This document shows positions 1-64,000 of a stretch of DNA of 64,000 nt, one piece after another. The notes under the pieces were generated by a model. That model was not told the origin of the DNA and did not search any database. It saw only the letters and a program-made list of their open reading frames with translations. How positions within the stretch are numbered: the first letter of the stretch is position 1; every line of letters begins with the position of its first letter. The position numbers and the translations under genes are program-made. Origin of the DNA: Pseudomonadota bacterium (GTDB lineage Bacteria > Pseudomonadota > Gammaproteobacteria > Competibacterales > Competibacteraceae); NCBI GenBank assembly GCA_030917925.1, contig JAUPTV010000232.1:7082-71081 (forward strand). Reading direction: 5' to 3'.

Positions 1-94
1 GACTTTCTTTAACGCCCGCGACGTAGTCCGGCATCCGCTGGTGCAGCGGATTGTCAGCGCCTACGCCCGTTACGAACAGGATAACCCCGCATGA
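1..94 (+). CDS. ybeZ: PhoH-like ATPase, 3' end only (gene begins upstream of window)
   Basis: Frame 2 reads [30 protein letters not shown]. The [10 protein letters not shown] tail is the conserved PhoH/YbeZ C-terminus. The stop at 92-94 overlaps the ybeY ATG (ATGA). ybeZ-ybeY-corC-lnt is the canonical order. Confidence 0.7.
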
Positions 95-576
95 CGCTGG
101 AACTGGATTTACAAATCGCGCTGGACCTGCCAAGCCTACCCAGCGCTGCCGATTTGCAGCGCTGGGTCGAAGCGGCATTGGCTGGCGCTGGCTATCAAAA
201 AGATGCTGAACTGACGATCCGCATTGTCAACGAGGCCGAAATCACTGCCCTGAATGAGACTTACCGTCACAAGCAGGGGCCGACCAATGTCCTGTCGTTC
301 CCCTTTGAAGCGCCGCCGGAAGTTGATAGCGCGTTGCTGGGTGATATCGTGATCTGCGCTCCGGTGGTGTTGCGGGAAGCGGTGATTCAGGACAAAACCC
401 CGGAAGCCCACTGGGCGCACCTGGTCGCGCATGGCGTTTTGCATCTGCTGGGCTATGATCATGATGAAACCCAGGCCGAAGCGATGGAGTCCCTGGAAAT
501 CCGGATTCTGACCGGCCTCGGCTATCCTGACCCCTATGGAGATGTTCAAGAACGACCGTCAATCACCCCGCCCTAA
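91..576 (+). CDS. ybeY: rRNA maturation endoribonuclease YbeY
   Basis: 161 aa with the zinc-binding motif [11 protein letters not shown] near the C-terminus. Its position between the phoH-like gene and corC fits. Confidence 0.92.
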
Positions 577-925
577 AGGGCGAAGCTTGTGAGAGCAAGC
601 TCCGGTTGACCAGCCTAAGCCCGCCTAACAGGGACGTTGAAAGGGGCTACGTTGCGGATAGGTTCAAGACTCACCCTGGGATGCTTCCTCAGTCCCAGGC
701 TCTGAAAGTCCCGGTTGCAGACACGCGATAGGGTAAGCACGAAACGGATTGGGACGAAATGCCGGTACGCAACATGGGCGAGGGGAGCGAGCCGCAAGGC
801 TCTGTCACCAGGCTCTTACGAGCGGACAGCCGGGAAAGACCGGCACCTAACAACGGCTGACCGTGCGTGGCACGATTCGCTATCCATCCCCGGTCTGAAG
901 GCCGGGGTCTCTCGCGGAAAATCTG

Positions 926-1795
926 ATGAACGACGAGCGATCCGAACCGAGCCATAAATCCTGGCTGGAACGTTTAGGCCTCGCCCTGATGGGCGAACCC
1001 AAGGACCGGGACGAACTGATGGAGATGCTGCGCGACGCGCAACAACGGGAACTCCTGGATACCGACGCCCTGACCATGATGGAAGGGGTGATGAAAGTGT
1101 CGGAACTCCAGGTGCGGGATGTGATGATCCCCCGCGCCCAGATGGTGGTGCTGGAACACGACTGGAGCCTGGAGCGGCTCATTACTGAAGTGGTCGAGTC
1201 CGGCCATTCCCGCCTGCCGGTCATTGACGAAAACAAGGACAACGTCATCGGCATCCTGATTGTCAAGGATCTGCTGGCCCACGCCTTTGACCGTCTTGAA
1301 GATTTTGATCTACGCGCCATTCTGCGTCCCGCCAAATTCATTCCCGAAAGCAAGCGCCTGAACATCCTGCTCAAGGAATTTCGCGGCAACCGCCTGCACA
1401 TGGCCATCGTGGTCGACGAATACGGTGGGGTTGCGGGCCTCATCACCATTGAAGATGTGCTGGAAGAGATCGTCGGCGAAATCGACGATGAGCACGACAT
1501 TGATGATGAGGGCGCTTTTATCCGCCCGCAAGGCGACACTTTCATCATCAAGGCGCTAACGCCGGTTGAAGATTTCAATGACTACTTCCAGGCTGACCTC
1601 AGCGACGAAAAAGCCGACACCCTCGGCGGACTGGTCATGATGGATCTTGGTCGGCTGCCCAAGGGCGGGGAAATCATTGACCTGAACCGCTTTCGGCTGC
1701 GGGTGTTGCGCGCCGACAACCGGCAAATTCACCTGCTGGAAATGACGCTCCGCGATGGCCAGGAGTCGCCGCCTGCTGCCGTTGCAGATGAATGA
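926..1795 (+). CDS. corC: CBS-pair / CorC_HlyC domain magnesium-cobalt efflux protein CorC (YbeX)
   Basis: 289 aa. The N-terminus GEPKDRDELMEMLRD...MEGVMKVSELQVRDVMIPRAQM parallels E. coli CorC as recalled. It has tandem CBS modules plus the C-terminal transporter-associated domain. Confidence 0.9.
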   Translation: MNDERSEPSHKSWLERLGLALMGEPKDRDELMEMLRDAQQRELLDTDALTMMEGVMKVSELQVRDVMIPRAQMVVLEHDWSLERLITEVVESGHSRLPVIDENKDNVIGILIVKDLLAHAFDRLEDFDLRAILRPAKFIPESKRLNILLKEFRGNRLHMAIVVDEYGGVAGLITIEDVLEEIVGEIDDEHDIDDEGAFIRPQGDTFIIKALTPVEDFNDYFQADLSDEKADTLGGLVMMDLGRLPKGGEIIDLNRFRLRVLRADNRQIHLLEMTLRDGQESPPAAVADE

Positions 1796-3302
1796 GTTTG
1801 CGCAACGTCGTCCCCTGATCGTTGACCTGCTGGTGTTCATCGCCGGTGCCCTGTTGACGCTGGCCTTTGCGCCCTTTGACCTGTGGCCGCTGGCAATTCT
1901 GCTACCGATAGTCCTGCTCTGGAGTTGGGAAACCGCCACGCCACGCCGGGCCGCGCTACGCGGTGGGCTGTTCGGGCTGGGCCTGTTCGGGTTCGGCATT
2001 TACTGGATTTTTATCAGCCTCCACGATTATGGCAACGCCCCGGCCCCGTTCGCAGCGCTGGCCACTTTGCTCGTGGTGCTGGTTATGGCGCTGTACCCGG
2101 CGCTGGTCGGTTGGCTGCTCATCCGCTGGGGACCCGCGCCCGGTCTGCTGCGCTGGCTGCTGGCGTTCCCGGCGTTGTGGACGTTGCTGGACTGGGTGCG
2201 AAGTTGGCTGTTGACCGGCTTTCCCTGGCTGGCGCTCGGCTACAGTCAAATCGATGCCCCGCTAGGCCAACTGGCTCCTGCGGTCGGCGTCTTCGGCATT
2301 GGCTGGGCGACGCTATTGAGCGCTGGTTTGCTCTGGATGTTGGTGAATCGTCGCGACTGGCGGCTACAGTTGGGCGGATTCGGCCTGCTGGCCATGCTGT
2401 GGTTGGGTGCTTGGACACTGGGCCGAGTAGATTGGGTAGAACCCACTGGAACGCCGTTACGCATCGCCATTGTCCAGGGCAACATCGCCCAGGATCAGAA
2501 ATGGCAGCCCAGCGTTCTCGATGAAACCCTACATCGTTATGTGCAACTGAGCCTGCCGGAACACGGCCACAGCGATGTGATTCTCTGGCCGGAAACCGCG
2601 ATTCCGATGTTTTACGAAGAGGTTCGGCCGTTCATCGGCGCACTCGCCCAACGCGCTCAGGAAGATGGCGTGGATTATGTCACCGGCATTCCGACCGGTT
2701 CCTGGGAAACCGGCATTTTCCACAATAGCGTCGCCAGTATCGGCGCAACCTTGAATTTTTATCACAAGCATCGCTTGTTGCCGTTCGGCGAATATCTGCC
2801 CTTGCGCGGGTTCTTTATGTTCTTCCGCGACTGGGTGACGATTCCGATGGCCGATTTCACTCCCGGCGACCGTGATCAGCCATTGTTACAGGCGGGCGGT
2901 CAACCAGCGGGCGTCTCCATCTGCTTTGAAGCGGTCTTCGGCAGCGACATTCGCCGGGCGTTGCCGGAAGCGACGTGGCTGATCAATGTCAGCAATGACG
3001 CCTGGTTCAAGGACTCCACCGCGCCACACCAGCATCTACAAATCGCCCGAATGCGTGCGCTGGAAGTGGGGCGGTTCATGGCCCGCGCCACGAATACCGG
3101 CGTGTCCGCGATCATTGATGACCGGGGCCGAATTGTGATCCAGGGCAAACAGTTCAAAGAGGACATGATTCGCGGCGAAGTCCAACCCCGGCGCGGCCTC
3201 ACGCCTTATGCGCACTGGGGGGATGCGCCGACCGTGATTTTGATGGTCGCCTTGCTCATCATCAGCCTGTTGATCAACCGCCGCACCCTCGCCACGGTAT
3301 GA
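1788..3302 (+). CDS. lnt: apolipoprotein N-acyltransferase
   Basis: The ORF spans 1755-3302. The preferred ATG is at 1788 (MNEFAQRRPLIVDLLVF...LAFAPFDLWP) and overlaps the corC stop (ATGAATGA). It has a multi-TM N-terminus and a nitrilase-type domain with WPE and SICFEAVF motifs. Confidence 0.9.
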   Translation: MNEFAQRRPLIVDLLVFIAGALLTLAFAPFDLWPLAILLPIVLLWSWETATPRRAALRGGLFGLGLFGFGIYWIFISLHDYGNAPAPFAALATLLVVLVMALYPALVGWLLIRWGPAPGLLRWLLAFPALWTLLDWVRSWLLTGFPWLALGYSQIDAPLGQLAPAVGVFGIGWATLLSAGLLWMLVNRRDWRLQLGGFGLLAMLWLGAWTLGRVDWVEPTGTPLRIAIVQGNIAQDQKWQPSVLDETLHRYVQLSLPEHGHSDVILWPETAIPMFYEEVRPFIGALAQRAQEDGVDYVTGIPTGSWETGIFHNSVASIGATLNFYHKHRLLPFGEYLPLRGFFMFFRDWVTIPMADFTPGDRDQPLLQAGGQPAGVSICFEAVFGSDIRRALPEATWLINVSNDAWFKDSTAPHQHLQIARMRALEVGRFMARATNTGVSAIIDDRGRIVIQGKQFKEDMIRGEVQPRRGLTPYAHWGDAPTVILMVALLIISLLINRRTLATV

Positions 3303-3994
3303 TCAAACCGCCCTGGTTCCACTTTTCACCGGCTTATCTTTATCCCCGGTGTCAACGCGCCTGCCGGGGATGGTCGCTGGTGCAACGGGAAACCTGGTGC
3401 TGCTGGTCGGGCAGTCTGTTGGCGGCGGTGCTGCTGCTGATGGCTGCCTGCTCCACAGCTCCACCGCGCAATGTGAACGATGCCTGCGCAATTTTTGCCG
3501 AATATGACGACTGGGGTCCGGCCGCCCAGGCCGCCAGTCGGCGTTGGGGCGTACCCGTGTCGGTCATCCTGGCGATTATTTATTATGAATCGTCCTTCCG
3601 CTCGGACGCCCAGCCGCCGCGTAAATGGTATCTCGGCTTTATCCCTGGCTCGCGTCCTTCCTCAGCTTATGGCTACAGTCAGGCGCTGGACGGCACCTGG
3701 GATCGGTATATCGCTGCCACCAGTAACCGTAGCGCGGACCGTGATGACTTTGACGATGCCGTGGATTTTATCGGCTGGTATGTCAATGAAACGGCGAAGC
3801 GCAATCGCGTTGCCAAAAGCGATGCTTACCGCCAGTATCTGGCGTATCACGAAGGTCAGGAAGGATTCGCCAAGGGCAGTTACCGGGAAAAACCCTGGCT
3901 GGTGAAGCGGGCCAAGCAGGTCGGTCAACAGGCGGAACGTTATCGCGCCCAGTTAGCGCGTTGCAAACCGGAATCATTGAGAAAATCAAGCTGA
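3299..3994 (+). CDS. SLT-domain lytic transglycosylase-like lipoprotein
   Basis: 231 aa with a lipobox-like LLMAAC. The YYESSFRSDA (catalytic Glu-Ser) and GYSQALDGTW motifs are typical of the soluble lytic transglycosylase fold. ATGA overlap with the lnt stop. The start is uncertain. Confidence 0.6.
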   Translation: MIKPPWFHFSPAYLYPRCQRACRGWSLVQRETWCCWSGSLLAAVLLLMAACSTAPPRNVNDACAIFAEYDDWGPAAQAASRRWGVPVSVILAIIYYESSFRSDAQPPRKWYLGFIPGSRPSSAYGYSQALDGTWDRYIAATSNRSADRDDFDDAVDFIGWYVNETAKRNRVAKSDAYRQYLAYHEGQEGFAKGSYREKPWLVKRAKQVGQQAERYRAQLARCKPESLRKSS

Positions 3995-4007
3995 ACAGCT
4001 ATATAGA

Positions 4008-4889
4008 GTGCAGTTTTTTCCACGAGAATCGATCACCATGCCAATCCTCTCTCCAACCGGTCAGCAGATCATCAACGACCTGGCGCAACGCTACAATTTC
4101 AGTCCGGGAGCGGTCGCCAGCCTGCTCGAAGCCGTCCAGCAGGGCCAGGGCAGCATGGCGCAGTTCAATCATCCCGAATTCGGCGGCTCCGGCCAGTGGA
4201 TGCCGGGCGGAATGACTATGCTTTCCGATATGTTCAACCACGCGCTGAAAAGCCGGGTTGACGGACTGTGCAGCGAATTGGCAACTTTGATCAGGAATCA
4301 GCCGGATAGCCTGCACAGCGGCAGCTTTCAGACCCAGCGCCAGGGTGATGCGTCGCAAACCCGTTATGCCACTGGTCAGCAACAACAGAATGGATCGGGA
4401 CCCGTCGGGCCGGTCAGCCTGTTCATTGCACCGGTCAACGGTTCATCCGGCGACTGGTGGGGGGCGGATTTGCGCTGGCCTACCAGCACCGGCGCACAAA
4501 ACAACGTGCGTTACGCCTACTTCGCGCAAGCCCGGCGCCTGGCGATTGAAATTAACGGCCAGGTCACGGTCTACGACACCCTGGATCATCAAATCGGCGG
4601 GTTTTCTCAACAGCAGGGCTACGGCGGATCGCTGACCTTTTCCAGCCAATACGGGTTGGTCGAAGTCCAGCGCATGCCCATCGTATCGGTCGATGGTCAA
4701 GCCCCGTGGACCTCCACACCGAGCCCGACTGCCGACCCGTCACCCTCAACGCTCGCACCTGAACCGACAGGCAGCAACAACCATGACGTGTTCGCGCTGA
4801 TTGAGCGACTAGCCGACCTGCACACCAGGGGTATTCTCAGCGCTGAAGAGTTTGCCGCCAAAAAAGCGGAATTACTGAGCCGACTTTGA
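4008..4889 (+). CDS. hypothetical Q/G-rich protein with C-terminal SHOCT domain
   Basis: 293-aa ORF with an alternative ATG at 4038 (MPILSPTGQQ). The C-terminal ALIERLADLHTRGILSAEEFAAKKAELLSRL matches the SHOCT short C-terminal domain pattern. Confidence 0.55.
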   Translation: MQFFPRESITMPILSPTGQQIINDLAQRYNFSPGAVASLLEAVQQGQGSMAQFNHPEFGGSGQWMPGGMTMLSDMFNHALKSRVDGLCSELATLIRNQPDSLHSGSFQTQRQGDASQTRYATGQQQQNGSGPVGPVSLFIAPVNGSSGDWWGADLRWPTSTGAQNNVRYAYFAQARRLAIEINGQVTVYDTLDHQIGGFSQQQGYGGSLTFSSQYGLVEVQRMPIVSVDGQAPWTSTPSPTADPSPSTLAPEPTGSNNHDVFALIERLADLHTRGILSAEEFAAKKAELLSRL

Positions 4890-4903
4890 ACCCTATCGCC
4901 CAT

Positions 4904-4933
4904 AAAAAAACCGCCAGCAATTCCGGCTGGCGG
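4904..4933 (-). terminator. Rho-independent terminator (T-tract on minus strand)
   Basis: The stem is CCGCCAGC (4911-4918) / GCTGGCGG (4926-4933), preceded on the plus strand by A7 (4904-4910). This gives hairpin + U7 on the minus strand. It lies between convergent genes. Confidence 0.6.
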
Positions 4934-5070
4934 TCAAGTACAGGATATTGAGCTTAAAACACGCCGAGCTGTATAAAGCAGCTCAAGCGCCGCTAGTTAA
5001 AGATAATTCAATCCACCGGTAAATCAGGAAAATTGCTCATTCGATCAGGGTTTCTACTTATATCGGCGTT

Positions 5071-5604
5071 TCAAGGCTCATCGGCGATGCGCAGAAAGCG
5101 CTGGCTGCCGCACACTGTACAGGGGCCAATCGCGGCGGGCGCATGAAAGGCGACCCACGCCCCGCATTCCTCACATTGTAAGGTTCCCGGTCCGGTAATT
5201 TCGCCACAGCGGTACTGCTCCGACTCGGCATCGACGGGCGGCGTCTCGAACGCCAGCAGATCCAGTCGGGATTGATCCACGCCCCGCTGGAGAAATTCCA
5301 ACAACCGATCTTCGAGCAATTCCAGATCGAACCGCAGCCAGGCACCCAAATCGCGGCCCGTTACGGTCAGGTATTGACCGGCGTCTTCCCAATCGCGCTG
5401 GAGATAACTGCCGATCAACCGGGCTTCCTCACGCGTGAGTTCACCCAATTCCACTGCCTTTTCCGCTGCGTGTTCAATACTGGCGCTTAATTGCGGAAAC
5501 GCTGCTTTCTCTGCCTGTTCCAGCTCTTGTAACCGGTGTTTTACCCGTTCCATCATTTGCCGGTAGGCGGCAACCCATCGTGAATGATTCGATGAATCGG
5601 TCAT
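5071..5604 (-). CDS. zinc-ribbon-containing protein (DUF1451-like)
   Basis: 177 aa with a helical N-terminal half. The C-terminus has CGEITGPGTLQCEECG...GPCTVCGSQRF, a CxxxxxxxxxC..C / CxxC zinc ribbon. Family assignment is from recall only. Confidence 0.5.
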   Translation of the reverse strand: MTDSSNHSRWVAAYRQMMERVKHRLQELEQAEKAAFPQLSASIEHAAEKAVELGELTREEARLIGSYLQRDWEDAGQYLTVTGRDLGAWLRFDLELLEDRLLEFLQRGVDQSRLDLLAFETPPVDAESEQYRCGEITGPGTLQCEECGAWVAFHAPAAIGPCTVCGSQRFLRIADEP

Positions 5605-5740
5605 GTCAGTCTCCTTACCATGCGCAAATCCCCAATGAACTACGCATGGCGGTCAGGGTCTGGTTTAGACATTAAGGCCGCCCAACAACACAGGGAGCGG
5701 CGTCAGCGCACCGGCAACATCTGAACCCATGGCGCGTTCC

Positions 5741-6979
5741 TCAGCCTTTCAATAGCTCATAAGTGGCCTGATAGGCGTCGGCCAGCGCGGTCATGTAGAT
5801 ATCATTGATCTGGCTGGGTTCGAGTCCCAGGGTGTCGAGCGAATCCCAGTCACAGCGTTCATAAGCCAGTGTACAGGCCAGGATACGCCCCATGGGACCT
5901 TCATGATGCAGCAACGCCTTGTTGATATCCTCATCCAGTGGCAGCGCCGAAAGGATGTCCGCCATCGGCGCTTGGGTCATCACATCCAGCACTGACAGCA
6001 GCCCCACGGTAAATCCAACATCTTTCTGTTTGATTTTTAAAGCATCCGCCAGCAACTCACACATCTTGGCCCGCTCCAGGGCGACGGTGATCAGATCGCT
6101 GCGATGGCTGTCGATATTGGCCAGTGAAATCAGCGTGACCCAGGACCGGATGTTTTTCAGCCCCAGCAGCACCACCGCACGCTGGATGGAATCGACGCGC
6201 TTGGGCAGGTTGAAGTAGGCGGAATTGATGTAGCGCAGCAACTTGTAGGTGAGAGAGACATCCTGGCTGATGAGCAACTCGACGGCTTTGATTTCAATAT
6301 TCGGGTTATGCAGCTTGCTAATCAGTTGCAGCACCGCCAACTGATTAGTGGGAATGCTTTGGAATTTTAGCAACTTGGGCTGGGAAAAATAATAACCCTG
6401 AAAATAGTCAAAGCCGAGAGTCTGGCACAGATCCAGGATGTCCTGGGTTTCGATGCGTTCCGCCATCAGGGCGACTTTGCGCCTGCGCAATGGCGGTACT
6501 ATCCGCCGCACCTCCTGCTCAGTCATCGTCAACAGATCGAGCTTGACGTAGTCAGCGATCTCTAGCAACGCCCGGTAGGCCTCGTTATCGACATAAGCAT
6601 CCAGTACGAAATGGTAACCCTGCTGGCGTAGTTCGCGCAGGGCTTGCAACAGGGGTTCGTCAACCACGATATCGGCGGTGACTTCGAACGCCAGTTGCGG
6701 TAAGCCGAAACCGACCAGATGACCGTTCAGGACGAAATCACGGGCGACATTGATAAACGCCTTGTGTGGCCCGACGACGTGTTCCAAACCGACCTCGGTG
6801 ACCGTATTCAACACAATTTGTGAAGTTGCGATCTCGGCATCGAGAAACTGTGCGGTCGTGTCGGTCTCAGCTTGCCGATAGAATAGTTCATAACCTTCTA
6901 TCTGCAAATTGCGATTGTAGATAGGCTGACGAGCGAAATAGATTTCCTTCACCGACGCACCTCTGTCAGGGCCATACAA
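5741..6979 (-). CDS. EAL-like + HDOD domain signalling protein
   Basis: 412 aa. The N-terminal half is EAL-like (FARQPIYNR...GYELFYR, QGYYFSQP). The C-terminal half is HDOD-like (LLRYINSAYFNLPKRVDSIQRAVVLLGLKNIRSWV). Confidence 0.75.
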   Translation of the reverse strand: MYGPDRGASVKEIYFARQPIYNRNLQIEGYELFYRQAETDTTAQFLDAEIATSQIVLNTVTEVGLEHVVGPHKAFINVARDFVLNGHLVGFGLPQLAFEVTADIVVDEPLLQALRELRQQGYHFVLDAYVDNEAYRALLEIADYVKLDLLTMTEQEVRRIVPPLRRRKVALMAERIETQDILDLCQTLGFDYFQGYYFSQPKLLKFQSIPTNQLAVLQLISKLHNPNIEIKAVELLISQDVSLTYKLLRYINSAYFNLPKRVDSIQRAVVLLGLKNIRSWVTLISLANIDSHRSDLITVALERAKMCELLADALKIKQKDVGFTVGLLSVLDVMTQAPMADILSALPLDEDINKALLHHEGPMGRILACTLAYERCDWDSLDTLGLEPSQINDIYMTALADAYQATYELLKG

Positions 6980-7434
6980 AGATTGAATGAGAACCGGATA
7001 GCATTATGTTACCAAATATATGCGGCATCGCCTCACAACAAAAACCGGCAATGCGTCAAGCATACCCCCAAAACCGGATAGAGTGGAATGGACATGCAGA
7101 ACGAGCAACGCGAACCTCGAATACGCCTCTAGCTGATTCTTGCCGCCTTCACCCTCGCCAGATATGATGCTGACGCTCCACAGGCTTTGACACTGGACTT
7201 AGCCAAGCGGCGTGCTTAGAATTCCCTCCCGGTCTTTTATCGTGCGACCTAGTGCTGCAAGGCGATGGCCTCGAAAGTTGATGCCTACAGGCCAGGCTTT
7301 CGCCCAACCCGCAATGCTCCCCCCGCTTCTGGTATAGTCCCGATTAGAAATCGCCTAACGTATTCACGTTCAAAGAATACTGTTCATCTACACCGGACGG
7401 TCCATCATCGCGCACACTGCCAAGGGAACCCCGA

Positions 7435-9237
7435 TTGAAACAGGATCTCATCCGCAATTTTTCCATTATCGCCCACATTGATCACGGCAAGTCGACCCTT
7501 GCTGATCGTTTCATCCAGATTTGCGGTGGCCTGAGCCAGCGGGAAATGTCCGAGCAAGTGCTGGACTCCATGGATCTCGAACGGGAGCGCGGCATTACCA
7601 TCAAGGCGCAGAGCGTCTCCCTGCGCTATCCGGCCCGCGATGGCCAGACCTACCAGTTCAACTTTATCGACACGCCCGGCCACGTTGATTTCTCCTACGA
7701 GGTCTCCCGCTCGCTGTCCGCCTGCGAAGGTGCGTTATTAGTCGTGGATGCCGCGCAGGGCGTCGAGGCGCAGAGCGTCGCCAACTGCTACACCGCCATG
7801 GAGCAGGGGCTGGAAGTCTTGCCGGTGCTCAACAAAATCGACTTGCCTTCCGCCGATCCGGAACGGGTGGCGAACGAGATCGGGGACATCATCGGCCTGG
7901 ACGCCAGTTACGCCTTGCAAGTCAGCGCCAAATCCGGCCTCGGCATTGACGAGTTGCTGGAAGCCATTGTCACGCATATCCCCCCGCCTAAAGGTCAGCC
8001 GGACGGACCACTGAAGGCGCTGATTATCGACTCCTGGTTCGATAACTTTGTCGGCGTCATTTCGCTGGTGCGGGTCGTTGATGGGCGCATTCTTCCCAAG
8101 CAGAAAATTCAGATCATGTCCACCGGTCGAGCCTTTCAGGTCGAATCGGTGGGCATCTTCACCCCTAAACGCACGGAGCAGCCCAGCCTGAACGCTGGCG
8201 AAGTCGGCTATGTCATTGCTGGCATCAAGGAAATCGACGGTGCGCCGGTAGGCGACACGTTGACCGGGGCAGATCGGCCGGCAACAGAGTCGTTGCCCGG
8301 TTTTCAAAAGGTGCAACCGCGAGTATTCGCCGGGCTGTTTCCGGTGGACTCGGATGATTTCGGCAATCTGCGCGAAGCCTTGCAGAAATTACGACTGAAC
8401 GACGCCTCCATGTTCTTCGAGCCGGAAACCTCACAGGCCATGGGCTTCGGGTTTCGCTGCGGCTTCCTGGGTCTGCTGCACATGGAGATCGTGCAGGAGC
8501 GCTTGGAGCGGGAATACAACCTGAATTTGATCAGCACCGCGCCGACGGTGATCTACGAGGTGCTGACTACTGGGGACGAGATCATCAAGATCGATAATCC
8601 CGCTAAATTGCCGCCGTCAAATGAAATCGCCGAGATTCGCGAACCGATTATTGTGGCGCATATTCTCACCCCGCAGGATTATCTGGGGTCCATCATCACC
8701 CTCTGTATTGAAAAGCGCGGCGTGCAGCGGGGTCTGCACTATGCGGGCGGGCAGGTGCAATTAAGCTTTGAATTGCCGTTGAGCGAAGTGGTGCTGGATT
8801 TCTTTGACCGGCTCAAATCGGTCAGCCGGGGTTATGCGTCGTTCGAATACAGTTTTGAACGCTTTCAAGCCGCGCCGCTGGTCAAGCTGGATGTGCTGAT
8901 CAATGGCGACAAGGTGGATTCGCTGGCGGTGATTGTGCACCGCGAGCAGGCGCAACGGCGCGGTCACGCCGCGGCGGTCAAGTTGAAAGAACTGATCCCC
9001 CGGCAAATGTTCGAGGTCGCCATTCAATCCGCGATTGGCAACCAGATCATCGCCCGCACGACGGTGAAAGCGTTGCGCAAGAACGTGCTGGCCAAATGCT
9101 ACGGCGGCGATGTGAGCCGCAAGCGCAAATTGCTGGAGAAACAGAAAGCCGGCAAGCGGCGCATGAAGCAGGTGGGCAAAGTGGAAATCCCGCAGGATGC
9201 GTTTCTCGCGGTGTTGCAGATGGATAAAAACTCATGA
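7435..9237 (+). CDS. lepA: translation elongation factor 4
   Basis: 600 aa with a TTG start. It has G1 AHIDHGKST and DTPGHVDF motifs, plus the characteristic LepA C-terminus. Confidence 0.95.
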
Positions 9238-10061
9238 ATATTGATTTTGCGGCGATTCTCGTCGTCTTGACCGTCGTGACAGGCGGTATCTGGCTGCTGG
9301 ATTCCTTGGTGCTGGAGCCGCGTCGGATCCGGAACCCCTCGACGCCGGAGGTCATGGCCAAACTGCCGTGGTATGTGGACCTGTCCAAGTCGTTCTTCCC
9401 GGTGATTTTGGCGGTGCTGGTGCTGCGCTCGTTCGTGGTTGAACCGTTCCGCATTCCCTCGGAATCCATGTTGCCGACCCTGCTCAATGGTGATTTCATC
9501 CTGGTCAACAAATTTTCCTACGGGCTGCGCCTGCCGGTGCTGAATACCAAACTGATTGGCAACGGCCAACCAGCGCGGGGCGATGTGGTGGTATTCCGCT
9601 ATCCCCGCGAACCGGCGATTGCGTATATCAAACGGGTCATCGGCCTGCCCGGCGACCGGTTGGAGTACCGGGGCAAGCAACTGTTGATCAACGGTCAGCC
9701 AGCTTCATTGACGCCATTGCCCAATCACGCCGTTGAACCGGGTTATCAACAGTTTGATGAGCGCCTGAATGACGTGAACCATCAGATCCAGGTGCTGACC
9801 GAGGGTCACTGGGGAGCTGCGGGATTATGGCCCGGTCTGCAACTCCAGCGGGGGCCTGACGGAACCATCGCCTGGGAATATCAGGTGCCGGCTGGGCAGT
9901 ATTTTGTGATGGGCGATAACCGTGACAACAGCAGCGACAGTCGGGTCTGGGGGCCGCTGCCGGAAGAAAACCTGATTGGCAAAGCGTTTTTCATCTGGAT
10001 GAATCTGGACTGTATTACTTTTAATGGCCAGTGTGGCCGAATTGGCAATGGCATCCATTAG
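9234..10061 (+). CDS. lepB: signal peptidase I
   Basis: 275 aa with SESMLPTL (catalytic Ser), KRVIGLPGD (Lys box) and [11 protein letters not shown] motifs. ATGA overlap with lepA. Confidence 0.93.
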
Positions 10062-10079
10062 GGGAAGAAGGGGGAAATA

Positions 10080-10466
10080 ATGCGTGGGATTCAGCGAGAC
10101 CGCGAACAGCGCGGCATGACCGTAATCGGCATGTTGCTCATGATTGTCGTGATTGGCTTCATGCTGCTAATCGCGATGAAGGTGATTCCGATGTACATTG
10201 AGTACTACACCGTCAAGTCAACCGTTGAAAGCATCCGCAAGGAGCCGCAACTGGCGCAGATGAGTGCGCCGGATATTCAAAAGGCGCTCCAGAAGCGCTT
10301 TGACATCGGCTATGTAAAACTCAAAGCCAGTGATCTCAAGATCAGGAACGATGCTGAAAGCCGGGGCCGAGTAATTGAACTGGTTTATGATAACGAACAG
10401 GAGCTGTTTTACAAGCTCTATGTTGTCCTGAAAATTGATGAGACCATTCCGCTGACACCGAATTGA
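10080..10466 (+). CDS. DUF4845-like small membrane-anchored protein
   Basis: 128 aa with an N-terminal QRGMT + hydrophobic helix. It occupies the conserved slot between lepB and rnc seen in many gammaproteobacteria (recall). Confidence 0.6.
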   Translation: MRGIQRDREQRGMTVIGMLLMIVVIGFMLLIAMKVIPMYIEYYTVKSTVESIRKEPQLAQMSAPDIQKALQKRFDIGYVKLKASDLKIRNDAESRGRVIELVYDNEQELFYKLYVVLKIDETIPLTPN

Positions 10467-10472
10467 CACAAC

Positions 10473-11141
10473 GTGATTAATCCGCCGCTGGCCCGGCTTG
10501 TTACCGCCCTCGGCTATTCTTTCCAGACCCCTGAACGGCTCGTCGAGGCGCTGACGCATCGCAGCGCTTCGGCGCGTAATAATGAGCGGCTGGAATTTCT
10601 CGGCGACGCCTTGCTGAACCTGATCATCGCTGAATACCTGTATCGGCAGTATCCCAAAGCCAGTGAAGGTGAATTGAGCCGGTTGCGGGCCAGCCTGGTC
10701 AAGGGCGAAACTCTGGCCGAATTGGCGCGTGAATTGAAGCTGGGCGACTGGTTGCGCATGGGGCCAGGCGAACTCAAGAGTGGCGGCTATCGGCGCGAAT
10801 CCATTTTATCCGACGCGGTTGAAGCGATTATCGGCGCGGTTTATCTGGATGGCGGTTTCGGCGCTTGCAGTGAATTGGTACTGCGCCTCTATCAGAACTG
10901 GCTGATCCGTCTGCCCAGCGCCAATGAGTTGAAAGATCCCAAAACCCGTCTGCAGGAATATTTGCAGGCGCGCCAGCGTCCCCTGCCGATTTACAACGTG
11001 CTGGAAATGCGCGGTGAGCCGCATGAGCAAAGCTTTACGGTGGAATGTGTTGTTGATGGAGCACGCACCATCGCCATTGGCAATAGCCGCCGCAAGGCCG
11101 AGCAGGAAGCCGCCCGTCAATTGTTGGAGAAGATTGAATGA
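10473..11141 (+). CDS. rnc: ribonuclease III
   Basis: 222 aa with a GTG start. It carries the RNase III signature ERLEFLGDALL and a C-terminal dsRBD. Confidence 0.93.
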   Translation: MINPPLARLVTALGYSFQTPERLVEALTHRSASARNNERLEFLGDALLNLIIAEYLYRQYPKASEGELSRLRASLVKGETLAELARELKLGDWLRMGPGELKSGGYRRESILSDAVEAIIGAVYLDGGFGACSELVLRLYQNWLIRLPSANELKDPKTRLQEYLQARQRPLPIYNVLEMRGEPHEQSFTVECVVDGARTIAIGNSRRKAEQEAARQLLEKIE

Positions 11142-12067
11142 CTGATACCCACGCCGGTTATGCCGCGCTGCTGGGCCGACCCAACGTCGGCAAATCCACG
11201 CTGCTGAACCGGCTCATCGGCCAGAAAATCAGCATCACTGCGCCTAAACCGCAAACCACCCGCCATGTCATTCTGGGCATTCAGACCTTGTCGGAAGCGC
11301 AGATTGTCTATGTGGACACGCCCGGCCTGCATCGCCAGGGTCGGCGAGCGATGAATCGTTATTTGAACCGGTCAGCCGCCAGCGTGCTGGGTTATGTCGA
11401 TGTCGTGGTGTTTCTCATCGAGGCGTTGCGCTGGACCGAGGAAGATGAGGATGTGTTGCAACGGTTGACGGAATTTGCGGGACCGGTCGTGCTGGCGGTC
11501 AACAAGGTCGACCGGATCGCGGATAAACAACGGTTATTGCCTTTCCTGCAGGAAATTGCTGGTAAACGATCCTTTGTCGAAGTGGTGCCGATGGCGGCGA
11601 TCAATGGCGATAACGTAGCGGCGCTGGAACAGGCTATCGTCGGCCTGTTGCCGCAACAGGAGTTCCTGTTCCCACCAGACCAGATCACCACTTCCAGCGA
11701 ACGCTTTCTGGCCGCTGAACTGATTCGCGAGAAGCTGACCCGCCTGTTGCGTGAAGAACTGCCCTACGCCCTGACTGTAGAAATTGAACACTTTGTCGAA
11801 GAAGGTCGGCTGACGCGCATTTATGCGGTGATCTGGGTTGAACGGGCCAGTCAGAAAGGCATTGTGATTGGCGATAAGGGCGCAACCTTGCGGGAAGTGG
11901 GGCGTCAGGCCCGCCAGGATCTGGAGCGTCTGCTGGATCGCAAGGTCTATCTGGAAACCTGGGTCAAGGTGCGCGAAGGCTGGTCCGATGACGAACGGGC
12001 CTTGCAGAGTCTCGGCTATGCCGAGGCCGGTATCGGGAATCGGCCACTACCGACGGCTGACCACTGA
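11138..12067 (+). CDS. era: GTPase Era
   Basis: 309 aa with G1 GRPNVGKSTLLN, DTPG and NKVD motifs and a KH domain. ATGA overlap with rnc. Confidence 0.93.
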   Translation: MTDTHAGYAALLGRPNVGKSTLLNRLIGQKISITAPKPQTTRHVILGIQTLSEAQIVYVDTPGLHRQGRRAMNRYLNRSAASVLGYVDVVVFLIEALRWTEEDEDVLQRLTEFAGPVVLAVNKVDRIADKQRLLPFLQEIAGKRSFVEVVPMAAINGDNVAALEQAIVGLLPQQEFLFPPDQITTSSERFLAAELIREKLTRLLREELPYALTVEIEHFVEEGRLTRIYAVIWVERASQKGIVIGDKGATLREVGRQARQDLERLLDRKVYLETWVKVREGWSDDERALQSLGYAEAGIGNRPLPTADH

Positions 12068-12086
12068 CTACGAGTCACTGGCTCCC

Positions 12087-12788
12087 GTGCGTGTTCTGCT
12101 GCAACCGGCTTTTATCCTGCACCGCCGTCCCTATCGCGACACCAGTTTGCTACTGGAAGCCTTCAGCCGTGAGTATGGCCGGTTGGGACTGATTGCCCGA
12201 GGTGCGGCGTCTTCCCGGTCGCGGTTGAAGGGTCTGCTGCAACCCTTCACCCCCCTGCTGTTGTCCTGGATGGGCGATGGCGATCTGGCGACTCTGCATG
12301 GCGGCGAGGAAGCCGGGCGACCTATTTCGCTATTACAGAACCGGGCGCTGGCCGGACTTTATGTCAATGAGTTGCTGGTGCGCCTGTTGCCGCGCCGGGA
12401 TGTGCAACCGGACCTGTTCGCGGTCTATGAAACCCTGTTGACGGAACTGGCGGCCGCGCCGGATGAAGAGCCGCCCTTGCGGCGCTTTGAAAAGCGGTTG
12501 CTGGAGGAGTTGGGTTATGGACTTAGCCTCGACCGTGAAGTCGCCAGCGGTCAGCCCATCGTCGCGGAAGCGCATTACCGCTACATCCTGGACCAGGGGC
12601 CACTGGCCGCTGACCGTACTGGGGAAGGCGTGCCGATCTCTGGTCAGGGATTACTGGCCTTACGCGAGGGCTTGTTCACCGATCCGGCGGTGCTGAAAGA
12701 AGTCAAACGGCTGACTCGCGCCGCGCTCGCTGAACAGTTGCAGGGACGAGCGCTGAAAACGCGGGAGCTGTATCGGCCCGGCAAGTAG
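12087..12788 (+). CDS. recO: DNA repair protein RecO
   Basis: The track ORF 11868-12788 overlaps era. A GTG at 12087 gives VRVLLQPAFILHRRPYRDTSLLLEAF, the typical RecO N-terminus. Position after era fits. Confidence 0.8.
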   Translation: MRVLLQPAFILHRRPYRDTSLLLEAFSREYGRLGLIARGAASSRSRLKGLLQPFTPLLLSWMGDGDLATLHGGEEAGRPISLLQNRALAGLYVNELLVRLLPRRDVQPDLFAVYETLLTELAAAPDEEPPLRRFEKRLLEELGYGLSLDREVASGQPIVAEAHYRYILDQGPLAADRTGEGVPISGQGLLALREGLFTDPAVLKEVKRLTRAALAEQLQGRALKTRELYRPGK

Positions 12789-12816
12789 TTCTTCTGACGC
12801 GATATCCGGTCTACAC

Positions 12817-12846
12817 CTTGAATTCCCTTAAATCACTACCATTTCA
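12817..12846 (+). promoter_or_regulatory. sigma-32 (heat-shock)-like promoter of clpB
   Basis: CCTTGAA ends at 12822. After a 16-nt spacer, CCATTTCA follows at 12839-12846. This resembles the consensus CCCTTGAA-N13-17-CCCCATNT. It lies about 35 nt upstream of the clpB ATG. Confidence 0.5.
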
Positions 12847-12880
12847 CAGGGAAATCGTATCATCAAAGGGGTAGCTACCC

Positions 12881-15481
12881 ATGCGTATGGACAAACTGAC
12901 GAACAAGTTTCAACAGGCCCTGAGTGACGCCCAAAGTCTGGCGGTCGGCCGGGATCATCAATTCATCGAACCGACGCATGTCCTGGCGGCGCTCCTCGAT
13001 CAGGAAGGCGGCACGGTGCGGCCCCTGCTCGCTCAGGCCGATGTCAACCTGAAACTGCTGCGCTCGCAACTCAACGCAGCGCTGGACCGTCTGCCGCAAG
13101 TCACCGGGACCGGCGGCGATGTGCAAATCTCCAATGCCCTGTCCCGGTTGCTGAACCTGACCGACAAACTCGCCCAGCAACGCAAGGACGCCTACATCAG
13201 TTCCGAACTGTTCGTGCTGGCGGCGCTGGAGGACAAGGGCGAACTGGGCGCACTGCTGCAAAAAGCGGGCGTCACCAAAAGCCTGATTGAACGGGGTATC
13301 GACGCCCTGCGCGGCGGCCAGAAGGTTGACGACCAGAACGCCGAAGATCAGCGGCTGTCGTTAGATAAGTACACCATCGATCTCACCGAACGCGCCGAAC
13401 AGGGCAAGCTGGACCCGGTGATTGGCCGCGATGATGAAATTCGCCGCACGATTCAAGTCTTGCAACGGCGCACCAAGAATAATCCGGTCCTGATTGGCGA
13501 ACCCGGCGTGGGCAAAACCGCCATTGTCGAGGGTCTGGCCCAGCGCATCATCAATGGCGAAGTCCCGGAGGGTTTGAAAAGCAAGCGGGTCTTGGCGCTG
13601 GACATGGGTTCGTTGATCGCCGGTGCCAAGTTTCGCGGCGAATTCGAGGAACGGCTCAAGGCGGTGCTGAAAGACCTGTCCAAGCAGGAAGGGCAAATTA
13701 TCCTGTTCATCGATGAGCTGCACACCATGGTCGGCGCGGGCAAGGCCGAAGGCGCGATGGACGCCGGTAATATGCTCAAACCGGCGCTGGCGCGGGGCGA
13801 ACTGCACTGCATCGGCGCGACGACGCTGGATGAATACCGCAAGTATGTCGAAAAGGACGCGGCGCTGGAGCGGCGCTTTCAAAAAGTGCTGGTCAACGAG
13901 CCGAGCGTCGAGGACACCATCGCTATTCTGCGCGGGTTGAATGAGCGCTACGAAGTGCATCACGGCGTGGAAATTACTGACCCGGCTATCGTCGCCGCCG
14001 CGATACTGTCGCACCGCTATATCACTGACCGCAATTTACCCGATAAAGCTATCGATCTAGTGGATGAAGCGGGCAGTCGCATTCGTATGGAAATCGACTC
14101 CAAGCCGGAGGAAATGGACCGGCTGGAACGACGACTGATCCAGCTCAAGATCGAGCGCGAAGCGTTGAAAAAAGAGAGCGACGAAGCTTCCCGGAAACGG
14201 CTGGACCTGCTGGAGCAGGAAATCGCCAAGCTGGAGCGTGAGTTCCACGATCTGGAAGAAGTCTGGAAAGCCGAAAAACTGGCGTTGAACGGTTCGGCGC
14301 AGGTCAAGGAGGAACTGGAACGGGCGCGGCTGGAACTGGATACGGCACGGCGGGCGGGCGATCTGGCGCGAATGTCGGAATTAACCTATGGCCGGATTCC
14401 CGACCTGGATCGTCGGCTGGCGCAGGCGACGGCGGCGGAGACCGGTCAATTCAAACTGTTGCGTAACAAAGTGACCGAGGAAGAAATCGCCGAAGTGGTT
14501 TCCAAATGGACCGGCATTCCGGTCTCCAAAATGCTGGAAGGTGAGCGCGAGAAACTGTTGCGCATGGAGGACGCGATTGAGTTGCGGGTCGTCGGTCAGG
14601 ATGATGCGGTCAAGGCGGTCTGCGATGCCATTCGCCGCTCCCGCGCCGGATTGTCCGATCCCCGTCGGCCCAACGGCTCGTTCCTGTTCCTGGGTCCTAC
14701 CGGCGTGGGTAAAACCGAATTGTGCAAAGCGCTGGCGGCGTTCCTGTTCGATACCGAAGAAGCAATGATCCGTATCGACATGTCGGAATTCATGGAGAAG
14801 CACTCGGTCGCTCGAATGATTGGCGCACCGCCCGGCTATGTCGGTTATGAGGAAGGCGGTTATCTGACCGAAGCGGTGCGGCGGCGGCCCTACAGCGTGA
14901 TCCTGCTCGATGAGGTGGAAAAGGCGCATCACGACGTGTTCAACGTGCTGTTGCAAGTCCTGGATGATGGGCGATTGACTGATGGCCATGGGCGGACCGT
15001 CGATTTTCGTAACACCGTCATCGTGATGACCTCCAATCTGGGTTCGCAGATGATTCAGGAACTGGCCGCGCAGGATAATTACCCGCTAATGAAGAGCATG
15101 GTGATGGCACAGGTGGCCGATCATTTCCGTCCGGAGTTCATCAACCGTATTGATGAAGTCGTGGTTTTCCATCCGCTGGACCGGGGACAAATCCGGGCGA
15201 TTGCCGATATTCAGATCGGCTATTTGCGGCAGCGACTGGCAGACCGGCAGATGGCTCTCGACGTCAGTGAAGCGGCACTGGACTGGCTGGGAGAGGCCGG
15301 GTTTGATCCGGTCTATGGGGCGCGGCCGTTGAAACGGGCGATTCAGCAGGGGCTGGAAAATCCCCTGGCGCGGCGGATTCTGGCGGGTGAGTTCGGCCCC
15401 GACGATACGGTGGTAGTGGATGCCGGGGGCGACGGGTTGACATTTGGCAAGCGATCCCTGTCGCTGACCAAAGGGCGCTGA
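12881..15481 (+). CDS. clpB: ATP-dependent chaperone/disaggregase ClpB
   Basis: 866 aa with two AAA+ modules ([15 protein letters not shown]; [15 protein letters not shown]) and a long coiled-coil M-domain between them. Confidence 0.96.
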
Positions 15482-15576
15482 CCTTTTACACCAGTCGCCG
15501 GATCATTCGGCGATAAAAAATTTCTTTCTATCGCGGTCTCACTGCGACGCTACCTGTCGCGATCCCCTTGTACCTT

Positions 15577-15610
15577 GGTCTCCAGTTCATCACTCAGTCG
15601 ACTGGAGACC
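15577..15610 (+). promoter_or_regulatory. perfect 9-bp hairpin occluding the Shine-Dalgarno of the AAA_5 gene
   Basis: GGTCTCCAG (15577-15585) pairs with CTGGAGACC (15602-15610). The 3' arm contains the only GGAG, 5 nt before the ATG at 15615. Confidence 0.35.
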
Positions 15611-15614
15611 TCTT

Positions 15615-18578
15615 ATGGCCGAATTCACCTCCTCGCCCTCGCCTGCGGTAAAGCCAGGCCTGCGTATCATCTCCTCCCTGTCCTCCATCGCCCGACCGCT
15701 CACTGAGCGCATTCGGGAGACCGGCAGTTATTCGGTAGAACGTGCCAGTAGCACCACTCACTGTTATGAACTACGGCTGCAACCCGGCATTCTGTCCAGC
15801 GATGTACAGAATTTGCTCAACAGTCTCCGCCCCTTTCAGCCGCCGATCATCCCGGACGCCGATATTTCCGGCGACATCGTGGCCGAGCTACATCTGGGCG
15901 ATCATCACCGATTTCGGCACTGGGATCTGCAAATCCATAGTGATTCACCGATCCTGACTGACGCCCTCCGCAAGGGATTAAACAGTCTACAGTTCGACAC
16001 AAAAACCCTGACGGAACACCACGGTCCCCAGGATCGTAGCCAGATTCAATTTGGCGGCGCGTCAGCCCTGGTTCGCCATGCAATTCAATGGCTGGCTGAA
16101 CCATTGGGCGTTACCTTCGCCGAGAATAAGGAGTGGGATGAACCGGACAATGACATCTATATCTATATCAAGGATCCCTCAACCCAGCCGCTGCCCCAGC
16201 GTTTCCGTGTGCTCATCCAAACCGATGCCCTGGAGGCCGCCCAAGAATTGGCGCAGCAACTACGGGAAGATGGATTCAGCGACATCGCGATTGAAACCCT
16301 GACCGCAGAAGCCGCCATCGACGCCAAATTGTTGATCGAAATGGGGCCTTTCGCTAATACCCCGTTTGCCCACCGCTTACAGGCGCGGACGCAACAGTTC
16401 ATCGCCCAGCGCGGCGTTGATCCCCTTCGCTATCCGCTCGATGTGGAAAACCACAGTGAGTCCAGCACCCGCCAGGCTCAAGTCACGTTACCACTGGCCG
16501 CGTGCATCGACCGCCGTCGTCCGGCGTATGATGGCCCCGACCTGGAACGCTTCGAAATCGCCATTCGCACCGATCAGGCCGGCCATCCCACCATTCAGAA
16601 ACTGGCCATCACCCTCCGCGCTCTGGGCTTCAAAGCCGTGAAAATTTGTAGCTCCAGTCCGAACCCGGACAACGAGGATTTGCCGGACCTGGATGCAGAC
16701 GACGACACCTTCGATATCGACGACCTGGCCGACCTGCTGCAGGACGATGACGAGACCGATCAACTGGTCGGGTTCCGCATCATCTGGAATGCGGTACAGT
16801 CTCACCCGGAAGTCGCTGACCGCATCCGCCCGATCCTGCATCAGGCAATGACCACACTCCACGCTTTGCCACGTTATCCCTTGCGGGAAGAAGAGGGGGA
16901 CGAAGACCGGGATTCGGTCAAAATCAAGATTGATTTTCCCGTTGAGGGCATTCAAAGCGGCGAACGACCAGAATCCCTGTGGTACCGCCTGCGTGTGGAT
17001 ACCCCGAACCCGGAGCGCCTGGCCCCGCTCATGGATGAACTCCACACCTGGGGATTCCTCGGCTGCCAGATCATCCAGGAACGCCGACCCGGTGGCCTGG
17101 AACCCACGATTACTTATGGTGGCGCACCCCGGGAACTGATCGACCGCATCCGCGCCAGTGTGCAGGAACAGACGGGGCTTGACCCGGAACCCGCCAAGGA
17201 ATGGGGAAGTGAGGATCGGGATATCTGGGTGCATCTGCCGGATCGGGCGCAGCAACCCACCGTCAATCGGGAAGCGGTGGCGGTCGCGATGGATCACTGG
17301 TTCCCGGAGCAACCCCCGATCCGCGACTTGATCGAGATCACTGCCAGCACCGTCCGGGTTGGCGAAATCACTCTGGAGCGCCGGCCTGGCTCTCATCATG
17401 CAATGGCCCCGTCGCGGGAGGCTTTCGTCCACTACTGCCTCGATGGGAATACCGCAGAGACGTTGCTGCATATTGCCGCCAGTGTCGTCCTCGGTGAACC
17501 CTGCCTGCTGGAAGGGGAAACCAGCACCTCCAAAACCAGCGCTATCCTCTATCTGGCGGCACTGCTCAATCAGCCGGTGATCCGCATCAATCTGAATGGC
17601 CAAACCGATACTGGCGAACTGGTCGGGCGCTATGTGCCACGGGCGCTGGAAACGGATCTGCCAATACCCACGGAAGAATTGCGCGAACTCGAAGAACTGT
17701 TAGAGCCGGAAACCCGGTTGATTCTGAACCGCGCCGCCGGGGAGCAGCGCGCCCTGACTCGCGCTGAGGTGCAGCAGGTCATGGCCAATGAACGGATGCG
17801 CAGTCATCCCTGGCGCTGGCAGGACGGTCCGGTGATTGAGGCGATCCGGCAGGGCTGGTGGGTGATTTTGGACGAACTGAATCTGGCGGAACCGCAGATT
17901 CTGGAGCGGTTGAACTCGCTGCTGGAGCGCGAGCCGACACTGGTCCTGACGGAACACGACTACCGCGTTTACGGCAATGGCGGGGAACCGATTCATGCCC
18001 ACTTCCGCATTTTCGCCACGATGAACCCGGCGGAATACGCGGGCCGTTCCATGCTCAGCCCGGCGTATCGCAACCGCTGGCAGGGGTTCCGGCAGGCGGA
18101 TAAACCCAGTGAACAGGATTATGGGCAGATGATGCGGTTCCTGGCCTCTGGCGCACAACCAGCCACCTGCCTGTTGGGGCAGGGTTATCAGGGCGGTCAG
18201 GGTCAACCCTCGCACCCAGCGCTCAATATCCCGGAATGGACGACGCGGCTCCCCTCGCTGGTACGCTTCCATGTCGCCCTGGAACGCGCCAGTGGTCAGG
18301 GGGACGGGCCAGCCCGGTTGGGCGCACGGCGGCGGGAACGCTATATCTTCACCCGGCGGGATTTGCTCAGTGTCCTGGATTATCTGGCTCGTGCCCCGGT
18401 GGTGGGTCAGACTGATCCTGATCTCGCCCTGCGCACCGCGATTCATCGTTACTACCTGAGCCGCGTCACCACTGGGGAAGATCAGCAGACGGTGTTGCAA
18501 CTCCTGGAAGCGAATGGCTTTGCGCCAGCGGGATCGCCTGAGCGGCGTATCTCGCACCCCCTGCCCAGGTCCCGGTAG
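15615..18578 (+). CDS. large protein: uncharacterised repeat-containing N-terminal region (~630 aa) + C-terminal AAA_5 ATPase (midasin/CbbQ/NorQ/CobS clade)
   Basis: 987 aa. The Walker A-like motif is LLEGETSTSKTS (17514-17537). Walker B is WWVILDELNLAEPQILERLNSLLE (D-E at 17871-17876). FRIFATMNPAEYAGRSMLSPAYRNRW is the AAA_5 sensor/arginine region. Confidence 0.75.
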   Translation: MAEFTSSPSPAVKPGLRIISSLSSIARPLTERIRETGSYSVERASSTTHCYELRLQPGILSSDVQNLLNSLRPFQPPIIPDADISGDIVAELHLGDHHRFRHWDLQIHSDSPILTDALRKGLNSLQFDTKTLTEHHGPQDRSQIQFGGASALVRHAIQWLAEPLGVTFAENKEWDEPDNDIYIYIKDPSTQPLPQRFRVLIQTDALEAAQELAQQLREDGFSDIAIETLTAEAAIDAKLLIEMGPFANTPFAHRLQARTQQFIAQRGVDPLRYPLDVENHSESSTRQAQVTLPLAACIDRRRPAYDGPDLERFEIAIRTDQAGHPTIQKLAITLRALGFKAVKICSSSPNPDNEDLPDLDADDDTFDIDDLADLLQDDDETDQLVGFRIIWNAVQSHPEVADRIRPILHQAMTTLHALPRYPLREEEGDEDRDSVKIKIDFPVEGIQSGERPESLWYRLRVDTPNPERLAPLMDELHTWGFLGCQIIQERRPGGLEPTITYGGAPRELIDRIRASVQEQTGLDPEPAKEWGSEDRDIWVHLPDRAQQPTVNREAVAVAMDHWFPEQPPIRDLIEITASTVRVGEITLERRPGSHHAMAPSREAFVHYCLDGNTAETLLHIAASVVLGEPCLLEGETSTSKTSAILYLAALLNQPVIRINLNGQTDTGELVGRYVPRALETDLPIPTEELRELEELLEPETRLILNRAAGEQRALTRAEVQQVMANERMRSHPWRWQDGPVIEAIRQGWWVILDELNLAEPQILERLNSLLEREPTLVLTEHDYRVYGNGGEPIHAHFRIFATMNPAEYAGRSMLSPAYRNRWQGFRQADKPSEQDYGQMMRFLASGAQPATCLLGQGYQGGQGQPSHPALNIPEWTTRLPSLVRFHVALERASGQGDGPARLGARRRERYIFTRRDLLSVLDYLARAPVVGQTDPDLALRTAIHRYYLSRVTTGEDQQTVLQLLEANGFAPAGSPERRISHPLPRSR

Positions 18579-18603
18579 CCACGACTTATTGAGGAGGATG
18601 ATC

Positions 18604-20478
18604 ATGCCCACAATTTCTGAATACGTCCGGCAACTGAACGCACTGGCGGCGGGGCTTTGCTACGATGCACAAATCCAGGTGGAAGCAACCGCCAGCCATG
18701 GGTGGTGCTACGATCCGGTGCGCCGGGTGATCCAGGTCAGCGCGAAAGATTTAGAACAACAAGGCCCGGTGTATTGCGCGGGCATCCTCGCCCACGAAGC
18801 TGGCCATGCCCTGATCAGCCGCTATTCGCTGTTCACGTTGCCAGAGTCGCCGCCGGTGGTCGGCCATGGTGATTTAACCCACCTGGCGTTGCTCAAACTG
18901 CTGAATGCGCTTGAAGATCCCCGGGTTGAATACTGGATGGCCCAGCGCTATCCCGGTTGTCGCGGCTGGTTTGCCGAGGTGGATGGTGCGACCGCCCTGC
19001 AACCGACGCCGCTGCCCGATGGTCTCCCGGACTTCCTGCGCTTTGGTGCGGAATGCGCCCGGGAATGGGTGTTGGACTGGCAGGCGGCCCCAGAAGCCTT
19101 CGCGGTTCCTGCACGCATCGCCGAGACGCTGGACACCACCCGTGCCGCACGCCGCCGCTATGCCGAGGCGATGCTGCCGCCGGTGACGCTGGACGCCGCT
19201 GACCTCGATCCGGCTTTGTTAGTGACCTATCCCCACCATATCTGGTCCCGGCTCAATGCCCCGGTGCGTATCCGCGCCTGGCCGAGTCGCTGGGAACAGG
19301 GTATTCAACATTATGCTTGGCAAGCCGCTGAATTTGCGCACACGGCTATCGTCCCGACCGGGTTGCGGTGGCTGGAGCGCGATGTTCAGCGCTTGGCCAC
19401 CGGTCTGCAGGCGGATCGCAACGCCTGGCGACAGGCTTTGGCAATTCGTGATCAGCGTGATTCACCCGCCGCGACCGCCTTGGTGATGACTATGCTGGCG
19501 GCGCATCCGGAACCGGGTGTAGCGCCACCGACCGGGCAGCGACTGGCGGCGGATGTGCTGTATCTCATGCTGGCGAAACTATCAAAGGAAGAAGACGATT
19601 GGGGGATAACCCCACCGCCTGCACCGCCGCCTCAAGAATTCCGGTACCAACCACGCCCGCGTGGCGCTCCGCCGCTGGAATCTGTCGATGCCTATGAGCA
19701 GGCGCGACTGCGGGTTGCCTCACAGATTGATGCCTTCACTGCCCAGGTGGAGCAGATTCTCCAGCCGTGTCGCCGGTTGCATGACCAGGCAGGTTATCCG
19801 AGCGGCTATCGTCTGGACCTGCGCCGGGTGATGGGCTTTGAAGCCGATGCTCGTTGTTACCATCAACTGTGGCGACGCAAAAATATTCCGGATCGGCGTG
19901 ATGCGGCGGTATTCCTGCTGGTTGATCTGTCCGGTTCGATGCAAGGTCCCAAGAGCGAGGCAGCGCTGCTAGGGACGGTGTTGGTGGTCGAGACCCTGCA
20001 TCGGCTGGGCGTCCCGCTGGCGGTTGCCGGCTTTCAGGATGAGCTGATTCTATTTCTGGATTTTGCGGATACGCTGGATGCGGAACGGCAACAGGCGCTG
20101 GCGTCGCTGCCGCTGGAAGTCAGTGGAACCCGCCCCGGTGGACATAACCGCGAGCGGTATAACGATGATGGTCCGTGCCTGCTGGCCGCTGCGGAACGGT
20201 TACTGGCGCAGCCTGCCAGTGATCATATTCTGGTGGCGATCAGCGATGGCCGACCGGAGGGCCGTCGCTCGAATGCACAGGATTTACATGATGCGATTGC
20301 CCGGTTGCGCGATGAACCGGGTTTAAGCCTGATCGGGGTGGGGCTGGGACCGAACACGGATCATGTGACCGAGTATTACCCTGATGCTGTGGCGGATGTG
20401 CCAATTCCTGAATTCGCGGAGCGCATTGGCGAGTTGCTGGAGCGAGTGCTGGTGGGCGGAATGGCGGAAGTGGGTTAG
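18604..20478 (+). CDS. vWA (CobT/NorD/CbbO-type) protein with N-terminal HExxH metallopeptidase-like motif
   Basis: The ATG at 18604 follows GAGGAGG (18591-18597). The motif is AGILAHEAGHALISRY (HExxH at 18793-18807), followed by LNALEDPRVE. The C-terminal vWA has MIDAS VDLSGSM (19924-19938), NDDG and ISDGRPEG motifs. Confidence 0.75.
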   Translation: MPTISEYVRQLNALAAGLCYDAQIQVEATASHGWCYDPVRRVIQVSAKDLEQQGPVYCAGILAHEAGHALISRYSLFTLPESPPVVGHGDLTHLALLKLLNALEDPRVEYWMAQRYPGCRGWFAEVDGATALQPTPLPDGLPDFLRFGAECAREWVLDWQAAPEAFAVPARIAETLDTTRAARRRYAEAMLPPVTLDAADLDPALLVTYPHHIWSRLNAPVRIRAWPSRWEQGIQHYAWQAAEFAHTAIVPTGLRWLERDVQRLATGLQADRNAWRQALAIRDQRDSPAATALVMTMLAAHPEPGVAPPTGQRLAADVLYLMLAKLSKEEDDWGITPPPAPPPQEFRYQPRPRGAPPLESVDAYEQARLRVASQIDAFTAQVEQILQPCRRLHDQAGYPSGYRLDLRRVMGFEADARCYHQLWRRKNIPDRRDAAVFLLVDLSGSMQGPKSEAALLGTVLVVETLHRLGVPLAVAGFQDELILFLDFADTLDAERQQALASLPLEVSGTRPGGHNRERYNDDGPCLLAAAERLLAQPASDHILVAISDGRPEGRRSNAQDLHDAIARLRDEPGLSLIGVGLGPNTDHVTEYYPDAVADVPIPEFAERIGELLERVLVGGMAEVG

Positions 20479-20513
20479 GCAACATTTTCAAAGTCGAAAG
20501 GAGCAATGTTCTT

Positions 20514-21494
20514 ATGGCGACTCATCCCCAGTTAATCTACAAGTACCGCATCGACACGGCCAGCATGACGGCTGAATATCCACCCCGCTGGCGGCATCCC
20601 AACAAGCAGCGAGTTTATGAAATAGCCTGTCCGCCAGGCAGTAGGCACCACGGCCAGATTCAGTTATCGCGCTGGTGTGATTTTCCGTTGCCGGGTACGC
20701 TCCCGAATACGCCGTCTGCTGTGTTCGAGATCAGCGAGAGCCTCTTTCAATACGAACTGGCCTTACCCGGAACTACGGCGTGGTATTTGAATTTTGCTCA
20801 TCATGACCTGTTTGTCGCTTACGGCAGTCCCTTATTAGCGCAAGATGAGTTACAAGTGGCCGAGCATCCGACCCTGGGATCGCTACGCGAGGCGTTGCAG
20901 GCGCGAAGCATTACGCCGCTGACCGTGGAAAACGGCAAGCCGACGCCCATGTTGATCAAAGGGATTGAACGACGGTGCTGTATTGCGACGGACGCCAATG
21001 CGGAACAGTTACGACCGCATGGACTGTATGGCAACCACTTTGCCCGCGCTTCGCTGGAGGCCGTGGAACGTGCAGTGACCCGGATTGATCCCCCGACCCG
21101 AACGAATCTGATTGCTATCGAAGCGCCGCCCGGCGGACAGGGCGCTTATACGATAGAGCAGATTTTGTACATTCTCAGCACAGCCTACAGCGGTTTTGCG
21201 GCCGCCAAGGTGGAAGCCGACGCGGATACGACGACCACGATCCATACAGGTTTCTGGGGTTGCGGCGCTTATGGCGGCAACCGTGTGCTGATGACGTTAC
21301 TGCAATTGTTGGCGGTCAACCTGGCCCAAGCGCAGCATTTGATTTTTCATAGCTTTGATGAGGCTGGGTCAAAAGTATGCCGAGAAGCGCAGACCCGGTT
21401 TAGCGAAGCGTTCGCGGGAGTGACGCAATTGTCGGCGATCATTGAGCGCATTCAGGCCATGAACTTTCAATGGGGCGTCAGCGACGGCAACTGA
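20514..21494 (+). CDS. poly(ADP-ribose) glycohydrolase (canonical PARG)-like macrodomain protein, divergent active-site loop
   Basis: 326 aa with SD AAGGAG at 20498-20503. NFAHHDLFVAYGSPLLAQDELQVAEHPTL parallels the PARG FANRFLGGGV..VQEEIRF..PEL motif. TGFWGCGAYGGNRVLMTLLQLLA parallels [23 protein letters not shown]. The human PARG sequence is from memory. Confidence 0.65.
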   Translation: MATHPQLIYKYRIDTASMTAEYPPRWRHPNKQRVYEIACPPGSRHHGQIQLSRWCDFPLPGTLPNTPSAVFEISESLFQYELALPGTTAWYLNFAHHDLFVAYGSPLLAQDELQVAEHPTLGSLREALQARSITPLTVENGKPTPMLIKGIERRCCIATDANAEQLRPHGLYGNHFARASLEAVERAVTRIDPPTRTNLIAIEAPPGGQGAYTIEQILYILSTAYSGFAAAKVEADADTTTTIHTGFWGCGAYGGNRVLMTLLQLLAVNLAQAQHLIFHSFDEAGSKVCREAQTRFSEAFAGVTQLSAIIERIQAMNFQWGVSDGN

Positions 21495-21544
21495 TGATGA
21501 TTCGTTATTTCGGACTGACCGGGTAAAAACGTTAGCCTACAGGC

Positions 21545-21967
21545 GTGGAAAAAGCGGATGATCTGCGTCATTATTGTTCAGAGCGGTTTCAGTCAGCGAG
21601 GTTTTGGCAATGCTTTGCTGATGTCCCCATTGATTTGCGCTTTGATCTGGTGTTACTGATGGGGAACGGGTTGGGGATTTTCGGCGATGAGCAGTCAACG
21701 CTGACCGGGTTACGTCAGATTCATGGCTTGCTGAATCCGGGCGGGGTTTTGGTGATGGAAACGGGCAATCCGTTTGCTCGCGGTGATTTTTTGGTTTCCC
21801 GGTTCACAATTAGCTACCGTAATCAGATCGATGGACCGTTCCCTTGGGGATATGCTTCGCGTTGGTGGTTGGAGCGAAATTTAGCGGTAACTGGTTATCA
21901 GTTAGATCAGGTCGTTCGGTCGTCCGCGCCAGGTGGATTTTTTATCGCGTGTGCATTGAAAGTGTGA
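21545..21967 (+). pseudogene. 5'-truncated class I SAM-dependent methyltransferase remnant
   Basis: A 140-aa GTG ORF retains the post-motif-I part (FDLVLLMGNGLGIF...LLNPGGVLVMETGNP). It lacks the N-terminal GxGxG SAM-binding motif. Only about 50 bp separate it from the upstream gene. Confidence 0.45.
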
Positions 21968-22054
21968 TTGATCGGCTAAATTCAACCGGCTAATCCCATT
22001 TTTACCAGAAATAAAGGTAGAAATGGTTAACCTAAAAATAAAGAGGATTTAAAA

Positions 22055-24175
22055 ATGACTGTGCAAGAACTATTGAACCTGATCTCTGGGGAAGAAGGCC
22101 AATTTAGAGGAAAGAAGTTTGACTTACCAAAGCATGATTTAGAAGGTGGTGTAGAATCAGGAGGACTATTTCTCCATCAAGCAGAATGCATTGAGAGTTT
22201 CTTTCAAGCTTGGCCATTAAATGGAATTATACATCTTCCAACTGGAGCAGGAAAAACTCGGGTAGCTTTGGAGATAATAAAACGGTGTAATAAAGAAAAC
22301 CCAAATACCAAGTTTATTTGGGCGACATACCCTGTTAGTCTTATCAGGCAAGGGATGGCAAGGTTAGTTGAAATTTCACCTAGTCTTTTTAGAGATTCTT
22401 CACTTCAAAGCTTTATTTGGGCTAATGGTAGAACATTGAAAAATTCTTTAAATCAAGCTGATATAGTTTTTTTGATGAGAGATCACTTGGGTATATTTCT
22501 TGAAAAATCTATAAAAAATAAAAACTCGCTTCGGAAATTTTTGAGTAATACTGAAAATCGTCTCGTTATTATTTATGATGAGTGCCATCAAATGGGTGCA
22601 GAATTATTGCGTGAAAGGTGGACAAAGTTTCAAGAAAATATTCCGCAAAATAACGTTTCAATTATTGGATTAAGTGCAACACCTTTACCAACTACTGGGG
22701 AAGGCAAAGATTTTTTAAAAAAAGTTTTTCCTGTTAAGCAGCAATGTAAAGGTATTTACCCACATCTTGAAACTTTAATTTATTATAGTGCAAATAATAA
22801 AGATTTAGTTGATAAAGAAATTTTGTGTCCGATCAATCTGTCGTTACAAAAAACAGGAATATTTGATATTCCGAAAGAAATTCTTGTTGATGTGATATGT
22901 AATTCTAGAATTATCTCTTCATTTCCGGAAAACTCTAGTAGAGATCGGTTGGAAGAATTTGCTAGACAATTTAATCGCGACGTAATGAGTTCAAATAAGG
23001 TTTTAGACTTTTTAGGTAAAACAATCGGAGATCATCTTTCTATACTTGGTAAAACTCTGGTATTTGTGCCTACTATTAATGCAGCAAATTATTTAACCAG
23101 CGTTTTTCGTAACCATCCCAAATTAGGTACAGGAAAAGTTTCAGTTGTGCATAGTAAAATAGGTGAAATGGAAGAGATAAATCAAAATGACAATAATCAG
23201 GATCCCTTTAATCCCTATAGGCAAATTGAAGCGTTCCAAAACTATGGAGATAAGCCCTGTGTAATGGTAAATGTAGGGATGCTTACAACGGGGTTTGATG
23301 ATCCAAAAATTAGAACAATTGTTCTTGCGCGGCTAACGTTATCCAAAAATTTGTTTTGGCAAATGATTGGCAGAGGTACTCGTGGAATTTCGGTAAAGGG
23401 TACCTCAGATGTATTTGTGATTGATCCCATAAGATTGACCGATAAATTTAGCGTTATGGAAGGATATTTTTATGGCATTAAAGCTCCTAATATTAATGAA
23501 ATTGCAAGTAAAGTAGTTGGTAATGAAATTTTTTCACAAGAAAGTTATCCAACTATTGATTCACTACCAATTCCAGGATCTGATGATAGCCGAATGCACA
23601 TAGATCAAACCGTTAAAGAAGATGTTATTCATGCACTAAAGACCTTCCTTGGAGGGGATAATGCTATCGGAGGAGATAATGTTATTTCAGTAGATGATTT
23701 TGTAAAGATTGTGAAGGAAACACAAGTCACATACGATGATAAAAGTGCAAGGTGGCAACTATCCAAAGTAGTTGATCAACAACAGTTGCCAGATTCAAAT
23801 CATTTATCTTTTTGCAACCATTTGATTAAAAATGCAGAAAACCATTTGAAGGCAGACTTATCTTGGTTAAACAACCATCTGCCGCTAGTATTTAATGAAG
23901 GAGGGATCAAGAGTTTTTTTGCGAGAGTTAAATTTATTGAAGCACATGCTGTACTTACATCATCGGATTATGATGAAAAAATAACGCAATTAATGATGAG
24001 CAGTTTGCCTGAAAAAAAGGCAGAAAATGAAATTCACGTTAATAAATCATCAAGTAACCAAAAACCTGAAAACATTCCACAATTAGTGAAGATTAAAAAT
24101 GAATCAATGATTAATGCGATGTTTTTTTCACATGATGGCATGTATTATATTAGGAATAGATCGACAGCAAGGTAA
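22055..24175 (+). CDS. SF2 (ResIII/DEAD-like) helicase; the 3' end runs into WD40 blade 1 and then frameshifts
   Basis: 706 aa with motif I LPTGAGKTRVA, motif II IIYDECHQ, motif III GLSATP and motif VI QMIGRGTRG. The last residues INAMFFSHDGMYYI are WD40-like. Confidence 0.8.
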   Translation: MTVQELLNLISGEEGQFRGKKFDLPKHDLEGGVESGGLFLHQAECIESFFQAWPLNGIIHLPTGAGKTRVALEIIKRCNKENPNTKFIWATYPVSLIRQGMARLVEISPSLFRDSSLQSFIWANGRTLKNSLNQADIVFLMRDHLGIFLEKSIKNKNSLRKFLSNTENRLVIIYDECHQMGAELLRERWTKFQENIPQNNVSIIGLSATPLPTTGEGKDFLKKVFPVKQQCKGIYPHLETLIYYSANNKDLVDKEILCPINLSLQKTGIFDIPKEILVDVICNSRIISSFPENSSRDRLEEFARQFNRDVMSSNKVLDFLGKTIGDHLSILGKTLVFVPTINAANYLTSVFRNHPKLGTGKVSVVHSKIGEMEEINQNDNNQDPFNPYRQIEAFQNYGDKPCVMVNVGMLTTGFDDPKIRTIVLARLTLSKNLFWQMIGRGTRGISVKGTSDVFVIDPIRLTDKFSVMEGYFYGIKAPNINEIASKVVGNEIFSQESYPTIDSLPIPGSDDSRMHIDQTVKEDVIHALKTFLGGDNAIGGDNVISVDDFVKIVKETQVTYDDKSARWQLSKVVDQQQLPDSNHLSFCNHLIKNAENHLKADLSWLNNHLPLVFNEGGIKSFFARVKFIEAHAVLTSSDYDEKITQLMMSSLPEKKAENEIHVNKSSSNQKPENIPQLVKIKNESMINAMFFSHDGMYYIRNRSTAR

Positions 24176-24953
24176 CATTAAGCTTTGGGATGCATTTGAT
24201 GGAAAAGAGATAAGAACATTTAAACATGGTGATTGGGTAAGTTCAGCATCTATTTCAATGGATAATCGTTATCTTTTATCTGTAGGTGATGATGACGTAA
24301 AAATTTGGATGGTTAATGATGGATGCGAATACCGAACCTTTAAAGGAGGATATGAAGAAGCGATGCTTTCGCCAAACAATTTTAATGTACTCATGGGAAA
24401 TCGCAATTTATTTGCATTGCACAGAGTAGATAATAAAGAAAAATTAAGGGTTTTTCCTGTTACTGAACCAAATAGAAGTAATAAAAGAAGAGTCGATACT
24501 ATAGCATTTTCACCAGATGGTTGCTATGCGTTAGCAGGGCAGAACTATGGGACTCTCAGATTATGGGAAATGGATAGTGGGAAAGAATTAGGTGTACTTA
24601 GACCTAAGCGTTACTGTTCAGTGCACACTGTAGTATTCTCATTCAACGGAAATTATGCATTATCGAGCCATAGCCCTGATGTAATACTTTGGGACATTAA
24701 AAATCTCCAAGAATTGCAAATTTTTAGAGGTCATTCTGATCTAGTCCGTGCTGTGGCTTTCTCAAAAGATGGTAACTATATATTATCGGGGGGTGATGAT
24801 AAAACTCTCAGGCTCTGGACAGTGAAAAATGGTCAAGAATTAAAAATTTTTACTGATGACTCTGATATTTTAGCAGTGGCTTTTTCACAAGATGGCCGTT
24901 ATGTGATTTCAGCAAGTCGGGATAACACAATAAGACGGTGGCCTGTCAAGTGA
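24114..24953 (+). CDS. WD40 beta-propeller (continuation of the helicase in the +1 frame; about 7 blades when joined)
   Basis: Repeats include GNIKLWD, DDDVKIWMV, GTLRLWEMDSGKEL, GHSDLVRAVAFSKDGNYILSGGDDKTLRLWTV and SASRDNTIRRW. There is no SD before the ATG at 24114, and 62 nt overlap the helicase ORF. Confidence 0.75.
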   Translation: MRCFFHMMACIILGIDRQQGNIKLWDAFDGKEIRTFKHGDWVSSASISMDNRYLLSVGDDDVKIWMVNDGCEYRTFKGGYEEAMLSPNNFNVLMGNRNLFALHRVDNKEKLRVFPVTEPNRSNKRRVDTIAFSPDGCYALAGQNYGTLRLWEMDSGKELGVLRPKRYCSVHTVVFSFNGNYALSSHSPDVILWDIKNLQELQIFRGHSDLVRAVAFSKDGNYILSGGDDKTLRLWTVKNGQELKIFTDDSDILAVAFSQDGRYVISASRDNTIRRWPVK

Positions 24954-25035
24954 TGAGAATCTTAATAAAGCCTGCGGCTACTACCTAAAGCCTGATCACC
25001 TGAAAAGTCGGTCATCGTGTACTATTATAGCTCCC

Positions 25036-25412
25036 ATGGAAGCTATTAAATTTGATGAAAGCTCTCAAGAGAACTTTAAAATAAACCCGCTACCGATCCC
25101 GCCCCCCGTTCGACGCGCCATCGAGAAACTGGGCGCTGACATAGCCCTGGCCCGCCGACGCCGACGCATCTCCCAAGCGTCACTGGCCGAGCGCATGGGC
25201 GCGTCCGTATCAACCGTGAAGCGGTTGGAGAACGGCGATTTGCGAGTACCATTCACTTCATTGCCCGGGCGCTCCACGTCTTCGGCGAAATTGAACGACT
25301 CGCGAACCTTCTGGATACGGCGGAGGATGCCATTGGCCTCGCGCTCATGGATGACCAACTCCCGCAGCGTATCCGCACCCGCAAGTCAACGCCTGACGCG
25401 GGGGCGCTGTAA
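25036..25412 (+). pseudogene. XRE-family HTH (HipB-like antitoxin type), frameshifted
   Basis: The HTH ISQASLAERMGASVSTVKRLENGD is in the track frame. From about 25250 the +1 frame reads HFIARALHVFGEIERLANLLDTAEDAIGLALMDDQLPQRIRTRKSTPDAGAL* (stop 25410-25412). This is the conserved C-terminus of this family (recall). Confidence 0.6.
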
Positions 25413-25457
25413 AGTCGGTACATTGAAGCGTGCAGCAACACCTAACAGCGGGCTCGG

Positions 25458-26462
25458 CTACCCTTCTCGCTGATAACGCTCCGCCAGTTTTCGCACCCGT
25501 TCCGCGAATTCCTCACGCAACGCCACCGGTTCCAGCACCTCCACCTGTTCGCCGAACCCCAGCAGCCACCAACGCAATTGCAAGGTATCGCGCACCATCG
25601 CCGTCAACCGGTACCGACCATCGGACTGTTGTTCCAAAACCTGATCCTCGGCCAATGCCGATTCACTCAAATGAAAGGCCACGTTGCCATCGATTAGCGC
25701 CGTGAGCGGAATCCACTCGCCCCTGATCATATCGAAGGCCCCGCTCTGGATATAAGCATCCAGATCGAAGTCCGGCGGCGTCCGGCGCGGCGTATTCAGC
25801 AACTCAGCGCTCTCAAACCGATGCAAAACCAACTGAATGACGTTGTCGTATTCCTTCAAACAACACACCAGATAAATCACCTGATCCCGCACCACCAGCC
25901 CCAGCGGATTGATCTCATAACCCTTGGTCCCCCCGGTTCCGAAACGCGGCCGGTAATGGGCGTAGAATCGCTGCCCCTGCAACAAAGCATCGTAAATCAC
26001 CGCCAACACCTCGTCCCGAATCGCCGGAGCCTGCAAGCGTTGCCCCCGTGATAGAACCCGGATTTGATCCAGCCAGCCGCTCAATTCCGGCCCACTCGCG
26101 CCCTCCAGCACCGCGTCAGCATTCTCTAGATAAGGATTGAGAAACTTCAGCACGGAGGGCGGCAACAGTCGGCGCAAGTGCAGATCCACAAATTTCAGGG
26201 TCAGGGCTGTGTGCGGATCCAGTCCGGGAATGTTCAATACTCCGGCGACTTTCAGCCAACTCCAGCCAAATTGATTCTGGTTGTCCGAACACCGCAACGG
26301 AAAATAGGACTCCAATTTGATCAAATCCCGCTGGATGGTGCGTAGCGTGACCTTGTAGCCGTGATCGACCAGTTTTCGGCGCATGTCCTGAACGGTGATC
26401 CACGAGGGTTCACGAGGAATCATCCGCAACATCGTCAGATAACGAATCGTCGTGTCCATCAA
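25458..26462 (-). CDS. wHTH-WYL-WCX transcriptional regulator (BrxR/CapW-like)
   Basis: 334 aa. The N-terminus IRYLTMLRMIPREP..ITVQDMRRKLVDHGYKVTLRTIQRDLIKLE is the typical wHTH. The central region YHLVVRDQVIYLVCCL is WYL-like. Confidence 0.75.
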   Translation of the reverse strand: MMDTTIRYLTMLRMIPREPSWITVQDMRRKLVDHGYKVTLRTIQRDLIKLESYFPLRCSDNQNQFGWSWLKVAGVLNIPGLDPHTALTLKFVDLHLRRLLPPSVLKFLNPYLENADAVLEGASGPELSGWLDQIRVLSRGQRLQAPAIRDEVLAVIYDALLQGQRFYAHYRPRFGTGGTKGYEINPLGLVVRDQVIYLVCCLKEYDNVIQLVLHRFESAELLNTPRRTPPDFDLDAYIQSGAFDMIRGEWIPLTALIDGNVAFHLSESALAEDQVLEQQSDGRYRLTAMVRDTLQLRWWLLGFGEQVEVLEPVALREEFAERVRKLAERYQREG

Positions 26463-26856
26463 ATTTCCCTGCTTTTTTATTATTAATCAAATTTTTAAAC
26501 CGGAAAACGGGCGAATGGAAGCCGGCTGGACCGGTTGCCAGCAGACTTGTCCAATCCGCCCGATTCCGGACAATGCGTCCACTCAAAACTATATAATTTT
26601 AGTACGCTCATTCGCGAGGTAGACACTGCGAAACGACAAGTGCGAAGGCGGTTTTTCTGGTCTCCAGCGATATCTTTGTCCCAAACCAGCACATTGACTT
26701 TGCGCCTAACCAGCACACTCTCAAAAAAAAAGCCTGATCCCTCCCCGCCTTGAAAGAGGGGGGCTCTCGCGGAAAAGCCTGATAAAAAGATGCGCAACCG
26801 AGACTCAATCTCTCGTTTAATCGGGAGAATGGATCTTGGTTGGAGCTGAGACGCTA

Positions 26857-28890
<2,034 letters not shown>

Positions 28891-29025
28891 GTTCTAAAAT
28901 GATTAGAACACAGCGCCGTGCATACTGCATAGACTTGACACTGACATCATTTAAACTGGCCTCACTCCTGCCCTGCTCTCAAAGGGTGAGGGTTTTTACA
29001 GCTTCTTAAAGCGAGGTGGAATCTC

Positions 29026-31857
29026 ATGCGCATAGCGCCCTGCCAGCATCTGTATCAGGATCTGCAAACCTTCATCCCGGCGCAACGCCTGATCAGCGAT
29101 CCCCTGCGCACACTCGCTTACGGGACTGACGCCAGTCTGTACCGACTGATTCCGCAACTGGTGGTGCGCGTGGAGAACGAAGCGGAGATGCAGCGTATTC
29201 TGGCGCTGGCTCATCAGCATGGAACGCCGGTGACGTTCCGCGCCGCCGGCACCAGCCTATCCGGGCAGGCGGTCAGCGATTCGGTAATTTTGCAACTGGG
29301 CGATGGCTGGCGCGGCTGGCGAATTGGCGAGGGCGCGGCGACCATCAGTCTGCAACCTGCCGTCATCGGCAGCCACGCCAACCGCTATCTCGCGCCCTAC
29401 CAGCGCAAGATCGGCCCGGACCCGGCGTCGATCAACGCTTGCTGGATCGGAGGCATCGCCGCCAACAACGCCAGCGGGATGTGCTGCGGTACGGCGCAGA
29501 ACAGTTATCGGACCCTGAAAAGCCTGCGGGTGATGCTGGCCGATGGCGCGGTGCTGGATACCGGCGATTCCGCCAGCCGCAAAGCCTTCGCCGCCAGCCA
29601 TGCCCCCCTGCTGAACCGGTTGGCCGAACTGGGGCAACGTACTCGGGCTGACGTGGCTCTGGCGGAACGGATTCGCACCAAATTCAAAATCAAGAACACC
29701 TGCGGCTACAGCATCAACGCCCTGGTCGATTACGACGACCCCTTTGAAATTCTGCAACATCTAATGATCGGTTCCGAAGGGACACTGGGCTTTATCGCGG
29801 AAATTACCTATTACACGGTCGAAGAACATACCCATAAAGCCACGGCGCTGATGATCTTCCCGGACATTGAAACCGCTTGTATTGCAGTAGCCGCGCTGAA
29901 AAGCCAGCCGGTCGCGGCGGTGGAATTGATGGATCGGGCATCGCTGCGTTCCGTGGAAAACAAGACGGGCATTCCCGATTACTTCAAAACCCTGCCAGAA
30001 ACGGCGGCCGCGCTACTGGTGGAAACTCGCGCCATGGATCCGGCAACGTTGCAAACCCAGGTGGCCACGGTCACTGACGCCATTGCCGCCCTGCCCACCT
30101 TGTTCCCCCCGCAATTCACTGATCAAGCCGAAGCATTCAATCAACTCTGGGCGATCCGCAAAGGGCTGTTTCCCTCAGTCGGTTCCGCACGCGCCACCGG
30201 CACGACCGTGATCATTGAAGATGTCGCCGTCCCAGTGCCGCAACTGGCGACGATGACCCTGGATTTGCAGGAACTATTCAATCGGCATGGTTACGCCGGT
30301 TCGATCATTTTCGGCCATGCGCTGGAAGGCAATCTGCACTTCGTCATCACCCCGAACTTTAGCCAGCCCGGCGAAACGGAACGCTATCAGCGGTTCATGG
30401 ACGACGTGTGCCGGATGATCGTTGAAAAATATGACGGTTCGCTGAAAGCCGAACATGGCACGGGCCGCAATATCGCGCCCTTTGTCGAACTGGAATGGGG
30501 ACAGCAGGCTTATCAACTGATGCGGGACATCAAGGCACTGTTCGATCCGCACAATTTGCTCAATCCCGGCGTCATTCTCAACGACGACCCGGAAGTGCAT
30601 ATCAAAAACATCAAGCCGATGGCGGCGGTCGATCCGCTGATCGACAAATGCATTGAATGCGGGTTCTGCGAACCGAACTGTCCCTCCCGCGCCCTGACGC
30701 TATCACCCCGTCAACGGATCGTCGGTCTGCGGGAACAGGCGCGGTTGCGGGCTTCAGGTGAGGATGTGGAGTTGTTGAAGACGCTGAGCGCCGCCTACGC
30801 CTATCAGGGCGTCGAAACCTGCGCCAGCGACGGCCTCTGTGCGCTGGCCTGTCCGGTCGGCATTAACACCGGGACGATGATGCTGAAACAGCGCGAACAA
30901 GGCCGGGGGGGACTGGCGCGCACCATTGGCAACCAGGCAGCAGACTATTTCGCTGGCGTGACCACCGCGACCCGGTTCGGCCTGAGCGCCGCTGATCTGG
31001 CGCACCGGGTTTTCGGCAAAACCCTGTTAGGAGGCATGGCCAGCCTCGCCCGCAAACTGTCCGGTCAACGACTTCCCGCCTGGCATCCCTGGTTGCCAAC
31101 CGCCAGCGCCCTGCCGAAGTTGGGAACGCCTGCCCCTGATCGTCCTCGCGTGGTTTACTTCCCCAGTTGCGCCAGCCGCACCATGGGACCGGCCCGCGAT
31201 GATTCGGAACGGGACGCCTTGCCGGTAAAAACGGTCGCATTGTTACAAAAGGCCGGCTTTGAAGTCGTTATGCCCGACCACATTTCAGCACTCTGCTGCG
31301 GTCAACCGTTCGCCAGTAAGGGCCTGCCGGAACAAGCCAACGCCAAACAACAGGAACTGGAACAGGCGCTGCTGGCCGCCAGTCGAAATGGCCAGGATCC
31401 GATTGTGTTCGACACCAGCCCTTGCGCCTTCCGGGTCAAACCGGCTCAGGAATCTCCCCGCTTGCAGGTCTACGACATCACCGAATTTATCCATGACGTA
31501 CTGCTAGATCGGCTGACCCTGCGCCAATTGCCGGAAACCGTGGCGCTGCACTGCACTTGCAGCACCATCAAAATGGGTTTGCAGGCCAAGCTCCAGGCCA
31601 TTGCCGAAGCCTGCGCCGAGCGGGTCATCATCCCCGACTCCATCGCCTGCTGCGGCTGGGCTGGCGACAAAGGGTTCACGCACCCGGAATTGAACGCCAG
31701 CGCCCTGCGCGATTTACGGGCGGCGCTACCGGATGATTGCCAGTCCGGCTACTCCACCAGTCGCACCTGCGAAATCGGGCTGTCGCTGCATGGCGAACGC
31801 CCCTACCGCTCCATCGTCTATCTGGTGGATCGCTGTTCACAAGCCCATGTCGGCTGA
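29026..31857 (+). CDS. FAD-binding + 4Fe-4S + CCG-domain oxidoreductase (Fe-S D-lactate dehydrogenase / YdiJ-like)
   Basis: 943 aa with an FAD-linked oxidase N-terminus (RAAGTSLSGQA). It has two ferredoxin motifs (CIECGFCEPNCP and CASDGLCALACP) and C-terminal cysteine-rich CCG repeats. Confidence 0.8.
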   Translation: MRIAPCQHLYQDLQTFIPAQRLISDPLRTLAYGTDASLYRLIPQLVVRVENEAEMQRILALAHQHGTPVTFRAAGTSLSGQAVSDSVILQLGDGWRGWRIGEGAATISLQPAVIGSHANRYLAPYQRKIGPDPASINACWIGGIAANNASGMCCGTAQNSYRTLKSLRVMLADGAVLDTGDSASRKAFAASHAPLLNRLAELGQRTRADVALAERIRTKFKIKNTCGYSINALVDYDDPFEILQHLMIGSEGTLGFIAEITYYTVEEHTHKATALMIFPDIETACIAVAALKSQPVAAVELMDRASLRSVENKTGIPDYFKTLPETAAALLVETRAMDPATLQTQVATVTDAIAALPTLFPPQFTDQAEAFNQLWAIRKGLFPSVGSARATGTTVIIEDVAVPVPQLATMTLDLQELFNRHGYAGSIIFGHALEGNLHFVITPNFSQPGETERYQRFMDDVCRMIVEKYDGSLKAEHGTGRNIAPFVELEWGQQAYQLMRDIKALFDPHNLLNPGVILNDDPEVHIKNIKPMAAVDPLIDKCIECGFCEPNCPSRALTLSPRQRIVGLREQARLRASGEDVELLKTLSAAYAYQGVETCASDGLCALACPVGINTGTMMLKQREQGRGGLARTIGNQAADYFAGVTTATRFGLSAADLAHRVFGKTLLGGMASLARKLSGQRLPAWHPWLPTASALPKLGTPAPDRPRVVYFPSCASRTMGPARDDSERDALPVKTVALLQKAGFEVVMPDHISALCCGQPFASKGLPEQANAKQQELEQALLAASRNGQDPIVFDTSPCAFRVKPAQESPRLQVYDITEFIHDVLLDRLTLRQLPETVALHCTCSTIKMGLQAKLQAIAEACAERVIIPDSIACCGWAGDKGFTHPELNASALRDLRAALPDDCQSGYSTSRTCEIGLSLHGERPYRSIVYLVDRCSQAHVG

Positions 31858-31876
31858 TCGCTTAGCCCCCTCACCT

Positions 31877-32512
31877 TCAAAGCAACTGTCGAACCGGAAC
31901 ACCAGCCCCGGCGGTGACTGTTTCGACTTGCATAATCGCCTTGTGCAGCGTCTGATCGGCCCGGACGGGACCGAGGCTTTCACACAGGGCGACATAGGCC
32001 AGGTTGATCAATTGGGTGAGCACGGGTTTGGCGATGGGTATAGCAATCGCTTGCCCCCGATTGAGCCAGTCGCGCAGGGCGTTCTGAACCGGTTCGGGTT
32101 GACGCAGGTGAGTCAGGTGGGTCAGCAGGTATTGGCGCAGGGCTTCGCCGTCAGCTCTGGGCAGACTGTGGATCAGCGTATCCAGTAACAAGACGCAAAC
32201 TTTTACCGCGTCATTATTCGGAGCAGGCAGGAGAACGGGAGGGGAAGTTGCCGATGTCCTGGAGTCGGGGGCGGGGGCGGAAACTGGCTGGTTGTTCAGG
32301 GCGCGGATCAGGCTTTGCAGCATCAGGATCCGCGCACGCGGCAGGGTCAAGGTCAGGCTGTCGCACAGTTCGCTGGTGAAGCCTTGCAGGGCGAACGTGG
32401 GTTCCTGCGCATACCGGGCTTCCCATATTTGCAGGGCGTAAGCCAGGGAGTCGCCACTGAGAAAGGGTGTCAGGCCCGCTTCAATGGCCATTTTCTTCTG
32501 CTCGAATTCCAT
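31877..32512 (-). CDS. hypothetical protein, apparently co-transcribed downstream of amtB
   Basis: 211-aa ORF starting 15 nt after the amtB stop. No recognisable motif. Confidence 0.4.
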   Translation of the reverse strand: MEFEQKKMAIEAGLTPFLSGDSLAYALQIWEARYAQEPTFALQGFTSELCDSLTLTLPRARILMLQSLIRALNNQPVSAPAPDSRTSATSPPVLLPAPNNDAVKVCVLLLDTLIHSLPRADGEALRQYLLTHLTHLRQPEPVQNALRDWLNRGQAIAIPIAKPVLTQLINLAYVALCESLGPVRADQTLHKAIMQVETVTAGAGVPVRQLL

Positions 32513-32526
32513 AATGATCAGGGGAT

Positions 32527-33846
32527 CTAACGGTGTAATCCTTCCGGATTGAACGTTTGCGGCTGCTGGAATTCAGGATAGCCAATTTCCGCGTGTTCGG
32601 TAAAATCCAGCCCCCGCTGTTCGTGCAGGGTGGTGGAGCGGATGCCGATGGTGCTGGCAATCAGCAGATAGGTCAGCCAGGCGGTCCCTAATGCCCAGAC
32701 CAGAGCAGCGAGAATACCTATAACCTGCACCGCGATCCGGTTGGGGTTGAACAGGTCGCCGCTGTAGAACAGACCCGCCGCCAGAGTGCCCCAGGAGCCA
32801 CAGAATGCATGAACGGAAACAGCGTCCACGACATCATCCCAGTTCATTTTAGCCAGCAACGTCGGTCCCACCGTCGCGATGACGCCCGCCACGATTCCCG
32901 TGAGAAGGGCATAGCCGGGTTCCATGGTGGCGCAACCGGCCGTGACCGACACCAGTCCGCCAATACTGGCGTTCACGGTCACGGTCAGCAGCACTGGCCG
33001 GTTCATCGCGACGCTGAACAACGCGGACCCCACCGCGCCAGCGCAAGCGCCGAGATGGGTATTGATCAGAATTTTGCCGATGGTTCCATCAGCCGCCAGC
33101 GTCGAACCGCCGTTGAAACCGAACCAGCCGAACCAGAGGATGAAACCGCCCAGCGCCACCAGGCTCAGATTATGGCCAGGCATCGAGCGCGATTCGCCGC
33201 GTGGACCAAACCGGCCCAAGCGCGGCCCCACAATGATGATGCCAGCCAGCGCACACCAGCCGCCAATCGAATGCACCACGGTCGAACCGGCAAAATCAAT
33301 AAAGCCCAGCGCCTTGAGCCAGCCGTCGCCGCCGCCATACCCCCCCCAGGCCCAACTGCCGAAGACGGGATAAATCAGCCCGGAGATCACACAGGCACCA
33401 ATCAGATAGGCGTGAAAATGAATGCGCTCGGCCATGGCCCCGGACGCAATGGTGGTTGCGGTCGCCGCGAACATCATCTGGAAGAACAGAAAAGTCCAGT
33501 CCCAGGAAGTCCCGCTGTTCAATGCGAAATGGCTGGTGCCAAACCAGCCCGTCGCGTTATGGCCGAACATCAGTCCAAATCCAATCAGCCAGAAAAGGAG
33601 ACTGCCCACACAGACGTCCAGGTAATTTTTCATGAGGACGTTGACGGCGTTTTTGCTACGCGCCATACCGCCTTCCAACAAGGCAAAACCCGCTTGCATG
33701 AAAAACACCAGCGCGGCGCTGGTCGCCACCCAAACGGTATTGATCGCCGCGGGCGTGACCTCTTCGCCAGCCAGCGCAGCGGGACTGATCAACGCCAGCG
33801 CCAGCAGGGGCAATAATGGCCAGCAACTGAAGGGCCAGGACGCCAT
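32527..33846 (-). CDS. amtB: ammonium transporter
   Basis: 439 aa, polytopic, with the Amt signature DFAGSTVVHSIGGWCALAG. A signal-like N-terminus and RBS AAGGAGAGAG are present. Confidence 0.92.
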   Translation of the reverse strand: MASWPFSCWPLLPLLALALISPAALAGEEVTPAAINTVWVATSAALVFFMQAGFALLEGGMARSKNAVNVLMKNYLDVCVGSLLFWLIGFGLMFGHNATGWFGTSHFALNSGTSWDWTFLFFQMMFAATATTIASGAMAERIHFHAYLIGACVISGLIYPVFGSWAWGGYGGGDGWLKALGFIDFAGSTVVHSIGGWCALAGIIIVGPRLGRFGPRGESRSMPGHNLSLVALGGFILWFGWFGFNGGSTLAADGTIGKILINTHLGACAGAVGSALFSVAMNRPVLLTVTVNASIGGLVSVTAGCATMEPGYALLTGIVAGVIATVGPTLLAKMNWDDVVDAVSVHAFCGSWGTLAAGLFYSGDLFNPNRIAVQVIGILAALVWALGTAWLTYLLIASTIGIRSTTLHEQRGLDFTEHAEIGYPEFQQPQTFNPEGLHR

Positions 33847-33884
33847 AAGCTCTCTCTCCTTAATGTGCAGTGATCGCTGTCATC

Positions 33885-33900
33885 AGCAAGGTTCGAGCCA
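33885..33900 (-). promoter_or_regulatory. sigma-54 (-24/-12)-like promoter of amtB
   Basis: The minus strand reads TGGCTC-GAACC-TTGCT, against the consensus TGGCAC-N5-TTGCW. It lies about 40-55 nt upstream of the amtB ATG. NtrC/sigma-54 control of amtB is well established. Confidence 0.5.
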
Positions 33901-34165
33901 GAATATTCACTGGGAGCCTGGAAAGAGAAATAAGCGCCTGACATCATGGGCCAGGGTGGCGCAGCGGGAACGTCGTTGACACGCTTCCTGGAAATCGCAG
34001 GCGGTGATCAGCGCCAGGAAGGTGCAAGTGATTGGGTATTGCCTTATTCCGGGGCAACCGCCATGTTGGGCGTGAGGGAAAAGGCTGGATGGCGAGCAGT
34101 GAGTGATTTTGGCAAACCGCAAACGCGACCCGGTAAGTGGCCGCGTCATACCGCATGATCAGGCG

Positions 34166-34534
34166 TCAGCGGTGCGGATATAGCGTTTCCAGCGCTTCAG
34201 GTTCGACCCGGATAACTTCAATATCGCCCTTGCGGGTGAAATTCCAGCCGTGCGCGTGCTGCGTCCCGAAAATGGCGTAGGACAGAATGGAATAGCCGTG
34301 CAGACCAATGCGATCCGCTACTTTCATGGTACTGCTTGCCCGGTCAAGCGCTTTGCTTTCAATGCTGTTCCCGTTCATGGCTATCCCCTTGAGTCGTGGA
34401 TCTTGAATGTTGTTCAAGCAGTTAATTGAATTATCGGCAGCGTCCGCCCAGGCTATAGACCCTGATCGAAACATCGCTGCCGACCGGCGGTGTTTGACTG
34501 GAAATTTAAAGCAATATTTAGGCCATAATCTCAC
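34166..34534 (-). CDS. hypothetical small protein
   Basis: The GTG at 34534 overlaps the Sel1 gene stop (GTGA). An alternative ATG at 34378 with AAGGGGA SD gives 70 aa. No motif recognised. Confidence 0.35.
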   Translation of the reverse strand: MRLWPKYCFKFPVKHRRSAAMFRSGSIAWADAADNSINCLNNIQDPRLKGIAMNGNSIESKALDRASSTMKVADRIGLHGYSILSYAIFGTQHAHGWNFTRKGDIEVIRVEPEALETLYPHR

Positions 34535-35055
34535 TGACTACCAATCTGGGGTTCGATGGGCGGTTGTGGCGGGACCGTGAATTGATGCGTCGCCAGCCAG
34601 TCCTTGACTTTCTTTTCCGCTTCGGCCACTTGCGCCGGGGTCATCTTCTCCGCGATCTCCTGCCTGGCCTGTGGCCCCTGGCTATCGCCCTGACTCTCCG
34701 CCATGGCGTACCAGAAATACGCCTGGATCGGGTCTACCGGCCCACCTTCACCTTCCTCGTACATAATGCCGAGATTGATTTGCGCCTGCGGTAAGCCCTG
34801 TTCAGCCGCCTTGCGATACCACTCCAGCGCCTGACGATCATCCATCGGTACGCCATGCCCCTGGTCATACAGCACACCCAGATTAAATTGAGCGAAGGCA
34901 AAACCCTGTTCCGCCAGTGGCCGGACAATCGCCAGTTCCGCCGAGTAATCCCCCCGTTCATGGGCCGTTCTGGCCTGATCCCATTCGCCTTCGGCCCACA
35001 CTGGCCCGGCGCACAGCAGAGTGCTAGTCAGCAATAACCATATCGGTTTGTTCAT
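34531..35055 (-). CDS. secreted Sel1-like repeat (SLR/TPR) protein
   Basis: 174 aa with a signal peptide MNKPIWLLLTSTLLCAGPVWA. The repeats AEQGFAFAQFNLGVLYDQGHGVPMDDRQALEWYRKAAEQGLPQAQINLGIMYEEGEG are classic Sel1. Confidence 0.85.
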   Translation of the reverse strand: MNKPIWLLLTSTLLCAGPVWAEGEWDQARTAHERGDYSAELAIVRPLAEQGFAFAQFNLGVLYDQGHGVPMDDRQALEWYRKAAEQGLPQAQINLGIMYEEGEGGPVDPIQAYFWYAMAESQGDSQGPQARQEIAEKMTPAQVAEAEKKVKDWLATHQFTVPPQPPIEPQIGSQ

Positions 35056-35125
35056 GAAAAATGCTCACAGGTTCAACAAACTGGATCGCAACGGCTTTTC
35101 TTGATAAATGAAACGGGCAACGGCG

Positions 35126-35359
35126 TCAGGCCCAGCGCAAATCGTCGTTATTGTTCCAGGCGCGAGCCAGGGAGGCCCACCCCGCCATCCAGGCGTGGTA
35201 GAGATGGCTATTGGGGACGTAAGGATTGCGATCCTCGCCCCGACTGGCGGCTTCAACGCCTTGCCGAAAGGCTTGGCGCAGAAGCGGGGCCAGTTTTCTG
35301 GAAACATCGATAGCACTGCGCATAAGCCGAATTCGTGAACCGGGCCGGATTGCGGCCAT
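35126..35359 (-). CDS. Rmf/CrpP-fold family small protein (ribosome modulation factor-like)
   Basis: It lies within spurious track ORF 35126-35677. LRQAFRQGVEAASRGEDRNPYVPNSHLYHAWMAGWAS resembles the RMF/CrpP pattern (AF.RG..A..G....PY......W..GW). The start may be ATG 35359 or 35323, and there is no clear SD. Confidence 0.4.
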   Translation of the reverse strand: MAAIRPGSRIRLMRSAIDVSRKLAPLLRQAFRQGVEAASRGEDRNPYVPNSHLYHAWMAGWASLARAWNNNDDLRWA

Positions 35360-35393
35360 TGCAAAGAACGATGTTGTGTATTTGACAGCATTT

Positions 35394-37079
35394 TTATTTA
35401 TTTTGCAACTTTGTTGCGTTGACACCCTCTGCTTGCAACCGGTACAGGCTGGCGTAGAGGCCGTTCCGGGCCAGTAATTCGGCATGATGACCGATTTCCG
35501 CGATCCGCCCCCGGTCGAGAACCACGATGCGATCCGCATTTTCAATCGTGGATAAGCGATGGGCGATAACAAAGGCGGTGCGGCCCTGGCGGAGGGTATC
35601 CAGCGCCTGCTGGACTTTGCGTTCGGACTGGGTATCGAGCGCCGAGGTCGCCTCATCGAGAATGAGAATCGGCGCATTTTTCAACAGCGCACGGGCTATC
35701 GCGATGCGTTGGCGCTGGCCACCGGATAACCGTGCGCCATTTTCCCCGATCAGCGTCTGCAAGCCCTGGGGCAGTTCACGGATAAAATCCATGGCTTGGG
35801 CATGTTCGGCAGCCTGGATAATCTCGGCTTCACTGGCCGGAACGCCGGAACCATAGGCGATGTTAGCGGCAACCGTGTCGTTAAACAGGACGATGTCCTG
35901 ACTGACGTAGGCGATGTTGGCACGCAGGTCGGCCAGTCGCAGGTCGCGAACCGGGACGCCATCCAGCAGAATATCGCCGGACAGGGGTTCGTAGAAACGC
36001 GGCAGCAGCGCCATGAGCGTGGTCTTGCCGCTGCCGGAGGGGCCGACCAGGGCGATGGTTTCCCCCGGACGCACCTCAAGGCTGAGATCCTGGATGACTT
36101 CAGCACTGTCGTTCTGGTAACGATGGCTGAGGTTCTGAAACCGGACTTCGCCACGGGCACGGCCCAGAGTTCGGGTTCCCTCATCACGTTCCGGGGGTTC
36201 GTCCAGCAGCGCGAAAATGGTTTCCGCTCCGGCCAGACCGCGTTGTAATTGCTCGTTAATCTTGGTCAGGCGCTTGATCGGCGACAGCAGCATGGCCATG
36301 GCACCGAACAGGGAGACGAAACCGCCGACGGTGATCTGGTCGGCGGCGGATTGCAGGGAAGCGAAATAGATCACAGCCCCCAGCGCGAGAACGGCCAACA
36401 GTTGCACCAGTGGACCACTGGCTTCGGCGGCAGCGACCAGTTTCATATTGAACTGGCGAACCCGGTTATTGACGTGGTGAAAGCGCTCCCGCTCGTAGTC
36501 CTGGCCACCGAAAATCTTGATGACTTTGTGACCCTGCAACACTTCATCGACGACGTGGGTAAAGTCGCCCATCAACTCCTGCAAATTCCGGCTGAGTCGC
36601 CGCAAGCGCCGACTGACCGCCCGCACAATCAAGGCCACGCCGGGGACAATCAGCAACGCCATCAGGGACAATTTCCAGTTGAGATAGAGCATCCAGCCCA
36701 GCAGGCCGATGACCGACAAACCATCTTTGACCAGCACGATCAACGCCTCGGTGGTGGCGTTCATGACCTGCGTGACATCATAGGTCAGGCGGGACAACAA
36801 ATGACCAGCCGAGTGGTCGTCAAAATAGCGGGTAGGCAGGGTCAGCAGCTTGTTAAACAGGGCCTTGCGCAGGTCCATGACGACTCGGTGGGCAATCCAG
36901 CTCATCGCCACTGAACCGATAAAGCCGGCGATGCCACGAACGATAAACACCGTGACCAGCAGAATGGGCATCAAGCGAATGGAATGCGGATCTTTTTCGA
37001 CAAAACTGCCGTCCAGCAGGGGCCGAATCAGCGCCGGAATCATCGGTTCGGTCGCGGCGGCGGCAGCAGTGGCCAGCAT
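35394..37079 (-). CDS. msbA: lipid A export ABC transporter permease/ATPase MsbA
   Basis: It carries Walker A GPSGSGKTT, signature LSGGQRQRIAIARA and Walker B ILILDEATSALD, plus 6-TM ABC exporter fold motifs. The conserved N-terminus continues upstream of the first ATG (see finding). Confidence 0.9.
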   Translation of the reverse strand: MLATAAAAATEPMIPALIRPLLDGSFVEKDPHSIRLMPILLVTVFIVRGIAGFIGSVAMSWIAHRVVMDLRKALFNKLLTLPTRYFDDHSAGHLLSRLTYDVTQVMNATTEALIVLVKDGLSVIGLLGWMLYLNWKLSLMALLIVPGVALIVRAVSRRLRRLSRNLQELMGDFTHVVDEVLQGHKVIKIFGGQDYERERFHHVNNRVRQFNMKLVAAAEASGPLVQLLAVLALGAVIYFASLQSAADQITVGGFVSLFGAMAMLLSPIKRLTKINEQLQRGLAGAETIFALLDEPPERDEGTRTLGRARGEVRFQNLSHRYQNDSAEVIQDLSLEVRPGETIALVGPSGSGKTTLMALLPRFYEPLSGDILLDGVPVRDLRLADLRANIAYVSQDIVLFNDTVAANIAYGSGVPASEAEIIQAAEHAQAMDFIRELPQGLQTLIGENGARLSGGQRQRIAIARALLKNAPILILDEATSALDTQSERKVQQALDTLRQGRTAFVIAHRLSTIENADRIVVLDRGRIAEIGHHAELLARNGLYASLYRLQAEGVNATKLQNK

Positions 37080-37212
37080 CGACAGGATGAAGATGCGGGT
37101 ATAGGGCCGGACGTAGTTCAGCAGCCGGAAATAGAGGTCTTTACTGTTCAGAATAGCCAGGCTCTAGGGAATGGGATGGCAGCAGCGTTTGCCTTATCAT
37201 CCTGACAATTAT

Positions 37213-37239
37213 AAAAAAGCCGGCTTGCGCCGGCTTTTT
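37213..37239. terminator. bidirectional Rho-independent terminator
   Basis: The sequence is AAAAAAGCCGGC-TTGC-GCCGGCTTTTT, with stem 37219-37224 / 37229-37234. It sits directly downstream of the pckG stop on the minus strand. Confidence 0.75.
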
Positions 37240-37291
37240 GTTTAACAACGCACTAAAACGTGGCTTTTATTTCTCCACGTCCGCTCAGACT

Positions 37292-39142
37292 TCAAGCCGC
37301 TTCAGCAACCTTCCAGACTTCCGGCGCTTTCTCAGCGCGTTGGCCGAACGCCTGACGTTGCGCTTCGAGTTCCGGCGGCAAGGTCTGACCAAACTTGGCG
37401 AAGAACTCCTTGATCTCATTGATCTCGCTGAGTGCTTCTGCACGGCTGATGCTGGTAATCGTTTCAAATTGCTCCTTGGAGAAATCCAGGCCATCCAGAT
37501 CCAGATCTTCGTAACGGGGCATCAACCCAAACGAGCTTTCCACCGCGCCGACCTGACCGTTGACGCGCTCGACGATCCACTTCAGAACCCGCATGTTCTG
37601 ACCATAGCCCGGCCAGACAAACTTGCCATCCGCGCCTTTGCGGAACCAGTTGGTCCGGAAGACCATGGGCAGCTTCAGGCCGGACTTCTTGCCCATATTG
37701 ATCCAGTGGCCCCAATAAGCGGCCATGTTGTAGCCACAGAAGGGCAGCATGGCAAACGGATCACGGCGAATGCCGGTGACGCCAATCGCAGCAGCGGTGG
37801 CTTCTGAACCCATGGTCGCGGCCATGAATACGCCGTGGTTCCAATCAAACGCCTGATAGACCAGCGGGAAGGTCTTGGACAGCCGACCGCCGAAGATGAA
37901 GGCCGAAATTGGCACGCCCGCAGGATCTTCCCAAGCCGGGTCAATCGTCGGGCACTGCCCGGCAGGCGCGGTAAAGCGGGAATTGGCGTGTGCGCCGACC
38001 CGCCCACAATCCGGCGTCCAGTCATTACCCTGCCAGTCAATACCATGCGCCGGCGGCTCGACGCCCATGCCTTCCCACCACACATCACCGTCATCGGTCA
38101 GCACCACATTGGTGAAGATCGAGTTGGTTTTGCAGGATTCCATCGCCATCGGGTTGGAATCGTAGGAAGTGCCAGGGGCGACGCCGAAGAAACCGGCTTC
38201 CGGGTTAATGGCGCGCAACGTGCCATCCGCTGTCGGCTTGATCCAGGCGATGTCATCGCCAACCGTCAGCGCTTTCCAGTTGCCAAAGCCCTTGGGCGGA
38301 ACGATCATGGCCAGATTGGTCTTGCCGCATGCGCTGGGGAAAGCTGCCGCGACATAGGTCTTCTCACCCTTGGGCGATTCGAGACCGAGAATCAGCATGT
38401 GTTCGGCCAGCCAGCCTTCGTCGCGGGCCATCGCCGAGGCAATGCGCAACGCCAGGCACTTCTTGCCGAGCAGTGCGTTGCCGCCGTAGCCTGATCCATA
38501 AGACCAGATCTCGCGGGTTTCAGGGAAGTGGACAATGGCTTTGCGGCCAATATCCGGCTCGCACGGCCAGGGGACATCCTGCTGACCGGGGGCCAGCGGC
38601 GCACCAACGGAATGCACGCATGGCACAAAGAAGCCATCACCCAGCGAATCCAGCACCTTCTGACCCATGCGGGTCATGATCCGCATGTTGGTCACCACAT
38701 AAGCCGAGTCGGTAATCTCGATGCCGATTTGAGAAATCGGGCTGCCAATCGGCCCCATGCTGAAGGGGATGACGTACATGGTGCGGCCGCGCATACAGCC
38801 GTTCATCAACTCTTTCAACTGGGCGCGCATTTCATCGGGTGGTGCCCAGTTGTTAGTGGGACCGGCATCATCTTTCGAAAGTGAGCAGATAAAGGTGCGA
38901 TCTTCAACCCGCGCCACATCGGACGGATGAGACCGGGCGAGGAAGGAATTGGGCCGCTTCTCCGGGTTCAGCCGCGTAAACGTCCCGGAAGCGACCATTT
39001 CATTACACAGGCGTTGATCTTCTTCTTCTGAACCGTCGACCCAGCAAATGCTATCTGGCTGGGTCAGGGCAGCGATCTCATCGACCCAACTCAACAGTTT
39101 GGCGTTGCTGGTCCGATTTTTGCCATCATGAGCGATTGCCAT
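37292..39142 (-). CDS. pckG: phosphoenolpyruvate carboxykinase (GTP)
   Basis: The ATG at 39142 is preceded by GGAGAG. The kinase-1a loop is [12 protein letters not shown]. About 616 aa, typical of GTP-PEPCK. Confidence 0.92.
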
Positions 39143-39447
39143 CTTGGAGACTCTCCTCTGGTTTATGAACTGCAATGGGGGGTGAAGAGTCGCTGAACGG
39201 GGGTTAGCAAGCCGCCGTTCGCGTTGGATCTTGACCCGGCCCGACCCATGCCGGGGCCGGTTTCACTATGGGGTGTAAGGTTAGCATTAAAGCAGGTCGG
39301 GTTGCTACCGGGTTGATTAAGGATTGGGCCAGAAGCGGTCTTAACGCTCACTGATGAGTGACGGGTTATCCGATCCAACGGTTCCATGTAGACTCTTTAG
39401 CCGCACTTTGAAAATTAACAAACCCCTTTCGATTGGAGATCCCACTG

Positions 39448-40074
39448 ATGCCTTCCCCTTACCAACCGCTGGCTTTTCATCGCATGGAAACCGGCGTCGG
39501 TTATTTTCGCCCGCAGCAAACCTTACCCAAACTAGTGAATATTGACGATCCCGCGCTGCTGGCCATGACCGATCTGAGTCTGGTCACGACCCATACGACC
39601 GAACTGGCCACGCCGTTGACTAAAGCCTTGGAAACCATGGTCAAGCGAGGTGTGCGTCTGCTGCTGGTTCAGGACGCCAATCGGCAAATTATCGGGCTGA
39701 TCACCAGTCGCGATATCGAAGGCGAGCGGCCCGACCGGATTCTGGCCAAAGCGGGCGGTGCCTGGGAGGATTTACTGGTTGCCGACATTATGACGCTCAA
39801 GCCCAAGCTGGAAGTCCTGCTTATGGAGGATGTCGCGAAGGCGCGGGTCGGGGACATCATCGCCACGTTGCGGCAGGTCAACCGACAACATGCGCTGGTG
39901 CTGGATACCGACCCGGCGACCGGTCAGCCGACGGTGCGCGGTCTCTTCTCGCTATCGCAGATTGGCGTACTGCTCGGACTGGACATTGATCCGACACAAC
40001 AGCCGACCACCTTCGCGGATTTGGAACGTGCAGGTATCGACTACCCGATGGCCAGCGCCGCAGTGGAACTGTAG
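39448..40074 (+). CDS. CBS-pair domain protein
   Basis: The ATG at 39448 follows GGAGA. The motifs LLLVQDANRQIIGLITSRDI and HALVLDTDPATGQPTVRGLFSLSQI are CBS-type. Confidence 0.65.
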   Translation: MPSPYQPLAFHRMETGVGYFRPQQTLPKLVNIDDPALLAMTDLSLVTTHTTELATPLTKALETMVKRGVRLLLVQDANRQIIGLITSRDIEGERPDRILAKAGGAWEDLLVADIMTLKPKLEVLLMEDVAKARVGDIIATLRQVNRQHALVLDTDPATGQPTVRGLFSLSQIGVLLGLDIDPTQQPTTFADLERAGIDYPMASAAVEL

Positions 40075-40086
40075 CCAATCGCGCCT

Positions 40087-41172
40087 TCAGGGGTGAGTCA
40101 GCGCATGATCCAGCGTTTCGTGTAACTGCCGGGCATCGACATCGCAGGCGATGACGCCCTGCCCCAGGGCGCGCAACAGGATCAGCCGCAACTGACCGTC
40201 CTTAATTTTCTTATCCACCGCCATCAACCGCAAGAAATCCCCGGATGTCAAGGTTGGCGGCGGCTTCAGTGGCAAGCGGGCGCGGGTCAGCAGAGCGTAA
40301 ACCCGTTCGACGCATTCCTGACTCAGCCAGCCCAGCCGCGCTGACAAATCCGCCGCCATCACCGTCCCTGCCGCCACCGCCTCGCCATGCAACCATTCGC
40401 CATAACCCACGCCGGTTTCAATCGCATGGCCGAAGGTGTGGCCGAGATTGAGCAAGGCGCGTTCACCGGTTTCCCGCTCATCAGCAGCGACAATTTCGGC
40501 CTTGTTGCGACAGGAGCGCTCAATCGCCTCGCTCAATGCTGTCGCATCACGAGCCAGTAAAGCCTCCAGATGCCTTTCCAGCCATTCCAGAAATGGCAGG
40601 TCGCGGATCAATCCATACTTGATCACTTCCGCCAGACCGGCGCTCAGTTCACGATCCGGCAAAGTCGCCAGCGTGTCGGTGTCGGCCAGTACGCACTGCG
40701 GCTGATAAAACGCACCGATCATATTTTTGCCCAGCGGATGGTTGACCGCCGTCTTACCGCCAACTGAGGAATCGACCTGGGCCAGTAGTGTCGTGGGAAT
40801 CTGGATAAACGGGACGCCGCGCTGATAGCAGGCGGCGGCCAATCCGGCCAGATCGCCGATCACCCCACCGCCCAGGGCAATGACCGTGCAATGCCGGTCG
40901 AACCGGTGATTCAACAGCGCCGTGAAAACCGTGTTGAGGGTTTCCAGGGTCTTATACTGCTCGCCATCCGGCAGGATCACCGCTTCATGGCGCAACCCGT
41001 CTAGCGCCGCCCGCACCGGTTCCAGATACAGGGGGGCCACCGTGGTGTTGCTGACCACCAGCGCTTGCCGTCCGGCGATATGTGGGCGCAATAACTCAGC
41101 GTGTCCCAACAGACCGGGGCCAATGTGGATCGGATAGCGGCGGTCGCCGAGTTCAACATGCAGGGTTTTCAT
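40087..41172 (-). CDS. aroB: 3-dehydroquinate synthase
   Basis: [15 protein letters not shown] with [10 protein letters not shown] and HTFGHAIE motifs. The ATG at 41172 overlaps the aroK stop (ATGA). Confidence 0.92.
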
Positions 41173-41717
41173 GGAGCGGGAATCAGACACGCGCTGTCCT
41201 CTTGAATACGTTTGATAATTTTCTGGACAATCGCCCGTGGCGACTGGCCATCGCTGGTAATGATCAGATCAGCGGCCTCCCGGTATAGCGGATCGCGGAT
41301 CGCCAGCAACGATTCCAGTCGGGTGCGCGGATCGGCAGTTTGTAACAAAGGGCGGTGATGATCATGGCAGGTGCGAGAAAGTTGCTCATTCACCGAGGTC
41401 TGCAAATAGACCACGAAACCGCGTCTGACCAGACAGCGACGGTTATCCGGGTCCAGAATAGCGCCGCCGCCGGTAGCGAGGACGATAGCGGGACGCTGCG
41501 TCAATTCGGCAATCATGGCCTTTTCGCGGATGCGAAACCCGGTCTCGCCCTCGACCTCAAAGATCAGCGGAATGTTGGCACCTGCTCGTTGCTCAATCTC
41601 TTGATCACTATCCAGAAAATCCCGTTGCAGTACCAGCGCGAGCCGACGGCCAATCGTAGTTTTACCTGCGCCCATCGGTCCAACCAGGAAGATTCGGGGA
41701 ATAGCATTCAGCGGCAT
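41169..41717 (-). CDS. aroK: shikimate kinase
   Basis: 182 aa with P-loop [12 protein letters not shown]. The aroK-aroB order is canonical. Confidence 0.92.
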
Positions 41718-41812
41718 CGTGCGCTCCTGGAAGAATCATGCTGAAAAAACCACTAGACTTTGCAGTAATCATTGAACAATCACAAGACCAAAACCTGCGT
41801 TGAGACCTTGCC

Positions 41813-43207
41813 ATGAATATACCCGACGGACCACTGAATAATGCACTGAACGCCCTGCGCGATTACCTGCAGGGCATGATGCGCGATGTTATCGCCCTGC
41901 GCGAAACCGATCACCATGGCAAACAGCGCTTCGGTGAACTCACTACCGAGGTGGAAGCGCTTCGCCAGGAGCTACAAGGCTTGCAGCAACAGACCCCAGC
42001 GCTGGAGACGCTCCGTCAGGAGTTGTTGACCGCTCTGCGCGAGATTGACAACCTCCACTGCCAACGCGCCGACCAACTCACGACCGAGATGGAGACGCTG
42101 CGCCAGGAGTTATTGGCCGCCTTGCGCGAGATTGACGACCTCCATTGCCAACGCGCCGACCAACTGACCGCTGCGATGGAGACCCTGCGCCAGAGTCTGC
42201 AAGGCACCCAGCAAAACACGGCGGGTCTGGATGCGCTCCGTCAGGAAGTGCAGAGCCTCCGCCAGAATAACCCGGACCTTGATGCGCTCCGTCAGGAAGT
42301 GCAGAACCTCCGCCAGAATAACCCGGACCTTGATGCGCTCCGTCAGGAAGTACAGAGCCTCCGCCAGAATAACCCGGACCTTGATGCGCTCCGTCAGGAA
42401 GTACAGAGCCTCCGCCAGAATAACCCGGACCTGGATGCGCTCCGTCAGGAAGTGCAGAACCTTCGCCAGAATAACCCGGACCTGGATGCGCTCCGTCAGG
42501 AAGTGCAGAACCTCCGCCAGAATAACCCGGATTTTGACGCCCTCCGCCAGGAAGTGCAGGGTCTCCGGAAAAATCTCTCGGAGATAGAGCGAAGCCTGCG
42601 TGTTCAACAGGCCAAAGCCCGGGAGCAACTGGAGGCGCACACTCAGGAATTGGCGGCGCTGACCGAACGCGCCCAGACGCAAAGTCAGGAAGTGGGCGAA
42701 CACATTCAAACCCTCACCGGTCTTCACCGGCAGGAACAGTCTCAGCGGGAAACGACGCTGGAGACGCTCAATAAACTGAACGAACGCACAACTCATCTTG
42801 AACAACAGATGAACGCGAATCAGTCGCGATCTGCCGATACGCTGCGCATTGATCAGAACCGGTTAGCGGCGCTTGAAAAGTGGCTGACCACCCAGGCGGA
42901 ACAGTTTAGCCGGTTCGATCCCATACTTCGTGAATTGCATGGGGAACTGGTTTCAGCCCATCAGCGGTTGGCGGCGCTGGAGTCAACCGGCGTTGCCGAA
43001 GCGCTGGATCATCACGAGCAGCGCATCGATGAAGTGGAACAGCACGTCCATGATCAGTCAACCACCCTGGACGAAATGCAGCAAACCCTCGAACAGTTGT
43101 CGGTTCAAGCGCCCGCCGCCGCCAAACTCAACAAGCTATTGATGGGCGGACTCGCTGCTGCCAGCATCATGATCATCGTGCTGCTGGCCGTTCTGATGGT
43201 TTCCTGA
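41813..43207 (+). CDS. tail-anchored coiled-coil protein with tandem repeats
   Basis: 464 aa, almost entirely heptad-like L/Q/E-rich. A single C-terminal TM helix (LLMGGLAAASIMIIVLLAVLMV) is present. Confidence 0.6.
   Translation: MNIPDGPLNNALNALRDYLQGMMRDVIALRETDHHGKQRFGELTTEVEALRQELQGLQQQTPALETLRQELLTALREIDNLHCQRADQLTTEMETLRQELLAALREIDDLHCQRADQLTAAMETLRQSLQGTQQNTAGLDALRQEVQSLRQNNPDLDALRQEVQNLRQNNPDLDALRQEVQSLRQNNPDLDALRQEVQSLRQNNPDLDALRQEVQNLRQNNPDLDALRQEVQNLRQNNPDFDALRQEVQGLRKNLSEIERSLRVQQAKAREQLEAHTQELAALTERAQTQSQEVGEHIQTLTGLHRQEQSQRETTLETLNKLNERTTHLEQQMNANQSRSADTLRIDQNRLAALEKWLTTQAEQFSRFDPILRELHGELVSAHQRLAALESTGVAEALDHHEQRIDEVEQHVHDQSTTLDEMQQTLEQLSVQAPAAAKLNKLLMGGLAAASIMIIVLLAVLMVS
42005..42583 (+). 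repeat. in-frame tandem repeats: 2.3 x 87 bp followed by about 7 x 51 bp
   Basis: The 87-bp units start at 42005 and 42092 (ETLRQELL.ALREID.LHCQRADQLT..M). The 51-bp units run from 42227, with starts every 51 nt to 42533 (LDALRQEVQ(S/N)LRQNNPD). The 51-bp units are nearly identical at DNA level. Confidence 0.9.
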
Positions 43208-43221
43208 AAGCATGGCGAATA

Positions 43222-43259
43222 CCGGTTTCCCTGTGTAGTCATCGACCTTTGGAAACCGG
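43222..43259. terminator. 9-bp hairpin at convergent gene junction (no T-tract)
   Basis: CCGGTTTCC (43222-43230) pairs with GGAAACCGG (43251-43259). The hairpin spans the stop codon of the minus-strand GGDEF-EAL gene. Confidence 0.3.
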
Positions 43260-46052
43260 CTGTTGCACGGTCAGCAGAGACTGCAAAAACGCCTCTGCCG
43301 GTTGCGGTTTTCCATACAGATAGCCCTGGAACAACACGCAACCCCGATCTTTCAGAAATGTCGCCTGTTCGGTTGTTTCCACGCCCTCCGCCACAACCGC
43401 GAGTTGCAGATGCTGCGCCACCGCCAGAATAGCTTCCACCAGGGCCGCATCGCTGGCATCGGTGGTTGCGTCCTGCACGAAACTCCGGTCGATTTTCAGT
43501 TCATCGATGGGCAACCGTTTCAGATAGGCCAGCGAGGAATAACCCGTCCCAAAGTCATCAATGGATAGTTGCATCCCCATCGCCTTGAGTTCATTCATTT
43601 TGGCAATCGTCCCGACCAGATCATCAATCACCAGCCCTTCGGTCACTTCCAAAGTCAGGCAGGTCGGATCTGCGTTCGTCGCCATCAGAATGGCCTTGGC
43701 GCGACGCACGAAGCCCGGCTGCCGAAATTGGCGCGGGCTGACGTTCAAGGCCAGCCGCAACGACCGTCCCGCAGCGGTCAATCGGGTCATCACCCGACAC
43801 ACCTCGGCCAACACCCATTCACCCATCGGCACAATAAATCCCGCTTCTTCCGCCAACGGGATGAAGTCCATGGGCGAGACCAGTCCCCGTAGCGGATTTT
43901 GCCAGCGCAACAACGCCTCAGCGCCGACGATGCGGCCCGCCTCATCCACCTGGGGTTGGAAATACAACCGCAATTCATCCCGCACCAGCGCCTGGCGCAG
44001 TTCACCCTCCAGCGCAAAACGGGCCTCGATCTGCGACTGCATGGCCGCTTCAAAGAAACGCACCCGGTTGCGCCCGGCGGCCTTGGCCTGATACAGCGCG
44101 GTATCCGCCTGCTTGAGCAGATCATTGGCGGTTTCCCCATCGGCAGGAAACAGCGTGATCCCGATACTGGCACCCACATGATACTCGCTCTGGGTCGCCA
44201 GAAACGGCAGGGCGATGACCTGACGAACTTTCTCGGCGACATGGCGAGCCGCTCGACCGGCCTCTTCCGTCGAGGAAGACAGATTCGCCAGCAACAACGC
44301 AAATTCGTCGCTGCCCAGTCGGGCGACCGTGTCTTCTTCCCGCAAACTGTGGACCAACCGGGCCGCAACCTCCTGGAGCAGGCGATCCCCGGTTTCATGA
44401 CCGCAGGCGTCATTGAGCCGCTTGAAGGCGTCCAGATCCACCAGGAGCAATGCCCCGTGACGCCCTTCGCGGTGGGCAATGGCCCGTGCGCGACTGAGGC
44501 GATCCAGAAACAAGCGGCGGTTGGGCAATTCCGTCAGCGGATCGTAAAAGGCCAGGCGGCGGATGGTCTCTTGCGCGGCCTTCTGCTGCGTCAGATCAAT
44601 ACAGGTCGCGACAAAATGGGTGATCGTTCCCTGATCACTATGCACCGCCGTAATCGACTCCCACTGCGGATACATCTTGCCATCACGATGCCGGTTCCAA
44701 ATCTCGCCCGACCAGCGCCCCTCCGTCAATAGGTGATGCCACAGGGTCGCGTAGAAATCAGCTTCGTGGCGGCCCGAGCGCAGCAGGCGGGGATTTTGGC
44801 CAATCGCTTCTTCAGGGGCATAGCCGGTCAGCCGGGTAAAGGCGCGATTCACCTGCTCAATGGCCCCGTTTTGATCCGTAACAAACATCGCCTCGGCGGT
44901 TTCAAACGCCACGGCGGCCAACCGCAATTGCACTTCGGCCTGTTTACGCTCAGCGATGTCCATGATCATTGAGGCGATCTGATCGACCACCTCGACATCC
45001 TCAGCAGTGTAATTTTTCGGCTTGTTACCGACGCCAATGACGGCGGTAATCAACCCGTTGCGCACGACTGGGACAGTGAGTTCGCGCACAATCGGCGCAT
45101 GGCCCTGGGGAAGCCCCTTATGATCGGGAAGATTGGGATAATCATTATGAATCACCGGCCGGCGTTGACGGATGCAATCCACCCAGACGCCCGCTTCACT
45201 GATCGAATAGTGCTGCCCCTGGCCCTCGGCAGTACACATACTTTGCAGCGTGTGGGTGGACCAGGCTTGCAACGTCAGTGTTTCCTGGTCCGGAGCCACA
45301 AAATGGAAAAAACCGATTTGGCTGTGGGTAAACTGCTCAGCGGTATCCAGCGCTTTCTGCAACAGATCATCGAGACTGCCCTGAAACGCGAATTCCGAGA
45401 GTTGCAAACGCGCCTGGAGCAAGGCCCGGGACCGGCGCAACGCCTGATCGGTTTCGACCAACTCACTGATGTCGTTGACCGCGATCAATAGACGCGGGAC
45501 GGAACCCGATGCCGAAGGTGTGGCCGATATTTCCTGGCGTCCGGTCAGGCGGGCGGCAAAGTTTCGTTGCTTTTTCCCATAAAGCCGTGTGGTAATGCTC
45601 TTGCCTGCGGGATGCTGGAAAAACGCCTTGAAGCGACCCAAAAAAATCTCACGATCCGCACCTGCCATAAAATCGACCAGGGCGCTGCCGGTCAAATGGG
45701 CAAGGTCAGCATCCAGCATCGTACACAGGGTTTGATTGGCGCGCTGAATGATGCCATTGGCACCCAAGGTCAAATAACCCACCGGTGCTTGATGATAGAG
45801 CTGAGCGTAGCGATCCCGGGTATCCTGCAATTGACGCTGGGTGTTGCGCAATTCTTCGTTCTGCAGCTCCAGCTCAATCTGATGCACTGAAAGATCATGG
45901 ATCAATCGTTCGATGGCCTCCGACGAGAGATCAATCTGTTTTGCGCGGGATTGCGCCAGCAACGCCTCAGCCCGCTCGCGCAAACTGGGCTGGTCATCAT
46001 CCGTAAATTCCGCAGCTATCGTGATGTCATGAAGTTTTTTGATCAACAGCAT
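43239..46052 (-). CDS. PAS-GAF-PAS-GGDEF-EAL c-di-GMP signalling protein
   Basis: 937 aa. It has PAS motifs (FVTDQNGAIEQVNRAFTRLTGY) and a GAF-like segment. The GGDEF domain has RLGSDEFALLL (GSDEF variant, plus-strand 44301-44315). The EAL domain has EALLRW and DDFGTGYSSL. Confidence 0.85.
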   Translation of the reverse strand: MLLIKKLHDITIAAEFTDDDQPSLRERAEALLAQSRAKQIDLSSEAIERLIHDLSVHQIELELQNEELRNTQRQLQDTRDRYAQLYHQAPVGYLTLGANGIIQRANQTLCTMLDADLAHLTGSALVDFMAGADREIFLGRFKAFFQHPAGKSITTRLYGKKQRNFAARLTGRQEISATPSASGSVPRLLIAVNDISELVETDQALRRSRALLQARLQLSEFAFQGSLDDLLQKALDTAEQFTHSQIGFFHFVAPDQETLTLQAWSTHTLQSMCTAEGQGQHYSISEAGVWVDCIRQRRPVIHNDYPNLPDHKGLPQGHAPIVRELTVPVVRNGLITAVIGVGNKPKNYTAEDVEVVDQIASMIMDIAERKQAEVQLRLAAVAFETAEAMFVTDQNGAIEQVNRAFTRLTGYAPEEAIGQNPRLLRSGRHEADFYATLWHHLLTEGRWSGEIWNRHRDGKMYPQWESITAVHSDQGTITHFVATCIDLTQQKAAQETIRRLAFYDPLTELPNRRLFLDRLSRARAIAHREGRHGALLLVDLDAFKRLNDACGHETGDRLLQEVAARLVHSLREEDTVARLGSDEFALLLANLSSSTEEAGRAARHVAEKVRQVIALPFLATQSEYHVGASIGITLFPADGETANDLLKQADTALYQAKAAGRNRVRFFEAAMQSQIEARFALEGELRQALVRDELRLYFQPQVDEAGRIVGAEALLRWQNPLRGLVSPMDFIPLAEEAGFIVPMGEWVLAEVCRVMTRLTAAGRSLRLALNVSPRQFRQPGFVRRAKAILMATNADPTCLTLEVTEGLVIDDLVGTIAKMNELKAMGMQLSIDDFGTGYSSLAYLKRLPIDELKIDRSFVQDATTDASDAALVEAILAVAQHLQLAVVAEGVETTEQATFLKDRGCVLFQGYLYGKPQPAEAFLQSLLTVQQPVSKGR

Positions 46053-46092
46053 CTACCTGAAAAGCGAACCCACCTGCCGAGACAGCCAGACA

Positions 46093-46980
46093 TCAACGCT
46101 GGCGATGTTGGCTCAACCGCTGCTCCAGTCGCCGGGATAACCGGGACAGACCAAAACACAGTAGAAAATATAACAGGGCGACCGTCAACCAGACTTCAAA
46201 CACCCGTCCGGACGACACGGCCAGTTCCGTGCCCGTAAATGTCAGTTCCTGAATGGAAATCAGCGAGATTAATGACGAATCCTTGACCAGTGAGATAAAT
46301 TGCCCGGCCAGTGGCGGAACCATTTTGGCCACGGCCTGCGGCAACACCACCTCACTGAGTACTTGCCCGGAATGCATCCCCAGCGCCTGGGCGGCTTCCG
46401 ACTGGCCTTTGGGAACCGCTTCGATGCCGGCGCGGACGATCTCGGCGACGTAAGCGCCCTCGAACATCGCCAGACACATCAGCCCGGACAGAAAATTCGG
46501 CAACAGTTCCGGCGGGCCGAACAGCCAGTCCAATACCACCAAAGTTTCCGGGCTGGCGCTGGCGATCCAGTCTTCGATAGCCAGAACCGGCATGATCTGG
46601 CCACTGATGAAAAAATAAAAGATAAAAATAAACACCAGCGGCGGAATATTGCGAATCAACTCCACATAAGCGCGGCTGATCAGGCGCAAAAATAGACTCT
46701 GCGCCACTCGGCACACGCCCATCACCCCACCGATCAGTGCCGCCAGCGCCCCACCCCAGACGGTTAATCGCACGGTGGCCAGAAACCCCTGGCCAAGCAG
46801 ATTCAAGGTCCATTGCCCGGAATCAGCCTCCTGGCGCAAAAAATAACCGGGGATTAGCTGCCAGTTCCAATTGTAATGAAAGTGGAATTGCGCCCGGTAA
46901 AAGATATAGCCGATCAGGCCCAGTCCAACGGCCAGAATCAGCGCATCAAGCCAGCCAAAACGCAACCGGGGCGGCGGCAT
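46093..46980 (-). CDS. amino-acid ABC transporter permease
   Basis: 295 aa with a polar amino acid permease signature around YVELIRNIPPLVFIFIFYF and the EAA-like loop GQSEAAQALG. Confidence 0.8.
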   Translation of the reverse strand: MPPPRLRFGWLDALILAVGLGLIGYIFYRAQFHFHYNWNWQLIPGYFLRQEADSGQWTLNLLGQGFLATVRLTVWGGALAALIGGVMGVCRVAQSLFLRLISRAYVELIRNIPPLVFIFIFYFFISGQIMPVLAIEDWIASASPETLVVLDWLFGPPELLPNFLSGLMCLAMFEGAYVAEIVRAGIEAVPKGQSEAAQALGMHSGQVLSEVVLPQAVAKMVPPLAGQFISLVKDSSLISLISIQELTFTGTELAVSSGRVFEVWLTVALLYFLLCFGLSRLSRRLEQRLSQHRQR

Positions 46981-46983
46981 CCG

Positions 46984-47790
46984 TTAAGGTCTCGCGCCGG
47001 GACTGGGCAGCCAACGCTCCAGCCCGCTCACCAGCAACGACAGACTGGTGGTCAGCGCCAGATACAAGGCGGCGACGGTAAACCAGAGTTCAAAAGTCAT
47101 AAAAGTCTCGGCAATCAGGTTACGCCCCTCCGTCGTCAAATCGGCGACGGCGATCACGCTGACCAGGGCGGAGTGCTTGATCAACGAGATGGCTAATCCG
47201 GTCAAGGGTGGCAACACCAAGCGAATAGCTTGCGGCAGGATGACGAAGCGATGGACCGCGTGAGAGGACAGGCCGAGGGCGTGCCCCGCTTCCCATTGAC
47301 CACGGGGAACCGCCTCAATGCCAGCACGGAAGATTTCGGCGGCAAACGCGCCTTCAAACAGCGCCAGCGCCAGGATGGCGGCGACAAAGCGGTCCATGTC
47401 GAGAATCGGCGCGAGGATAAAATAGACCAGATAGAGCTGCACCAGCATCGGGGTATTGCGAACGATTTCGACGTAGAGGCGCGCCATGGCATGACCCGCC
47501 CACGATGATGAGCGTTGCAACAACGCCGCTGTCAACCCAAACACCAGGGTCAGCAACAAACTCCAGCCGGTCAATTCCAGCGTCACGCCCAGGCCGTGCA
47601 GCAAGGGACCGGGATAAAATGCGCCCTCTTCAATGCGATAGAGGTACTGCGGAATCCGGTACCATTGCCAGTTATAGTGCAGAGCGCTGGCACCTTCGAC
47701 AATCAGCCAGCCCAGTCCCAGCAGCACCGCCAGAAACGCCAGACTATCGAACGCCAGCCGCTGCCGACGCCGGTTCTTTTTGCTACTCAT
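46984..47790 (-). CDS. amino-acid ABC transporter permease
   Basis: 268 aa with YVEIVRNTPMLVQLYLVYF and GQWEAGHALG motifs. It lies adjacent to the second permease. Confidence 0.8.
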   Translation of the reverse strand: MSSKKNRRRQRLAFDSLAFLAVLLGLGWLIVEGASALHYNWQWYRIPQYLYRIEEGAFYPGPLLHGLGVTLELTGWSLLLTLVFGLTAALLQRSSSWAGHAMARLYVEIVRNTPMLVQLYLVYFILAPILDMDRFVAAILALALFEGAFAAEIFRAGIEAVPRGQWEAGHALGLSSHAVHRFVILPQAIRLVLPPLTGLAISLIKHSALVSVIAVADLTTEGRNLIAETFMTFELWFTVAALYLALTTSLSLLVSGLERWLPSPGARP

Positions 47791-48355
47791 CCAGCCACAA
47801 CACGCCCAGCTCCAGGGCTACCTCGTCAAACGGCGCGACGCGCACGAGTTCCTGATTCTGGAGCTGTCCCGTCACCGTCCAGTGCCCATTTTGCCAAGTG
47901 AACGTTTCCAAAGTCCGCTCACACGGGTCCACCAGCCAGAGATAAGGGACTTTATAGCGGGCGTAAACCGGCATTTTAACGGCGAGATCCTTGCGGGCGG
48001 TGGAGGGCGATAAAATTTCACAGGCCCAATCCGGCACGACCTGAAAACGATGATCACGGGGCGGCTGTGGCATACGCTCCCGCCGCCAACCCGCCAGATC
48101 AGGCACGAGCACCTCGACATCGCGGATGAAATGAACTTCCGGCTCTACCAGAATCCACCAGCCTCCTGGACCACCTCGGCCACGATGATACGGCTGGTGG
48201 ATATCGGCAAGCAGCGAAGCGCCCGCTACGGCATGGGGTCCAGCCGGACGGGGTTGTACATAGAGTTGGCCATTGATGAGTTCACCGGTCAGATTTTCCG
48301 GCAGAGCCTCAATTTGGGCATAAACATCATAAGATTCGGCCAGCGCGACAGACAT
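47783..48355 (-). CDS. Uma2-family (DUF820) PD-(D/E)xK endonuclease-like protein
   Basis: 190 aa. VPDLAGW...VPDWACEILSPSTARKDLAVKMPVYARYKVPYLWLVDP matches the Uma2 pattern (PDL..EILSPST..D...K...Y...GV.EYW.VDP). An 8-nt overlap with the permease start is present. Confidence 0.75.
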   Translation of the reverse strand: MSVALAESYDVYAQIEALPENLTGELINGQLYVQPRPAGPHAVAGASLLADIHQPYHRGRGGPGGWWILVEPEVHFIRDVEVLVPDLAGWRRERMPQPPRDHRFQVVPDWACEILSPSTARKDLAVKMPVYARYKVPYLWLVDPCERTLETFTWQNGHWTVTGQLQNQELVRVAPFDEVALELGVLWLDE

Positions 48356-48597
48356 GGCGACTCTCCTTCAGCCAGACGACCTGATTTTTAAAACTGATTC
48401 TAACCGTTTCAGCCGTCATTGCCCGGTATTTCAGGCTTCCTTCCTGAAGAAAAATTACAGGATTGGAGAGATGAACGGAAGCGCCCTTGTTAATACACTT
48501 ATTTTATCCTAGCCTTTTCAGGAACTCCGGTAACGTTATCTCTACGTTATTTTGAGCGATCAAATATCCTAATAATTAGATTTCGGAGAACAACATC

Positions 48598-49686
48598 ATG
48601 TCCAATCCATCGAGATTAACTCGCTCAGTTCAGACGCTGGCCTTGTCTGCAGCGCTCTTCACAGCGGCGCTGCCCTTCACTCCATCTGCCGATGCGGCCA
48701 AGGGCGACCGGGTGCGCTGGAGCGTACCCATCGCGTTTTCCAGCACCTTGATCGCGCTGGGCGATACCCTGCCCTGGGTGGCGCAACGTCTGGGTGAGGC
48801 GACGGACGGTTCAATCAAGTTTGAAGTCTTTGAGCCGGGCAAGGTCGTTCCCGGCAACGAAATTTTCGATGCGGTCAGCAGCGGCAAGGTCGACGCTGGC
48901 TTCAGTTGGATGGGCTATGAACAGGGCAAGGTGCCTGCCTCGGTGCTGTTTGGCGCGGTGCCCTTCGGCTTTACCCCCTGGGAATATATGTCCTGGTTCT
49001 ACTACGGCGGCGGCAAGTCACTCATTGAAGAGGTCTTCGCACCGCATAACACCGTGCCGATCTTTTGCGGCATCGTCAGCCCGGAGACCGCTGGCTGGTT
49101 CCGGTTCGAACTGAAGTCGCTGGACCAGTTGAAAGGGCTGAAAATCCGCTTTGCGGGTCTGGGCGGCAAGGTGCTGCAAAAGATGGGCGCCAGCGTCACC
49201 GTGATGCCGGCGGGCGAATTGCAGCAGGCGCTGGAAAAGGGCGTACTCGACGCCACCGAATTCTCCATTCCCACCGCTGACGAGCAGATCGGGTTCTACA
49301 AGGTCGCCAAGTTCAACTATTTCCCCGGCTGGCACCAGCCGTACACCGCCCAGTATCTCTATGTGAACAAGGCGTCCTGGGACAAGCTCTCACCCGCTAA
49401 CCGGGCGATCATTGACACCACCTGCACTGCCGGCGTCGGCATGTCACTGGCCAAGTCGGAAGCGACTCAGGCGGCGGTCCTCAAAAAGTACGCTGAGGCC
49501 GGGATTACGACGACCAAACTGTCCGACGATATTCTGAAGGAACTGAAAAAGGTTTCGCAGGAAGTGATGCAGGAGGAAGCCGCTAAAGATCCCCTGTTCA
49601 AGAAGGTCTGGGAATCGCAAAAGACCTTTGAAGCCTCCTACGCCAAGTGGCGGGATCTCGGCTATTTACCGGCCAGTTCGCGATAA
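48598..49686 (+). CDS. TRAP transporter substrate-binding protein (DctP family)
   Basis: 362 aa with a signal peptide. It is followed by small and large TRAP permeases. Confidence 0.8.
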   Translation: MSNPSRLTRSVQTLALSAALFTAALPFTPSADAAKGDRVRWSVPIAFSSTLIALGDTLPWVAQRLGEATDGSIKFEVFEPGKVVPGNEIFDAVSSGKVDAGFSWMGYEQGKVPASVLFGAVPFGFTPWEYMSWFYYGGGKSLIEEVFAPHNTVPIFCGIVSPETAGWFRFELKSLDQLKGLKIRFAGLGGKVLQKMGASVTVMPAGELQQALEKGVLDATEFSIPTADEQIGFYKVAKFNYFPGWHQPYTAQYLYVNKASWDKLSPANRAIIDTTCTAGVGMSLAKSEATQAAVLKKYAEAGITTTKLSDDILKELKKVSQEVMQEEAAKDPLFKKVWESQKTFEASYAKWRDLGYLPASSR

Positions 49687-49713
49687 TCCCCCCATCGCCT
49701 GGAGTTGAACCGC

Positions 49714-50295
49714 ATGGCTCACCTGCCTGCGGGCAGCGGGGCGTCCGACGCTACGACGGACGCCTTCACTCTGCCTGCCACCCGTTTCTCCAATGCTATT
49801 GATGGCGTTATCCAGCGTATCGGCGAACTGGCCTCCTGGCTGTGGCTGATGCTACTGGCGATCATCATCATCAATGTTGCCCTGCGTTATCTGCTCGGAC
49901 GGGGCTACATCCTGTTCGAGGAGTTGCAGTGGCATCTCTACGGCGCGGCGTGGCTGCTGGCGCTGGCGTTCGTCTTCAAACATGACGCCCATGTGCGCGT
50001 CGACGTCCTGGCCGCACGCCTGCGCCCACGCACCCGCGCCTGGATCGAACTGCTGGGCCTGTTATTCCTGCTGCTGCCGTTTGCGCTCTTTATCGTCATC
50101 GAATCGATTCCCTTCGTCACGACTGCCTATCAGCTCCATGAGATTTCCCCTTCACCTGGTGGTCTCTCGCACCGCTGGATCATCAAGGCGTTCATCCCGC
50201 TGAGTTTCGGCCTGCTGGCGCTGACCGCCTTCGCCCGACTGTTGCGCTGTACTGCCTTGCTGTTCGGCATCCCCACTCCCCTGCGCAACCCTTAA
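49714..50295 (+). CDS. TRAP transporter small permease (DctQ family)
   Basis: The track ORF starts at TTG 49705. The ATG at 49714 has better spacing from GGAG (49701-49704). It has four hydrophobic helices. Confidence 0.75.
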   Translation: MAHLPAGSGASDATTDAFTLPATRFSNAIDGVIQRIGELASWLWLMLLAIIIINVALRYLLGRGYILFEELQWHLYGAAWLLALAFVFKHDAHVRVDVLAARLRPRTRAWIELLGLLFLLLPFALFIVIESIPFVTTAYQLHEISPSPGGLSHRWIIKAFIPLSFGLLALTAFARLLRCTALLFGIPTPLRNP

Positions 50296-50316
50296 CCCGG
50301 AACGAGGCTGATCCCA

Positions 50317-51678
50317 ATGGAAGCGTTTGAAATTCTGGTGATTCTTTACCTCGTTCTCTTTATTATTCTGCTGTTTACCGGCTATCCGATTGCCTGGATT
50401 CTGGGGGGATTGTCGCTGTTATTCACGGCGACCGGCATCTTCCTCAGCGCCCAATACGATGTTGATACCTTCCTGCTCGATAGTTGGGCCGATTACGCCA
50501 TCATCGTGGACCGTATCTGGGCGCAAGCGCAGAACTGGCTGCTAGTGGCCTTGCCGATGTTTATTTTCATGGGCTTGATGCTGGACCGCTCCGGGGTGGC
50601 CGAAAAGATGATGACCAACTTCGTCGTGCTGTTCGGCCGCCTGCGCGGGGGGTTGGCGCTGACCGTGGTGATTATCGGTGTCCTGCTGGCGGCATCGACC
50701 GGCATTGTCGGCGCGTCAGTGGTGCTGCTGGCCATGCTGTCCATCCCGTTGATGATGCAAAGCGGGTATTCCCGGCCCCTGGCAACCGGCGTGGTCGCCG
50801 CCTCGGGGACGCTGGGGATTCTGATTCCGCCCAGCATCATGCTGGTGGTCATGGCCGACCAACTCTCAATCTCCACCGGCGACCTGTTCATGGGGGCGAT
50901 GATTCCCGGATTATTGCTGGGTCTGGTCTACGCCGTGTATGTGCTGGTCTTCGCTTTCTTCAACCCAACGCAAGCACCCGCGCCCCCTAACCCGTTGCCG
51001 CTGACGCCCCGCTTGATTTTCGACACGGTGCTGGCGGTGCTACCGGCTTTCGGGCTGATTCTGGCGGTGCTGGGCACCATTTTTATGGGCATCGCTACGC
51101 CGACGGAAGCCGCTGGGGTGGGCGCGTTCGGCGCGATGCTGCTGGCTGCCATCAATCGGCGGCTCAACCTGCAAATTTTGCGCGAGGTCTGTATCCAGAC
51201 TTCGCAAACGACCGGCTTCATCCTGGCAATCTTCGTCGGCGCGACCGCTTTCTCGGTGGTCATGCGCTCGCTGGGAGGCGATGAGCTGGTGGCAGAGTCG
51301 CTTAAATCCCTGCCGTTTGGTCCCAGTGGCGTGGTGCTGTTCATCCTGTTTATCGCCTTTCTGGCCGGCTTCTTCCTGGACTGGCTGGAAATCAGCCTGA
51401 TCATCCTGCCGCTGGTCGCGCCGGTGGTAAAGGCGCTCGGCTTTGATCTGGTCTGGTTTACCGTACTGGTGGCGGTGTGTTTGCAAACGTCCTTCCTGAC
51501 GCCGCCGGTCGGCTTTTCGCTGTTCTACCTCAAGGGCGTAGTGCCGCCGGAGATCAGCATGGGCCATATCTATCGCGGCATCATTCCGTTTGTATTGCTG
51601 CAATTGGGAGTCTTGCTGGCCTGTTTTTTCTGGCCCGTGCTGATTACCTGGTTGCCCGGTGCGGTTTACGGTCAATAA
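50317..51678 (+). CDS. TRAP transporter large permease (DctM family)
   Basis: 453 aa, polytopic. Gene order P-Q-M. Confidence 0.85.
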   Translation: MEAFEILVILYLVLFIILLFTGYPIAWILGGLSLLFTATGIFLSAQYDVDTFLLDSWADYAIIVDRIWAQAQNWLLVALPMFIFMGLMLDRSGVAEKMMTNFVVLFGRLRGGLALTVVIIGVLLAASTGIVGASVVLLAMLSIPLMMQSGYSRPLATGVVAASGTLGILIPPSIMLVVMADQLSISTGDLFMGAMIPGLLLGLVYAVYVLVFAFFNPTQAPAPPNPLPLTPRLIFDTVLAVLPAFGLILAVLGTIFMGIATPTEAAGVGAFGAMLLAAINRRLNLQILREVCIQTSQTTGFILAIFVGATAFSVVMRSLGGDELVAESLKSLPFGPSGVVLFILFIAFLAGFFLDWLEISLIILPLVAPVVKALGFDLVWFTVLVAVCLQTSFLTPPVGFSLFYLKGVVPPEISMGHIYRGIIPFVLLQLGVLLACFFWPVLITWLPGAVYGQ

Positions 51679-51708
51679 TCCACTTGTTCCAGTTGTTGGG
51701 AGTGAATC

Positions 51709-52533
51709 ATGGCTTTGCGCGATATTCTGGTTTTTCTCGATGAGTTCGAGCACACCGCCGACCGTCTCAAGGTCGCTGCGGATTTAGCCGCCGTCCACGG
51801 TGCGACGTTGATCGGGTTGCGGGTTGAAGTGCAACCCCGGATTCCCCGAATGCTGCGCGGGGCGATTGAGGAACGGGCGATAGCGGCGCATCAGACCGCG
51901 CTGCGGGCAATGACCGACCGCCTGGAAGCACTGTTCCTGCAGGAGGCCGCAGCGCGTGGATTGCGCCATGAATGGCAACTGATTGCCGACGGGTCGATGG
52001 ACGACGTCGTGGAATGCGCCCGCTACGCCAGCCTAGTGGTCGTGAACCAGCATGATCGGCAGGATGATGAGGAGTTTTCCGCCGACGACTTGATCCACGA
52101 CCTGTTGATGGGTGGCGGCCGCCCCGTGTTAATCGTGCCTAACTGGCCGGTCCAGGGTCCAGTAGGACGGCGGGCGGTGATCGCCTGGAACAACAGCCGC
52201 GAAGCCAGTCGGGCGCTGGCGGACGCCCTGCCCTTGCTAGCCGGGGCGGAAAAAGTGACGATCATGGTCGCGCCGGATGATCGGGCGGAAGTCATTGGTG
52301 AGCGGCTGGTTGCGTATCTCGCCTGTCACGGGGTGGCCGCGACGCCGAAAATCATGGAAGACCACCCGGACAAATCGCCGGGCGTAGCCATTTTGCAGGA
52401 ATGCAACGCGATTGACGCCAATCTGCTGGTGATGGGTGGCTACGGTCGTTCGCGGTTCCGCCAAAAGGTGCTCGGCGGAATGACCGAGTTCATGCTGGGG
52501 GTCGCCCGCCTGCCGGTGTTGATGGCGCATTGA
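51709..52533 (+). CDS. tandem universal stress protein (UspA-family)
   Basis: 274 aa in two Usp-like halves. The C-terminal motif is LVMGGYGRSRFRQKVLGGMT. Confidence 0.75.
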   Translation: MALRDILVFLDEFEHTADRLKVAADLAAVHGATLIGLRVEVQPRIPRMLRGAIEERAIAAHQTALRAMTDRLEALFLQEAAARGLRHEWQLIADGSMDDVVECARYASLVVVNQHDRQDDEEFSADDLIHDLLMGGGRPVLIVPNWPVQGPVGRRAVIAWNNSREASRALADALPLLAGAEKVTIMVAPDDRAEVIGERLVAYLACHGVAATPKIMEDHPDKSPGVAILQECNAIDANLLVMGGYGRSRFRQKVLGGMTEFMLGVARLPVLMAH

Positions 52534-52578
52534 TCAATGATCGCTATCAAACGCGCCAGGACTGTGGAAATGGTGTCC

Positions 52579-53355
52579 CTATCTCGCCAGTGAACTCAGT
52601 AGAAACAGGGTCGCCGCGGCCACCACCACCGATGGTCCCGCCGGCGTATCCCAGCGCAATGACGCCCACAGTCCCGCGCCGACCGCCACACAACCCAACC
52701 CACTGGCCAGCAGCGCCATACTTTCCGGCGAACGGACGAAACGGCGGGCCGTCGCGGCGGGAATCACCAATAACGACGTAATCAGCAGAATGCCGATCAC
52801 CTTCATTGCTACCGCAATGACAATGGCGATGAGCAGCATGAAGGCCAGGCGCACCGCGAACACCGGCACGCCTTCCACTTGCGCCAGCTCCTCATGGACT
52901 GTGGTGGCCAGCAGGGGTCGCCACAGCCAGGCCAACGCGGATAGGGCTAACAACGCGCCTCCCCAGATCGAATAGAGATCATCGGGGCTGATCGCCAGAA
53001 TATCGCCGAATAAATAGCCAGTCAGATCAATCCGCACGGTTTCCAGAAACGCCAGTGTCACCAGACCCAGGGACAAACTGGTATGGGCGAGGATGCCCAG
53101 CAAAGTATCCGTCGCCAACACCCGCTGCCGTTGCAGCAACACCAGCACAATGGCGATCATCAGGCAGGTCGCGGCGACGCCCAGTTGCGGATGAATCTGC
53201 AACATCATCCCCAGCGCCACGCCCAGCAGTCCCGAATGCGCCAGGGTATCGCCGAAATAGGCCATGCGCCGCCAGACGATGAACGCGCCCAGCGGTCCCG
53301 CAGCCAGCGCGACGCCAAAGCCCCCCAGCAGGGCGCGAATGAGAAAGTCATCCAT
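52579..53355 (-). CDS. znuB: zinc ABC transporter permease
   Basis: The ATG at 53355 ([23 protein letters not shown]) is a typical ZnuB N-terminus. The longer track ORF overlaps znuC. Confidence 0.88.
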
Positions 53356-54202
53356 GGGTTTCTTCCTCCTCAACGGCGACGACGGTGCCATGCATGTCAT
53401 GGCGGTGGTTATGATGATGATGATAAACCGCCAGTTGCCGGGCACCATCGCTGCCAAACAGTTCCAGATACGCTGGATCACGGGCAACATGGTCAGGATG
53501 GCCGGAGCAGCAGACATGCCGGTTCAGACACAACACATGATCGGTCGCGGCCATCACCAGATGCAGTTCATGCGAAACCATCAGAATGCCGCAACCGCGC
53601 TGGCGACGCAGGTTGCTGATTAACTCGTACAGCTCATATTGGCCGGTTAAATCCACGCCCTGAATCGGTTCATCCAGCACCAGTAAATCCGGTTCGCGCA
53701 GCAGCGCCCGCGCCAGCAACATCCGTTGACTTTCCCCGCCGGAAATGGCTTGCACTGGCGAATCAATAACGTGCGCCGCGCCCACTTCCGCCAGAACCGC
53801 CTGCACCCGTTCGCGGGAAGCGGGAGCGCCCAGGGTGACGAACCGCTGCACGGTCAAGGGCAGCGTGTCATCGATCACCAGTCGCTGCGGCATATAGCCC
53901 ACCCGTAATCCCGGCTTCAGCGAAACCCGCCCCTGGTTGGGTCGCAGCAGGCCCAGGACGATGCGCACCAAGGTTGATTTACCCGCGCCGTTCGGGCCGA
54001 TCAGGGCGACAATTTCACCAGCGCTCACCTGGAGATTCACGGCTTGCAGAATTGCATTGTTGCGAATGGCGAAATGGACGTTTTCAACGGTCAGGAGCGG
54101 TTCATTCGGCAAGGTAGCGGGGAGCGGGGCCGGGGGGGGCTTGACGGTCACGATAGAATAATCCTGCAATGATCGAGTAAGTTCTGAATACTGATTAAGC
54201 AT
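53348..54202 (-). CDS. znuC: zinc ABC transporter ATP-binding protein
   Basis: It has [25 protein letters not shown] and LLVLDEP motifs and a His-rich tail [11 protein letters not shown]. The start is uncertain: ATG 54202, GTG 54151 or TTG 54112. Confidence 0.85.
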
Positions 54203-54224
54203 GAACACTGAGGGGAATTTCAAG

Positions 54225-55214
54225 ATGAGGATTCGCGAGTGGTTGATCATCGGGGCAGGATGGCTGGCACCCTGGAGTCTGCTGGCTGCACAGCTTAACG
54301 TCGTCGCCAGCATTCAGCCGGTACATTCACTGGCGGCGGGGGTCATGCAGGGCGTAGGCGAACCGCGCCTGTTGGTGATCGGCGGCGCTTCACCCCACCA
54401 CTACAGCCTGCGGCCTTCCGATGCCCGGGCGATTGCCGAAGCGGATGTCGTGTTCTGGATCGGGCCGGATTTGGAGAATTTCCTGGTCAAACCGCTCACG
54501 AATGCAAAATCCAAAGTGCGCTCTATCGCCTTAATGGAGGCATCGGGGGTGACCGTTCTGCCCTTGCGGACGGGCGGTGCCTGGAACGCCCATCGCCATG
54601 ACCATGCAGAACCGGCGGGAAAGCCGGATCATGATCATGCTTCTGATCATGCGGAATCAGCGGAAAAACCGGATCATACGCCTGATCATCAGGCCAGTCA
54701 TGACGCTCATCTCTGGCTGGATCCGGTCAACGCCATGGCGATCACCCGTCAGATCATGGCGACGCTGGGCGAACTCGATCCCGGACATAAAGCCGATTAT
54801 GAACGGAACGGAACCGCGTTGATCGAGCGACTGAACCAGTTAAATCAGCAACTCACGCTGAAACTGGCACCGGTCAAGGATCAGCCCTATGTGGTGTTTC
54901 ACGATGCCTATCAGTATTTTGAGCGCCGCTATGACTTGAAGGCTGTGGGTTCGGTCGTCCTTGACCCGGAACAGCGGCCAGGGGCGAAGCGGGTTGCCGA
55001 AATTCAGAAGCGCATCCGGGAACTTGGCGTGCGCTGCGTATTCAGCGAGCCGCAATTCCAGCCGGCTCTGGTGAAAACGGTGGTCGCCGGCAGCCAGGCC
55101 CGTTCTGGAATACTCGATCCCCTGGGTGCGGAGATTCCACCCGGTCCCGACGCCTACTTTCAATTACTGGGCGGACTGGCGGAGGCTTTACGGGATGGTT
55201 TGCGCAGCGAGTGA
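54225..55214 (+). CDS. znuA: zinc ABC transporter periplasmic binding protein
   Basis: The ATG at 54225 follows GAGGGG. It has a signal peptide and a His/Asp-rich loop [40 protein letters not shown]. It is divergent from znuCB. Confidence 0.9.
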
Positions 55215-55360
55215 CCGACGCATGGGCGACAATCGCTTCCGGGATGGTTTATGCTATTAAACTTGTCCGTTAGCTGACCAACTCTCGATAATGTAGCCAA
55301 CGGATGGCGTACCGGGATCACAAAACCAATGGGGCATGACCAACAAAGGCGGATGAACTG

Positions 55361-55780
55361 ATGAAAGAGACGTTTGCGGGCTTTGCGCCCTATCGTGCGG
55401 AAGCGGAAGAGGAGTATATGAATGACCGGCAGAAGGCCCATTTCCGCGCCATCCTGCTGGCCTGGAAACAGGAACTGATGGAAGAAGGCCGGCGCACCGT
55501 CAACAGTATGCAGGATGAAGTCCTCAATCTCCCCGATCCTAATGATCGCGCCAGTCAGGAGGAAGAGTTCTCGATCAGCCTGCGGGCGCGGGACCGGGAG
55601 CGTAAGTTGTTACACAAAATCGACAAATCGCTGGGTCGCCTGGCCAGTGATGATTATGGTTATTGTGAGGCTTGCGGCGTGGAAATTGGCCTGCGGCGGC
55701 TGGAAGCGCGGCCTACTGCGGAATTGTGCATCGACTGCAAGCATCTGGAAGAATTGAAGGAAAAAAGTCAGGCGACATGA
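55361..55780 (+). CDS. dksA: RNA polymerase-binding transcription factor DksA
   Basis: 139 aa with a coiled-coil containing the DxxDxA-type tip (PDPNDRASQEEE). The C4 zinc finger is CEACGVEIGLRRLEARPTAELCIDCK. Confidence 0.92.
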   Translation: MKETFAGFAPYRAEAEEEYMNDRQKAHFRAILLAWKQELMEEGRRTVNSMQDEVLNLPDPNDRASQEEEFSISLRARDRERKLLHKIDKSLGRLASDDYGYCEACGVEIGLRRLEARPTAELCIDCKHLEELKEKSQAT

Positions 55781-55830
55781 GCCATCCCCTAGGGGTCGGG
55801 CTGATGATCTTCAGAAAGGGCGCAAGAACT

Positions 55831-55851
55831 CCCTCTCCCGGTGGGAGAGGG
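55831..55851. terminator. GC-rich 9-bp hairpin (REP-like) between convergent genes
   Basis: The sequence is CCCTCTCCC-GGT-GGGAGAGGG with no flanking T-tract. It resembles common extragenic palindromes. Confidence 0.35.
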
Positions 55852-55888
55852 TCAAGGTTAGTCCTCTGGCGGAGGAGGCGAGCGGATG

Positions 55889-56383
55889 TCAGGTAATGTC
55901 GTTATCGACGCTATCGTAGGATTCGATAGCCCTGGCAGACTTGCGGGTTGGCAGGTTCAAGTCATTGGCGACACCGGTCGGACTGACCTGATTGCTTGAA
56001 TGCAGCATACAAATTAATTCCGCCTCGCCGCGCGCCAGCCCACAGAGATCGACAATTTCATCGACGCTGGCGCCTTGCAGAGCCAGTTTGGTGGCGACCT
56101 TAAAGGATTTCTGTTCGGCTTCGCGGTTGAGCGGTAGAGGTTGATGTCCCGCCTGGTCACGGAGTTGCCCAATCTGAATTTCCAGTTTGACCAACCGTTC
56201 GCCAAGTGCCGCCAGCGATAGCGAGACACCCTTGAGTTCCTGAGACAGACTCGGCGACTCACGCTCCGAATCATGCTCCGAAGCCGATGTTCCTTGCCGG
56301 GCGGCCATAAAACCCAACATGATCAATAGCGCATTGCTGAACAACAGGGCGATGATCGCAATTCCATTAAACAGGATATCCAT
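55889..56383 (-). CDS. DUF2802-like protein of flagellar/chemotaxis clusters
   Basis: 164 aa with an N-terminal TM helix. The C-terminal LQGASVDEIVDLCGLARGEAELICMLH matches the DUF2802 pattern (recall). Confidence 0.6.
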   Translation of the reverse strand: MDILFNGIAIIALLFSNALLIMLGFMAARQGTSASEHDSERESPSLSQELKGVSLSLAALGERLVKLEIQIGQLRDQAGHQPLPLNREAEQKSFKVATKLALQGASVDEIVDLCGLARGEAELICMLHSSNQVSPTGVANDLNLPTRKSARAIESYDSVDNDIT

Positions 56384-56410
56384 CGGCTAACCCCGGCTTC
56401 TTTAGATTGA

Positions 56411-57391
56411 TCAAGGTGTCGATTTCTTGGCGATGGCGGTTCCAGTCGCCGATGATGTGTTCGCCAACCGGGAGGAACCGGGCGCAGGGCCGCTACTCGC
56501 CGACGGTATCAGGTTGACCTCACTGGAATTGACGGGATAGCGGCTTTCGGTATTACCCAGGATGACGATCACTACGCGCCGGTTTTGCACCCGGCCCTGC
56601 TCACTGCTGTTGTCGGCAATCGGCTGGAACTCGCCATAGCCCACGGCGGACATGCGCTCGGGACGCACACCATTCTTCATTAACAGATTGACGACATTCG
56701 CCGACCGCGCTGCCGAAAGCTCCCAGTTGGAAGGATAAACCGGCGTATTGATCGGCCGATTATCGGTAAAACCTTCTACCTGAATCCGGTTCGGTACTTC
56801 CCGCAAAACTCCGGCAATCTCGGCTAAGGGTTCCTCGGCTTCTTTATTAACGATAGCACTGCCACTGTCAAACAGGAGATTATTCTTAATTTCAACTTCC
56901 ACCCATAGGGTATTGCTGCGCAAATTCACCTGGTCAGCCTTGATCAGTTCGGACAAATAAGCTTGCAGTTTAGCCACAATCTTGGCCAGATTTGGATCAA
57001 CGCTGGATTCCGGCGTTGCCCCCGTTTTTGTCGTCGGATTATCGCCCCGGGCCATGGTCACAATCGACCGGGGGGCGCGCTGAATAGCTAGCGAGGGCAT
57101 AGGACGCAGGTCGGCGACTGCGACGCGCGGCGTAGAGCTGGGCTGGCCGGTGGATTGACTGGCGGCTATGCCAACGATTTCAGCGAGCATCATGGGCTTG
57201 GCGCTGTGCGGATCGCTGGAGCGAAATGCGGACGCCATCGATTCAGACAGTACCCGGAATTTACCTTCGTTAACCGAGGACATGGCGTACATGACCACAA
57301 AAAACGCAAACAGCAGCGTGATGAAATCCGCGTAGGAGACTAGCCAGCGTTCGTGATTTTCGTGACTTTCAGCGTGTTTCTTGCGACTCAT
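56411..57391 (-). CDS. motD: flagellar stator protein MotD (MotB/OmpA family)
   Basis: ERWLVSYADFITLLFAFFVVMYAMSS is the plug/TM with the conserved Asp. The C-terminus is OmpA-like (GFTDNRPI...NRRVVIVI). Confidence 0.85.
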   Translation of the reverse strand: MSRKKHAESHENHERWLVSYADFITLLFAFFVVMYAMSSVNEGKFRVLSESMASAFRSSDPHSAKPMMLAEIVGIAASQSTGQPSSTPRVAVADLRPMPSLAIQRAPRSIVTMARGDNPTTKTGATPESSVDPNLAKIVAKLQAYLSELIKADQVNLRSNTLWVEVEIKNNLLFDSGSAIVNKEAEEPLAEIAGVLREVPNRIQVEGFTDNRPINTPVYPSNWELSAARSANVVNLLMKNGVRPERMSAVGYGEFQPIADNSSEQGRVQNRRVVIVILGNTESRYPVNSSEVNLIPSASSGPAPGSSRLANTSSATGTAIAKKSTP

Positions 57392-57400
57392 GGCGGCATC

Positions 57401-58144
57401 TCAGTTGGCCAGAAAGCCCTGCAGACGGGATTCAATATTGCGGGGATTCTCGCCATGCGCAATGGCAATGATGCCCTCAATGAACAACTCACCCAAGCGG
57501 GTCTGTTTCTTCACGGAGCTTTTGATCTTGTTGCCCATCGGCAGAGCGAAGACATTGGCCAGAACCAGGCCATAGATGGTCGCGACAAACGCCGCTGCGA
57601 TGCCGCCGCCCAGTTTGCTGGGATCGGCCAGGTTGCCCATGACGTGAATCAGCCCCAGCACCGCGCCGATAATCCCAATGGTTGGCGCATAACCGCCCAG
57701 GCCTTCAAAGAACGTAATCGCTTGCAGATTATTTTCTTCACGCATACCCAAATCCATTTCCAGAATATGGCGAATCTCTTCAGGCTCCTTGCCATCGACC
57801 AACAGTTGCAAGGCTTTCTGCGCAAAGGGATCAGGCTCCTGCTGGATATAGTCTTCCAAACGCAGCAGACCTTCCTTACGGGCGATATTGCTCCATTCAA
57901 CGATTTTTTCGATGGCGGGCTGCATGGCAATGGTCGGGGGCATAAACGCCCACTTGAACAAGCCCAGTGCCCGCTTAAAGACATCCATGGGCATCTGAAT
58001 CAAAACCGCGCCAAGGGTGCCGCCAAACACGATGAAAAACGCCGGCGCATTCATCAGTGAGCTAAGATGACCACCTTCCAGCAACATGCCGCCGATCATG
58101 CCACCAAAGCCGACGACCAAACCTGCCAATGTTAAGATATCCAT
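57401..58144 (-). CDS. motC: flagellar stator protein MotC (MotA/PomA family)
   Basis: 247 aa, 4-TM MotA-type, directly upstream of motD. Confidence 0.85.
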   Translation of the reverse strand: MDILTLAGLVVGFGGMIGGMLLEGGHLSSLMNAPAFFIVFGGTLGAVLIQMPMDVFKRALGLFKWAFMPPTIAMQPAIEKIVEWSNIARKEGLLRLEDYIQQEPDPFAQKALQLLVDGKEPEEIRHILEMDLGMREENNLQAITFFEGLGGYAPTIGIIGAVLGLIHVMGNLADPSKLGGGIAAAFVATIYGLVLANVFALPMGNKIKSSVKKQTRLGELFIEGIIAIAHGENPRNIESRLQGFLAN

Positions 58145-58169
58145 GTTCCACTCCAGAGAGATGGGTGAG

Positions 58170-58895
58170 TCAACCCGTTTGACTGGCGACTCGCGCCCGC
58201 AACCGGGCCAGGGCCTGACTGTGTAATTGGCTGACTCGTGATTCGCTCACGCCCAGCACTGCGCCGATTTCTTTCAGGTGTAATTCTTCATCGTAATAGA
58301 GGGAAAGCACCAGTCGTTCCCGCTCTGGCAACAAGTCAATCGCTCCAGCCAGCATTTTACCCAAATGTTCCCGGTTGACCGCTTCTGATGGATCGCTGTC
58401 GGGGGCGGGAACCTGTTGAGTTTCGCTTTCCTCATCCGGCCCGGCTTCATCGAGGGACAGCAGCTTCTGGCCACGCAGGTCATCCAGGGTGCTGTGATAC
58501 TCCGCCAGGGACACGCCCATTTGCTCGGCAATTTCCCGATCTCGCGCCTCACGCCCGGTCGCAGCCTCGACCGCATGGATAGCTGCCGAAACCTCACGAG
58601 CCTTGCGATGCACCGAGCGGGGCGTCCAGTCGCCCTTGCGAATTTCATCCAGCATCGCGCCGCGAATGCGCGTTTCAGCAAAGGTGTTGAAATTCGCGCC
58701 CTGCGCCGGATCATAACGGCGCGCGGCTTCCAACAGCCCTAACATGCCAGCCTGGATCAAGTCATCGACCTGAACCGATGCGGGCAAGCGAGCGAGCAGG
58801 TGATAGGCAATACGTTTAACCTGGGGCGCGCCCCGGGTGATGAGATCATCCGCCGTGTCGCCGCCGAGGCTGGCGTACAGGGCGACGCCTCTCAT
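58170..58895 (-). CDS. fliA: flagellar sigma factor FliA (sigma-28)
   Basis: 241 aa with sigma-70 regions 2-4. The HTH is LHLKEIGAVLGVSESRVSQLHSQAL. ATGA overlap with fleN. Confidence 0.9.
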   Translation of the reverse strand: MRGVALYASLGGDTADDLITRGAPQVKRIAYHLLARLPASVQVDDLIQAGMLGLLEAARRYDPAQGANFNTFAETRIRGAMLDEIRKGDWTPRSVHRKAREVSAAIHAVEAATGREARDREIAEQMGVSLAEYHSTLDDLRGQKLLSLDEAGPDEESETQQVPAPDSDPSEAVNREHLGKMLAGAIDLLPERERLVLSLYYDEELHLKEIGAVLGVSESRVSQLHSQALARLRARVASQTG

Positions 58896-59764
58896 TCGAC
58901 TCGTTCCTCAAACACATAGTCCGGGTTGATCAGTCGTTCGATAAAGAATTGCAAATAGCCACTGGCGGTGCGCGGCATCGGCCAACGGCCAATTACCTGC
59001 GCCGCCAGCCGGTGGAAGGCTTCCGCTGAGCGACTGCCCGGGAAGGCCTCAACCACGGCGCGTTGCGCCTGCACTGCCTTGCGCAATTGCGGGTCTTCGG
59101 GAATGGAGCCAAAAAAGTTCAACGTGACGTCCAGAAACCGGTCGGAAACCTTGACCAATTTGTTAAACAGATCCCGTCCTTCCTGTGCGGTTACTACTCG
59201 ATTCGCCAGGATGTGGAAGCGATCCACCTCATAATCCTGACTGAGCAGTTTGATCATAGCGTAGGCGTCGGTAATTGAAGCCGGTTCATCACACACCACG
59301 ACGACGACTTCGTGGGCGGCGCGACTGAAGGTGACGACGCTATCGGCAATGCCGGCAGCGGAATCGATGAGCATGACATCCAGCGAGTCGTTTAGATCGC
59401 TGAAGGCGCCGACCAGGCCGGCGTTTTCCTCGGGCGTGAGTTCCGCCATGCGTTTGACGCCGGAACTGGCCGGGATAATCCGAATACCATTCGGCCCGGT
59501 CATGATAATTTCTTCCAGCGTCCGTTCCTGACTGATGACATGCGACAGATTGTAGAGAGGATGCAATCCCAGCAGCACATCGACATTAGCCAGTCCCAGA
59601 TCGGCATCCAGTAACATCACGTTTTGATTTTGCAGACTCAGCGCCAGCGCCAGGTTGACGGTGACATTGGTTTTACCCACGCCGCCCTTGCCACTGGTGA
59701 TGCAGATCACCCGGACTGGCCGGTGATGGGTCGGGGCGGTCGATGGATTCCAGTCAGCAGGCAT
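58892..59764 (-). CDS. fleN: MinD/ParA-type flagellar number regulator FleN/FlhG
   Basis: The deviant Walker A is ITSGKGGVGKTNVTVNLA. The ATG at 59764 is preferred because the track ORF start at 59827 overlaps flhF by 74 nt. Confidence 0.85.
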   Translation of the reverse strand: MPADWNPSTAPTHHRPVRVICITSGKGGVGKTNVTVNLALALSLQNQNVMLLDADLGLANVDVLLGLHPLYNLSHVISQERTLEEIIMTGPNGIRIIPASSGVKRMAELTPEENAGLVGAFSDLNDSLDVMLIDSAAGIADSVVTFSRAAHEVVVVVCDEPASITDAYAMIKLLSQDYEVDRFHILANRVVTAQEGRDLFNKLVKVSDRFLDVTLNFFGSIPEDPQLRKAVQAQRAVVEAFPGSRSAEAFHRLAAQVIGRWPMPRTASGYLQFFIERLINPDYVFEERVE

Positions 59765-61076
59765 GGGAGGCCAACCTCTTGCCAAAAGTGAGGGCGAGGG
59801 TATCGCGGGGTTCATCGTGTTCGCCATAGAGACCAGCGAATTCTTCGCCCATGCGAATCAGGGCGTCAATGCGCGCCGCCTGAAGATCTTCCGGCACCCG
59901 TTGACCATTACTAATATACGCCAGTGGCAAGCCTTTTTCATGGACGGCTGACAGCGCCGCGCCCAGTCGGGTGGTTTCATCGACCTTGGTGATGATGACA
60001 CCGCTCAGGGGGACGCGACTAAAAGCAGTCGCGGTCTCTCGTAGCACGGAATGCAGGGCGTTAGCGGCCAGCACCAGATAGTTGCGAATGTGAGGGGCGT
60101 CTTTCAACAGCGCAAATTGCTGCGACAGGCGTAGATCACGCTGGCTCATGCCAGCAGTGTCGATCAGAATTAGTGACTTATCGGAGAAGCCGGTAATAGC
60201 ATCGCGTAATTCCTGGGCGGTGCTGACCAACCGGACCGGCGCATCCATGATCACCCCGAAAGTAGATAGTTGTTCAAAAGCGCCAATCCGGTAGCTGTCA
60301 GTGGTAATCAGCGCGACCTGGCGCGGACCATGCCGCAGGTTATAGCGCGCCGCCAACTTGGCGATGGTGGTGGTTTTGCCGACTCCGGTAGCACCAATCA
60401 GCGAGACTACGCCGCCATGCGTCAGAATATCGTCTTCGGTGACGGAGAGATTATGCCCCAGCGTTTCCAGCGCCAGCCGCCAGGCTCGTTCGGGATCGTT
60501 TTCGCTGGCAGCGGCCTCGGCCAAACGCAGGCATAAATCCGGGCTGAAACCGAAGTCCAGTAATTGACCCAACAAATCAGCGCGATGGGGCTGGCGGCGG
60601 GCCATTTCCCCCCAGGCCAAGCCCGCCAGTTGATGCTCCAGCAGGTTATGCATGACCTGAATTTCCTTACGCATTTCAACCAGTAGCGGGTCTTGCGCCC
60701 AAACGACCCGTGATCGGTCAGGCCGCACTGGCACCGGGCGTTCCCGTTCCACCGGAGCGAGTGGCGCTGGCGGACGCTCAGTTGGAGTCGCCACCCTGGT
60801 CATCGCGATAGCCGGCGGCTCAATAGCCGGTAAGGCATTGAACTCGGCGTCCGGATCAGAGCGGATTTCGATATCACGGGATAAAGTGCGCCGCTGGGCT
60901 GCCGCCTCGGCGGTGGCTTGTTGCAGGGTTTTTTCATCATAGTCAATCGCCGCCACGATTTCGAAACCGGCAGCGGTCCGCTGGTTGGACAGGATCACCG
61001 CATCGGGTCCCAGTTCCTCCCGGATCTTGCGCATCGCCTCACGGATATTGGAAGCGCACAGTCTTTTGATCTTCAT
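59754..61076 (-). CDS. flhF: flagellar biosynthesis SRP-type GTPase FlhF
   Basis: 440 aa with IGATGVGKTTTIAKLA, DTAGMSQRD and TKVDET motifs. Confidence 0.9.
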   Translation of the reverse strand: MKIKRLCASNIREAMRKIREELGPDAVILSNQRTAAGFEIVAAIDYDEKTLQQATAEAAAQRRTLSRDIEIRSDPDAEFNALPAIEPPAIAMTRVATPTERPPAPLAPVERERPVPVRPDRSRVVWAQDPLLVEMRKEIQVMHNLLEHQLAGLAWGEMARRQPHRADLLGQLLDFGFSPDLCLRLAEAAASENDPERAWRLALETLGHNLSVTEDDILTHGGVVSLIGATGVGKTTTIAKLAARYNLRHGPRQVALITTDSYRIGAFEQLSTFGVIMDAPVRLVSTAQELRDAITGFSDKSLILIDTAGMSQRDLRLSQQFALLKDAPHIRNYLVLAANALHSVLRETATAFSRVPLSGVIITKVDETTRLGAALSAVHEKGLPLAYISNGQRVPEDLQAARIDALIRMGEEFAGLYGEHDEPRDTLALTFGKRLASHAC

Positions 61077-61132
61077 GGCTTTTTCCCGCTGTAGTCACAG
61101 TGACCGCATCCCCGGCCAGTCGTTCGGTTCGC

Positions 61133-63223
61133 TTATTTACCTACGGTGGCGATAACCTTGAGTTTCTTGTCCTCGGGGATCTCGCTGAAGGCCAGAACCT
61201 GGAGGCCCGGAATCCCATGCCGCGTGAAGCGCGCCAACATCACGCGAATCGCGTCGGGAACCAGGAGTACCGCCGGCTGCCCGACCAATTCCTGCTTCTG
61301 GGCGGTGTCCAGCAGCGCCTTGTGCAAGCGCTCAGCCAGTCCTGGTTCCAGAGGGGCTTGTTCGTCCCTGCCTGTTTGCAAAGTACGCAGCAAGATTTGT
61401 TCCAGCTCCCCAGCCAGGGTGATGACTGGCAATTCTTCCTCTAATCCATTGATACTTTGAATAATCATCCTCCCCAAGGCTCCCCGGACGGCCGCCGTTA
61501 ATATGTCAGGGTCCTGACTCCGGGCACCGTGCTCCGCCAAAGTTTCGGCGATAGTCCGCATATCGCGGATCGGGATCTGCTCCAGCAGCAGATTTTGCAA
61601 CACCCGAACGACCACCCGCAGCGTCAGGGTTTTCGGCACCAGATCCTGCACCAGGCGCGGCATGGCGTTTGCCAGTCGATCCAGCAACTGCTGGGTTTCT
61701 TCATGGCCGAGCAGTTCGTGGGCATGGCTGAGCAGAATCTGGTTCAGGTGCGTCGCGATCACCGTACTGGCGTCAACCACCGTGTAACCGAGGGTTTGGG
61801 CCTGTTCGCGCAGATTCGGCTCAATCCACACTGCGGGCAGTTTGAACGCCGGATCCTGGGTCGCGATACCAGGCAGGTTACTTTGCGCCTGACCGGGATT
61901 GATGGCGAGTTGCCGGTCAGGGAATGCCTCCGCTTCGGCAGCGGTGACGCCGAGCAGGGTGATGCGGTAAGCCGTCGGGGATAGATCGAGGTTATCGCGG
62001 ATATGCACAGGGGGAATGAGAAAGCCCAGTTCCTGCGAGAGTTTTTTGCGCACCCCCTTGATCCGGGACAGTAATTGACCGTTCTGATTGCGGTCCACCA
62101 GGGCGATCAACCGATAACCAACTTCCATGCCAATCGTATCCAGCGGCGGCACATCATCCCAGCCCACTTCGCGGGTATCCGCAGCGCTTTCGGGCGCACC
62201 CGGTGGAGTAGCCGTTCCACCGCCTTCAGCGTCTGGCAATGCCGAAGTTTCCTCGCGTTGGTAGCCGCGCCAGGCCAGATAGCCCGCCCCGGCGGACAGA
62301 CTGAGAAACACAAGATTGGGCATACCCGGAATCACGCCCATCATGCCGATAATGGCGGCCGTGACGCCGAGCGCCTGCGGACTGCCAAACAGTTGCTTGG
62401 TGACTTGCTGGCCGATGTCCTGCGCCCCGGAAGCGCGGGTGACGAGGATGGCGCTGGCGGTGGACAGCAGCAGGGAGGGAATTTGCGCGACCAGGCCATC
62501 GCCAATGGTCAACAGCGTGTAGAACTGGGCAGCTTCGGCGAACGGCAAATTGTGTTGCGCAACGCCGATGATGATGCCGCCAAACACGTTGATAAAGGTG
62601 ATCAGCAAGCCGGCTATCGCATCGCCACGCACGAATTTGCTCGCGCCGTCCATGGAGCCATAGAAATCCGCTTCCTGCACCACTTCGGCGCGGCGTTGTT
62701 TGGCTTCCGCCTGATCGATAACCCCGGCATTGAGGTCGGCGTCAATCGCCATTTGCTTGCCGGGCATGGCGTCCAGGGTAAAACGGGCGCTGACTTCCGA
62801 TACCCGGCCTGCGCCTTTGGTGACGACCATGAAATTGATGATCGTCAGGATGGCGAAGACCACGATACCAATCGCGTAGTTACCGCCGACCACAAAATGG
62901 CCGAACGCTTCGATGACCTTACCCGCCGCATCGCCGCCAGCATGGCCATTCAACAGGACCACCCGGGTTGAGGCCACATTCAGCCCTAACCGCAATAGCG
63001 TTGTGACCAGGATGACGGTGGGGAACACGGAAAAATCCAGTGGTCGCTGGCTATAAATGGTGGCCAGCAGGACCACCAGCGACAGGGCAATGTTGAAGGT
63101 GAAGAGGACATCCAGCACGAAGGGCGGCAGCGGGATGACCACCATCATCAGGATCAGGACCATGAGCAGCGGTGCGCCCAGTCCGGAGCGAACCACACTA
63201 CCCAGGATAGCGGTCAAGTTCAT
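61133..63223 (-). CDS. flhA: flagellar type III export gate protein FlhA
   Basis: 696 aa with RFTLDAMPGKQMAIDADLNAG and the FHIPEP-family N-terminal membrane domain. Confidence 0.95.
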   Translation of the reverse strand: MNLTAILGSVVRSGLGAPLLMVLILMMVVIPLPPFVLDVLFTFNIALSLVVLLATIYSQRPLDFSVFPTVILVTTLLRLGLNVASTRVVLLNGHAGGDAAGKVIEAFGHFVVGGNYAIGIVVFAILTIINFMVVTKGAGRVSEVSARFTLDAMPGKQMAIDADLNAGVIDQAEAKQRRAEVVQEADFYGSMDGASKFVRGDAIAGLLITFINVFGGIIIGVAQHNLPFAEAAQFYTLLTIGDGLVAQIPSLLLSTASAILVTRASGAQDIGQQVTKQLFGSPQALGVTAAIIGMMGVIPGMPNLVFLSLSAGAGYLAWRGYQREETSALPDAEGGGTATPPGAPESAADTREVGWDDVPPLDTIGMEVGYRLIALVDRNQNGQLLSRIKGVRKKLSQELGFLIPPVHIRDNLDLSPTAYRITLLGVTAAEAEAFPDRQLAINPGQAQSNLPGIATQDPAFKLPAVWIEPNLREQAQTLGYTVVDASTVIATHLNQILLSHAHELLGHEETQQLLDRLANAMPRLVQDLVPKTLTLRVVVRVLQNLLLEQIPIRDMRTIAETLAEHGARSQDPDILTAAVRGALGRMIIQSINGLEEELPVITLAGELEQILLRTLQTGRDEQAPLEPGLAERLHKALLDTAQKQELVGQPAVLLVPDAIRVMLARFTRHGIPGLQVLAFSEIPEDKKLKVIATVGK

Positions 63224-63241
63224 GAAGATTTCTACTCGTTC

Positions 63242-64000
63242 CTATTCAGTGCGCAAATCAGGCGGGACGGGGACATCCTCGATCACAATTGGGTCCCGAT
63301 TGAAGGGATCTTCCTGGCGCAGGCGGTACAGATAGGCCAGGATCTGGGCGACGGCACGATACAGAGGGTTGGGAATCGGTTTATCGAGTTTGCCGTTGTA
63401 ATACAGGGCGCGTGCGAGCAACGGCGATTGCACCAGCGGCACCCGGTGCTGGGCCGCCAGTTCGCGGATACGCAAAGCGGCCTGTTCAACGCCCATGGCG
63501 ACAATCACCGGGACCGCCATGGTGGCCTGCTTGTATTCCATAGCCACCGCGTAGTGGCTGGGATTGGTGACGACCACATCGGCGGTCGGCACTTTCTCCA
63601 TCATCCGCTTCTGGGCAAATTCCATTTGCAAGCGACGGATGCGGGCTTTGACCTCGGGCTTGCCTTCGGTGTCTTTCGATTCATCGCGCACTTCCTGCTT
63701 GGTCATCCGCAGGTTCTTAATGTGATTGAAAATCTGGAAAGGCACATCGACGCCAGCGATCAGTAGCATGGGCAGGCTCAGGATCAGGAACGCCCAACCC
63801 AGAATATCAGCGGTGTGGACCAGCGCCGGCACCAGGGGTTCCCGACCCAGATGCAGCAACTCCGGTGCCCATCCCCAAAGCAGGATCACAGCCACGGTGC
63901 CCACGACCAGAAATTTGATCAGCGCCTTGAACAGTTCCATCAACGAATTCCACGAGAACAGCCGACCAATGCCCGTGATGGGATCCAGTCGATCCCACTT
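63242..64000 (-). CDS. flhB: flagellar export switch protein FlhB, 3' portion (5' end beyond window)
   Basis: The C-terminal domain has an autocleavage-site variant VVTNPSHYAVAM (NPTH-type). The reading frame remains open to the window edge. Confidence 0.85.
   Translation of the reverse strand, partial: KWDRLDPITGIGRLFSWNSLMELFKALIKFLVVGTVAVILLWGWAPELLHLGREPLVPALVHTADILGWAFLILSLPMLLIAGVDVPFQIFNHIKNLRMTKQEVRDESKDTEGKPEVKARIRRLQMEFAQKRMMEKVPTADVVVTNPSHYAVAMEYKQATMAVPVIVAMGVEQAALRIRELAAQHRVPLVQSPLLARALYYNGKLDKPIPNPLYRAVAQILAYLYRLRQEDPFNRDPIVIEDVPVPPDLRTE

Follow-up and report, generated by a model that had tools for sequence, protein, structure and literature searches.

A rare AAA_5 ATPase–vWA gene pair and the PARG-like gene beside it: probably two separate things at one locus

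Introduction

Do three closely spaced genes of a Competibacteraceae genome, which encode an AAA_5 ATPase, a protein ending in a von Willebrand A (vWA) domain and a protein resembling poly(ADP-ribose) glycohydrolase (PARG), specify a single machine, or have unrelated functions come to lie side by side? The AAA_5/MIDAS class includes midasin and the pairs NorQ/NorD, CobS/CobT and CbbQ/CbbO. The original prediction, made from the DNA itself, was that the PARG-like protein is the third partner of such an AAA_5/vWA remodeller. Here, we consider the three genes (g1, g2 and g3) in the light of their relatives in other genomes. ‘The window’ denotes the whole 64 000-nucleotide stretch of DNA that was analysed, and coordinates refer to it.

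The locus and its setting

As had been predicted, the three genes lie on the same (+) strand, at 15615..18578 (g1), 18604..20478 (g2) and 20514..21494 (g3), with intergenic gaps of 25 nt (g1/g2) and 35 nt (g2/g3) and with Shine–Dalgarno sequences in front of g2 (GAGGAGG) and g3 (AAGGAG). Nothing resembling a terminator is evident in either gap, and g3 may be co-transcribed with g1–g2 in the window genome. The expected Pfam matches were all found above their curated cut-offs: AAA_5 for g1 (E = 9e-17), CobT_C for the vWA domain of g2 (E = 1.9e-9) and PARG_cat_C for g3 (E = 3.2e-13). The genes are part of an accessory island of c. 15.5 to 26.5 kb flanked by clpB and thiC, in keeping with an earlier remark about an accessory stretch; this island contains no ADP-ribosyltransferase gene, the absence of which beside the operon had also been noted.

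Position 15577, previously given as the start of the stretch of interest, is not an in-frame start codon (the real ATG of g1 is at 15615), but marks where a hairpin of the g1 leader begins (15577..15610, + strand; arms GGTCTCCAGTT and GACTGGAGACC, loop of 12 nt). Its 3′ arm includes the g1 Shine–Dalgarno sequence GGAG (15604–15607), and the hairpin is kept in five related loci, with one compensatory change (A-U to G-C) and one G-U change, which suggests a regulatory role.

g1, an AAA_5 ATPase most similar to midasin

The 987-aa product of g1 has a single AAA+ module with its lid at the C-terminus (aa 600–987; 17412..18578, + strand). The AAA_5 motifs recognised earlier are indeed present and conserved in the family alignment: Walker A, LLEGETSTSKTS, with its core GETSTSKTS at nt 17514–17540 (+); Walker B, WWVILDELN, with W749 and D753–E754 at nt 17859–17876 (+); and FATMNPA, sensor-1 being N804. 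Walker A has the conserved variant form GxTSxSKT: of 69 full-length g1 representatives with a recognisable Walker A pattern, 68 have Ser or Ala instead of the second P-loop glycine, and it is therefore not certain that g1 is an active ATPase. An insert (aa 675–735) separates Walker A from Walker B.

Among proteins of known structure, the eukaryotic midasin (Rea1/MDN1) is by far the most similar to the AAA domain of g1, this insert included (phmmer against the PDB, E = 4e-107, the best single domain scoring c. 80 bits), whereas the bacterial ATPases NorQ, CbbQ and CobS gave E-values of only 5.5e-5, 1e-4 and 7e-3. By sequence, g1 thus falls far nearer to midasin than to these. Midasin differs, however, in having six AAA modules and a MIDAS domain in one chain of c. 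4900 aa, whereas g1 and g2 place one AAA module and the MIDAS on separate proteins; nor does midasin have any counterpart of the variant P-loop, of the repeat modules described below or of the zincin domain of g2. NorQ, CobS and CbbQ are much shorter than g1 (c. 270–330 aa) and have canonical GK[ST] P-loops, g1 carrying c. 600 extra N-terminal residues.

Most of this extension (aa 14–548; 15654..17258, + strand) is built from four to five homologous alpha/beta modules, each c. 90–110 aa long, interrupted near aa 355–385 by an acidic linker of variable length. The homology is clear from hhalign comparisons of module M1 (aa 99–192) with M4 (aa 456–548; 98.9% probability) and of M2 with M3 (98.1%). 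Neither Pfam nor the PDB yielded a significant match to the region (LytR_C was weakly matched in three of ten members); a phmmer search with it recovered 145 representative clusters, mostly of proteins of c. 800–1100 aa that aligned from their own N-terminus.

g2, a putative zincin joined to a MIDAS vWA domain

In the 624-aa product of g2, a helical linker joins an N-terminal HExxH…E domain to a complete MIDAS vWA domain (AlphaFold model, mean pLDDT 84.6). The vWA domain (aa 390–620; 19771..20463, + strand) is of the CobT/NorD style, as had been proposed, and its MIDAS residues (D441-L-S443-G-S445 at nt 19924–19938, + strand, with D548) are invariant in all 39 sequences of the family alignment, which represents 39 clusters. 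Profile comparisons matched it to CobT (1e-18), the midasin MIDAS domain (4.5e-15) and NorD (1.3e-5), and the suggested Foldseek search of the model ranked NorD (8.5e-10) and the Rea1/MDN1 MIDAS domains highest. The resemblance to NorD, CobT and CbbO extends to the helical region and the C-terminal position of the vWA domain, CobT and NorD being the best solved matches, and in NorQ/NorD, CobS/CobT and CbbQ/CbbO, too, adjacent genes encode the AAA_5 ATPase and its partner, which is c. 600 aa long.

No HExxH zincin domain is known from NorD, CobT or CbbO. In g2, a putative domain of this kind occupies aa 1–130 (18604..18993, + strand), with HExxH at aa 64–68 (nt 18793–18807, + strand) and a putative third ligand, E104, within the motif NAxEDPR. 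Conservation across the family is very high (H64, 35/39; E65, 39/39; H68, 39/39; R73, 39/39; E104, 38/39), and in the model three strands lead into the HExxH helix and then the E104 helix, this core having pLDDT above 90. The Pfam model Zn_peptidase_2 scored 18 bits, under its cut-off of 27, and matches to the whole chain in fold searches were dominated by the vWA domain. From the motifs, this below-threshold match and the predicted fold, we regard the domain as putatively gluzincin-like. In the eukaryotic CLCA proteins, a single chain likewise starts with an HExxH metalloprotease domain and continues with a MIDAS vWA domain (PMC10669480; bioRxiv 10.1101/2025.10.18.683246), but these proteins are secreted, self-cleaving and without an AAA+ partner. 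We treat the likeness as an architectural analogy only.

g1 and g2 are a conserved pair

When g2 homologues were looked up by their encoding contigs, a g1-like AAA_5 gene (883–1054 aa) was immediately 5′ of g2 in nine of nine cases, often with a 4-nt overlap; one copy, that of L092, is truncated by a transposase. When the scans were combined, the two genes were adjacent in each of the 28 loci scored for the subgroup with full-length g1 (those with enough flanking sequence). The earlier idea of a dedicated AAA_5 plus vWA pairing is therefore strongly supported. ORF clustering over 93 loci revealed no third conserved gene in this subgroup.

The pair is rare (about 145 clusters at 50% identity) and patchily distributed, often in accessory islands or beside integrases. 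Its neighbours vary widely, including integrase/AlpA, IS605 TnpB, STAND NTPases, DUF4062 proteins, toxin–antitoxin genes and a WYL-WCX regulator, while more distant members sit beside housekeeping genes (rpsA, sigma-70, pdxA) or opposite-strand transporters.

g3 is a stand-alone PARG-like protein

The 326-aa product of g3 gave a confident model (pLDDT 94), whose fold was best matched by canonical PARGs (human and mouse; Foldseek E c. 2e-12, TM 0.6), as the original prediction had anticipated. Bacterial-type PARGs (DUF2263; those of Thermomonospora curvata and Deinococcus radiodurans) are also bacterial macrodomain hydrolases, but the structural match to them is much weaker (DrPARG, E c. 1e-5, TM c. 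0.4); g3 belongs to the canonical-type branch (PF05028). Of the two hallmarks claimed for it, the diphosphate loop (G246–N256; nt 21249–21281, + strand) is canonical, GFWGCGAYGGN matching mouse PARG and human PARG being matched along the same stretch. The other stood in part: the catalytic loop (Q110-D111-E112; nt 20841–20849, + strand) keeps the register of human PARG, (D/N)FA-x14-Q(E/D)E-x6-P-x-L, but has QDE in place of QEE and no GGG triplet. PARG_cat_C was the only Pfam family matched, and a profile of the N-terminal half alone found no PARG in the PDB. Unlike the eukaryotic proteins, g3 has no accessory domain, and its family is bacterial and widespread.

This family is large (more than 1900 protein clusters and 367 genome loci), and Q110, D111, E112 and the GxWGxGxxGG loop show no variation among 117 of its sequences. 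We conclude that g3 is one of the many PARG-like macrodomain hydrolases that bacteria encode as stand-alone genes, and a plausible enzyme that probably removes ADP-ribose from a substrate.

Does g3 belong with g1–g2?

The proposal that all three genes form one system, joining an AAA_5/vWA remodeller to the sensing or reversal of ADP-ribosylation through the PARG-like protein, has the close spacing, shared strand and ribosome-binding sites of the genes in its favour, as well as the lack of an evident terminator between them, and the arrangement is seen again in two related contigs. Outside the window, however, L093 and L085 are the only ones among 92 g2-bearing loci in which g3 comes after g2 (L094 and L085 being one contig), and their g2 proteins are 92% (L093) and 84% (L085) identical to that of the window. 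All other g1–g2 loci are without g3, adjacency being scored at the locus itself, so that g3 homologues encoded farther away in those genomes would escape it. Conversely, no g1 or g2 relative was found within 10 kb of g3 relatives in any of 80 genome loci (tblastn, E < 1e-5), and no other neighbour was common to those 80 loci. With no conserved three-gene neighbourhood, the three-part system is therefore not supported, which leaves a rare module of two genes.

Close relatives tell the same story. In L093, a RelE-like toxin–antitoxin pair (72 and 117 aa; 668 nt) lies between g2 and g3. In L086, whose g2 is 71% identical to ours, g1–g2 is intact and the leader, Shine–Dalgarno sequence and ATG of g3 are retained, while the ORF itself is exactly missing. 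Directly after this ATG is a copy (6755–6779) of a 25-nt motif, ATTTCGGACTGACCGGGTAAAAACG, which in the window marks the downstream edge of the g3 insertion or deletion (21507..21531, + strand); the window has one copy, and among the 92 loci searched only L086 has another. Beyond it, orf140 (21545..21967, + strand) is the surviving 3′ end of a gene for a 227-aa class-I methyltransferase, its product being 86% identical to the last 139 aa encoded by the Methyltransf_25 gene of L086 (8171–8854); compared with L086, the window lacks the 5′ part of that gene and the HicB, UPF0175 and DUF3368 genes. It is neighbouring cargo, outside the g1–g2 module. Elsewhere, g2 is followed by HicB (directly so in L081), a RyR/TrkA_N protein, a 146-aa unknown protein, rpsA or an opposite-strand gene, and within the window clade a block from g1–g2 to the WYL gene keeps both its ends while its interior changes.

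In the window lineage, then, the position 3′ of g2 takes variable cargo (toxin–antitoxin genes or nothing in relatives), and this alone is why g3 sits there. On the comparative evidence, g3 is not a conserved or dedicated partner of g1–g2. With an island that lacks any ADP-ribosyltransferase as a further point against it, the three-component proposal is largely refuted, and we consider it very unlikely, even though macro domains are effectors in some MoxR–vWA conflict systems (PMC7159879). A functional link confined to this lineage is possible, as all three of its contigs have g3 on the same strand after g2.

What might the g1–g2 pair do?

The variable slot and the patchy, changeable contexts of the pair could also be those of a defence (conflict) module with exchangeable effector or accessory genes, among which a PARG-like gene might give immunity against ADP-ribosylating toxins. 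The MoxR–vWA ternary conflict systems (Kaur et al., 2020; PMC7159879) likewise combine a MoxR-clade AAA+ protein with a vWA protein in accessory contexts with variable neighbours. However, g1–g2 lacks a third component of the VMAP or iSTAND kind, g1 is not matched by the Pfam bpMoxR model, and in the ternary systems effectors are attached on the C-terminal side of the vWA domain, whereas g2 ends in its vWA domain and has the zincin at its N-terminus. PADLOC gave no match for g1, g2 or g3, the inserted toxin–antitoxin pairs are self-contained elements rather than effectors, and the housekeeping neighbours of distant members fit poorly; a defence role therefore seems unlikely. We find it quite unlikely that the pair is a chelatase-type chaperone like CobST or NorQD, inserting metal into a client encoded elsewhere, with HExxH…E holding the metal for delivery rather than acting as a peptidase. 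The nearest solved vWA relatives, CobT and NorD, are both metal-insertion factors (PMC13036017), and 7 of 39 g2 family members weakly match the CobT N-terminal Pfam model; yet the AAA domain points to midasin, and no gene for a metalloenzyme client, such as cobN, norCB or Rubisco, is near the pair here, as had been noted, or recurs near it in other genomes. Moreover, HExxH and NAxEDPR on neighbouring helices are what classically marks gluzincin proteases (thermolysin-type zincins).

We therefore favour, with a probability of roughly 0.6, the view that the locus combines a self-contained AAA_5/MIDAS-class machine, g1–g2, with an independent, stand-alone PARG-like gene. By analogy with the NorQD mechanism (PMC13036017), g1 would form a hexameric ring onto which the vWA/MIDAS domain of g2 docks, and ATP hydrolysis would pull or twist the long helical linker of g2. 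This movement might in turn control the gluzincin-like domain, or a client bound at the MIDAS, the repeated N-terminal modules of g1 being likely to serve as a platform for binding the client or a signal. The pair itself, without g3, is a conserved, rare and uncharacterised module, most likely an ATP-driven remodelling or protease pair whose output would be the regulated proteolysis or remodelling of a client.

Gene order and the island

Three genes on the + strand are considered here: g1 (15615–18578; an open reading frame of 987 aa), encoding an AAA_5 ATPase; g2 (18604–20478; 624 aa counted from the ATG behind GAGGAGG), encoding a protein in which a putative zincin (HExxH) domain is connected by a linker to a vWA domain; and g3 (20514–21494; 326 aa, with AAGGAG upstream), encoding a PARG-like macrodomain protein. 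The gaps of 25 nt (g1/g2) and 35 nt (g2/g3), the common strand and the good Shine–Dalgarno sequences of the second and third genes are as first described. A promoter scan of the intergenic gaps returned no promoter-like site, and terminator-like sites occurred there at chance level only. The operon had been taken to start at 15577. There is no in-frame start codon there; the position is where a conserved hairpin (15577–15610, 11-bp stem) begins, directly 5′ of the g1 start codon. The Shine–Dalgarno sequence of g1, GGAG (15604–15607), sits within the 3′ arm of this hairpin, which is kept in five related loci, with one compensatory change, and could be a control element for translation or RNA stability. 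The g1 leader contains a second small palindrome (GCGAC-N7-GTCGC, 15544–15560), 3′ of a AAAATTTT tract that is also conserved. The palindrome may serve as an operator or form a stem-loop; because it is identical across the five related loci, it offers no evidence of covariation.

The genes lie at the head of an accessory island (c. 15.5–26.5 kb) that is preceded by the housekeeping genes lepA, lepB, rnc, era, recO and clpB, and that holds the helicase–WD40, XRE and WYL genes of the original prediction; no ADP-ribosyltransferase gene was found in it, again as predicted. The order 3′ of g3 is a 140-aa open reading frame, a helicase gene, a WD40 open reading frame, a gene for an XRE-type helix-turn-helix protein, a WYL-WCX gene (minus strand) and then thiC. 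The 140-aa frame (21545–21967) is the 3′ remnant of a gene for a 227-aa Methyltransf_25 protein, which is intact (8171–8854) in L086, a related locus whose g1 and g2 products are 66% and 71% identical to those studied here. The helicase (ResIII/DEAD, 706 aa) and WD40 (279 aa) frames, at 22055–24953, overlap by 62 nt; as L086 has them as a single fused 972-aa protein (77% and 74% identical to the respective frames), the copy in the window is probably frameshifted. This segment has a GC content of 34%, against about 58% elsewhere, and PADLOC gave partial PbeA and Cas3-type helicase similarity to it, and nothing more. The XRE gene and the convergent WYL-WCX gene (25036–26462) close the island, and together have an architecture that we take to resemble that of BrxR/CapW-type defence-island regulators. 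In L081, another related locus, the corresponding island likewise ends with a WYL gene (76% identical).

The PARG-like gene as changeable cargo

It had been proposed that g1, g2 and g3 form a three-component system in which a remodeller is coupled to the reversal or sensing of ADP-ribosylation. The distribution of g3 does not support this. A genome scan for the g3 family gave 367 loci, and among the best 80 of these, each examined with flanks of up to 10 kb, not one had a relative of g1 or g2 beside the g3 homologue (tblastn, E < 1e-5). Clustering of the open reading frames around the same 80 loci revealed no neighbour conserved with g3 beyond closely related cyanobacteria, the candidates being just genes of the Microcoleus/Tychonema lineage and antisense shadow frames. 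From the other side, the 92 loci bearing g2 yielded g3 only for L093, whose g2 is 92% identical, and for L085 (84%), which is on the same contig as L094. There is thus no conserved three-gene neighbourhood of AAA_5, vWA and PARG-like genes in either set of loci. For the subgroup whose g1 is full-length, clustering of all open reading frames across the g2-bearing loci disclosed no further gene conserved alongside the pair.

What follows g2 in other contexts is varied: a HicB gene (directly after g2 in L081, for example), a 45-aa frame with a gene for a RyR/TrkA_N protein, a gene for an unknown 146-aa protein, rpsA, or a gene on the opposite strand. Even among the closest relatives the position is changeable. 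In L093, the closest of them, 668 nt comprising a RelE-like toxin–antitoxin pair (72 and 117 aa) lie between g2 and the Shine–Dalgarno sequence and ATG of g3; the inserted pair occupies 5629–6179, and its larger protein has the RelE/ParE-like stretch GYRLIY...ILVTIYSKSDQ. In L086, the leader between g2 and g3, with its Shine–Dalgarno sequence and ATG, is kept, and directly after it comes a 25-nt motif, ATTTCGGGCTGACCGGGTGAAAACG, which in the window is at 21507–21531, just past the g3 stop codon. Onward from this motif L086 has genes for HicB, UPF0175 and DUF3368 proteins and the full methyltransferase gene; from the window, the first three and the 5′ part of the methyltransferase gene are missing, and the last 139 codons of the latter are kept. 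Within this clade a block running from g1–g2 through the methyltransferase and helicase–WD40 genes to the WYL gene is constant in frame, while cargo comes and goes at the position after g2. On this evidence g3 is itself cargo of this kind, and intact g1–g2 pairs occur without it.

The 25-nt motif was considered as a possible repeated element of the REP or attC kind, but it occurs just once in each of the window and L086, has no significant structure (z = 0.49), and is plain flanking sequence. A recent transfer or recombination breakpoint downstream of g2 was likewise considered; comparison with L086 showed no sharp boundary, identity being 83–95% downstream of g2 and 60–88% within g1–g2. At the other end of the block, the window (12881–15481) and L093 have clpB between recO and g1, and L085 has a 76-aa open reading frame there and no clpB; the upstream edge of the g1–g2 block therefore also varies among close relatives.

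A bacterial family of PARG-like proteins

The g3 product is of interest in its own right. The expected Pfam match was found (PARG_cat_C, PF05028; 50.2 bits against a cut-off of 26.3, E = 3.2e-13), and an AlphaFold model built from 117 sequences (pLDDT 94) gave, in a Foldseek search of the PDB, canonical PARGs (human, mouse, rat, Tetrahymena, Drosophila) as all of its best 42 matches, with E about 2e-12 and a TM-score of about 0.6 on the query, compared with about 1e-5 for the bacterial-type PARG of Deinococcus radiodurans. It had been claimed that g3 carries both hallmark stretches of canonical PARGs. The claim holds for the diphosphate-binding loop, in which g3 follows GxxGxGxxGG (G246-F-W-G-C-G-A-Y-G-G-N), and HTGFWGCGAYGGN aligns with mouse PARG, human PARG being matched over the same stretch. 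It does not hold for the signature GGG-X6-8-QEE, since g3 reads AYGSPLLAQDE, with no GGG, although its catalytic loop, YLNFAHHDLFVAYGSPLLAQDELQVAEHPTL, shares with that of human PARG an ungapped register, (D/N)FA-x14-Q(E/D)E-x6-P-x-L. The identity of this loop was settled by structure prediction and manual comparison of register, because the profile of the N-terminal half of g3, which contains it, gave no PDB match. Across 117 family members QDE is invariant and the GGG triplet absent. Given the fold match, the diphosphate loop, the catalytic register and the invariant QDE, g3 appears to be a divergent PARG-like hydrolase of canonical fold, and it is probably enzymatically active.

Two reviews of bacterial ADP-ribosylation describe only DUF2263-type PARGs in bacteria, and the g3 family is absent from them (PMC4245714, PMC8120803). 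The family comprises more than 1,900 protein clusters (44–59% identity to g3), from sources including Cyanobacteria, Planctomycetota, Chloroflexota, Acidobacteriota, Geobacter and Thiomargarita, and forms an unstudied bacterial group of proteins of predicted canonical PARG fold.

A dedicated ATPase–vWA pair

The pairing of an AAA_5 ATPase with a vWA protein, by contrast with the link to g3, is real and conserved. Homologues of g2 fall into 39 clusters in a word-indexed search and occur at 194 loci in a metagenome scan, and each of the nine contexts retrieved through the encoding contig has a large AAA_5 gene (883–1,054 aa) directly upstream of g2, often overlapping it by 4 nt; one copy is truncated by a transposase. 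In a more distant subgroup the order is zincin–vWA gene, gene for a 136-aa protein, and short AAA_5 gene with a canonical GK P-loop, which makes the zincin–vWA/AAA_5 combination wider than the g1-type family. The loci concerned (L143–L172) are from low-GC organisms, L155 (7788–12604) for example encoding proteins of 769 aa (zincin–vWA), 136 aa (conserved) and 690 aa (AAA_5), and about ten of them have a reverse-transcriptase-like gene nearby.

The assignment of g1 to AAA_5 is borne out by a Pfam match above the gathering threshold (PF07728, aa 713–821; 61.8 bits, cut-off 22, E = 9e-17). Against the PDB, its AAA module (aa 591–987) matches midasin (Rea1/MDN1) with E = 4e-107 (up to about 80 bits per protomer), and more distantly NorQ (5.5e-5), CbbQ (1e-4) and CobS (7e-3). 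The Walker A motif departs from GxxxxGK[ST], reading GETSTSKT (EPCLLEGETSTSKTS); since the second glycine of the P-loop is replaced by serine or alanine in 68 of the 69 full-length g1 representatives in which the motif pattern was found, this is a conserved variant, not decay. D753 and E754 (Walker B, hhhhDE), N804 (sensor-1), R811 and R821 do not vary among 11 sequences ranging down to 35% identity. Four to five homologous modules (hhalign probabilities of 98.9% for aa 99–192 against 456–548, and 98.1% for 193–305 against 306–455) make up the N-terminal 600 or so residues. For these modules a PDB profile search and a Pfam scan of 10 diverse members found no significant match to a known fold or family, giving only weak LytR_C, SPOR and Top7-like α/β hints. 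When this region was searched with phmmer against 1.84 billion representatives, 145 clusters were found, mostly of proteins of about 800–1,100 aa matched from their own N-terminus, which points to most of them having the architecture of g1. An acidic, D/E-rich linker between repeat modules (aa 355–385; 16680–16770) is about 40 residues longer in relatives 66–69% identical, and absent from distant members. A Ribosomal_L12 Pfam match in L084 (4856–8020), the g1 homologue of a Bradymonadia MAG, comes from a C-terminal extension that only this protein has, and is not part of the shared modules.

The g2 product does end, as predicted, in a vWA domain of the CobT/NorD/CbbO style with a full MIDAS (DxSxS ... 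D). CobT_C matches g2 with E = 1.9e-9 and all 39 members of the family, in every one of which D441, S443, S445 and D548 of the MIDAS are invariant. By profile, this domain matches CobT (1e-18), the midasin MIDAS domain (4.5e-15) and NorD (1.3e-5), and by fold NorD and Rea1/MDN1. The predicted model (pLDDT 84.6) begins with a three-stranded sheet, followed by a helix with H64-E65-x-x-H68 and another with E104 (NAxEDPR), a predicted gluzincin arrangement; beyond this are about 200 aa of helical region, a disordered stretch (aa 328–360) and the vWA domain. HExxH, R73 and E104 are near-invariant in the family (H64 in 35 of 39). Pfam Zn_peptidase_2 covers the HExxH at 18.2 bits, below its cut-off of 27, and the whole-chain fold search was dominated by the vWA domain. 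NCBIfam models contributed no more than weak similarities to GvpN, CobS and CobT.

How might the pair work?

Any account of g1–g2 starts from a conserved pairing of two domains of recognized class, with conserved catalytic and MIDAS motifs and no conserved client or third gene. In NorQD, a finger of the vWA domain enters the pore of the ATPase, and the ring twists the NorD linker (PMC13036017). By analogy with this, and secondarily with midasin, the g1 ring would engage the vWA domain of g2, and ATP-driven force would be passed along the helical linker of g2, either gating its zincin domain or remodelling a client bound at the MIDAS, with recognition provided by the N-terminal repeats of g1. 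MoxR–vWA–peptidase degradation systems have been proposed before, and are a conceptual precedent (PMC3495828).

A possible but less likely alternative is that the pair is a chelatase-type metal chaperone. The original prediction that no client gene for Rubisco, NO reductase or cobalamin lies next to the operon stands, there being no cobN, norCB or Rubisco genes in the island or near g1–g2 in related loci. It is also possible that g1–g2 is a conflict module with swappable cargo; g1, g2 and g3 had no match among known defence proteins (PADLOC-DB 2.0, E ≤ 0.1). The ternary MoxR–vWA conflict systems have a VMAP/iSTAND third component and effectors C-terminal to the vWA domain, whereas g1–g2 is without a conserved third gene, the vWA domain is itself C-terminal in g2, and g1 has no bpMoxR match. 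Midasin differs in another way: its six AAA modules, in tandem, share a polypeptide with the MIDAS domain at its C-terminal end, whereas g1 is a single module and the MIDAS is on the separate g2 protein. The boldest reading, with perhaps one chance in five of being right, is that g1–g2 is an undescribed machine in which a single-module, midasin-like ring would gate the zinc protease of its partner by pulling on the linker, with the g1 repeats sensing a signal or client; it would be a mobile conflict or quality-control system, and its AAA and MIDAS domains would stand for the bacterial line nearest to the ancestor of eukaryotic midasin.

The comparative data thus remove the false lead of an ADP-ribose-linked remodeller, and leave as new both the g1–g2 family, of the AAA_5/MIDAS class, and a bacterial family of PARG-like proteins of predicted canonical fold. 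The former is a compact, rare two-gene family, and we know of no other case in which a midasin-like AAA module with a non-canonical P-loop, a MIDAS-bearing vWA domain and a gluzincin-like domain occur together. If active, g1–g2 would add gated proteolysis to the metal insertion and ribosome-factor release of the NorQD/CobST/midasin paradigm, and would be a tractable bacterial model of midasin-type force transmission.

Follow-up and report, generated by a model that had tools for sequence, protein, structure and literature searches.

A PARG-like macrodomain family with an invariant Q-D-E loop in place of the GGG-X6-8-QEE signature

Introduction

Poly(ADP-ribose) glycohydrolases (PARGs) carry the signature GGG-X6-8-QEE, which forms the catalytic loop, and a separate GVFG-type loop across the pocket that binds the diphosphate (review PMC4030884). 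In human PARG (Tucker et al. 2012, PMC3519477), Glu756 serves as acid/base, Glu755 contacts the 2''-OH, Asn740 contacts the 3''-OH and Asp737 has a structural role. Gly871, Gly873, Ala874 and Phe875 bind the diphosphate together with the backbone NH of Gln754, and Tyr795 forms the adenine "Tyr clasp" (PMC3519477). The activity of true PARGs requires both glutamates and a signature glycine (PMC4030884), and the mutants E755N and E114A are inactive (PMC3519477).

Some bacteria carry canonical-type PARGs, and PARGs of both the canonical and the bacterial type reverse the 2'-OH RNA ADP-ribosylation made by RhsP2 and protect E. coli (Lu et al. 2025, PMC11833690). The signature by which PARG is defined is kept in both PARG types studied. 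Here, we describe a family of more than 1900 proteins that is predicted to have the canonical fold but has a different invariant loop. Our literature search found no paper describing this family or its loop, nor enzymatic data on any of its members.

Results

A stand-alone PARG-like protein

The window, i.e. the whole stretch of 64,000 nucleotides that was analysed, contains an open reading frame for a protein of 326 residues (P0001). The features of the gene, all on the forward strand, are:

20498..20503, + strand: Shine-Dalgarno-like AAGGAG, 10 nt 5' of the ATG (direct reading of the sequence)
20514..21494, + strand: PARG-like macrodomain gene, 326 aa (open reading frame, Pfam PARG_cat_C, AF2, VIA)
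20790..20849, + strand: rebuilt catalytic loop N93-E112 (NFAHHDLFVAYGSPLLAQDE), with F100-V101-A102 at the GGG positions (ungapped hhalign to VDFANPYLGGGVFGRGFVQEE of a bacterial canonical PARG; spacing as in human DFAN-x13-QEE)
20841..20849, + strand: Q110-D111-E112, aligned to human Q754-E755-E756, with E112 as the putative acid/base (profile alignments; invariant in alignment A1)
21027..21029, + strand: Y172, aligned to human Tyr795 (hhalign; invariant in A1; role of Tyr795 from PMC3519477)
21246..21278, + strand: putative diphosphate-binding loop TGFWGCGAYGG, T245-G255, aligned to human 867-877 (phmmer, hmmsearch, hhalign; loop function from PMC3519477)
21471..21491, + strand: near-invariant C-terminal tail WGVSDGN (in A1, W320 is invariant and G321, D324 and G325 are conserved in at least 90 %)

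The base composition of the gene (GC 0.563, GC3 0.636) does not differ from that of the neighbouring genes, and a scan for promoters and terminators around it gave nothing above shuffled controls.

The protein matches the Pfam family PARG_cat_C with an E-value of 3.2e-13 (50.2 bits, gathering cut-off 26.3). The match covers residues 195-283 only, i.e. profile positions 113-202 of 207, so that the half with the signature is unmatched. In a phmmer search, the PARG chains in the PDB are found at E 3e-6, while residues 84-135 alone gave no match in the PDB at E <= 10. Neither the accessory domain PARG_cat_N (PF20811), which mammalian PARGs carry, nor PARG_cat_microb (PF10021) is matched in the 326-residue protein, the latter at E <= 1, while the true PF10021 member of the same genome scores 4e-43. 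NCBIfam and PADLOC have no family for the protein.

The AF2 model, built from a 30-sequence alignment (A1), has a pLDDT of 92.5 and a pTM of 0.91. Foldseek searches with this model return the human and mouse PARG catalytic domains as top matches (E ~1e-11 to 1e-12), with the best being human at 2.5e-12. In VIA, the Z-scores are 21-23 against the PARGs of mouse, human, rat, Tetrahymena and Drosophila, with 22.9 for mouse, human and Tetrahymena, and 272 residues superpose at an rmsd of 2.9 A (model 6-317 over human 618-936). The scores are 15-18 for the bacterial-type PARGs of T. curvata and D. radiodurans, and ~13 for macrodomains of the MacroD/YmdB type. The protein is therefore nearer to canonical PARG than to the bacterial type (Z 22.9 against 17.7). 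From the model, it is predicted to be a stand-alone PARG-clade macrodomain of the canonical type (PF05028) lacking PARG_cat_N, and we treat this fold as established. The PARG-like identity given in the initial annotation is thus well supported, as the resemblance lies far past chance in Pfam, phmmer, Foldseek and VIA, and the best structural match is indeed a PARG/macrodomain fold.

The catalytic loop is rebuilt

Human PARG (P0303) reads GGG-x7-QEE, in agreement with the signature given in the initial annotation, and DFAN-x13-QEE when counted from the preceding motif. The default local mode of hhalign aligned only the C-terminal 100 residues of the protein with mammalian PARGs. With mact 0, or in global mode, NFA is paired with DFA, QDE with QEE, HPxL with NPEL, Y172 with Tyr795 and WGCGAYGG with WGCGAFGG. 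The equivalence of the loops became confident only once the bacterial canonical PARG of genome G596 joined the target profile. The alignment is then full length and without a gap in the loop (99.2 %, E 8.4e-20).

In this gap-free pairing, N93 falls on D and H96 on N (NFAH on DFAN), F100-V101-A102 on G-G-G and Q110-D111-E112 on Q-E-E. Human PARG and the family described here, which we refer to as the QDE family, have the same 13-residue distance between the FA motif and Q. The signature GGG-X6-8-QEE is thus absent from the 326-residue protein, which has F-V-A at GGG and Q-D-E at QEE. The N93 codon starts at 20790, at the start of NFAHHDLFVAYGSPLLAQDE, and the codons CAA GAT GAG of Q110-D111-E112 lie at 20841-20849 within NFAHHDLFVAYGSPLLAQDELQVAEHP, exactly where the Q-D-E had been reported.

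Judged from the alignments, E112 corresponds to the acid/base Glu756, D111 to Glu755, N93 to Asp737, H96 to Asn740, Y172 to Tyr795 and WGCGAYGG to the phosphate loop. E112 is invariant, and the change from Glu to Asp at position 111 is conservative and equally invariant across the family. The Asn at the position of Asp737 is compatible with activity. N93 is no defect, because the bacterial-type PARG of the same genome reads NFAS with an intact GGG-x7-QEE.

The motifs therefore fall where the initial annotation had placed them, with the tri-glycine replaced, the first Glu changed to Asp and the second Glu kept. However, it had mistaken GGG for the diphosphate-binding loop. The tri-glycine lies in the catalytic loop, and the diphosphate-binding loop (G-x-G-A-F-G) is WGCGA(Y/F)GG, which is kept here (PMC3519477, PMC4030884). 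The motif TGFWGCGAYGG was correctly recognised, at residues 245-255, but its start had been set at 21249, one codon late; it begins at 21246.

The Q-D-E loop is a family-wide trait

A word-indexed search finds 1904 homologues at E <= 1e-3, an exhaustive search yields 1243 representative clusters at 50 % identity, and a pattern scan places the family in 294 species genomes among 185,579. The hosts include Cyanobacteria, Planctomycetota, Chloroflexota, Myxococcota, Acidobacteriota, Armatimonadota, Geobacter and others, with an identity of ~50 % across phyla. One member is named poly(ADP-ribose) glycohydrolase by NCBI. The phage collection contains no match, and the only plasmid match is distant (34 %) and lies on a Treponema replicon of 382 kb. 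Cyanobacteria and planctomycetes carry the gene as a conserved single gene on the chromosome.

In A1, whose 30 sequences come from several phyla, the invariant positions include N93, F94, A95, F100, Y103, A109, Q110, D111, E112, Q114 and E117, as well as H118, P119, R153, R154, R167, Y172, G246, W248, G249, G251, G254, G255 and R257. The Q-D-E and its 13-residue spacing, NFA[DH]-x13-QDE, are found in 265 of 277 family sequences, and the consensus of the phosphate loop in the same set is TG[FY]WGCGA[YF]GG. GGG occurs in 16 of the 277, solely as a shifted Y-G-G-G. As far as these sequences tell, the rebuilt loop, NFA[DH]-x13-QDE in place of DFAN-x3-GGG-x7-QEE, represents a trait of the whole family and not a lesion of one protein.

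The initial annotation had also held that canonical PARGs are uncommon in bacteria, where the DUF2263 type would predominate. Our sample does not support this, as a Pfam scan of 400 other genomes of the phylum found PF05028 in one and PF10021 in two, i.e. both are rare.

Fusions and other ADP-ribose genes

Fusions connect the family with the enzymology of ADP-ribose. Three members are fused to ADP_ribosyl_GH (ARH/DraG) domains (P0393, P0395, P0396), and in five others the partner is a DSP-PTPase of the PTP-SAK/Tc-R-P/PTP-NADK kind (P0124, P0134, P0138, P0261, P0394). Of the remaining fusions, one involves DUF429 and one TPR repeats. The ARH fusion P0393 lies inside a conjugative element with TraG, TrwB, peptidase M23 and Mrr. 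A cluster of fusions between ARH and PARG_cat_microb, with 268 members, is present in the ESM Atlas.

The genome that carries the window (G000) also encodes the bacterial-type PARG with intact signature (NFAS...GGG-x7-QEE), two Macro genes and two ARH genes. A DSP-PTPase adjoins this bacterial-type PARG, which is fused to a vWA domain. An HMM of the fused DSP-PTPases detected no stand-alone copy beside the PARG-like gene in 80 family loci.

A single-gene cassette

The PARG-like gene follows two large genes, and this run lies downstream of lepA-lepB-rnc-era-recO-clpB. The features of the locus are:

15615..18578, + strand: AAA_5 (MoxR/dynein-type) ATPase, 987 aa, upstream; context, not a conserved partner (Pfam AAA_5 E 9e-17; 70-73 % nucleotide identity to genome G252)
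18604..20478, + strand: vWA (CobT_C-like) protein with an N-terminal HExxH, upstream; context, not a conserved partner (Pfam CobT_C E 2.2e-9, weak Zn_peptidase_2 match)
20477..21540, + strand: ~1.06-kb single-gene cassette without counterpart in the syntenic G252 locus (blastn breakpoints, left-junction alignment, metagenome contigs)
21545..21967, + strand: 3' remnant of a methyltransferase, cut by the cassette (75 % amino acid identity with the intact 223-aa G252 enzyme over its residues 87-219)

In blastn alignments with G252, the synteny runs through the AAA_5-vWA pair at 70-73 % and ends at 20476, where the vWA gene has its stop codon. It restarts at 21541 (80 %) within the methyltransferase, of which the remnant retains the 3' 135 codons, and is found again at 25020-25423 (92 %). 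Because the synteny breaks at 20476 and restarts at 21541, we regard the PARG-like gene as a single-gene cassette of ~1.06 kb. In G252, the pair is followed by a DUF3368 (PIN-like) gene and then by the intact 223-aa methyltransferase. By this comparison, the cassette took the place of ~1.16 kb with the PIN-like gene and the initial 86 methyltransferase codons.

The gene is absent from all 40 relatives, 11 of them from the same genus. An independent wastewater metagenome run has the same junctions with zero differences, and in contigs from cold-spring and microbial-mat metagenomes the match ends exactly at 20476 and at 21540/21541. One microbial-mat contig, ~89 % identical, spans the vWA gene into the PARG-like gene. 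No direct or inverted repeats, of the kind that mark a transposon or an integron attC, flank the cassette. The occurrence of the PARG-like gene is patchy and cassette-like.

All-vs-all clustering of the open reading frames within +/-7 kb of 80 family loci revealed no AAA_5, no vWA and no neighbour conserved across phyla. The only synteny is at the level of close kin, among Microcoleus/Tychonema loci. The neighbourhoods of loci L001-L003, L094 and L095 have nothing in common. The large upstream proteins of L001 and L003 were considered as counterparts of the AAA_5 and vWA proteins of the window and rejected, as they are unrelated to them.

Discussion

A candidate ADP-ribose glycohydrolase

We suggest, with a probability of roughly 55 %, that the protein is an active and mobile ADP-ribose glycohydrolase of the PARG type with a rebuilt loop. 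ADP-ribose would be bound as in PARG, with Y172 over the adenine, and with the WGCGAYGG loop and the backbone NH of Q110 holding the diphosphate. Going by the alignment, E112 would then serve as acid/base in the cleavage of the 1''-O-glycosidic bond of the distal ribose. The invariant bulky residues F100 and Y103, which replace glycines, may reshape the leaving-group pocket, and long poly(ADP-ribose) made by PARPs would therefore probably not be the preferred substrate. A likelier substrate might be a ribose- or hydroxyl-linked ADP-ribose adduct, for example 2'-O-ADP-ribosylated RNA or short oligo-ADP-ribose. This assignment is a guess, because no cognate transferase is linked to the PARG-like gene in the 80 loci. 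In the cell, the protein could serve as a mobile "eraser" that guards against ADP-ribosyltransferase toxins, as proposed for other bacterial PARGs. In cyanobacteria and planctomycetes, where the gene is conserved in the chromosome, a housekeeping role fits as well as immunity.

The changes in the loop can also be read the other way. With Asp at the Glu755 position and bulky residues in place of the glycines, hydrolysis could be lost, and the protein would then be a pseudo-PARG, a non-catalytic reader or sensor of ADP-ribose, or of a related nucleotide, that has kept the pocket. That F-V/C-A fills the GGG positions and Asp that of Glu755 agrees with such a loss, since PARG activity depends on both glutamates and a signature glycine (PMC4030884) and E755N and E114A are dead (PMC3519477), and inactive macrodomain readers are a known class (PMC9503650). 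However, a pure binder has no obvious need to keep E112 invariant together with Q110 and D111 across phyla, the fusion partners are hydrolytic (ARH, DSP-PTPase) and not signalling output domains, and the protein mostly occurs by itself, lacking an effector that it could regulate. We favour an enzyme because Q110/D111/E112, Y172 and the phosphate loop are strictly invariant and because the fusions join the family to ARH and DSP-PTPase enzymes; a reader is rather unlikely. At the other extreme, the protein might be an ordinary poly(ADP-ribose) glycohydrolase that acts on the product of an endogenous PARP and tolerates a variant signature. PARGs are the top matches in both structure and profile comparisons, the protein retains the catalytic Glu, the Tyr clasp and the phosphate loop, and the NCBI name of one member points the same way. 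Against this, the defining signature is missing, and the bacterial-type PARG of this genome already provides an intact one. The PARP family PF00644 was also undetected in this genome and five other carrier genomes, a weak argument as the search had no positive control and the model was silent in every control genome as well. We therefore consider an ordinary PARG unlikely.

The position of the gene raises a further alternative, namely that its product is the third component, as effector or regulator, of a system made of the AAA_5 ATPase, the HExxH-vWA protein and the PARG-like protein. The three genes share one strand and follow each other at short distances, no terminator-like site separates the vWA and PARG-like genes, and their junction recurs in the independent wastewater metagenome and in the ~89 %-identical microbial-mat variant. 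A vWA domain is also fused to a bacterial-type PARG elsewhere in the genome. Across the family, however, an AAA_5 or vWA neighbour is found in 0 of 80 loci, and a family member is missing from each of the three further genomes that have the pair of AAA_5 and vWA genes (G252 at 72 % identity, G014 and G171). Other genes follow the pair instead, either DUF3368/PIN-like and methyltransferase or, as in G014, a NACHT protein and a kinase, and in the genome studied here the cassette with the PARG-like gene destroyed the methyltransferase. Kaur et al. 2020, on vWA-MoxR systems, make no mention of PARG. We consider a three-gene system most unlikely.

Returning to the glycohydrolase, it can be speculated that the QDE family is a distinct class of ADP-ribosyl hydrolase, with a specificity that is new among characterised PARGs and is set by the F100/Y103 pocket. 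Its targets might be ADP-ribose attached to RNA through a 2'-O or phosphate linkage, or else a signalling nucleotide that derives from NAD and contains a ribose-ribose bond. As a cassette of one gene, acting in immunity or counter-defence against ADP-ribosyltransferase toxins, the family might be passed on horizontally. We put this forward tentatively, as possible rather than probable.

If active, the QDE family would widen the chemistry credited to PARG-type macrodomains and provide candidate erasers of the ADP-ribosylation of nucleic acids, or of other non-protein targets, in bacteria. If inactive, it would be a widespread bacterial reader of ADP-ribose. The family also bears on the origin of the eukaryotic PARG catalytic domain, as intermediates like the G596 protein connect both.

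Comparison with known systems

With the canonical PARGs of human, mouse and Tetrahymena (PF05028), the protein shares the predicted macrodomain-plus-extension fold (Z 22.9), the 13-residue spacing from FA to QxE and equivalents of Glu756, Tyr795 and the WGCGAFGG loop. However, it lacks PARG_cat_N. Within the QDE family, GGG is replaced by F-V/C-A, Glu755 by Asp, Asp737 by Asn and Asn740 by His or Asp, while the position of Phe902 is variable. The overall identity is only 17-18 %.

The nearest sequence relative with a true signature is the canonical-type bacterial PARG of G596 (469 aa, locus L105, 823-2232, minus strand), which came from the Pfam scan of 400 genomes of the phylum. The two proteins have in common the elements G-x-PTP-x2-I-x-G and YG-x-x-F, which are missing from mammals. 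In contrast, the G596 protein has VDFANPYLGGGVFGRGFVQEE with an intact GGG-x7-QEE, GCGAFGNN in the phosphate loop and an extra N-terminus of ~130 residues.

The bacterial-type PARGs (DUF2263, PF10021; T. curvata 3SIG, D. radiodurans 5ZDB) are likewise PARG-clade macrodomains. Their N-F-A motif has the Asn as well, they too occur in fusions with ARH and beside DSP-PTPases, and their distribution is similarly patchy and shaped by gene transfer (PMC11833690). They differ in that they keep GGG-x6-8-QEE, and the 326-residue protein has no PF10021 match and a structural score to them below that to canonical PARG. The MacroD/YmdB macrodomains agree with the protein in the core of the fold (Z ~13) and likewise have a phosphate loop rich in glycine, but they are much smaller and have neither the PARG catalytic loop with Q-x-E nor the N-terminal extension.

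The AAA_5-vWA pair and its neighbours

The PARG-like gene is preceded by two genes, an AAA_5 ATPase of about 950-1000 aa and a partner protein of about 620-650 aa, which carries an HExxH motif at the N-terminus and a CobT-like vWA domain at the C-terminus. The pair is found at the following loci.

Window 15615-20478: AAA_5-vWA pair
L009 (locus in another genome) 4400-9159: AAA_5-vWA pair
L103 (locus in another genome) 8087-13093, minus strand: AAA_5-vWA pair

In the window, the longest open reading frame of the vWA gene begins at 18514 and would overlap the AAA_5 gene by 65 nt. Translation more likely starts at the ATG at 18604, which is preceded by GAGGAGG; the gap after the AAA_5 stop codon is then 25 nt.

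The distribution of the pair is sporadic, as it was found in three of about 325 other genomes searched, all of the window's class. The genes on its 3' side are not the same in any case. One locus has a NACHT protein and a Ser/Thr kinase downstream and ThiF upstream, while another has DUF3368/PIN and a methyltransferase downstream. Such a sporadic pair with changing downstream genes is typical of a defence-island module.

A truncated gene and a possible second insertion downstream of the pair

Two features follow the PARG-like cassette.

Window 21545-21967, plus strand: methyltransferase gene truncated to its 3' ~135 codons
Window 22055-24953: low-GC block, ResIII/DEAD helicase and an overlapping WD40 protein

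G252, a relative that has the syntenic locus without the PARG-like gene, encodes an intact methyltransferase of 223 aa; the truncated gene aligns with its residues 87-219 at 75 % amino acid identity. Its 5' end was removed by the PARG-like cassette.

The GC content of the block is 34-37 %, compared with 57 % for the window. Its helicase (706 aa) has weak PbeA-like matches in PADLOC. The block has the methyltransferase remnant on one side and, on the other, an HTH gene at 25036-25473, which is 92 % identical to G252 at the nucleotide level. It looks like a second foreign insertion, separate from the PARG-like cassette.

Relationship to other PARGs

The QDE family, i.e. the homologues of the PARG-like protein, ends with very rare exceptions in F-x-WG-[VIT]-[SG]-DGN at the extreme C-terminus, where the pLDDT of the window protein model falls to about 71.

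Window 21471-21491: near-invariant C-terminal tail
Contig C197 of the same genome, L093 5036-7243 and 4415-4984, both minus strand: bacterial-type PARG as the C-terminus of a 599-aa ORF, with a PTP-SAK-type DSP phosphatase following
Genome G596, L105 823-2232, minus strand: 469-aa bacterial PARG

The bacterial-type PARG of L093 has an intact signature (NFAS...GGG-x7-QEE and GAWGCGAFG). Its ORF begins with the second half of a vWA domain, of which the first half sits in an adjoining 134-aa ORF; thus, the two ORFs are one vWA-PARG fusion that a stop or a frameshift has divided.

In the G596 protein the PARG signature is fully canonical, VDFANPYLGGGVFGRGFVQEE, and the additional motifs G-x-PTP and YG-x-x-F are common to it and the QDE family. 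At the sequence level, it is an intermediate between the QDE family and the eukaryotic PARGs.

Follow-up and report, generated by a model that had tools for sequence, protein, structure and literature searches.

The window, by which we mean the whole 64,000-nucleotide stretch analyzed here, carries a helicase-WD40 gene split into two open reading frames on the forward strand. ORF1 (22055..24175, + strand) encodes 706 residues and ends at a premature stop that follows a frameshift. Its product comprises an SF2/ResIII helicase core (approximately residues 40-470, bases 22172-23464), a disordered tether, a family-specific middle domain (approximately residues 515-647, bases 23597-23995), a second tether, and the first strands of blade 1 of a predicted WD40 propeller. 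ORF2 (24114..24953, + strand) is read in the +1 frame and encodes 279 residues; its coding content, from about 24150 on, supplies the remainder of blade 1 and blades 2-7. The AT-rich leader (21968..22054, + strand), with which the low-GC islet starts, places a Shine-Dalgarno-like AAGAGGA ahead of the ATG. No LexA-type box (CTGT-N8-ACAG) occurs in this leader, and a scan for promoters and terminators returned matches at chance frequency only, promoter-like matches in the leader included.

Three damaged or adjoining genes complete the locus. Upstream lies the remnant of a class I SAM-dependent methyltransferase gene (21545..21967, + strand), which lacks the first 86 residues including SAM-binding motif I (LDVGCGVG). 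Downstream are an XRE-family HTH gene (25036..25473, + strand; Pfam HTH_31 and HTH_3 at residues 32-72) and, convergent with it, a gene encoding an HTH-WYL-WCX regulator (25458..26462, - strand; Pfam WYL and WCX). Within the window, no HsdM or HsdS gene adjoins the helicase gene.

The preliminary description of this DNA had joined the two overlapping, differently framed ORFs into one protein of about 960 residues interrupted by a frameshift, and both points hold. The joined product, reading FSHDGMYY and then LGIDRQQGNIKLWD across the junction, is 965 residues long and aligns end to end with the intact orthologues P0002 (970 residues, 81-82% identity) and P0003 (972 residues, 77-79% identity). 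ORF2 aligns with the C-termini of both, and a further fragment, P0004, reads through the junction in frame. DNA alignment to the related genomes L001 and L002 reveals exactly one extra base in the window, located in the TATTATATTA tract (24143..24152, + strand) and modeled as an A at 24149. The frameshift sequence is identical in L030 (SRR24011151), L031 (ERR15657118), and L032 (SRR24011150); across these three and the window, four assemblies that stem from two or more studies, sequence identity is 99.9% and no gap differences occur. Because the same indels recur in three further assemblies, sequencing error is ruled out and the frameshift is real. Programmed frameshifting or slippage was also considered and rejected: the shift falls between HDGMYY and LGID in the TATTATATTA tract, where the orthologues are in frame, and a T7 run 20 nt upstream is not the shift position, so we read the change as a plain one-base insertion. 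The insertion is genuine and fixed across four independent assemblies. It separates the propeller from the motor, and the remaining 706-residue product has the basic, tail-less architecture of its family.

Closer examination of the joined protein substantiates the ResIII/DEAD-like helicase core proposed earlier. Pfam ResIII matches residues 40-210 (7.8e-18, 65.4 bits against a cut-off of 22.5), and Pfam DEAD matches as well (2.7e-11, 43.9 bits against a cut-off of 26). The protein has the features that define SF2 helicases, namely two RecA-like domains and motifs I (GxGKT), II (DExH), III (SAT), and VI (QxxGRxxR), which in ORF1 read PTGAGKT, YDECH, SATP, and QMIGRGTRG. When the invariant positions of a 60-sequence family alignment (motif I, YDECH, SATP, QMIGRGxRG) were scored against ORF1 itself, all were found to be kept. 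A profile search of solved structures places RadD (5.8e-16) and HsdR (3.9e-12) nearest; the gene encodes a stand-alone SF2 motor with a ResIII-type ATPase core closest to these two enzymes.

The seven WD40 blades previously described are likewise recovered, both by Pfam WD40 (3.4e-35, 119 bits, within ORF2) and by an AlphaFold model of an orthologue (pLDDT 82), in which residues 680-968 form 28 strands, or seven blades of four strands each. Foldseek searches with this model retrieve seven-blade WD40 structures at target-normalized TM-scores (TMt) of 0.83-0.86, the seven-blade matches including 5yzv, 7big, and WDR5 (target-normalized TM about 0.8). As modeled, the C-terminal part is a seven-blade WD40 propeller. 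A search for the origin of this domain gave only generic relatives, at no more than 43% identity.

The intervening region, formerly taken to be a motif-free linker of about 200 residues, has to be redrawn. In P0002, disordered tethers at residues 472-497 and 648-675 flank a confidently folded domain at approximately 500-645 (pLDDT 85-96; a model of the middle domain has pLDDT 84). The domain is kept across the family, with F531 and W604 present in at least 90% of sequences in the 60-sequence alignment. Its fold has no significant match in the PDB (the best, DdmD, has an E value of 0.76). When the domain alone served as a single-sequence query against 1.8 billion representative proteins, only 3 matched, and its sequence signal is therefore weak. 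The middle region is thus predicted to be a folded domain specific to this helicase family and unmatched among solved structures. Neither Pfam nor the structure model reveals an effector domain of any kind (nuclease, TIR, protease, or other) in the helicase-WD40 protein. No STAND family occurs among the best 25 of its 44 Pfam matches, the ATPase present being the SF2 helicase. Assignment to the SftH/YprA helicases was rejected since the protein has no DUF1998 domain.

The protein belongs to an unnamed family that combines the helicase core, the family-specific folded domain, and an interchangeable tail. Membership was defined by homology extending past the helicase core and through the middle domain, as is found here. 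Homologues number more than 1,500; among the 120 matches listed, all have E values below 1e-86, lengths span 531-972 residues, and the tails are WD40, TerB, SAP, SCP2, or zinc-ribbon, with C-terminal tails exchanged between relatives. For distant homologues (33-42% identity), the alignment typically spans 84-93% of a 695-residue query; in a subset at 38-42% identity it spans just 58-80%. The WD40-tailed form is a small clade in Candidatus Competibacteraceae.

When representative genomes from 185,579 species were scanned by a pattern-limited search, 23 loci came up, and 16 of these are clear members of the family. The family was not found among 50,697 phage records, and 72,556 plasmid records gave only one weak match and no real relative. 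Relatives from Woeseiaceae, Chromatiales, and Gemmatimonadales share 74-85% protein identity across phyla and no neighboring gene; for chromosomal members from Woeseiaceae and Gemmatimonadales, protein identity is 85% and DNA homology is limited to the ORF. A conserved 40-nt element upstream of the Woeseiaceae and Gemmatimonadales homologues, considered as a regulatory site, proved to be a coding N-terminal extension (MRSIFDIVRSWF). No neighbor is conserved across the family; the other members have neither a conserved methyltransferase or XRE neighbor nor AAA_5 or VWA neighbors.

Base composition bears out the earlier view that the gene sits on foreign, AT-rich DNA. GC content is 33-36% over 22001-25000 versus 53-63% in the adjacent flanks and approximately 58% over the whole window. 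The islet, at about 34% GC, is essentially coextensive with the helicase-WD40 gene, and in L001 and L002 the gene has a GC fraction of 0.35 versus 0.55-0.59 in its flanks. The data show that the helicase-WD40 gene was acquired horizontally. The islet shows no mobile-element edges: flanking direct or inverted repeats, tRNA, transposase, and integrase are all absent there.

It had also been proposed that the gene is carried alone, and on this point the comparison with L001 leads to a different picture. Measured against L001, the helicase-WD40 gene of the window has a synonymous divergence (dS) of 0.21 and the methyltransferase one of 0.18; the values for the AAA_5, VWA, and WYL genes are 0.92-1.0. 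A block of about 90% nucleotide identity between the window and a related genome spans approximately 21590 to 25600, and identity drops from about 90% to 68-80% within the WYL gene. Judged from these sequence comparisons, the methyltransferase, helicase-WD40, and XRE genes have one recent history in common, from which the flanks and the WYL gene are excluded. The XRE gene was transferred together with the helicase gene. The WYL gene, whose dS of about 1.0 resembles that of the flanks, has a separate history; it is a resident neighbor and not demonstrably a member of the module. The XRE and WYL regulators had been read as a hint of defense: they are indeed adjacent, but with the WYL gene resident and the XRE gene frameshifted, the argument built on them is weak.

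The two companions of the helicase gene are themselves damaged. The methyltransferase remnant corresponds to residues 87-226 of intact genes of 226 and 227 residues in L001 and L002 (86% amino acid identity). Those intact enzymes match Pfam Methyltransf_25, 23, and 12; with motif I at residue 62 and no (D/N/S)PP(Y/F/W) motif, they do not resemble DNA amino-methyltransferases. The XRE gene has lost one base between 25248 and 25249, which shifts its reading frame, and its protein matches an intact 125-residue orthologue over the first 73 residues only. In a 625-column DNA alignment of this region with L001, mean column identity is 94% and the window has one single-base gap. Given the truncated methyltransferase and the XRE deletion alongside the helicase frameshift, the cassette is decaying. 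The three genes are being lost, and the window copy is a split gene within a decaying three-gene cassette, with no intact module.

The dN/dS of the helicase-WD40 gene is 0.40-0.44 versus 0.15-0.23 in flanking genes; between the two intact copies it is 0.43. By part, the ratio is 0.24-0.31 in the helicase core, 0.61-0.77 in the middle domain, and 0.40-0.53 in the WD40 region.

The genomic contexts of relatives provide a mixed indication of function. By raw count, about 5 of 17 non-redundant loci have type I restriction-modification, DISARM, type IIG, Gabija, or DarTG systems no more than 7 kb away. One homologue (L022) is followed 12 nt downstream by full-length DISARM DrmD and DrmMI (E = 0). 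Another (L021) accompanies a complete set of HsdM, HsdS, and HsdR. L036 lies near a type IIG enzyme, HNH, Gabija, and DarTG, and L005-L007 near HsdM, a REase, and a helicase with Pfam AAA_11/AAA_12/MTES_1575. In a scan of the neighbor proteins as one pool, four match the PADLOC Mokosh MkoA model. Conversely, four of the seven distant-homologue contexts inspected individually are nondescript or housekeeping-like, with glutamine synthetase and ammonium transporter genes, a pga operon, or a TonB receptor. The survey of homologues and their neighborhoods recommended in the preliminary description thus gave a divided answer. Its proposal of a single-protein defense or conflict factor gains from the loci beside defense systems, the ORF-sized transfer, the swapped tails, and the dN/dS values, and loses from the missing effector, the nondescript contexts, matches to named families that cover only part of the helicase core in PADLOC and NCBIfam, and the lack of real relatives in the phage and plasmid records. 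A defense or conflict role for the family is plausible but unproven.

The explanation we favor, to which we assign about an even chance as a whole, is an acquired motor gene with an exchangeable tail that serves as a single-gene factor against mobile DNA or phages. The motor would bind nucleic acid and translocate using ATP, while the tail (WD40 here; TerB, SAP, or zinc ribbon in relatives) may act as an adaptor that senses or recruits a protein partner. A family of this kind would operate as a single-gene factor in conflict with mobile DNA or phages, either by remodeling or dislodging the complexes bound to foreign nucleic acid or by passing the nucleic acid to a separately encoded partner; the hand-over is proposed because the protein has no nuclease of its own. 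A bolder version is more tentative: an unrecognized, nuclease-less, single-gene anti-phage or anti-plasmid system, in which a RadD/HsdR-like translocase is steered by its exchangeable tail, spreads between phyla as a bare ORF, and, in its WD40 form, recognizes a phage or host protein and loads the motor onto foreign nucleic acid.

Other readings of the same motor have to be weighed against this single-gene conflict factor. The protein could be an accessory RadD-type helicase of DNA repair or replication restart, its tail tethering a repair partner and its gene controlled by the damage-sensing WYL regulator. WYL regulators such as PafBC and DriD do govern DNA-damage regulons, RadD is the best match both in solved structures and in NCBIfam (4e-13), JGI annotates several homologues as 'DNA repair protein RadD', and several homologues occupy ordinary chromosomal contexts with GC equal to that of the host. 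We nonetheless regard a repair function as unlikely. Against the RadD/YejH equivalog NF053632 the protein scores 48.5 bits where the cut-off is 720, and residues 403-457 (motif V-VI) alone align. The distribution is patchy, as the 23 loci and 16 clear members attest, high cross-phylum identity comes without shared synteny, no repair genes were seen nearby, the upstream region has no LexA-type box, and the history of the WYL gene differs from that of the helicase gene. That the gene is instead a selfish or neutral passenger, spreading by recombination without host benefit and decaying because dispensable, would fit a gene-sized transfer with homology stopping at ORF boundaries, damage to three adjacent genes that is fixed in the population, and the raised dN/dS. 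Yet dN/dS stays well under 1 even between intact copies, catalytic motifs are invariant across the 60 aligned sequences, and, with neither transposase nor integrase nor terminal repeats found at the islet, the gene is left without a means of spreading selfishly; we hold this reading to be rather improbable.

Two further possibilities draw on the neighboring genes, and both seem to us very doubtful. In all three related genomes, an AAA_5 protein (about 1000 residues) and a VWA protein (about 630 residues) are encoded upstream of the helicase-WD40 gene, which might then be the third, propeller-bearing component of a variant MoxR-vWA-beta-propeller ternary system. The published third component indeed combines a variable N-terminus with a C-terminal propeller, but it also has TPR repeats and a membrane segment, the operon is conserved, and the vWA protein ends in a propeller of its own with about four blades (Kaur, Burroughs, Iyer and Aravind 2020, PMC7159879). 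Here the only Pfam match of the VWA protein is CobT_C, and no propeller was found in it. The genes that separate the pair from the helicase gene vary by genome (PARG-like in the window; HicB, UPF0175, and DUF3368 in L002), and the AAA_5, VWA, and PARG neighbors have no PADLOC match. Moreover, the pair and the helicase gene have separate histories, as GC (65% versus 35%) and dS (about 0.95 versus 0.21) differ, and the pair accompanies no other family member. A restriction-modification-like cassette, in which the methyltransferase marks self, the ResIII motor acts on unmarked DNA, and the XRE protein is the controller, would explain the common recent transfer of the three genes (dS 0.18-0.21; 94% mean column identity around XRE) and a weak match of the methyltransferase to the PADLOC mad2 model (8e-9). 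The methyltransferase, however, is a class I enzyme of the small-molecule or RNA type rather than a DNA methyltransferase, a 67% identical paralogue occurs elsewhere in L001, other family members conserve neither a methyltransferase nor an XRE neighbor, and the helicase has no nuclease domain.

Should the family prove to act in defense, it would extend the known repertoire by a helicase-only system that consists of one gene, has no effector, and carries modular sensor tails; it would also be a clean case of an immune motor whose sensing end is exchanged by domain swapping. In any event, the family is an unusually clear example of ORF-sized transfer across phyla, with Gammaproteobacteria and Gemmatimonadota proteins 74-85% identical and DNA homology ending at the start and stop codons. 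The locus in the window should be annotated as one pseudogene, not two genes, and offers a snapshot of accessory-gene turnover, a fixed frameshift allele in a Competibacteraceae population.

Comparison with known systems places the family near several and within none. RadD (YejH), an E. coli SF2 DNA-repair helicase (PDB 6jde, 7r7j), is the closest by solved structure and NCBIfam and shares the ResIII-type RecA1/RecA2 core, a similar motif V-VI region, a C-terminal accessory region, and a stand-alone gene. The family's C-terminal domain, however, is unrelated to that of RadD and has no PDB fold match, and the family is patchy and horizontally mobile with swappable tails, whereas RadD is none of these. 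HsdR (PDB 3h1t) has a similar ResIII motor (profile E value 3.9e-12; EcoAI-family model 1.5e-13), and some family members adjoin restriction-modification systems; in contrast to HsdR, the family has neither an N-terminal PD-(D/E)xK nuclease nor conserved HsdM/HsdS partners, and scores against HsdR models fall far below their cut-offs (TIGR00348, 26.3 bits against 284.55; NF046051, 50.1 bits against 550).

Like DISARM DrmA/DrmD, Druantia DruE, Hachiman HamB, and Dnd-Pbe PbeA, the family has a large SF2 motor, which at some loci lies in a defense-island context. PADLOC PbeA models match its first RecA domain at about 1e-14, and one homologue abuts DISARM DrmD and DrmMI. These likenesses are partial matches to the core, and the family differs from such helicase-centered systems in having no DUF1998, partner genes, or nuclease. 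A protein was to count as part of a PADLOC system only if it matched one of the system's proteins over nearly the full length and the partner genes were present. In PADLOC-DB v2, the check proposed in the preliminary description, the best matches are PbeA (8.8e-15, residues 38-211 only) and fragments of REase_I and Cas3, with no system protein matched near full length; the matches reach only generic helicase cores, in keeping with the earlier failure to place the protein in a named defense family. The MoxR-vWA-beta-propeller systems offer a likeness in the AAA_5/VWA pair beside a propeller protein with a variable N-terminal part, and on VWA propeller, intervening genes, GC, and dS the locus lies outside them. 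The propeller itself, which is C-terminal like a sensor or adaptor domain, resembles the seven-blade WD40 domain of Thermomonospora PkwA (PDB 5yzv; about 30% identity, TMt 0.83-0.86). STAND NTPase-WD40 proteins are recognized by a NACHT, NB-ARC, or other STAND module N-terminal to the repeats, and the best 25 of 44 Pfam matches of the present protein include none; unlike STAND-WD40 and kinase-WD40 proteins, it fuses its propeller to an SF2 helicase rather than to a STAND NTPase or kinase.

The helicase-WD40 gene lies on foreign DNA, as the preliminary description held: a block of 33-36% GC at 22001-25000 stands out from a window mean of ~58%, and at finer scale this block (~22000 to 25000) is the gene itself. 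It contains two plus-strand reading frames in different frames, ORF1 (22055-24175, 706 aa) and ORF2 (24114-24953, 279 aa). Joined across the TATTATATTA tract at 24143-24152, where ...FSHDGMYY runs on into LGIDRQQGNIKLWD..., they encode a 965-aa product with Pfam matches to ResIII (residues 40-210, 7.8e-18), DEAD (2.7e-11) and WD40 (3.4e-35, together with many propeller families). Given such long reading frames in DNA of 34% GC and these E-values, the gene is far beyond chance. Intact full-length orthologues of the joined protein, P0002 (970 aa, 81-82% identity) and P0003 (972 aa, 77-79%), are encoded in two related genomes, and the orthologue fragment P0004 reads through the ORF1/ORF2 junction in frame.

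The frameshift suspected between the two reading frames is real, since DNA alignment places one extra base in the window relative to P0002 and P0003. Three further assemblies of the same sequence (runs SRR24011151, SRR24011150 and ERR15657118) match the window at 99.9% identity with zero gaps and encode the 706-aa ORF1 identically; the insertion is therefore fixed in the population, and read error is ruled out. Programmed slippage is unlikely, because T7, the sole homopolymer run, precedes residues that are still correctly in frame and the orthologues lack any shift. The copy in the window is thus a fixed allele, pseudogenised or truncated. ORF1 keeps all family-invariant helicase motifs and resembles the tail-less family members, so that motor activity may be retained.

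An AlphaFold model of P0002 (61 aligned sequences, pLDDT 82) comprises a two-lobed helicase core (residues 1-470), a compact, well-predicted middle domain (~500-645; two helices, a beta-hairpin and a helical bundle) and a C-terminal propeller of 28 beta-strands, that is, seven blades of four strands each, which Foldseek matches to the seven-blade WD40 structures 5yzv, 7big and WDR5 with target-normalised TM-scores of ~0.8. Disordered tethers span residues 472-497 and 648-675. The preliminary description of the pair as a single ~960-aa protein, a helicase fused to seven WD40 blades, is confirmed by the joined product, its Pfam matches, the orthologues and this model, with refinements. One of these concerns the segment taken there for a ~200-aa linker with no recognisable motif, which is instead predicted to be a real domain, conserved across the family and with no solved relative: its fold is confidently predicted, and modelled alone (pLDDT 84) it finds no significant match in the PDB (best E 0.76). 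Its sequence signal is weak, with three matches among 1.8 billion representative proteins when searched alone. It nevertheless falls within the family-wide homology, as BLASTP alignments typically cover 84-93% of residues 1-695 (58-80% for a subset of closer homologues), and F531 and W604 hardly vary in the family.

ClpB of the window (12881-15481) shares 89-94% identity with its counterparts in Candidatus Competibacter, Contendobacter and other metagenome-assembled genomes of Competibacteraceae, which identifies the host as a gammaproteobacterium of that group; metagenome assemblies are the source of all the closest ClpB relatives. The surroundings are chromosomal: clpB, thiC (26857-28851) with an ordinary TPP riboswitch upstream (28800-28895, minus strand), and an FAD oxidase. 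Elsewhere in the window, at 558-793 (+) between ybeY (91-576) and a corC-like gene (926-1795), lies a full-length HEARO RNA (RF02033, 117.7 bits), the class to which IscB omega-RNA belongs. No HNH or IscB reading frame lies beside it, and it has the look of an orphan guide-RNA-like element within a housekeeping operon.

The window and the contigs of the two related genomes, L001 and L002, share the order AAA_5 (~1000 aa), VWA (~630 aa), variable small genes, methyltransferase and helicase-WD40. In the window, AAA_5 (987 aa), VWA/CobT_C (654 aa) and a PARG-like macro-domain gene (326 aa) lie in a row at 15615-21494 (+), with zero PADLOC matches among their products; the AAA_5 and VWA pair is kept in L001 and L002, and the PARG-like gene, found only in the window, occupies the variable slot that holds HicB, UPF0175 and DUF3368 genes in L002. 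An XRE gene (25036-25473, +) and then a WYL gene on the opposite strand (25458-26462) follow the helicase gene in the window and L001; the L002 contig stops just past the helicase gene, short of both.

These genes have two histories. Between the window and L001, dS is 0.98 for AAA_5, 0.92 for VWA and 1.0 for WYL, as against 0.21 for helicase-WD40 and 0.18 for the methyltransferase (21545-21967, +); mean column identity around the XRE gene is 94%, and a sliding comparison delimits a block of ~90% identity at ~21590-25600. Between L001 and L002, dS is ~0.15-0.23 in all genes. The dS contrast indicates that Competibacteraceae lineages, long separated by then, exchanged the genes for methyltransferase, helicase-WD40 and XRE, and that WYL and the AAA_5/VWA pair are resident; of the two regulators originally placed beside the module, only XRE shares its transfer history. 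In L001, paralogous class I methyltransferase genes (96-776 and 8059-8739, 67% amino acid identity) flank the AAA_5/VWA pair and could have served as recombination anchors for exchange of the region. The helicase gene has 35% GC in all three genomes, which points to an unsampled low-GC donor. Its nearest non-WD40 relatives are only ~40% identical, and its WD40 part has generic relatives only.

This discordance in GC and dS also bears on whether helicase-WD40 works with the adjacent AAA_5/VWA pair as a beta-propeller ternary system, a reading that fails, the locus lying outside the published criteria for such systems. A restriction-modification-like set of methyltransferase, motor and XRE fails likewise: motifs typical of DNA methyltransferases are absent from the methyltransferase, which also has a resident paralogue. 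Two neighbours of the helicase gene are damaged in the window as well. The methyltransferase has lost its first 86 residues, SAM motif I included, and the XRE gene carries, in all four assemblies, a one-base deletion between 25248 and 25249 relative to L001, which after residue 73 swaps the C-terminal part of the 125-aa protein for unrelated sequence.

A homologue search at E <= 0.001 yielded 1,592 proteins, generic helicases possibly among them. The best 120 of these (all E < 1e-86, 531-972 aa) have no tail or end in TerB, SAP, SCP2, zinc ribbon or WD40, the last confined to the Competibacteraceae clade. A pattern-limited scan covering representative genomes from 185,579 species gave 23 loci, 16 of them clear family members, mainly in metagenome-assembled genomes of Woeseiaceae, Chromatiales, Gemmatimonadota and Myxococcota. 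A search of 50,697 phage records turned up no relatives, and one of 72,556 plasmid records a single weak match. Outside the WD40 clade, gene GC equals host GC. Family members on complete Woeseiaceae and Gemmatimonadales chromosomes show 85% protein identity and 80% DNA identity. Seven loci of Woeseiaceae, Chromatiales and Gemmatimonadota, two phyla, show 74-96% identity and no common neighbours except one gene in the closely related Gemmatimonadota loci L008 and L014, and nucleotide homology between cross-phylum loci is confined to the reading frame, from beginning to end. Judged from these sequences, the gene has moved between these lineages by horizontal transfer as a gene-sized unit. Many Woeseiaceae, Chromatiales and Gemmatimonadales homologues also share an N-terminal peptide, MRSIFDIVRSWF (L004 7825-7864; L008 2344-2383; L014 9734-9773), followed by a basic low-complexity stretch; the WD40 clade lacks the peptide.

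The survey of homologue distribution and neighbourhoods proposed in the preliminary description gave a divided answer. Known defence systems lie near 5 of 17 non-redundant family loci (a raw count), the remaining contexts are unremarkable, and no neighbour is conserved across the family. At L022 (17-9053), full-length DISARM DrmD and DrmMI genes (E = 0) start 12 nt after the family member and may be co-transcribed with it. A complete type I restriction-modification system follows the member at L021; the TerB-tailed member at L036 has a type IIG enzyme and an HNH gene on one side, Gabija and DarTG on the other; and the Nannocystaceae locus (L005-L007) carries HsdM, a gene with a restriction-endonuclease fold and a large AAA_11/AAA_12/MTES_1575 helicase. 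Four neighbour proteins, not individually identified, matched the Mokosh MkoA model in a pooled scan of family contexts. At the fifth locus, L019, there is a second ResIII enzyme, similar to type IV restriction enzymes.

Two further kinds of neighbour were observed. Among six contexts of distant homologues, four have a Ser/Thr protein kinase <8 kb from the helicase (L003 14941-17853; L004 1-1845; L005 10394-12700; L033 12649-13995). In the pooled scan three neighbour proteins, presumably the kinases in question, matched PADLOC PD-T4-6 kinase models (1e-19 to 1e-68), which could reflect a general resemblance among kinases, or chance in genomes rich in them. A 617-aa CBS-domain protein (L036 6123-7976) ends 25 nt before the TerB-tailed helicase, and a 432-aa protein with a weak CBS match (L005 12734-14032) lies near the Nannocystaceae homologue, making a CBS-domain protein a possible recurrent partner.

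Defence context, cross-phylum mobility, tail swapping and a raised dN/dS (0.40-0.44 for helicase-WD40 versus 0.15-0.23 for its flanks) together form the pattern of a conflict gene. Because no effector domain is present and the neighbourhood count has no background rate, we give the family a roughly even chance of being one; a defence role for helicase-WD40, as first suggested, is plausible but unproven. A RadD-like repair protein would agree with the similarity of the core and with some homologue contexts, but the distribution and mobility of the family do not fit, and no LexA box was found upstream of the gene. The protein contains no nuclease or DUF1998 domain and, among the best 25 of its 44 Pfam matches, no STAND module, and the PADLOC search, proposed earlier as a check, matched generic helicase cores only. 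Helicase-WD40 falls an order of magnitude short of all curated family models; architecturally it is a new variant in an uncharacterised but real helicase family, and its closest characterised relatives are RadD and the type I HsdR motors.
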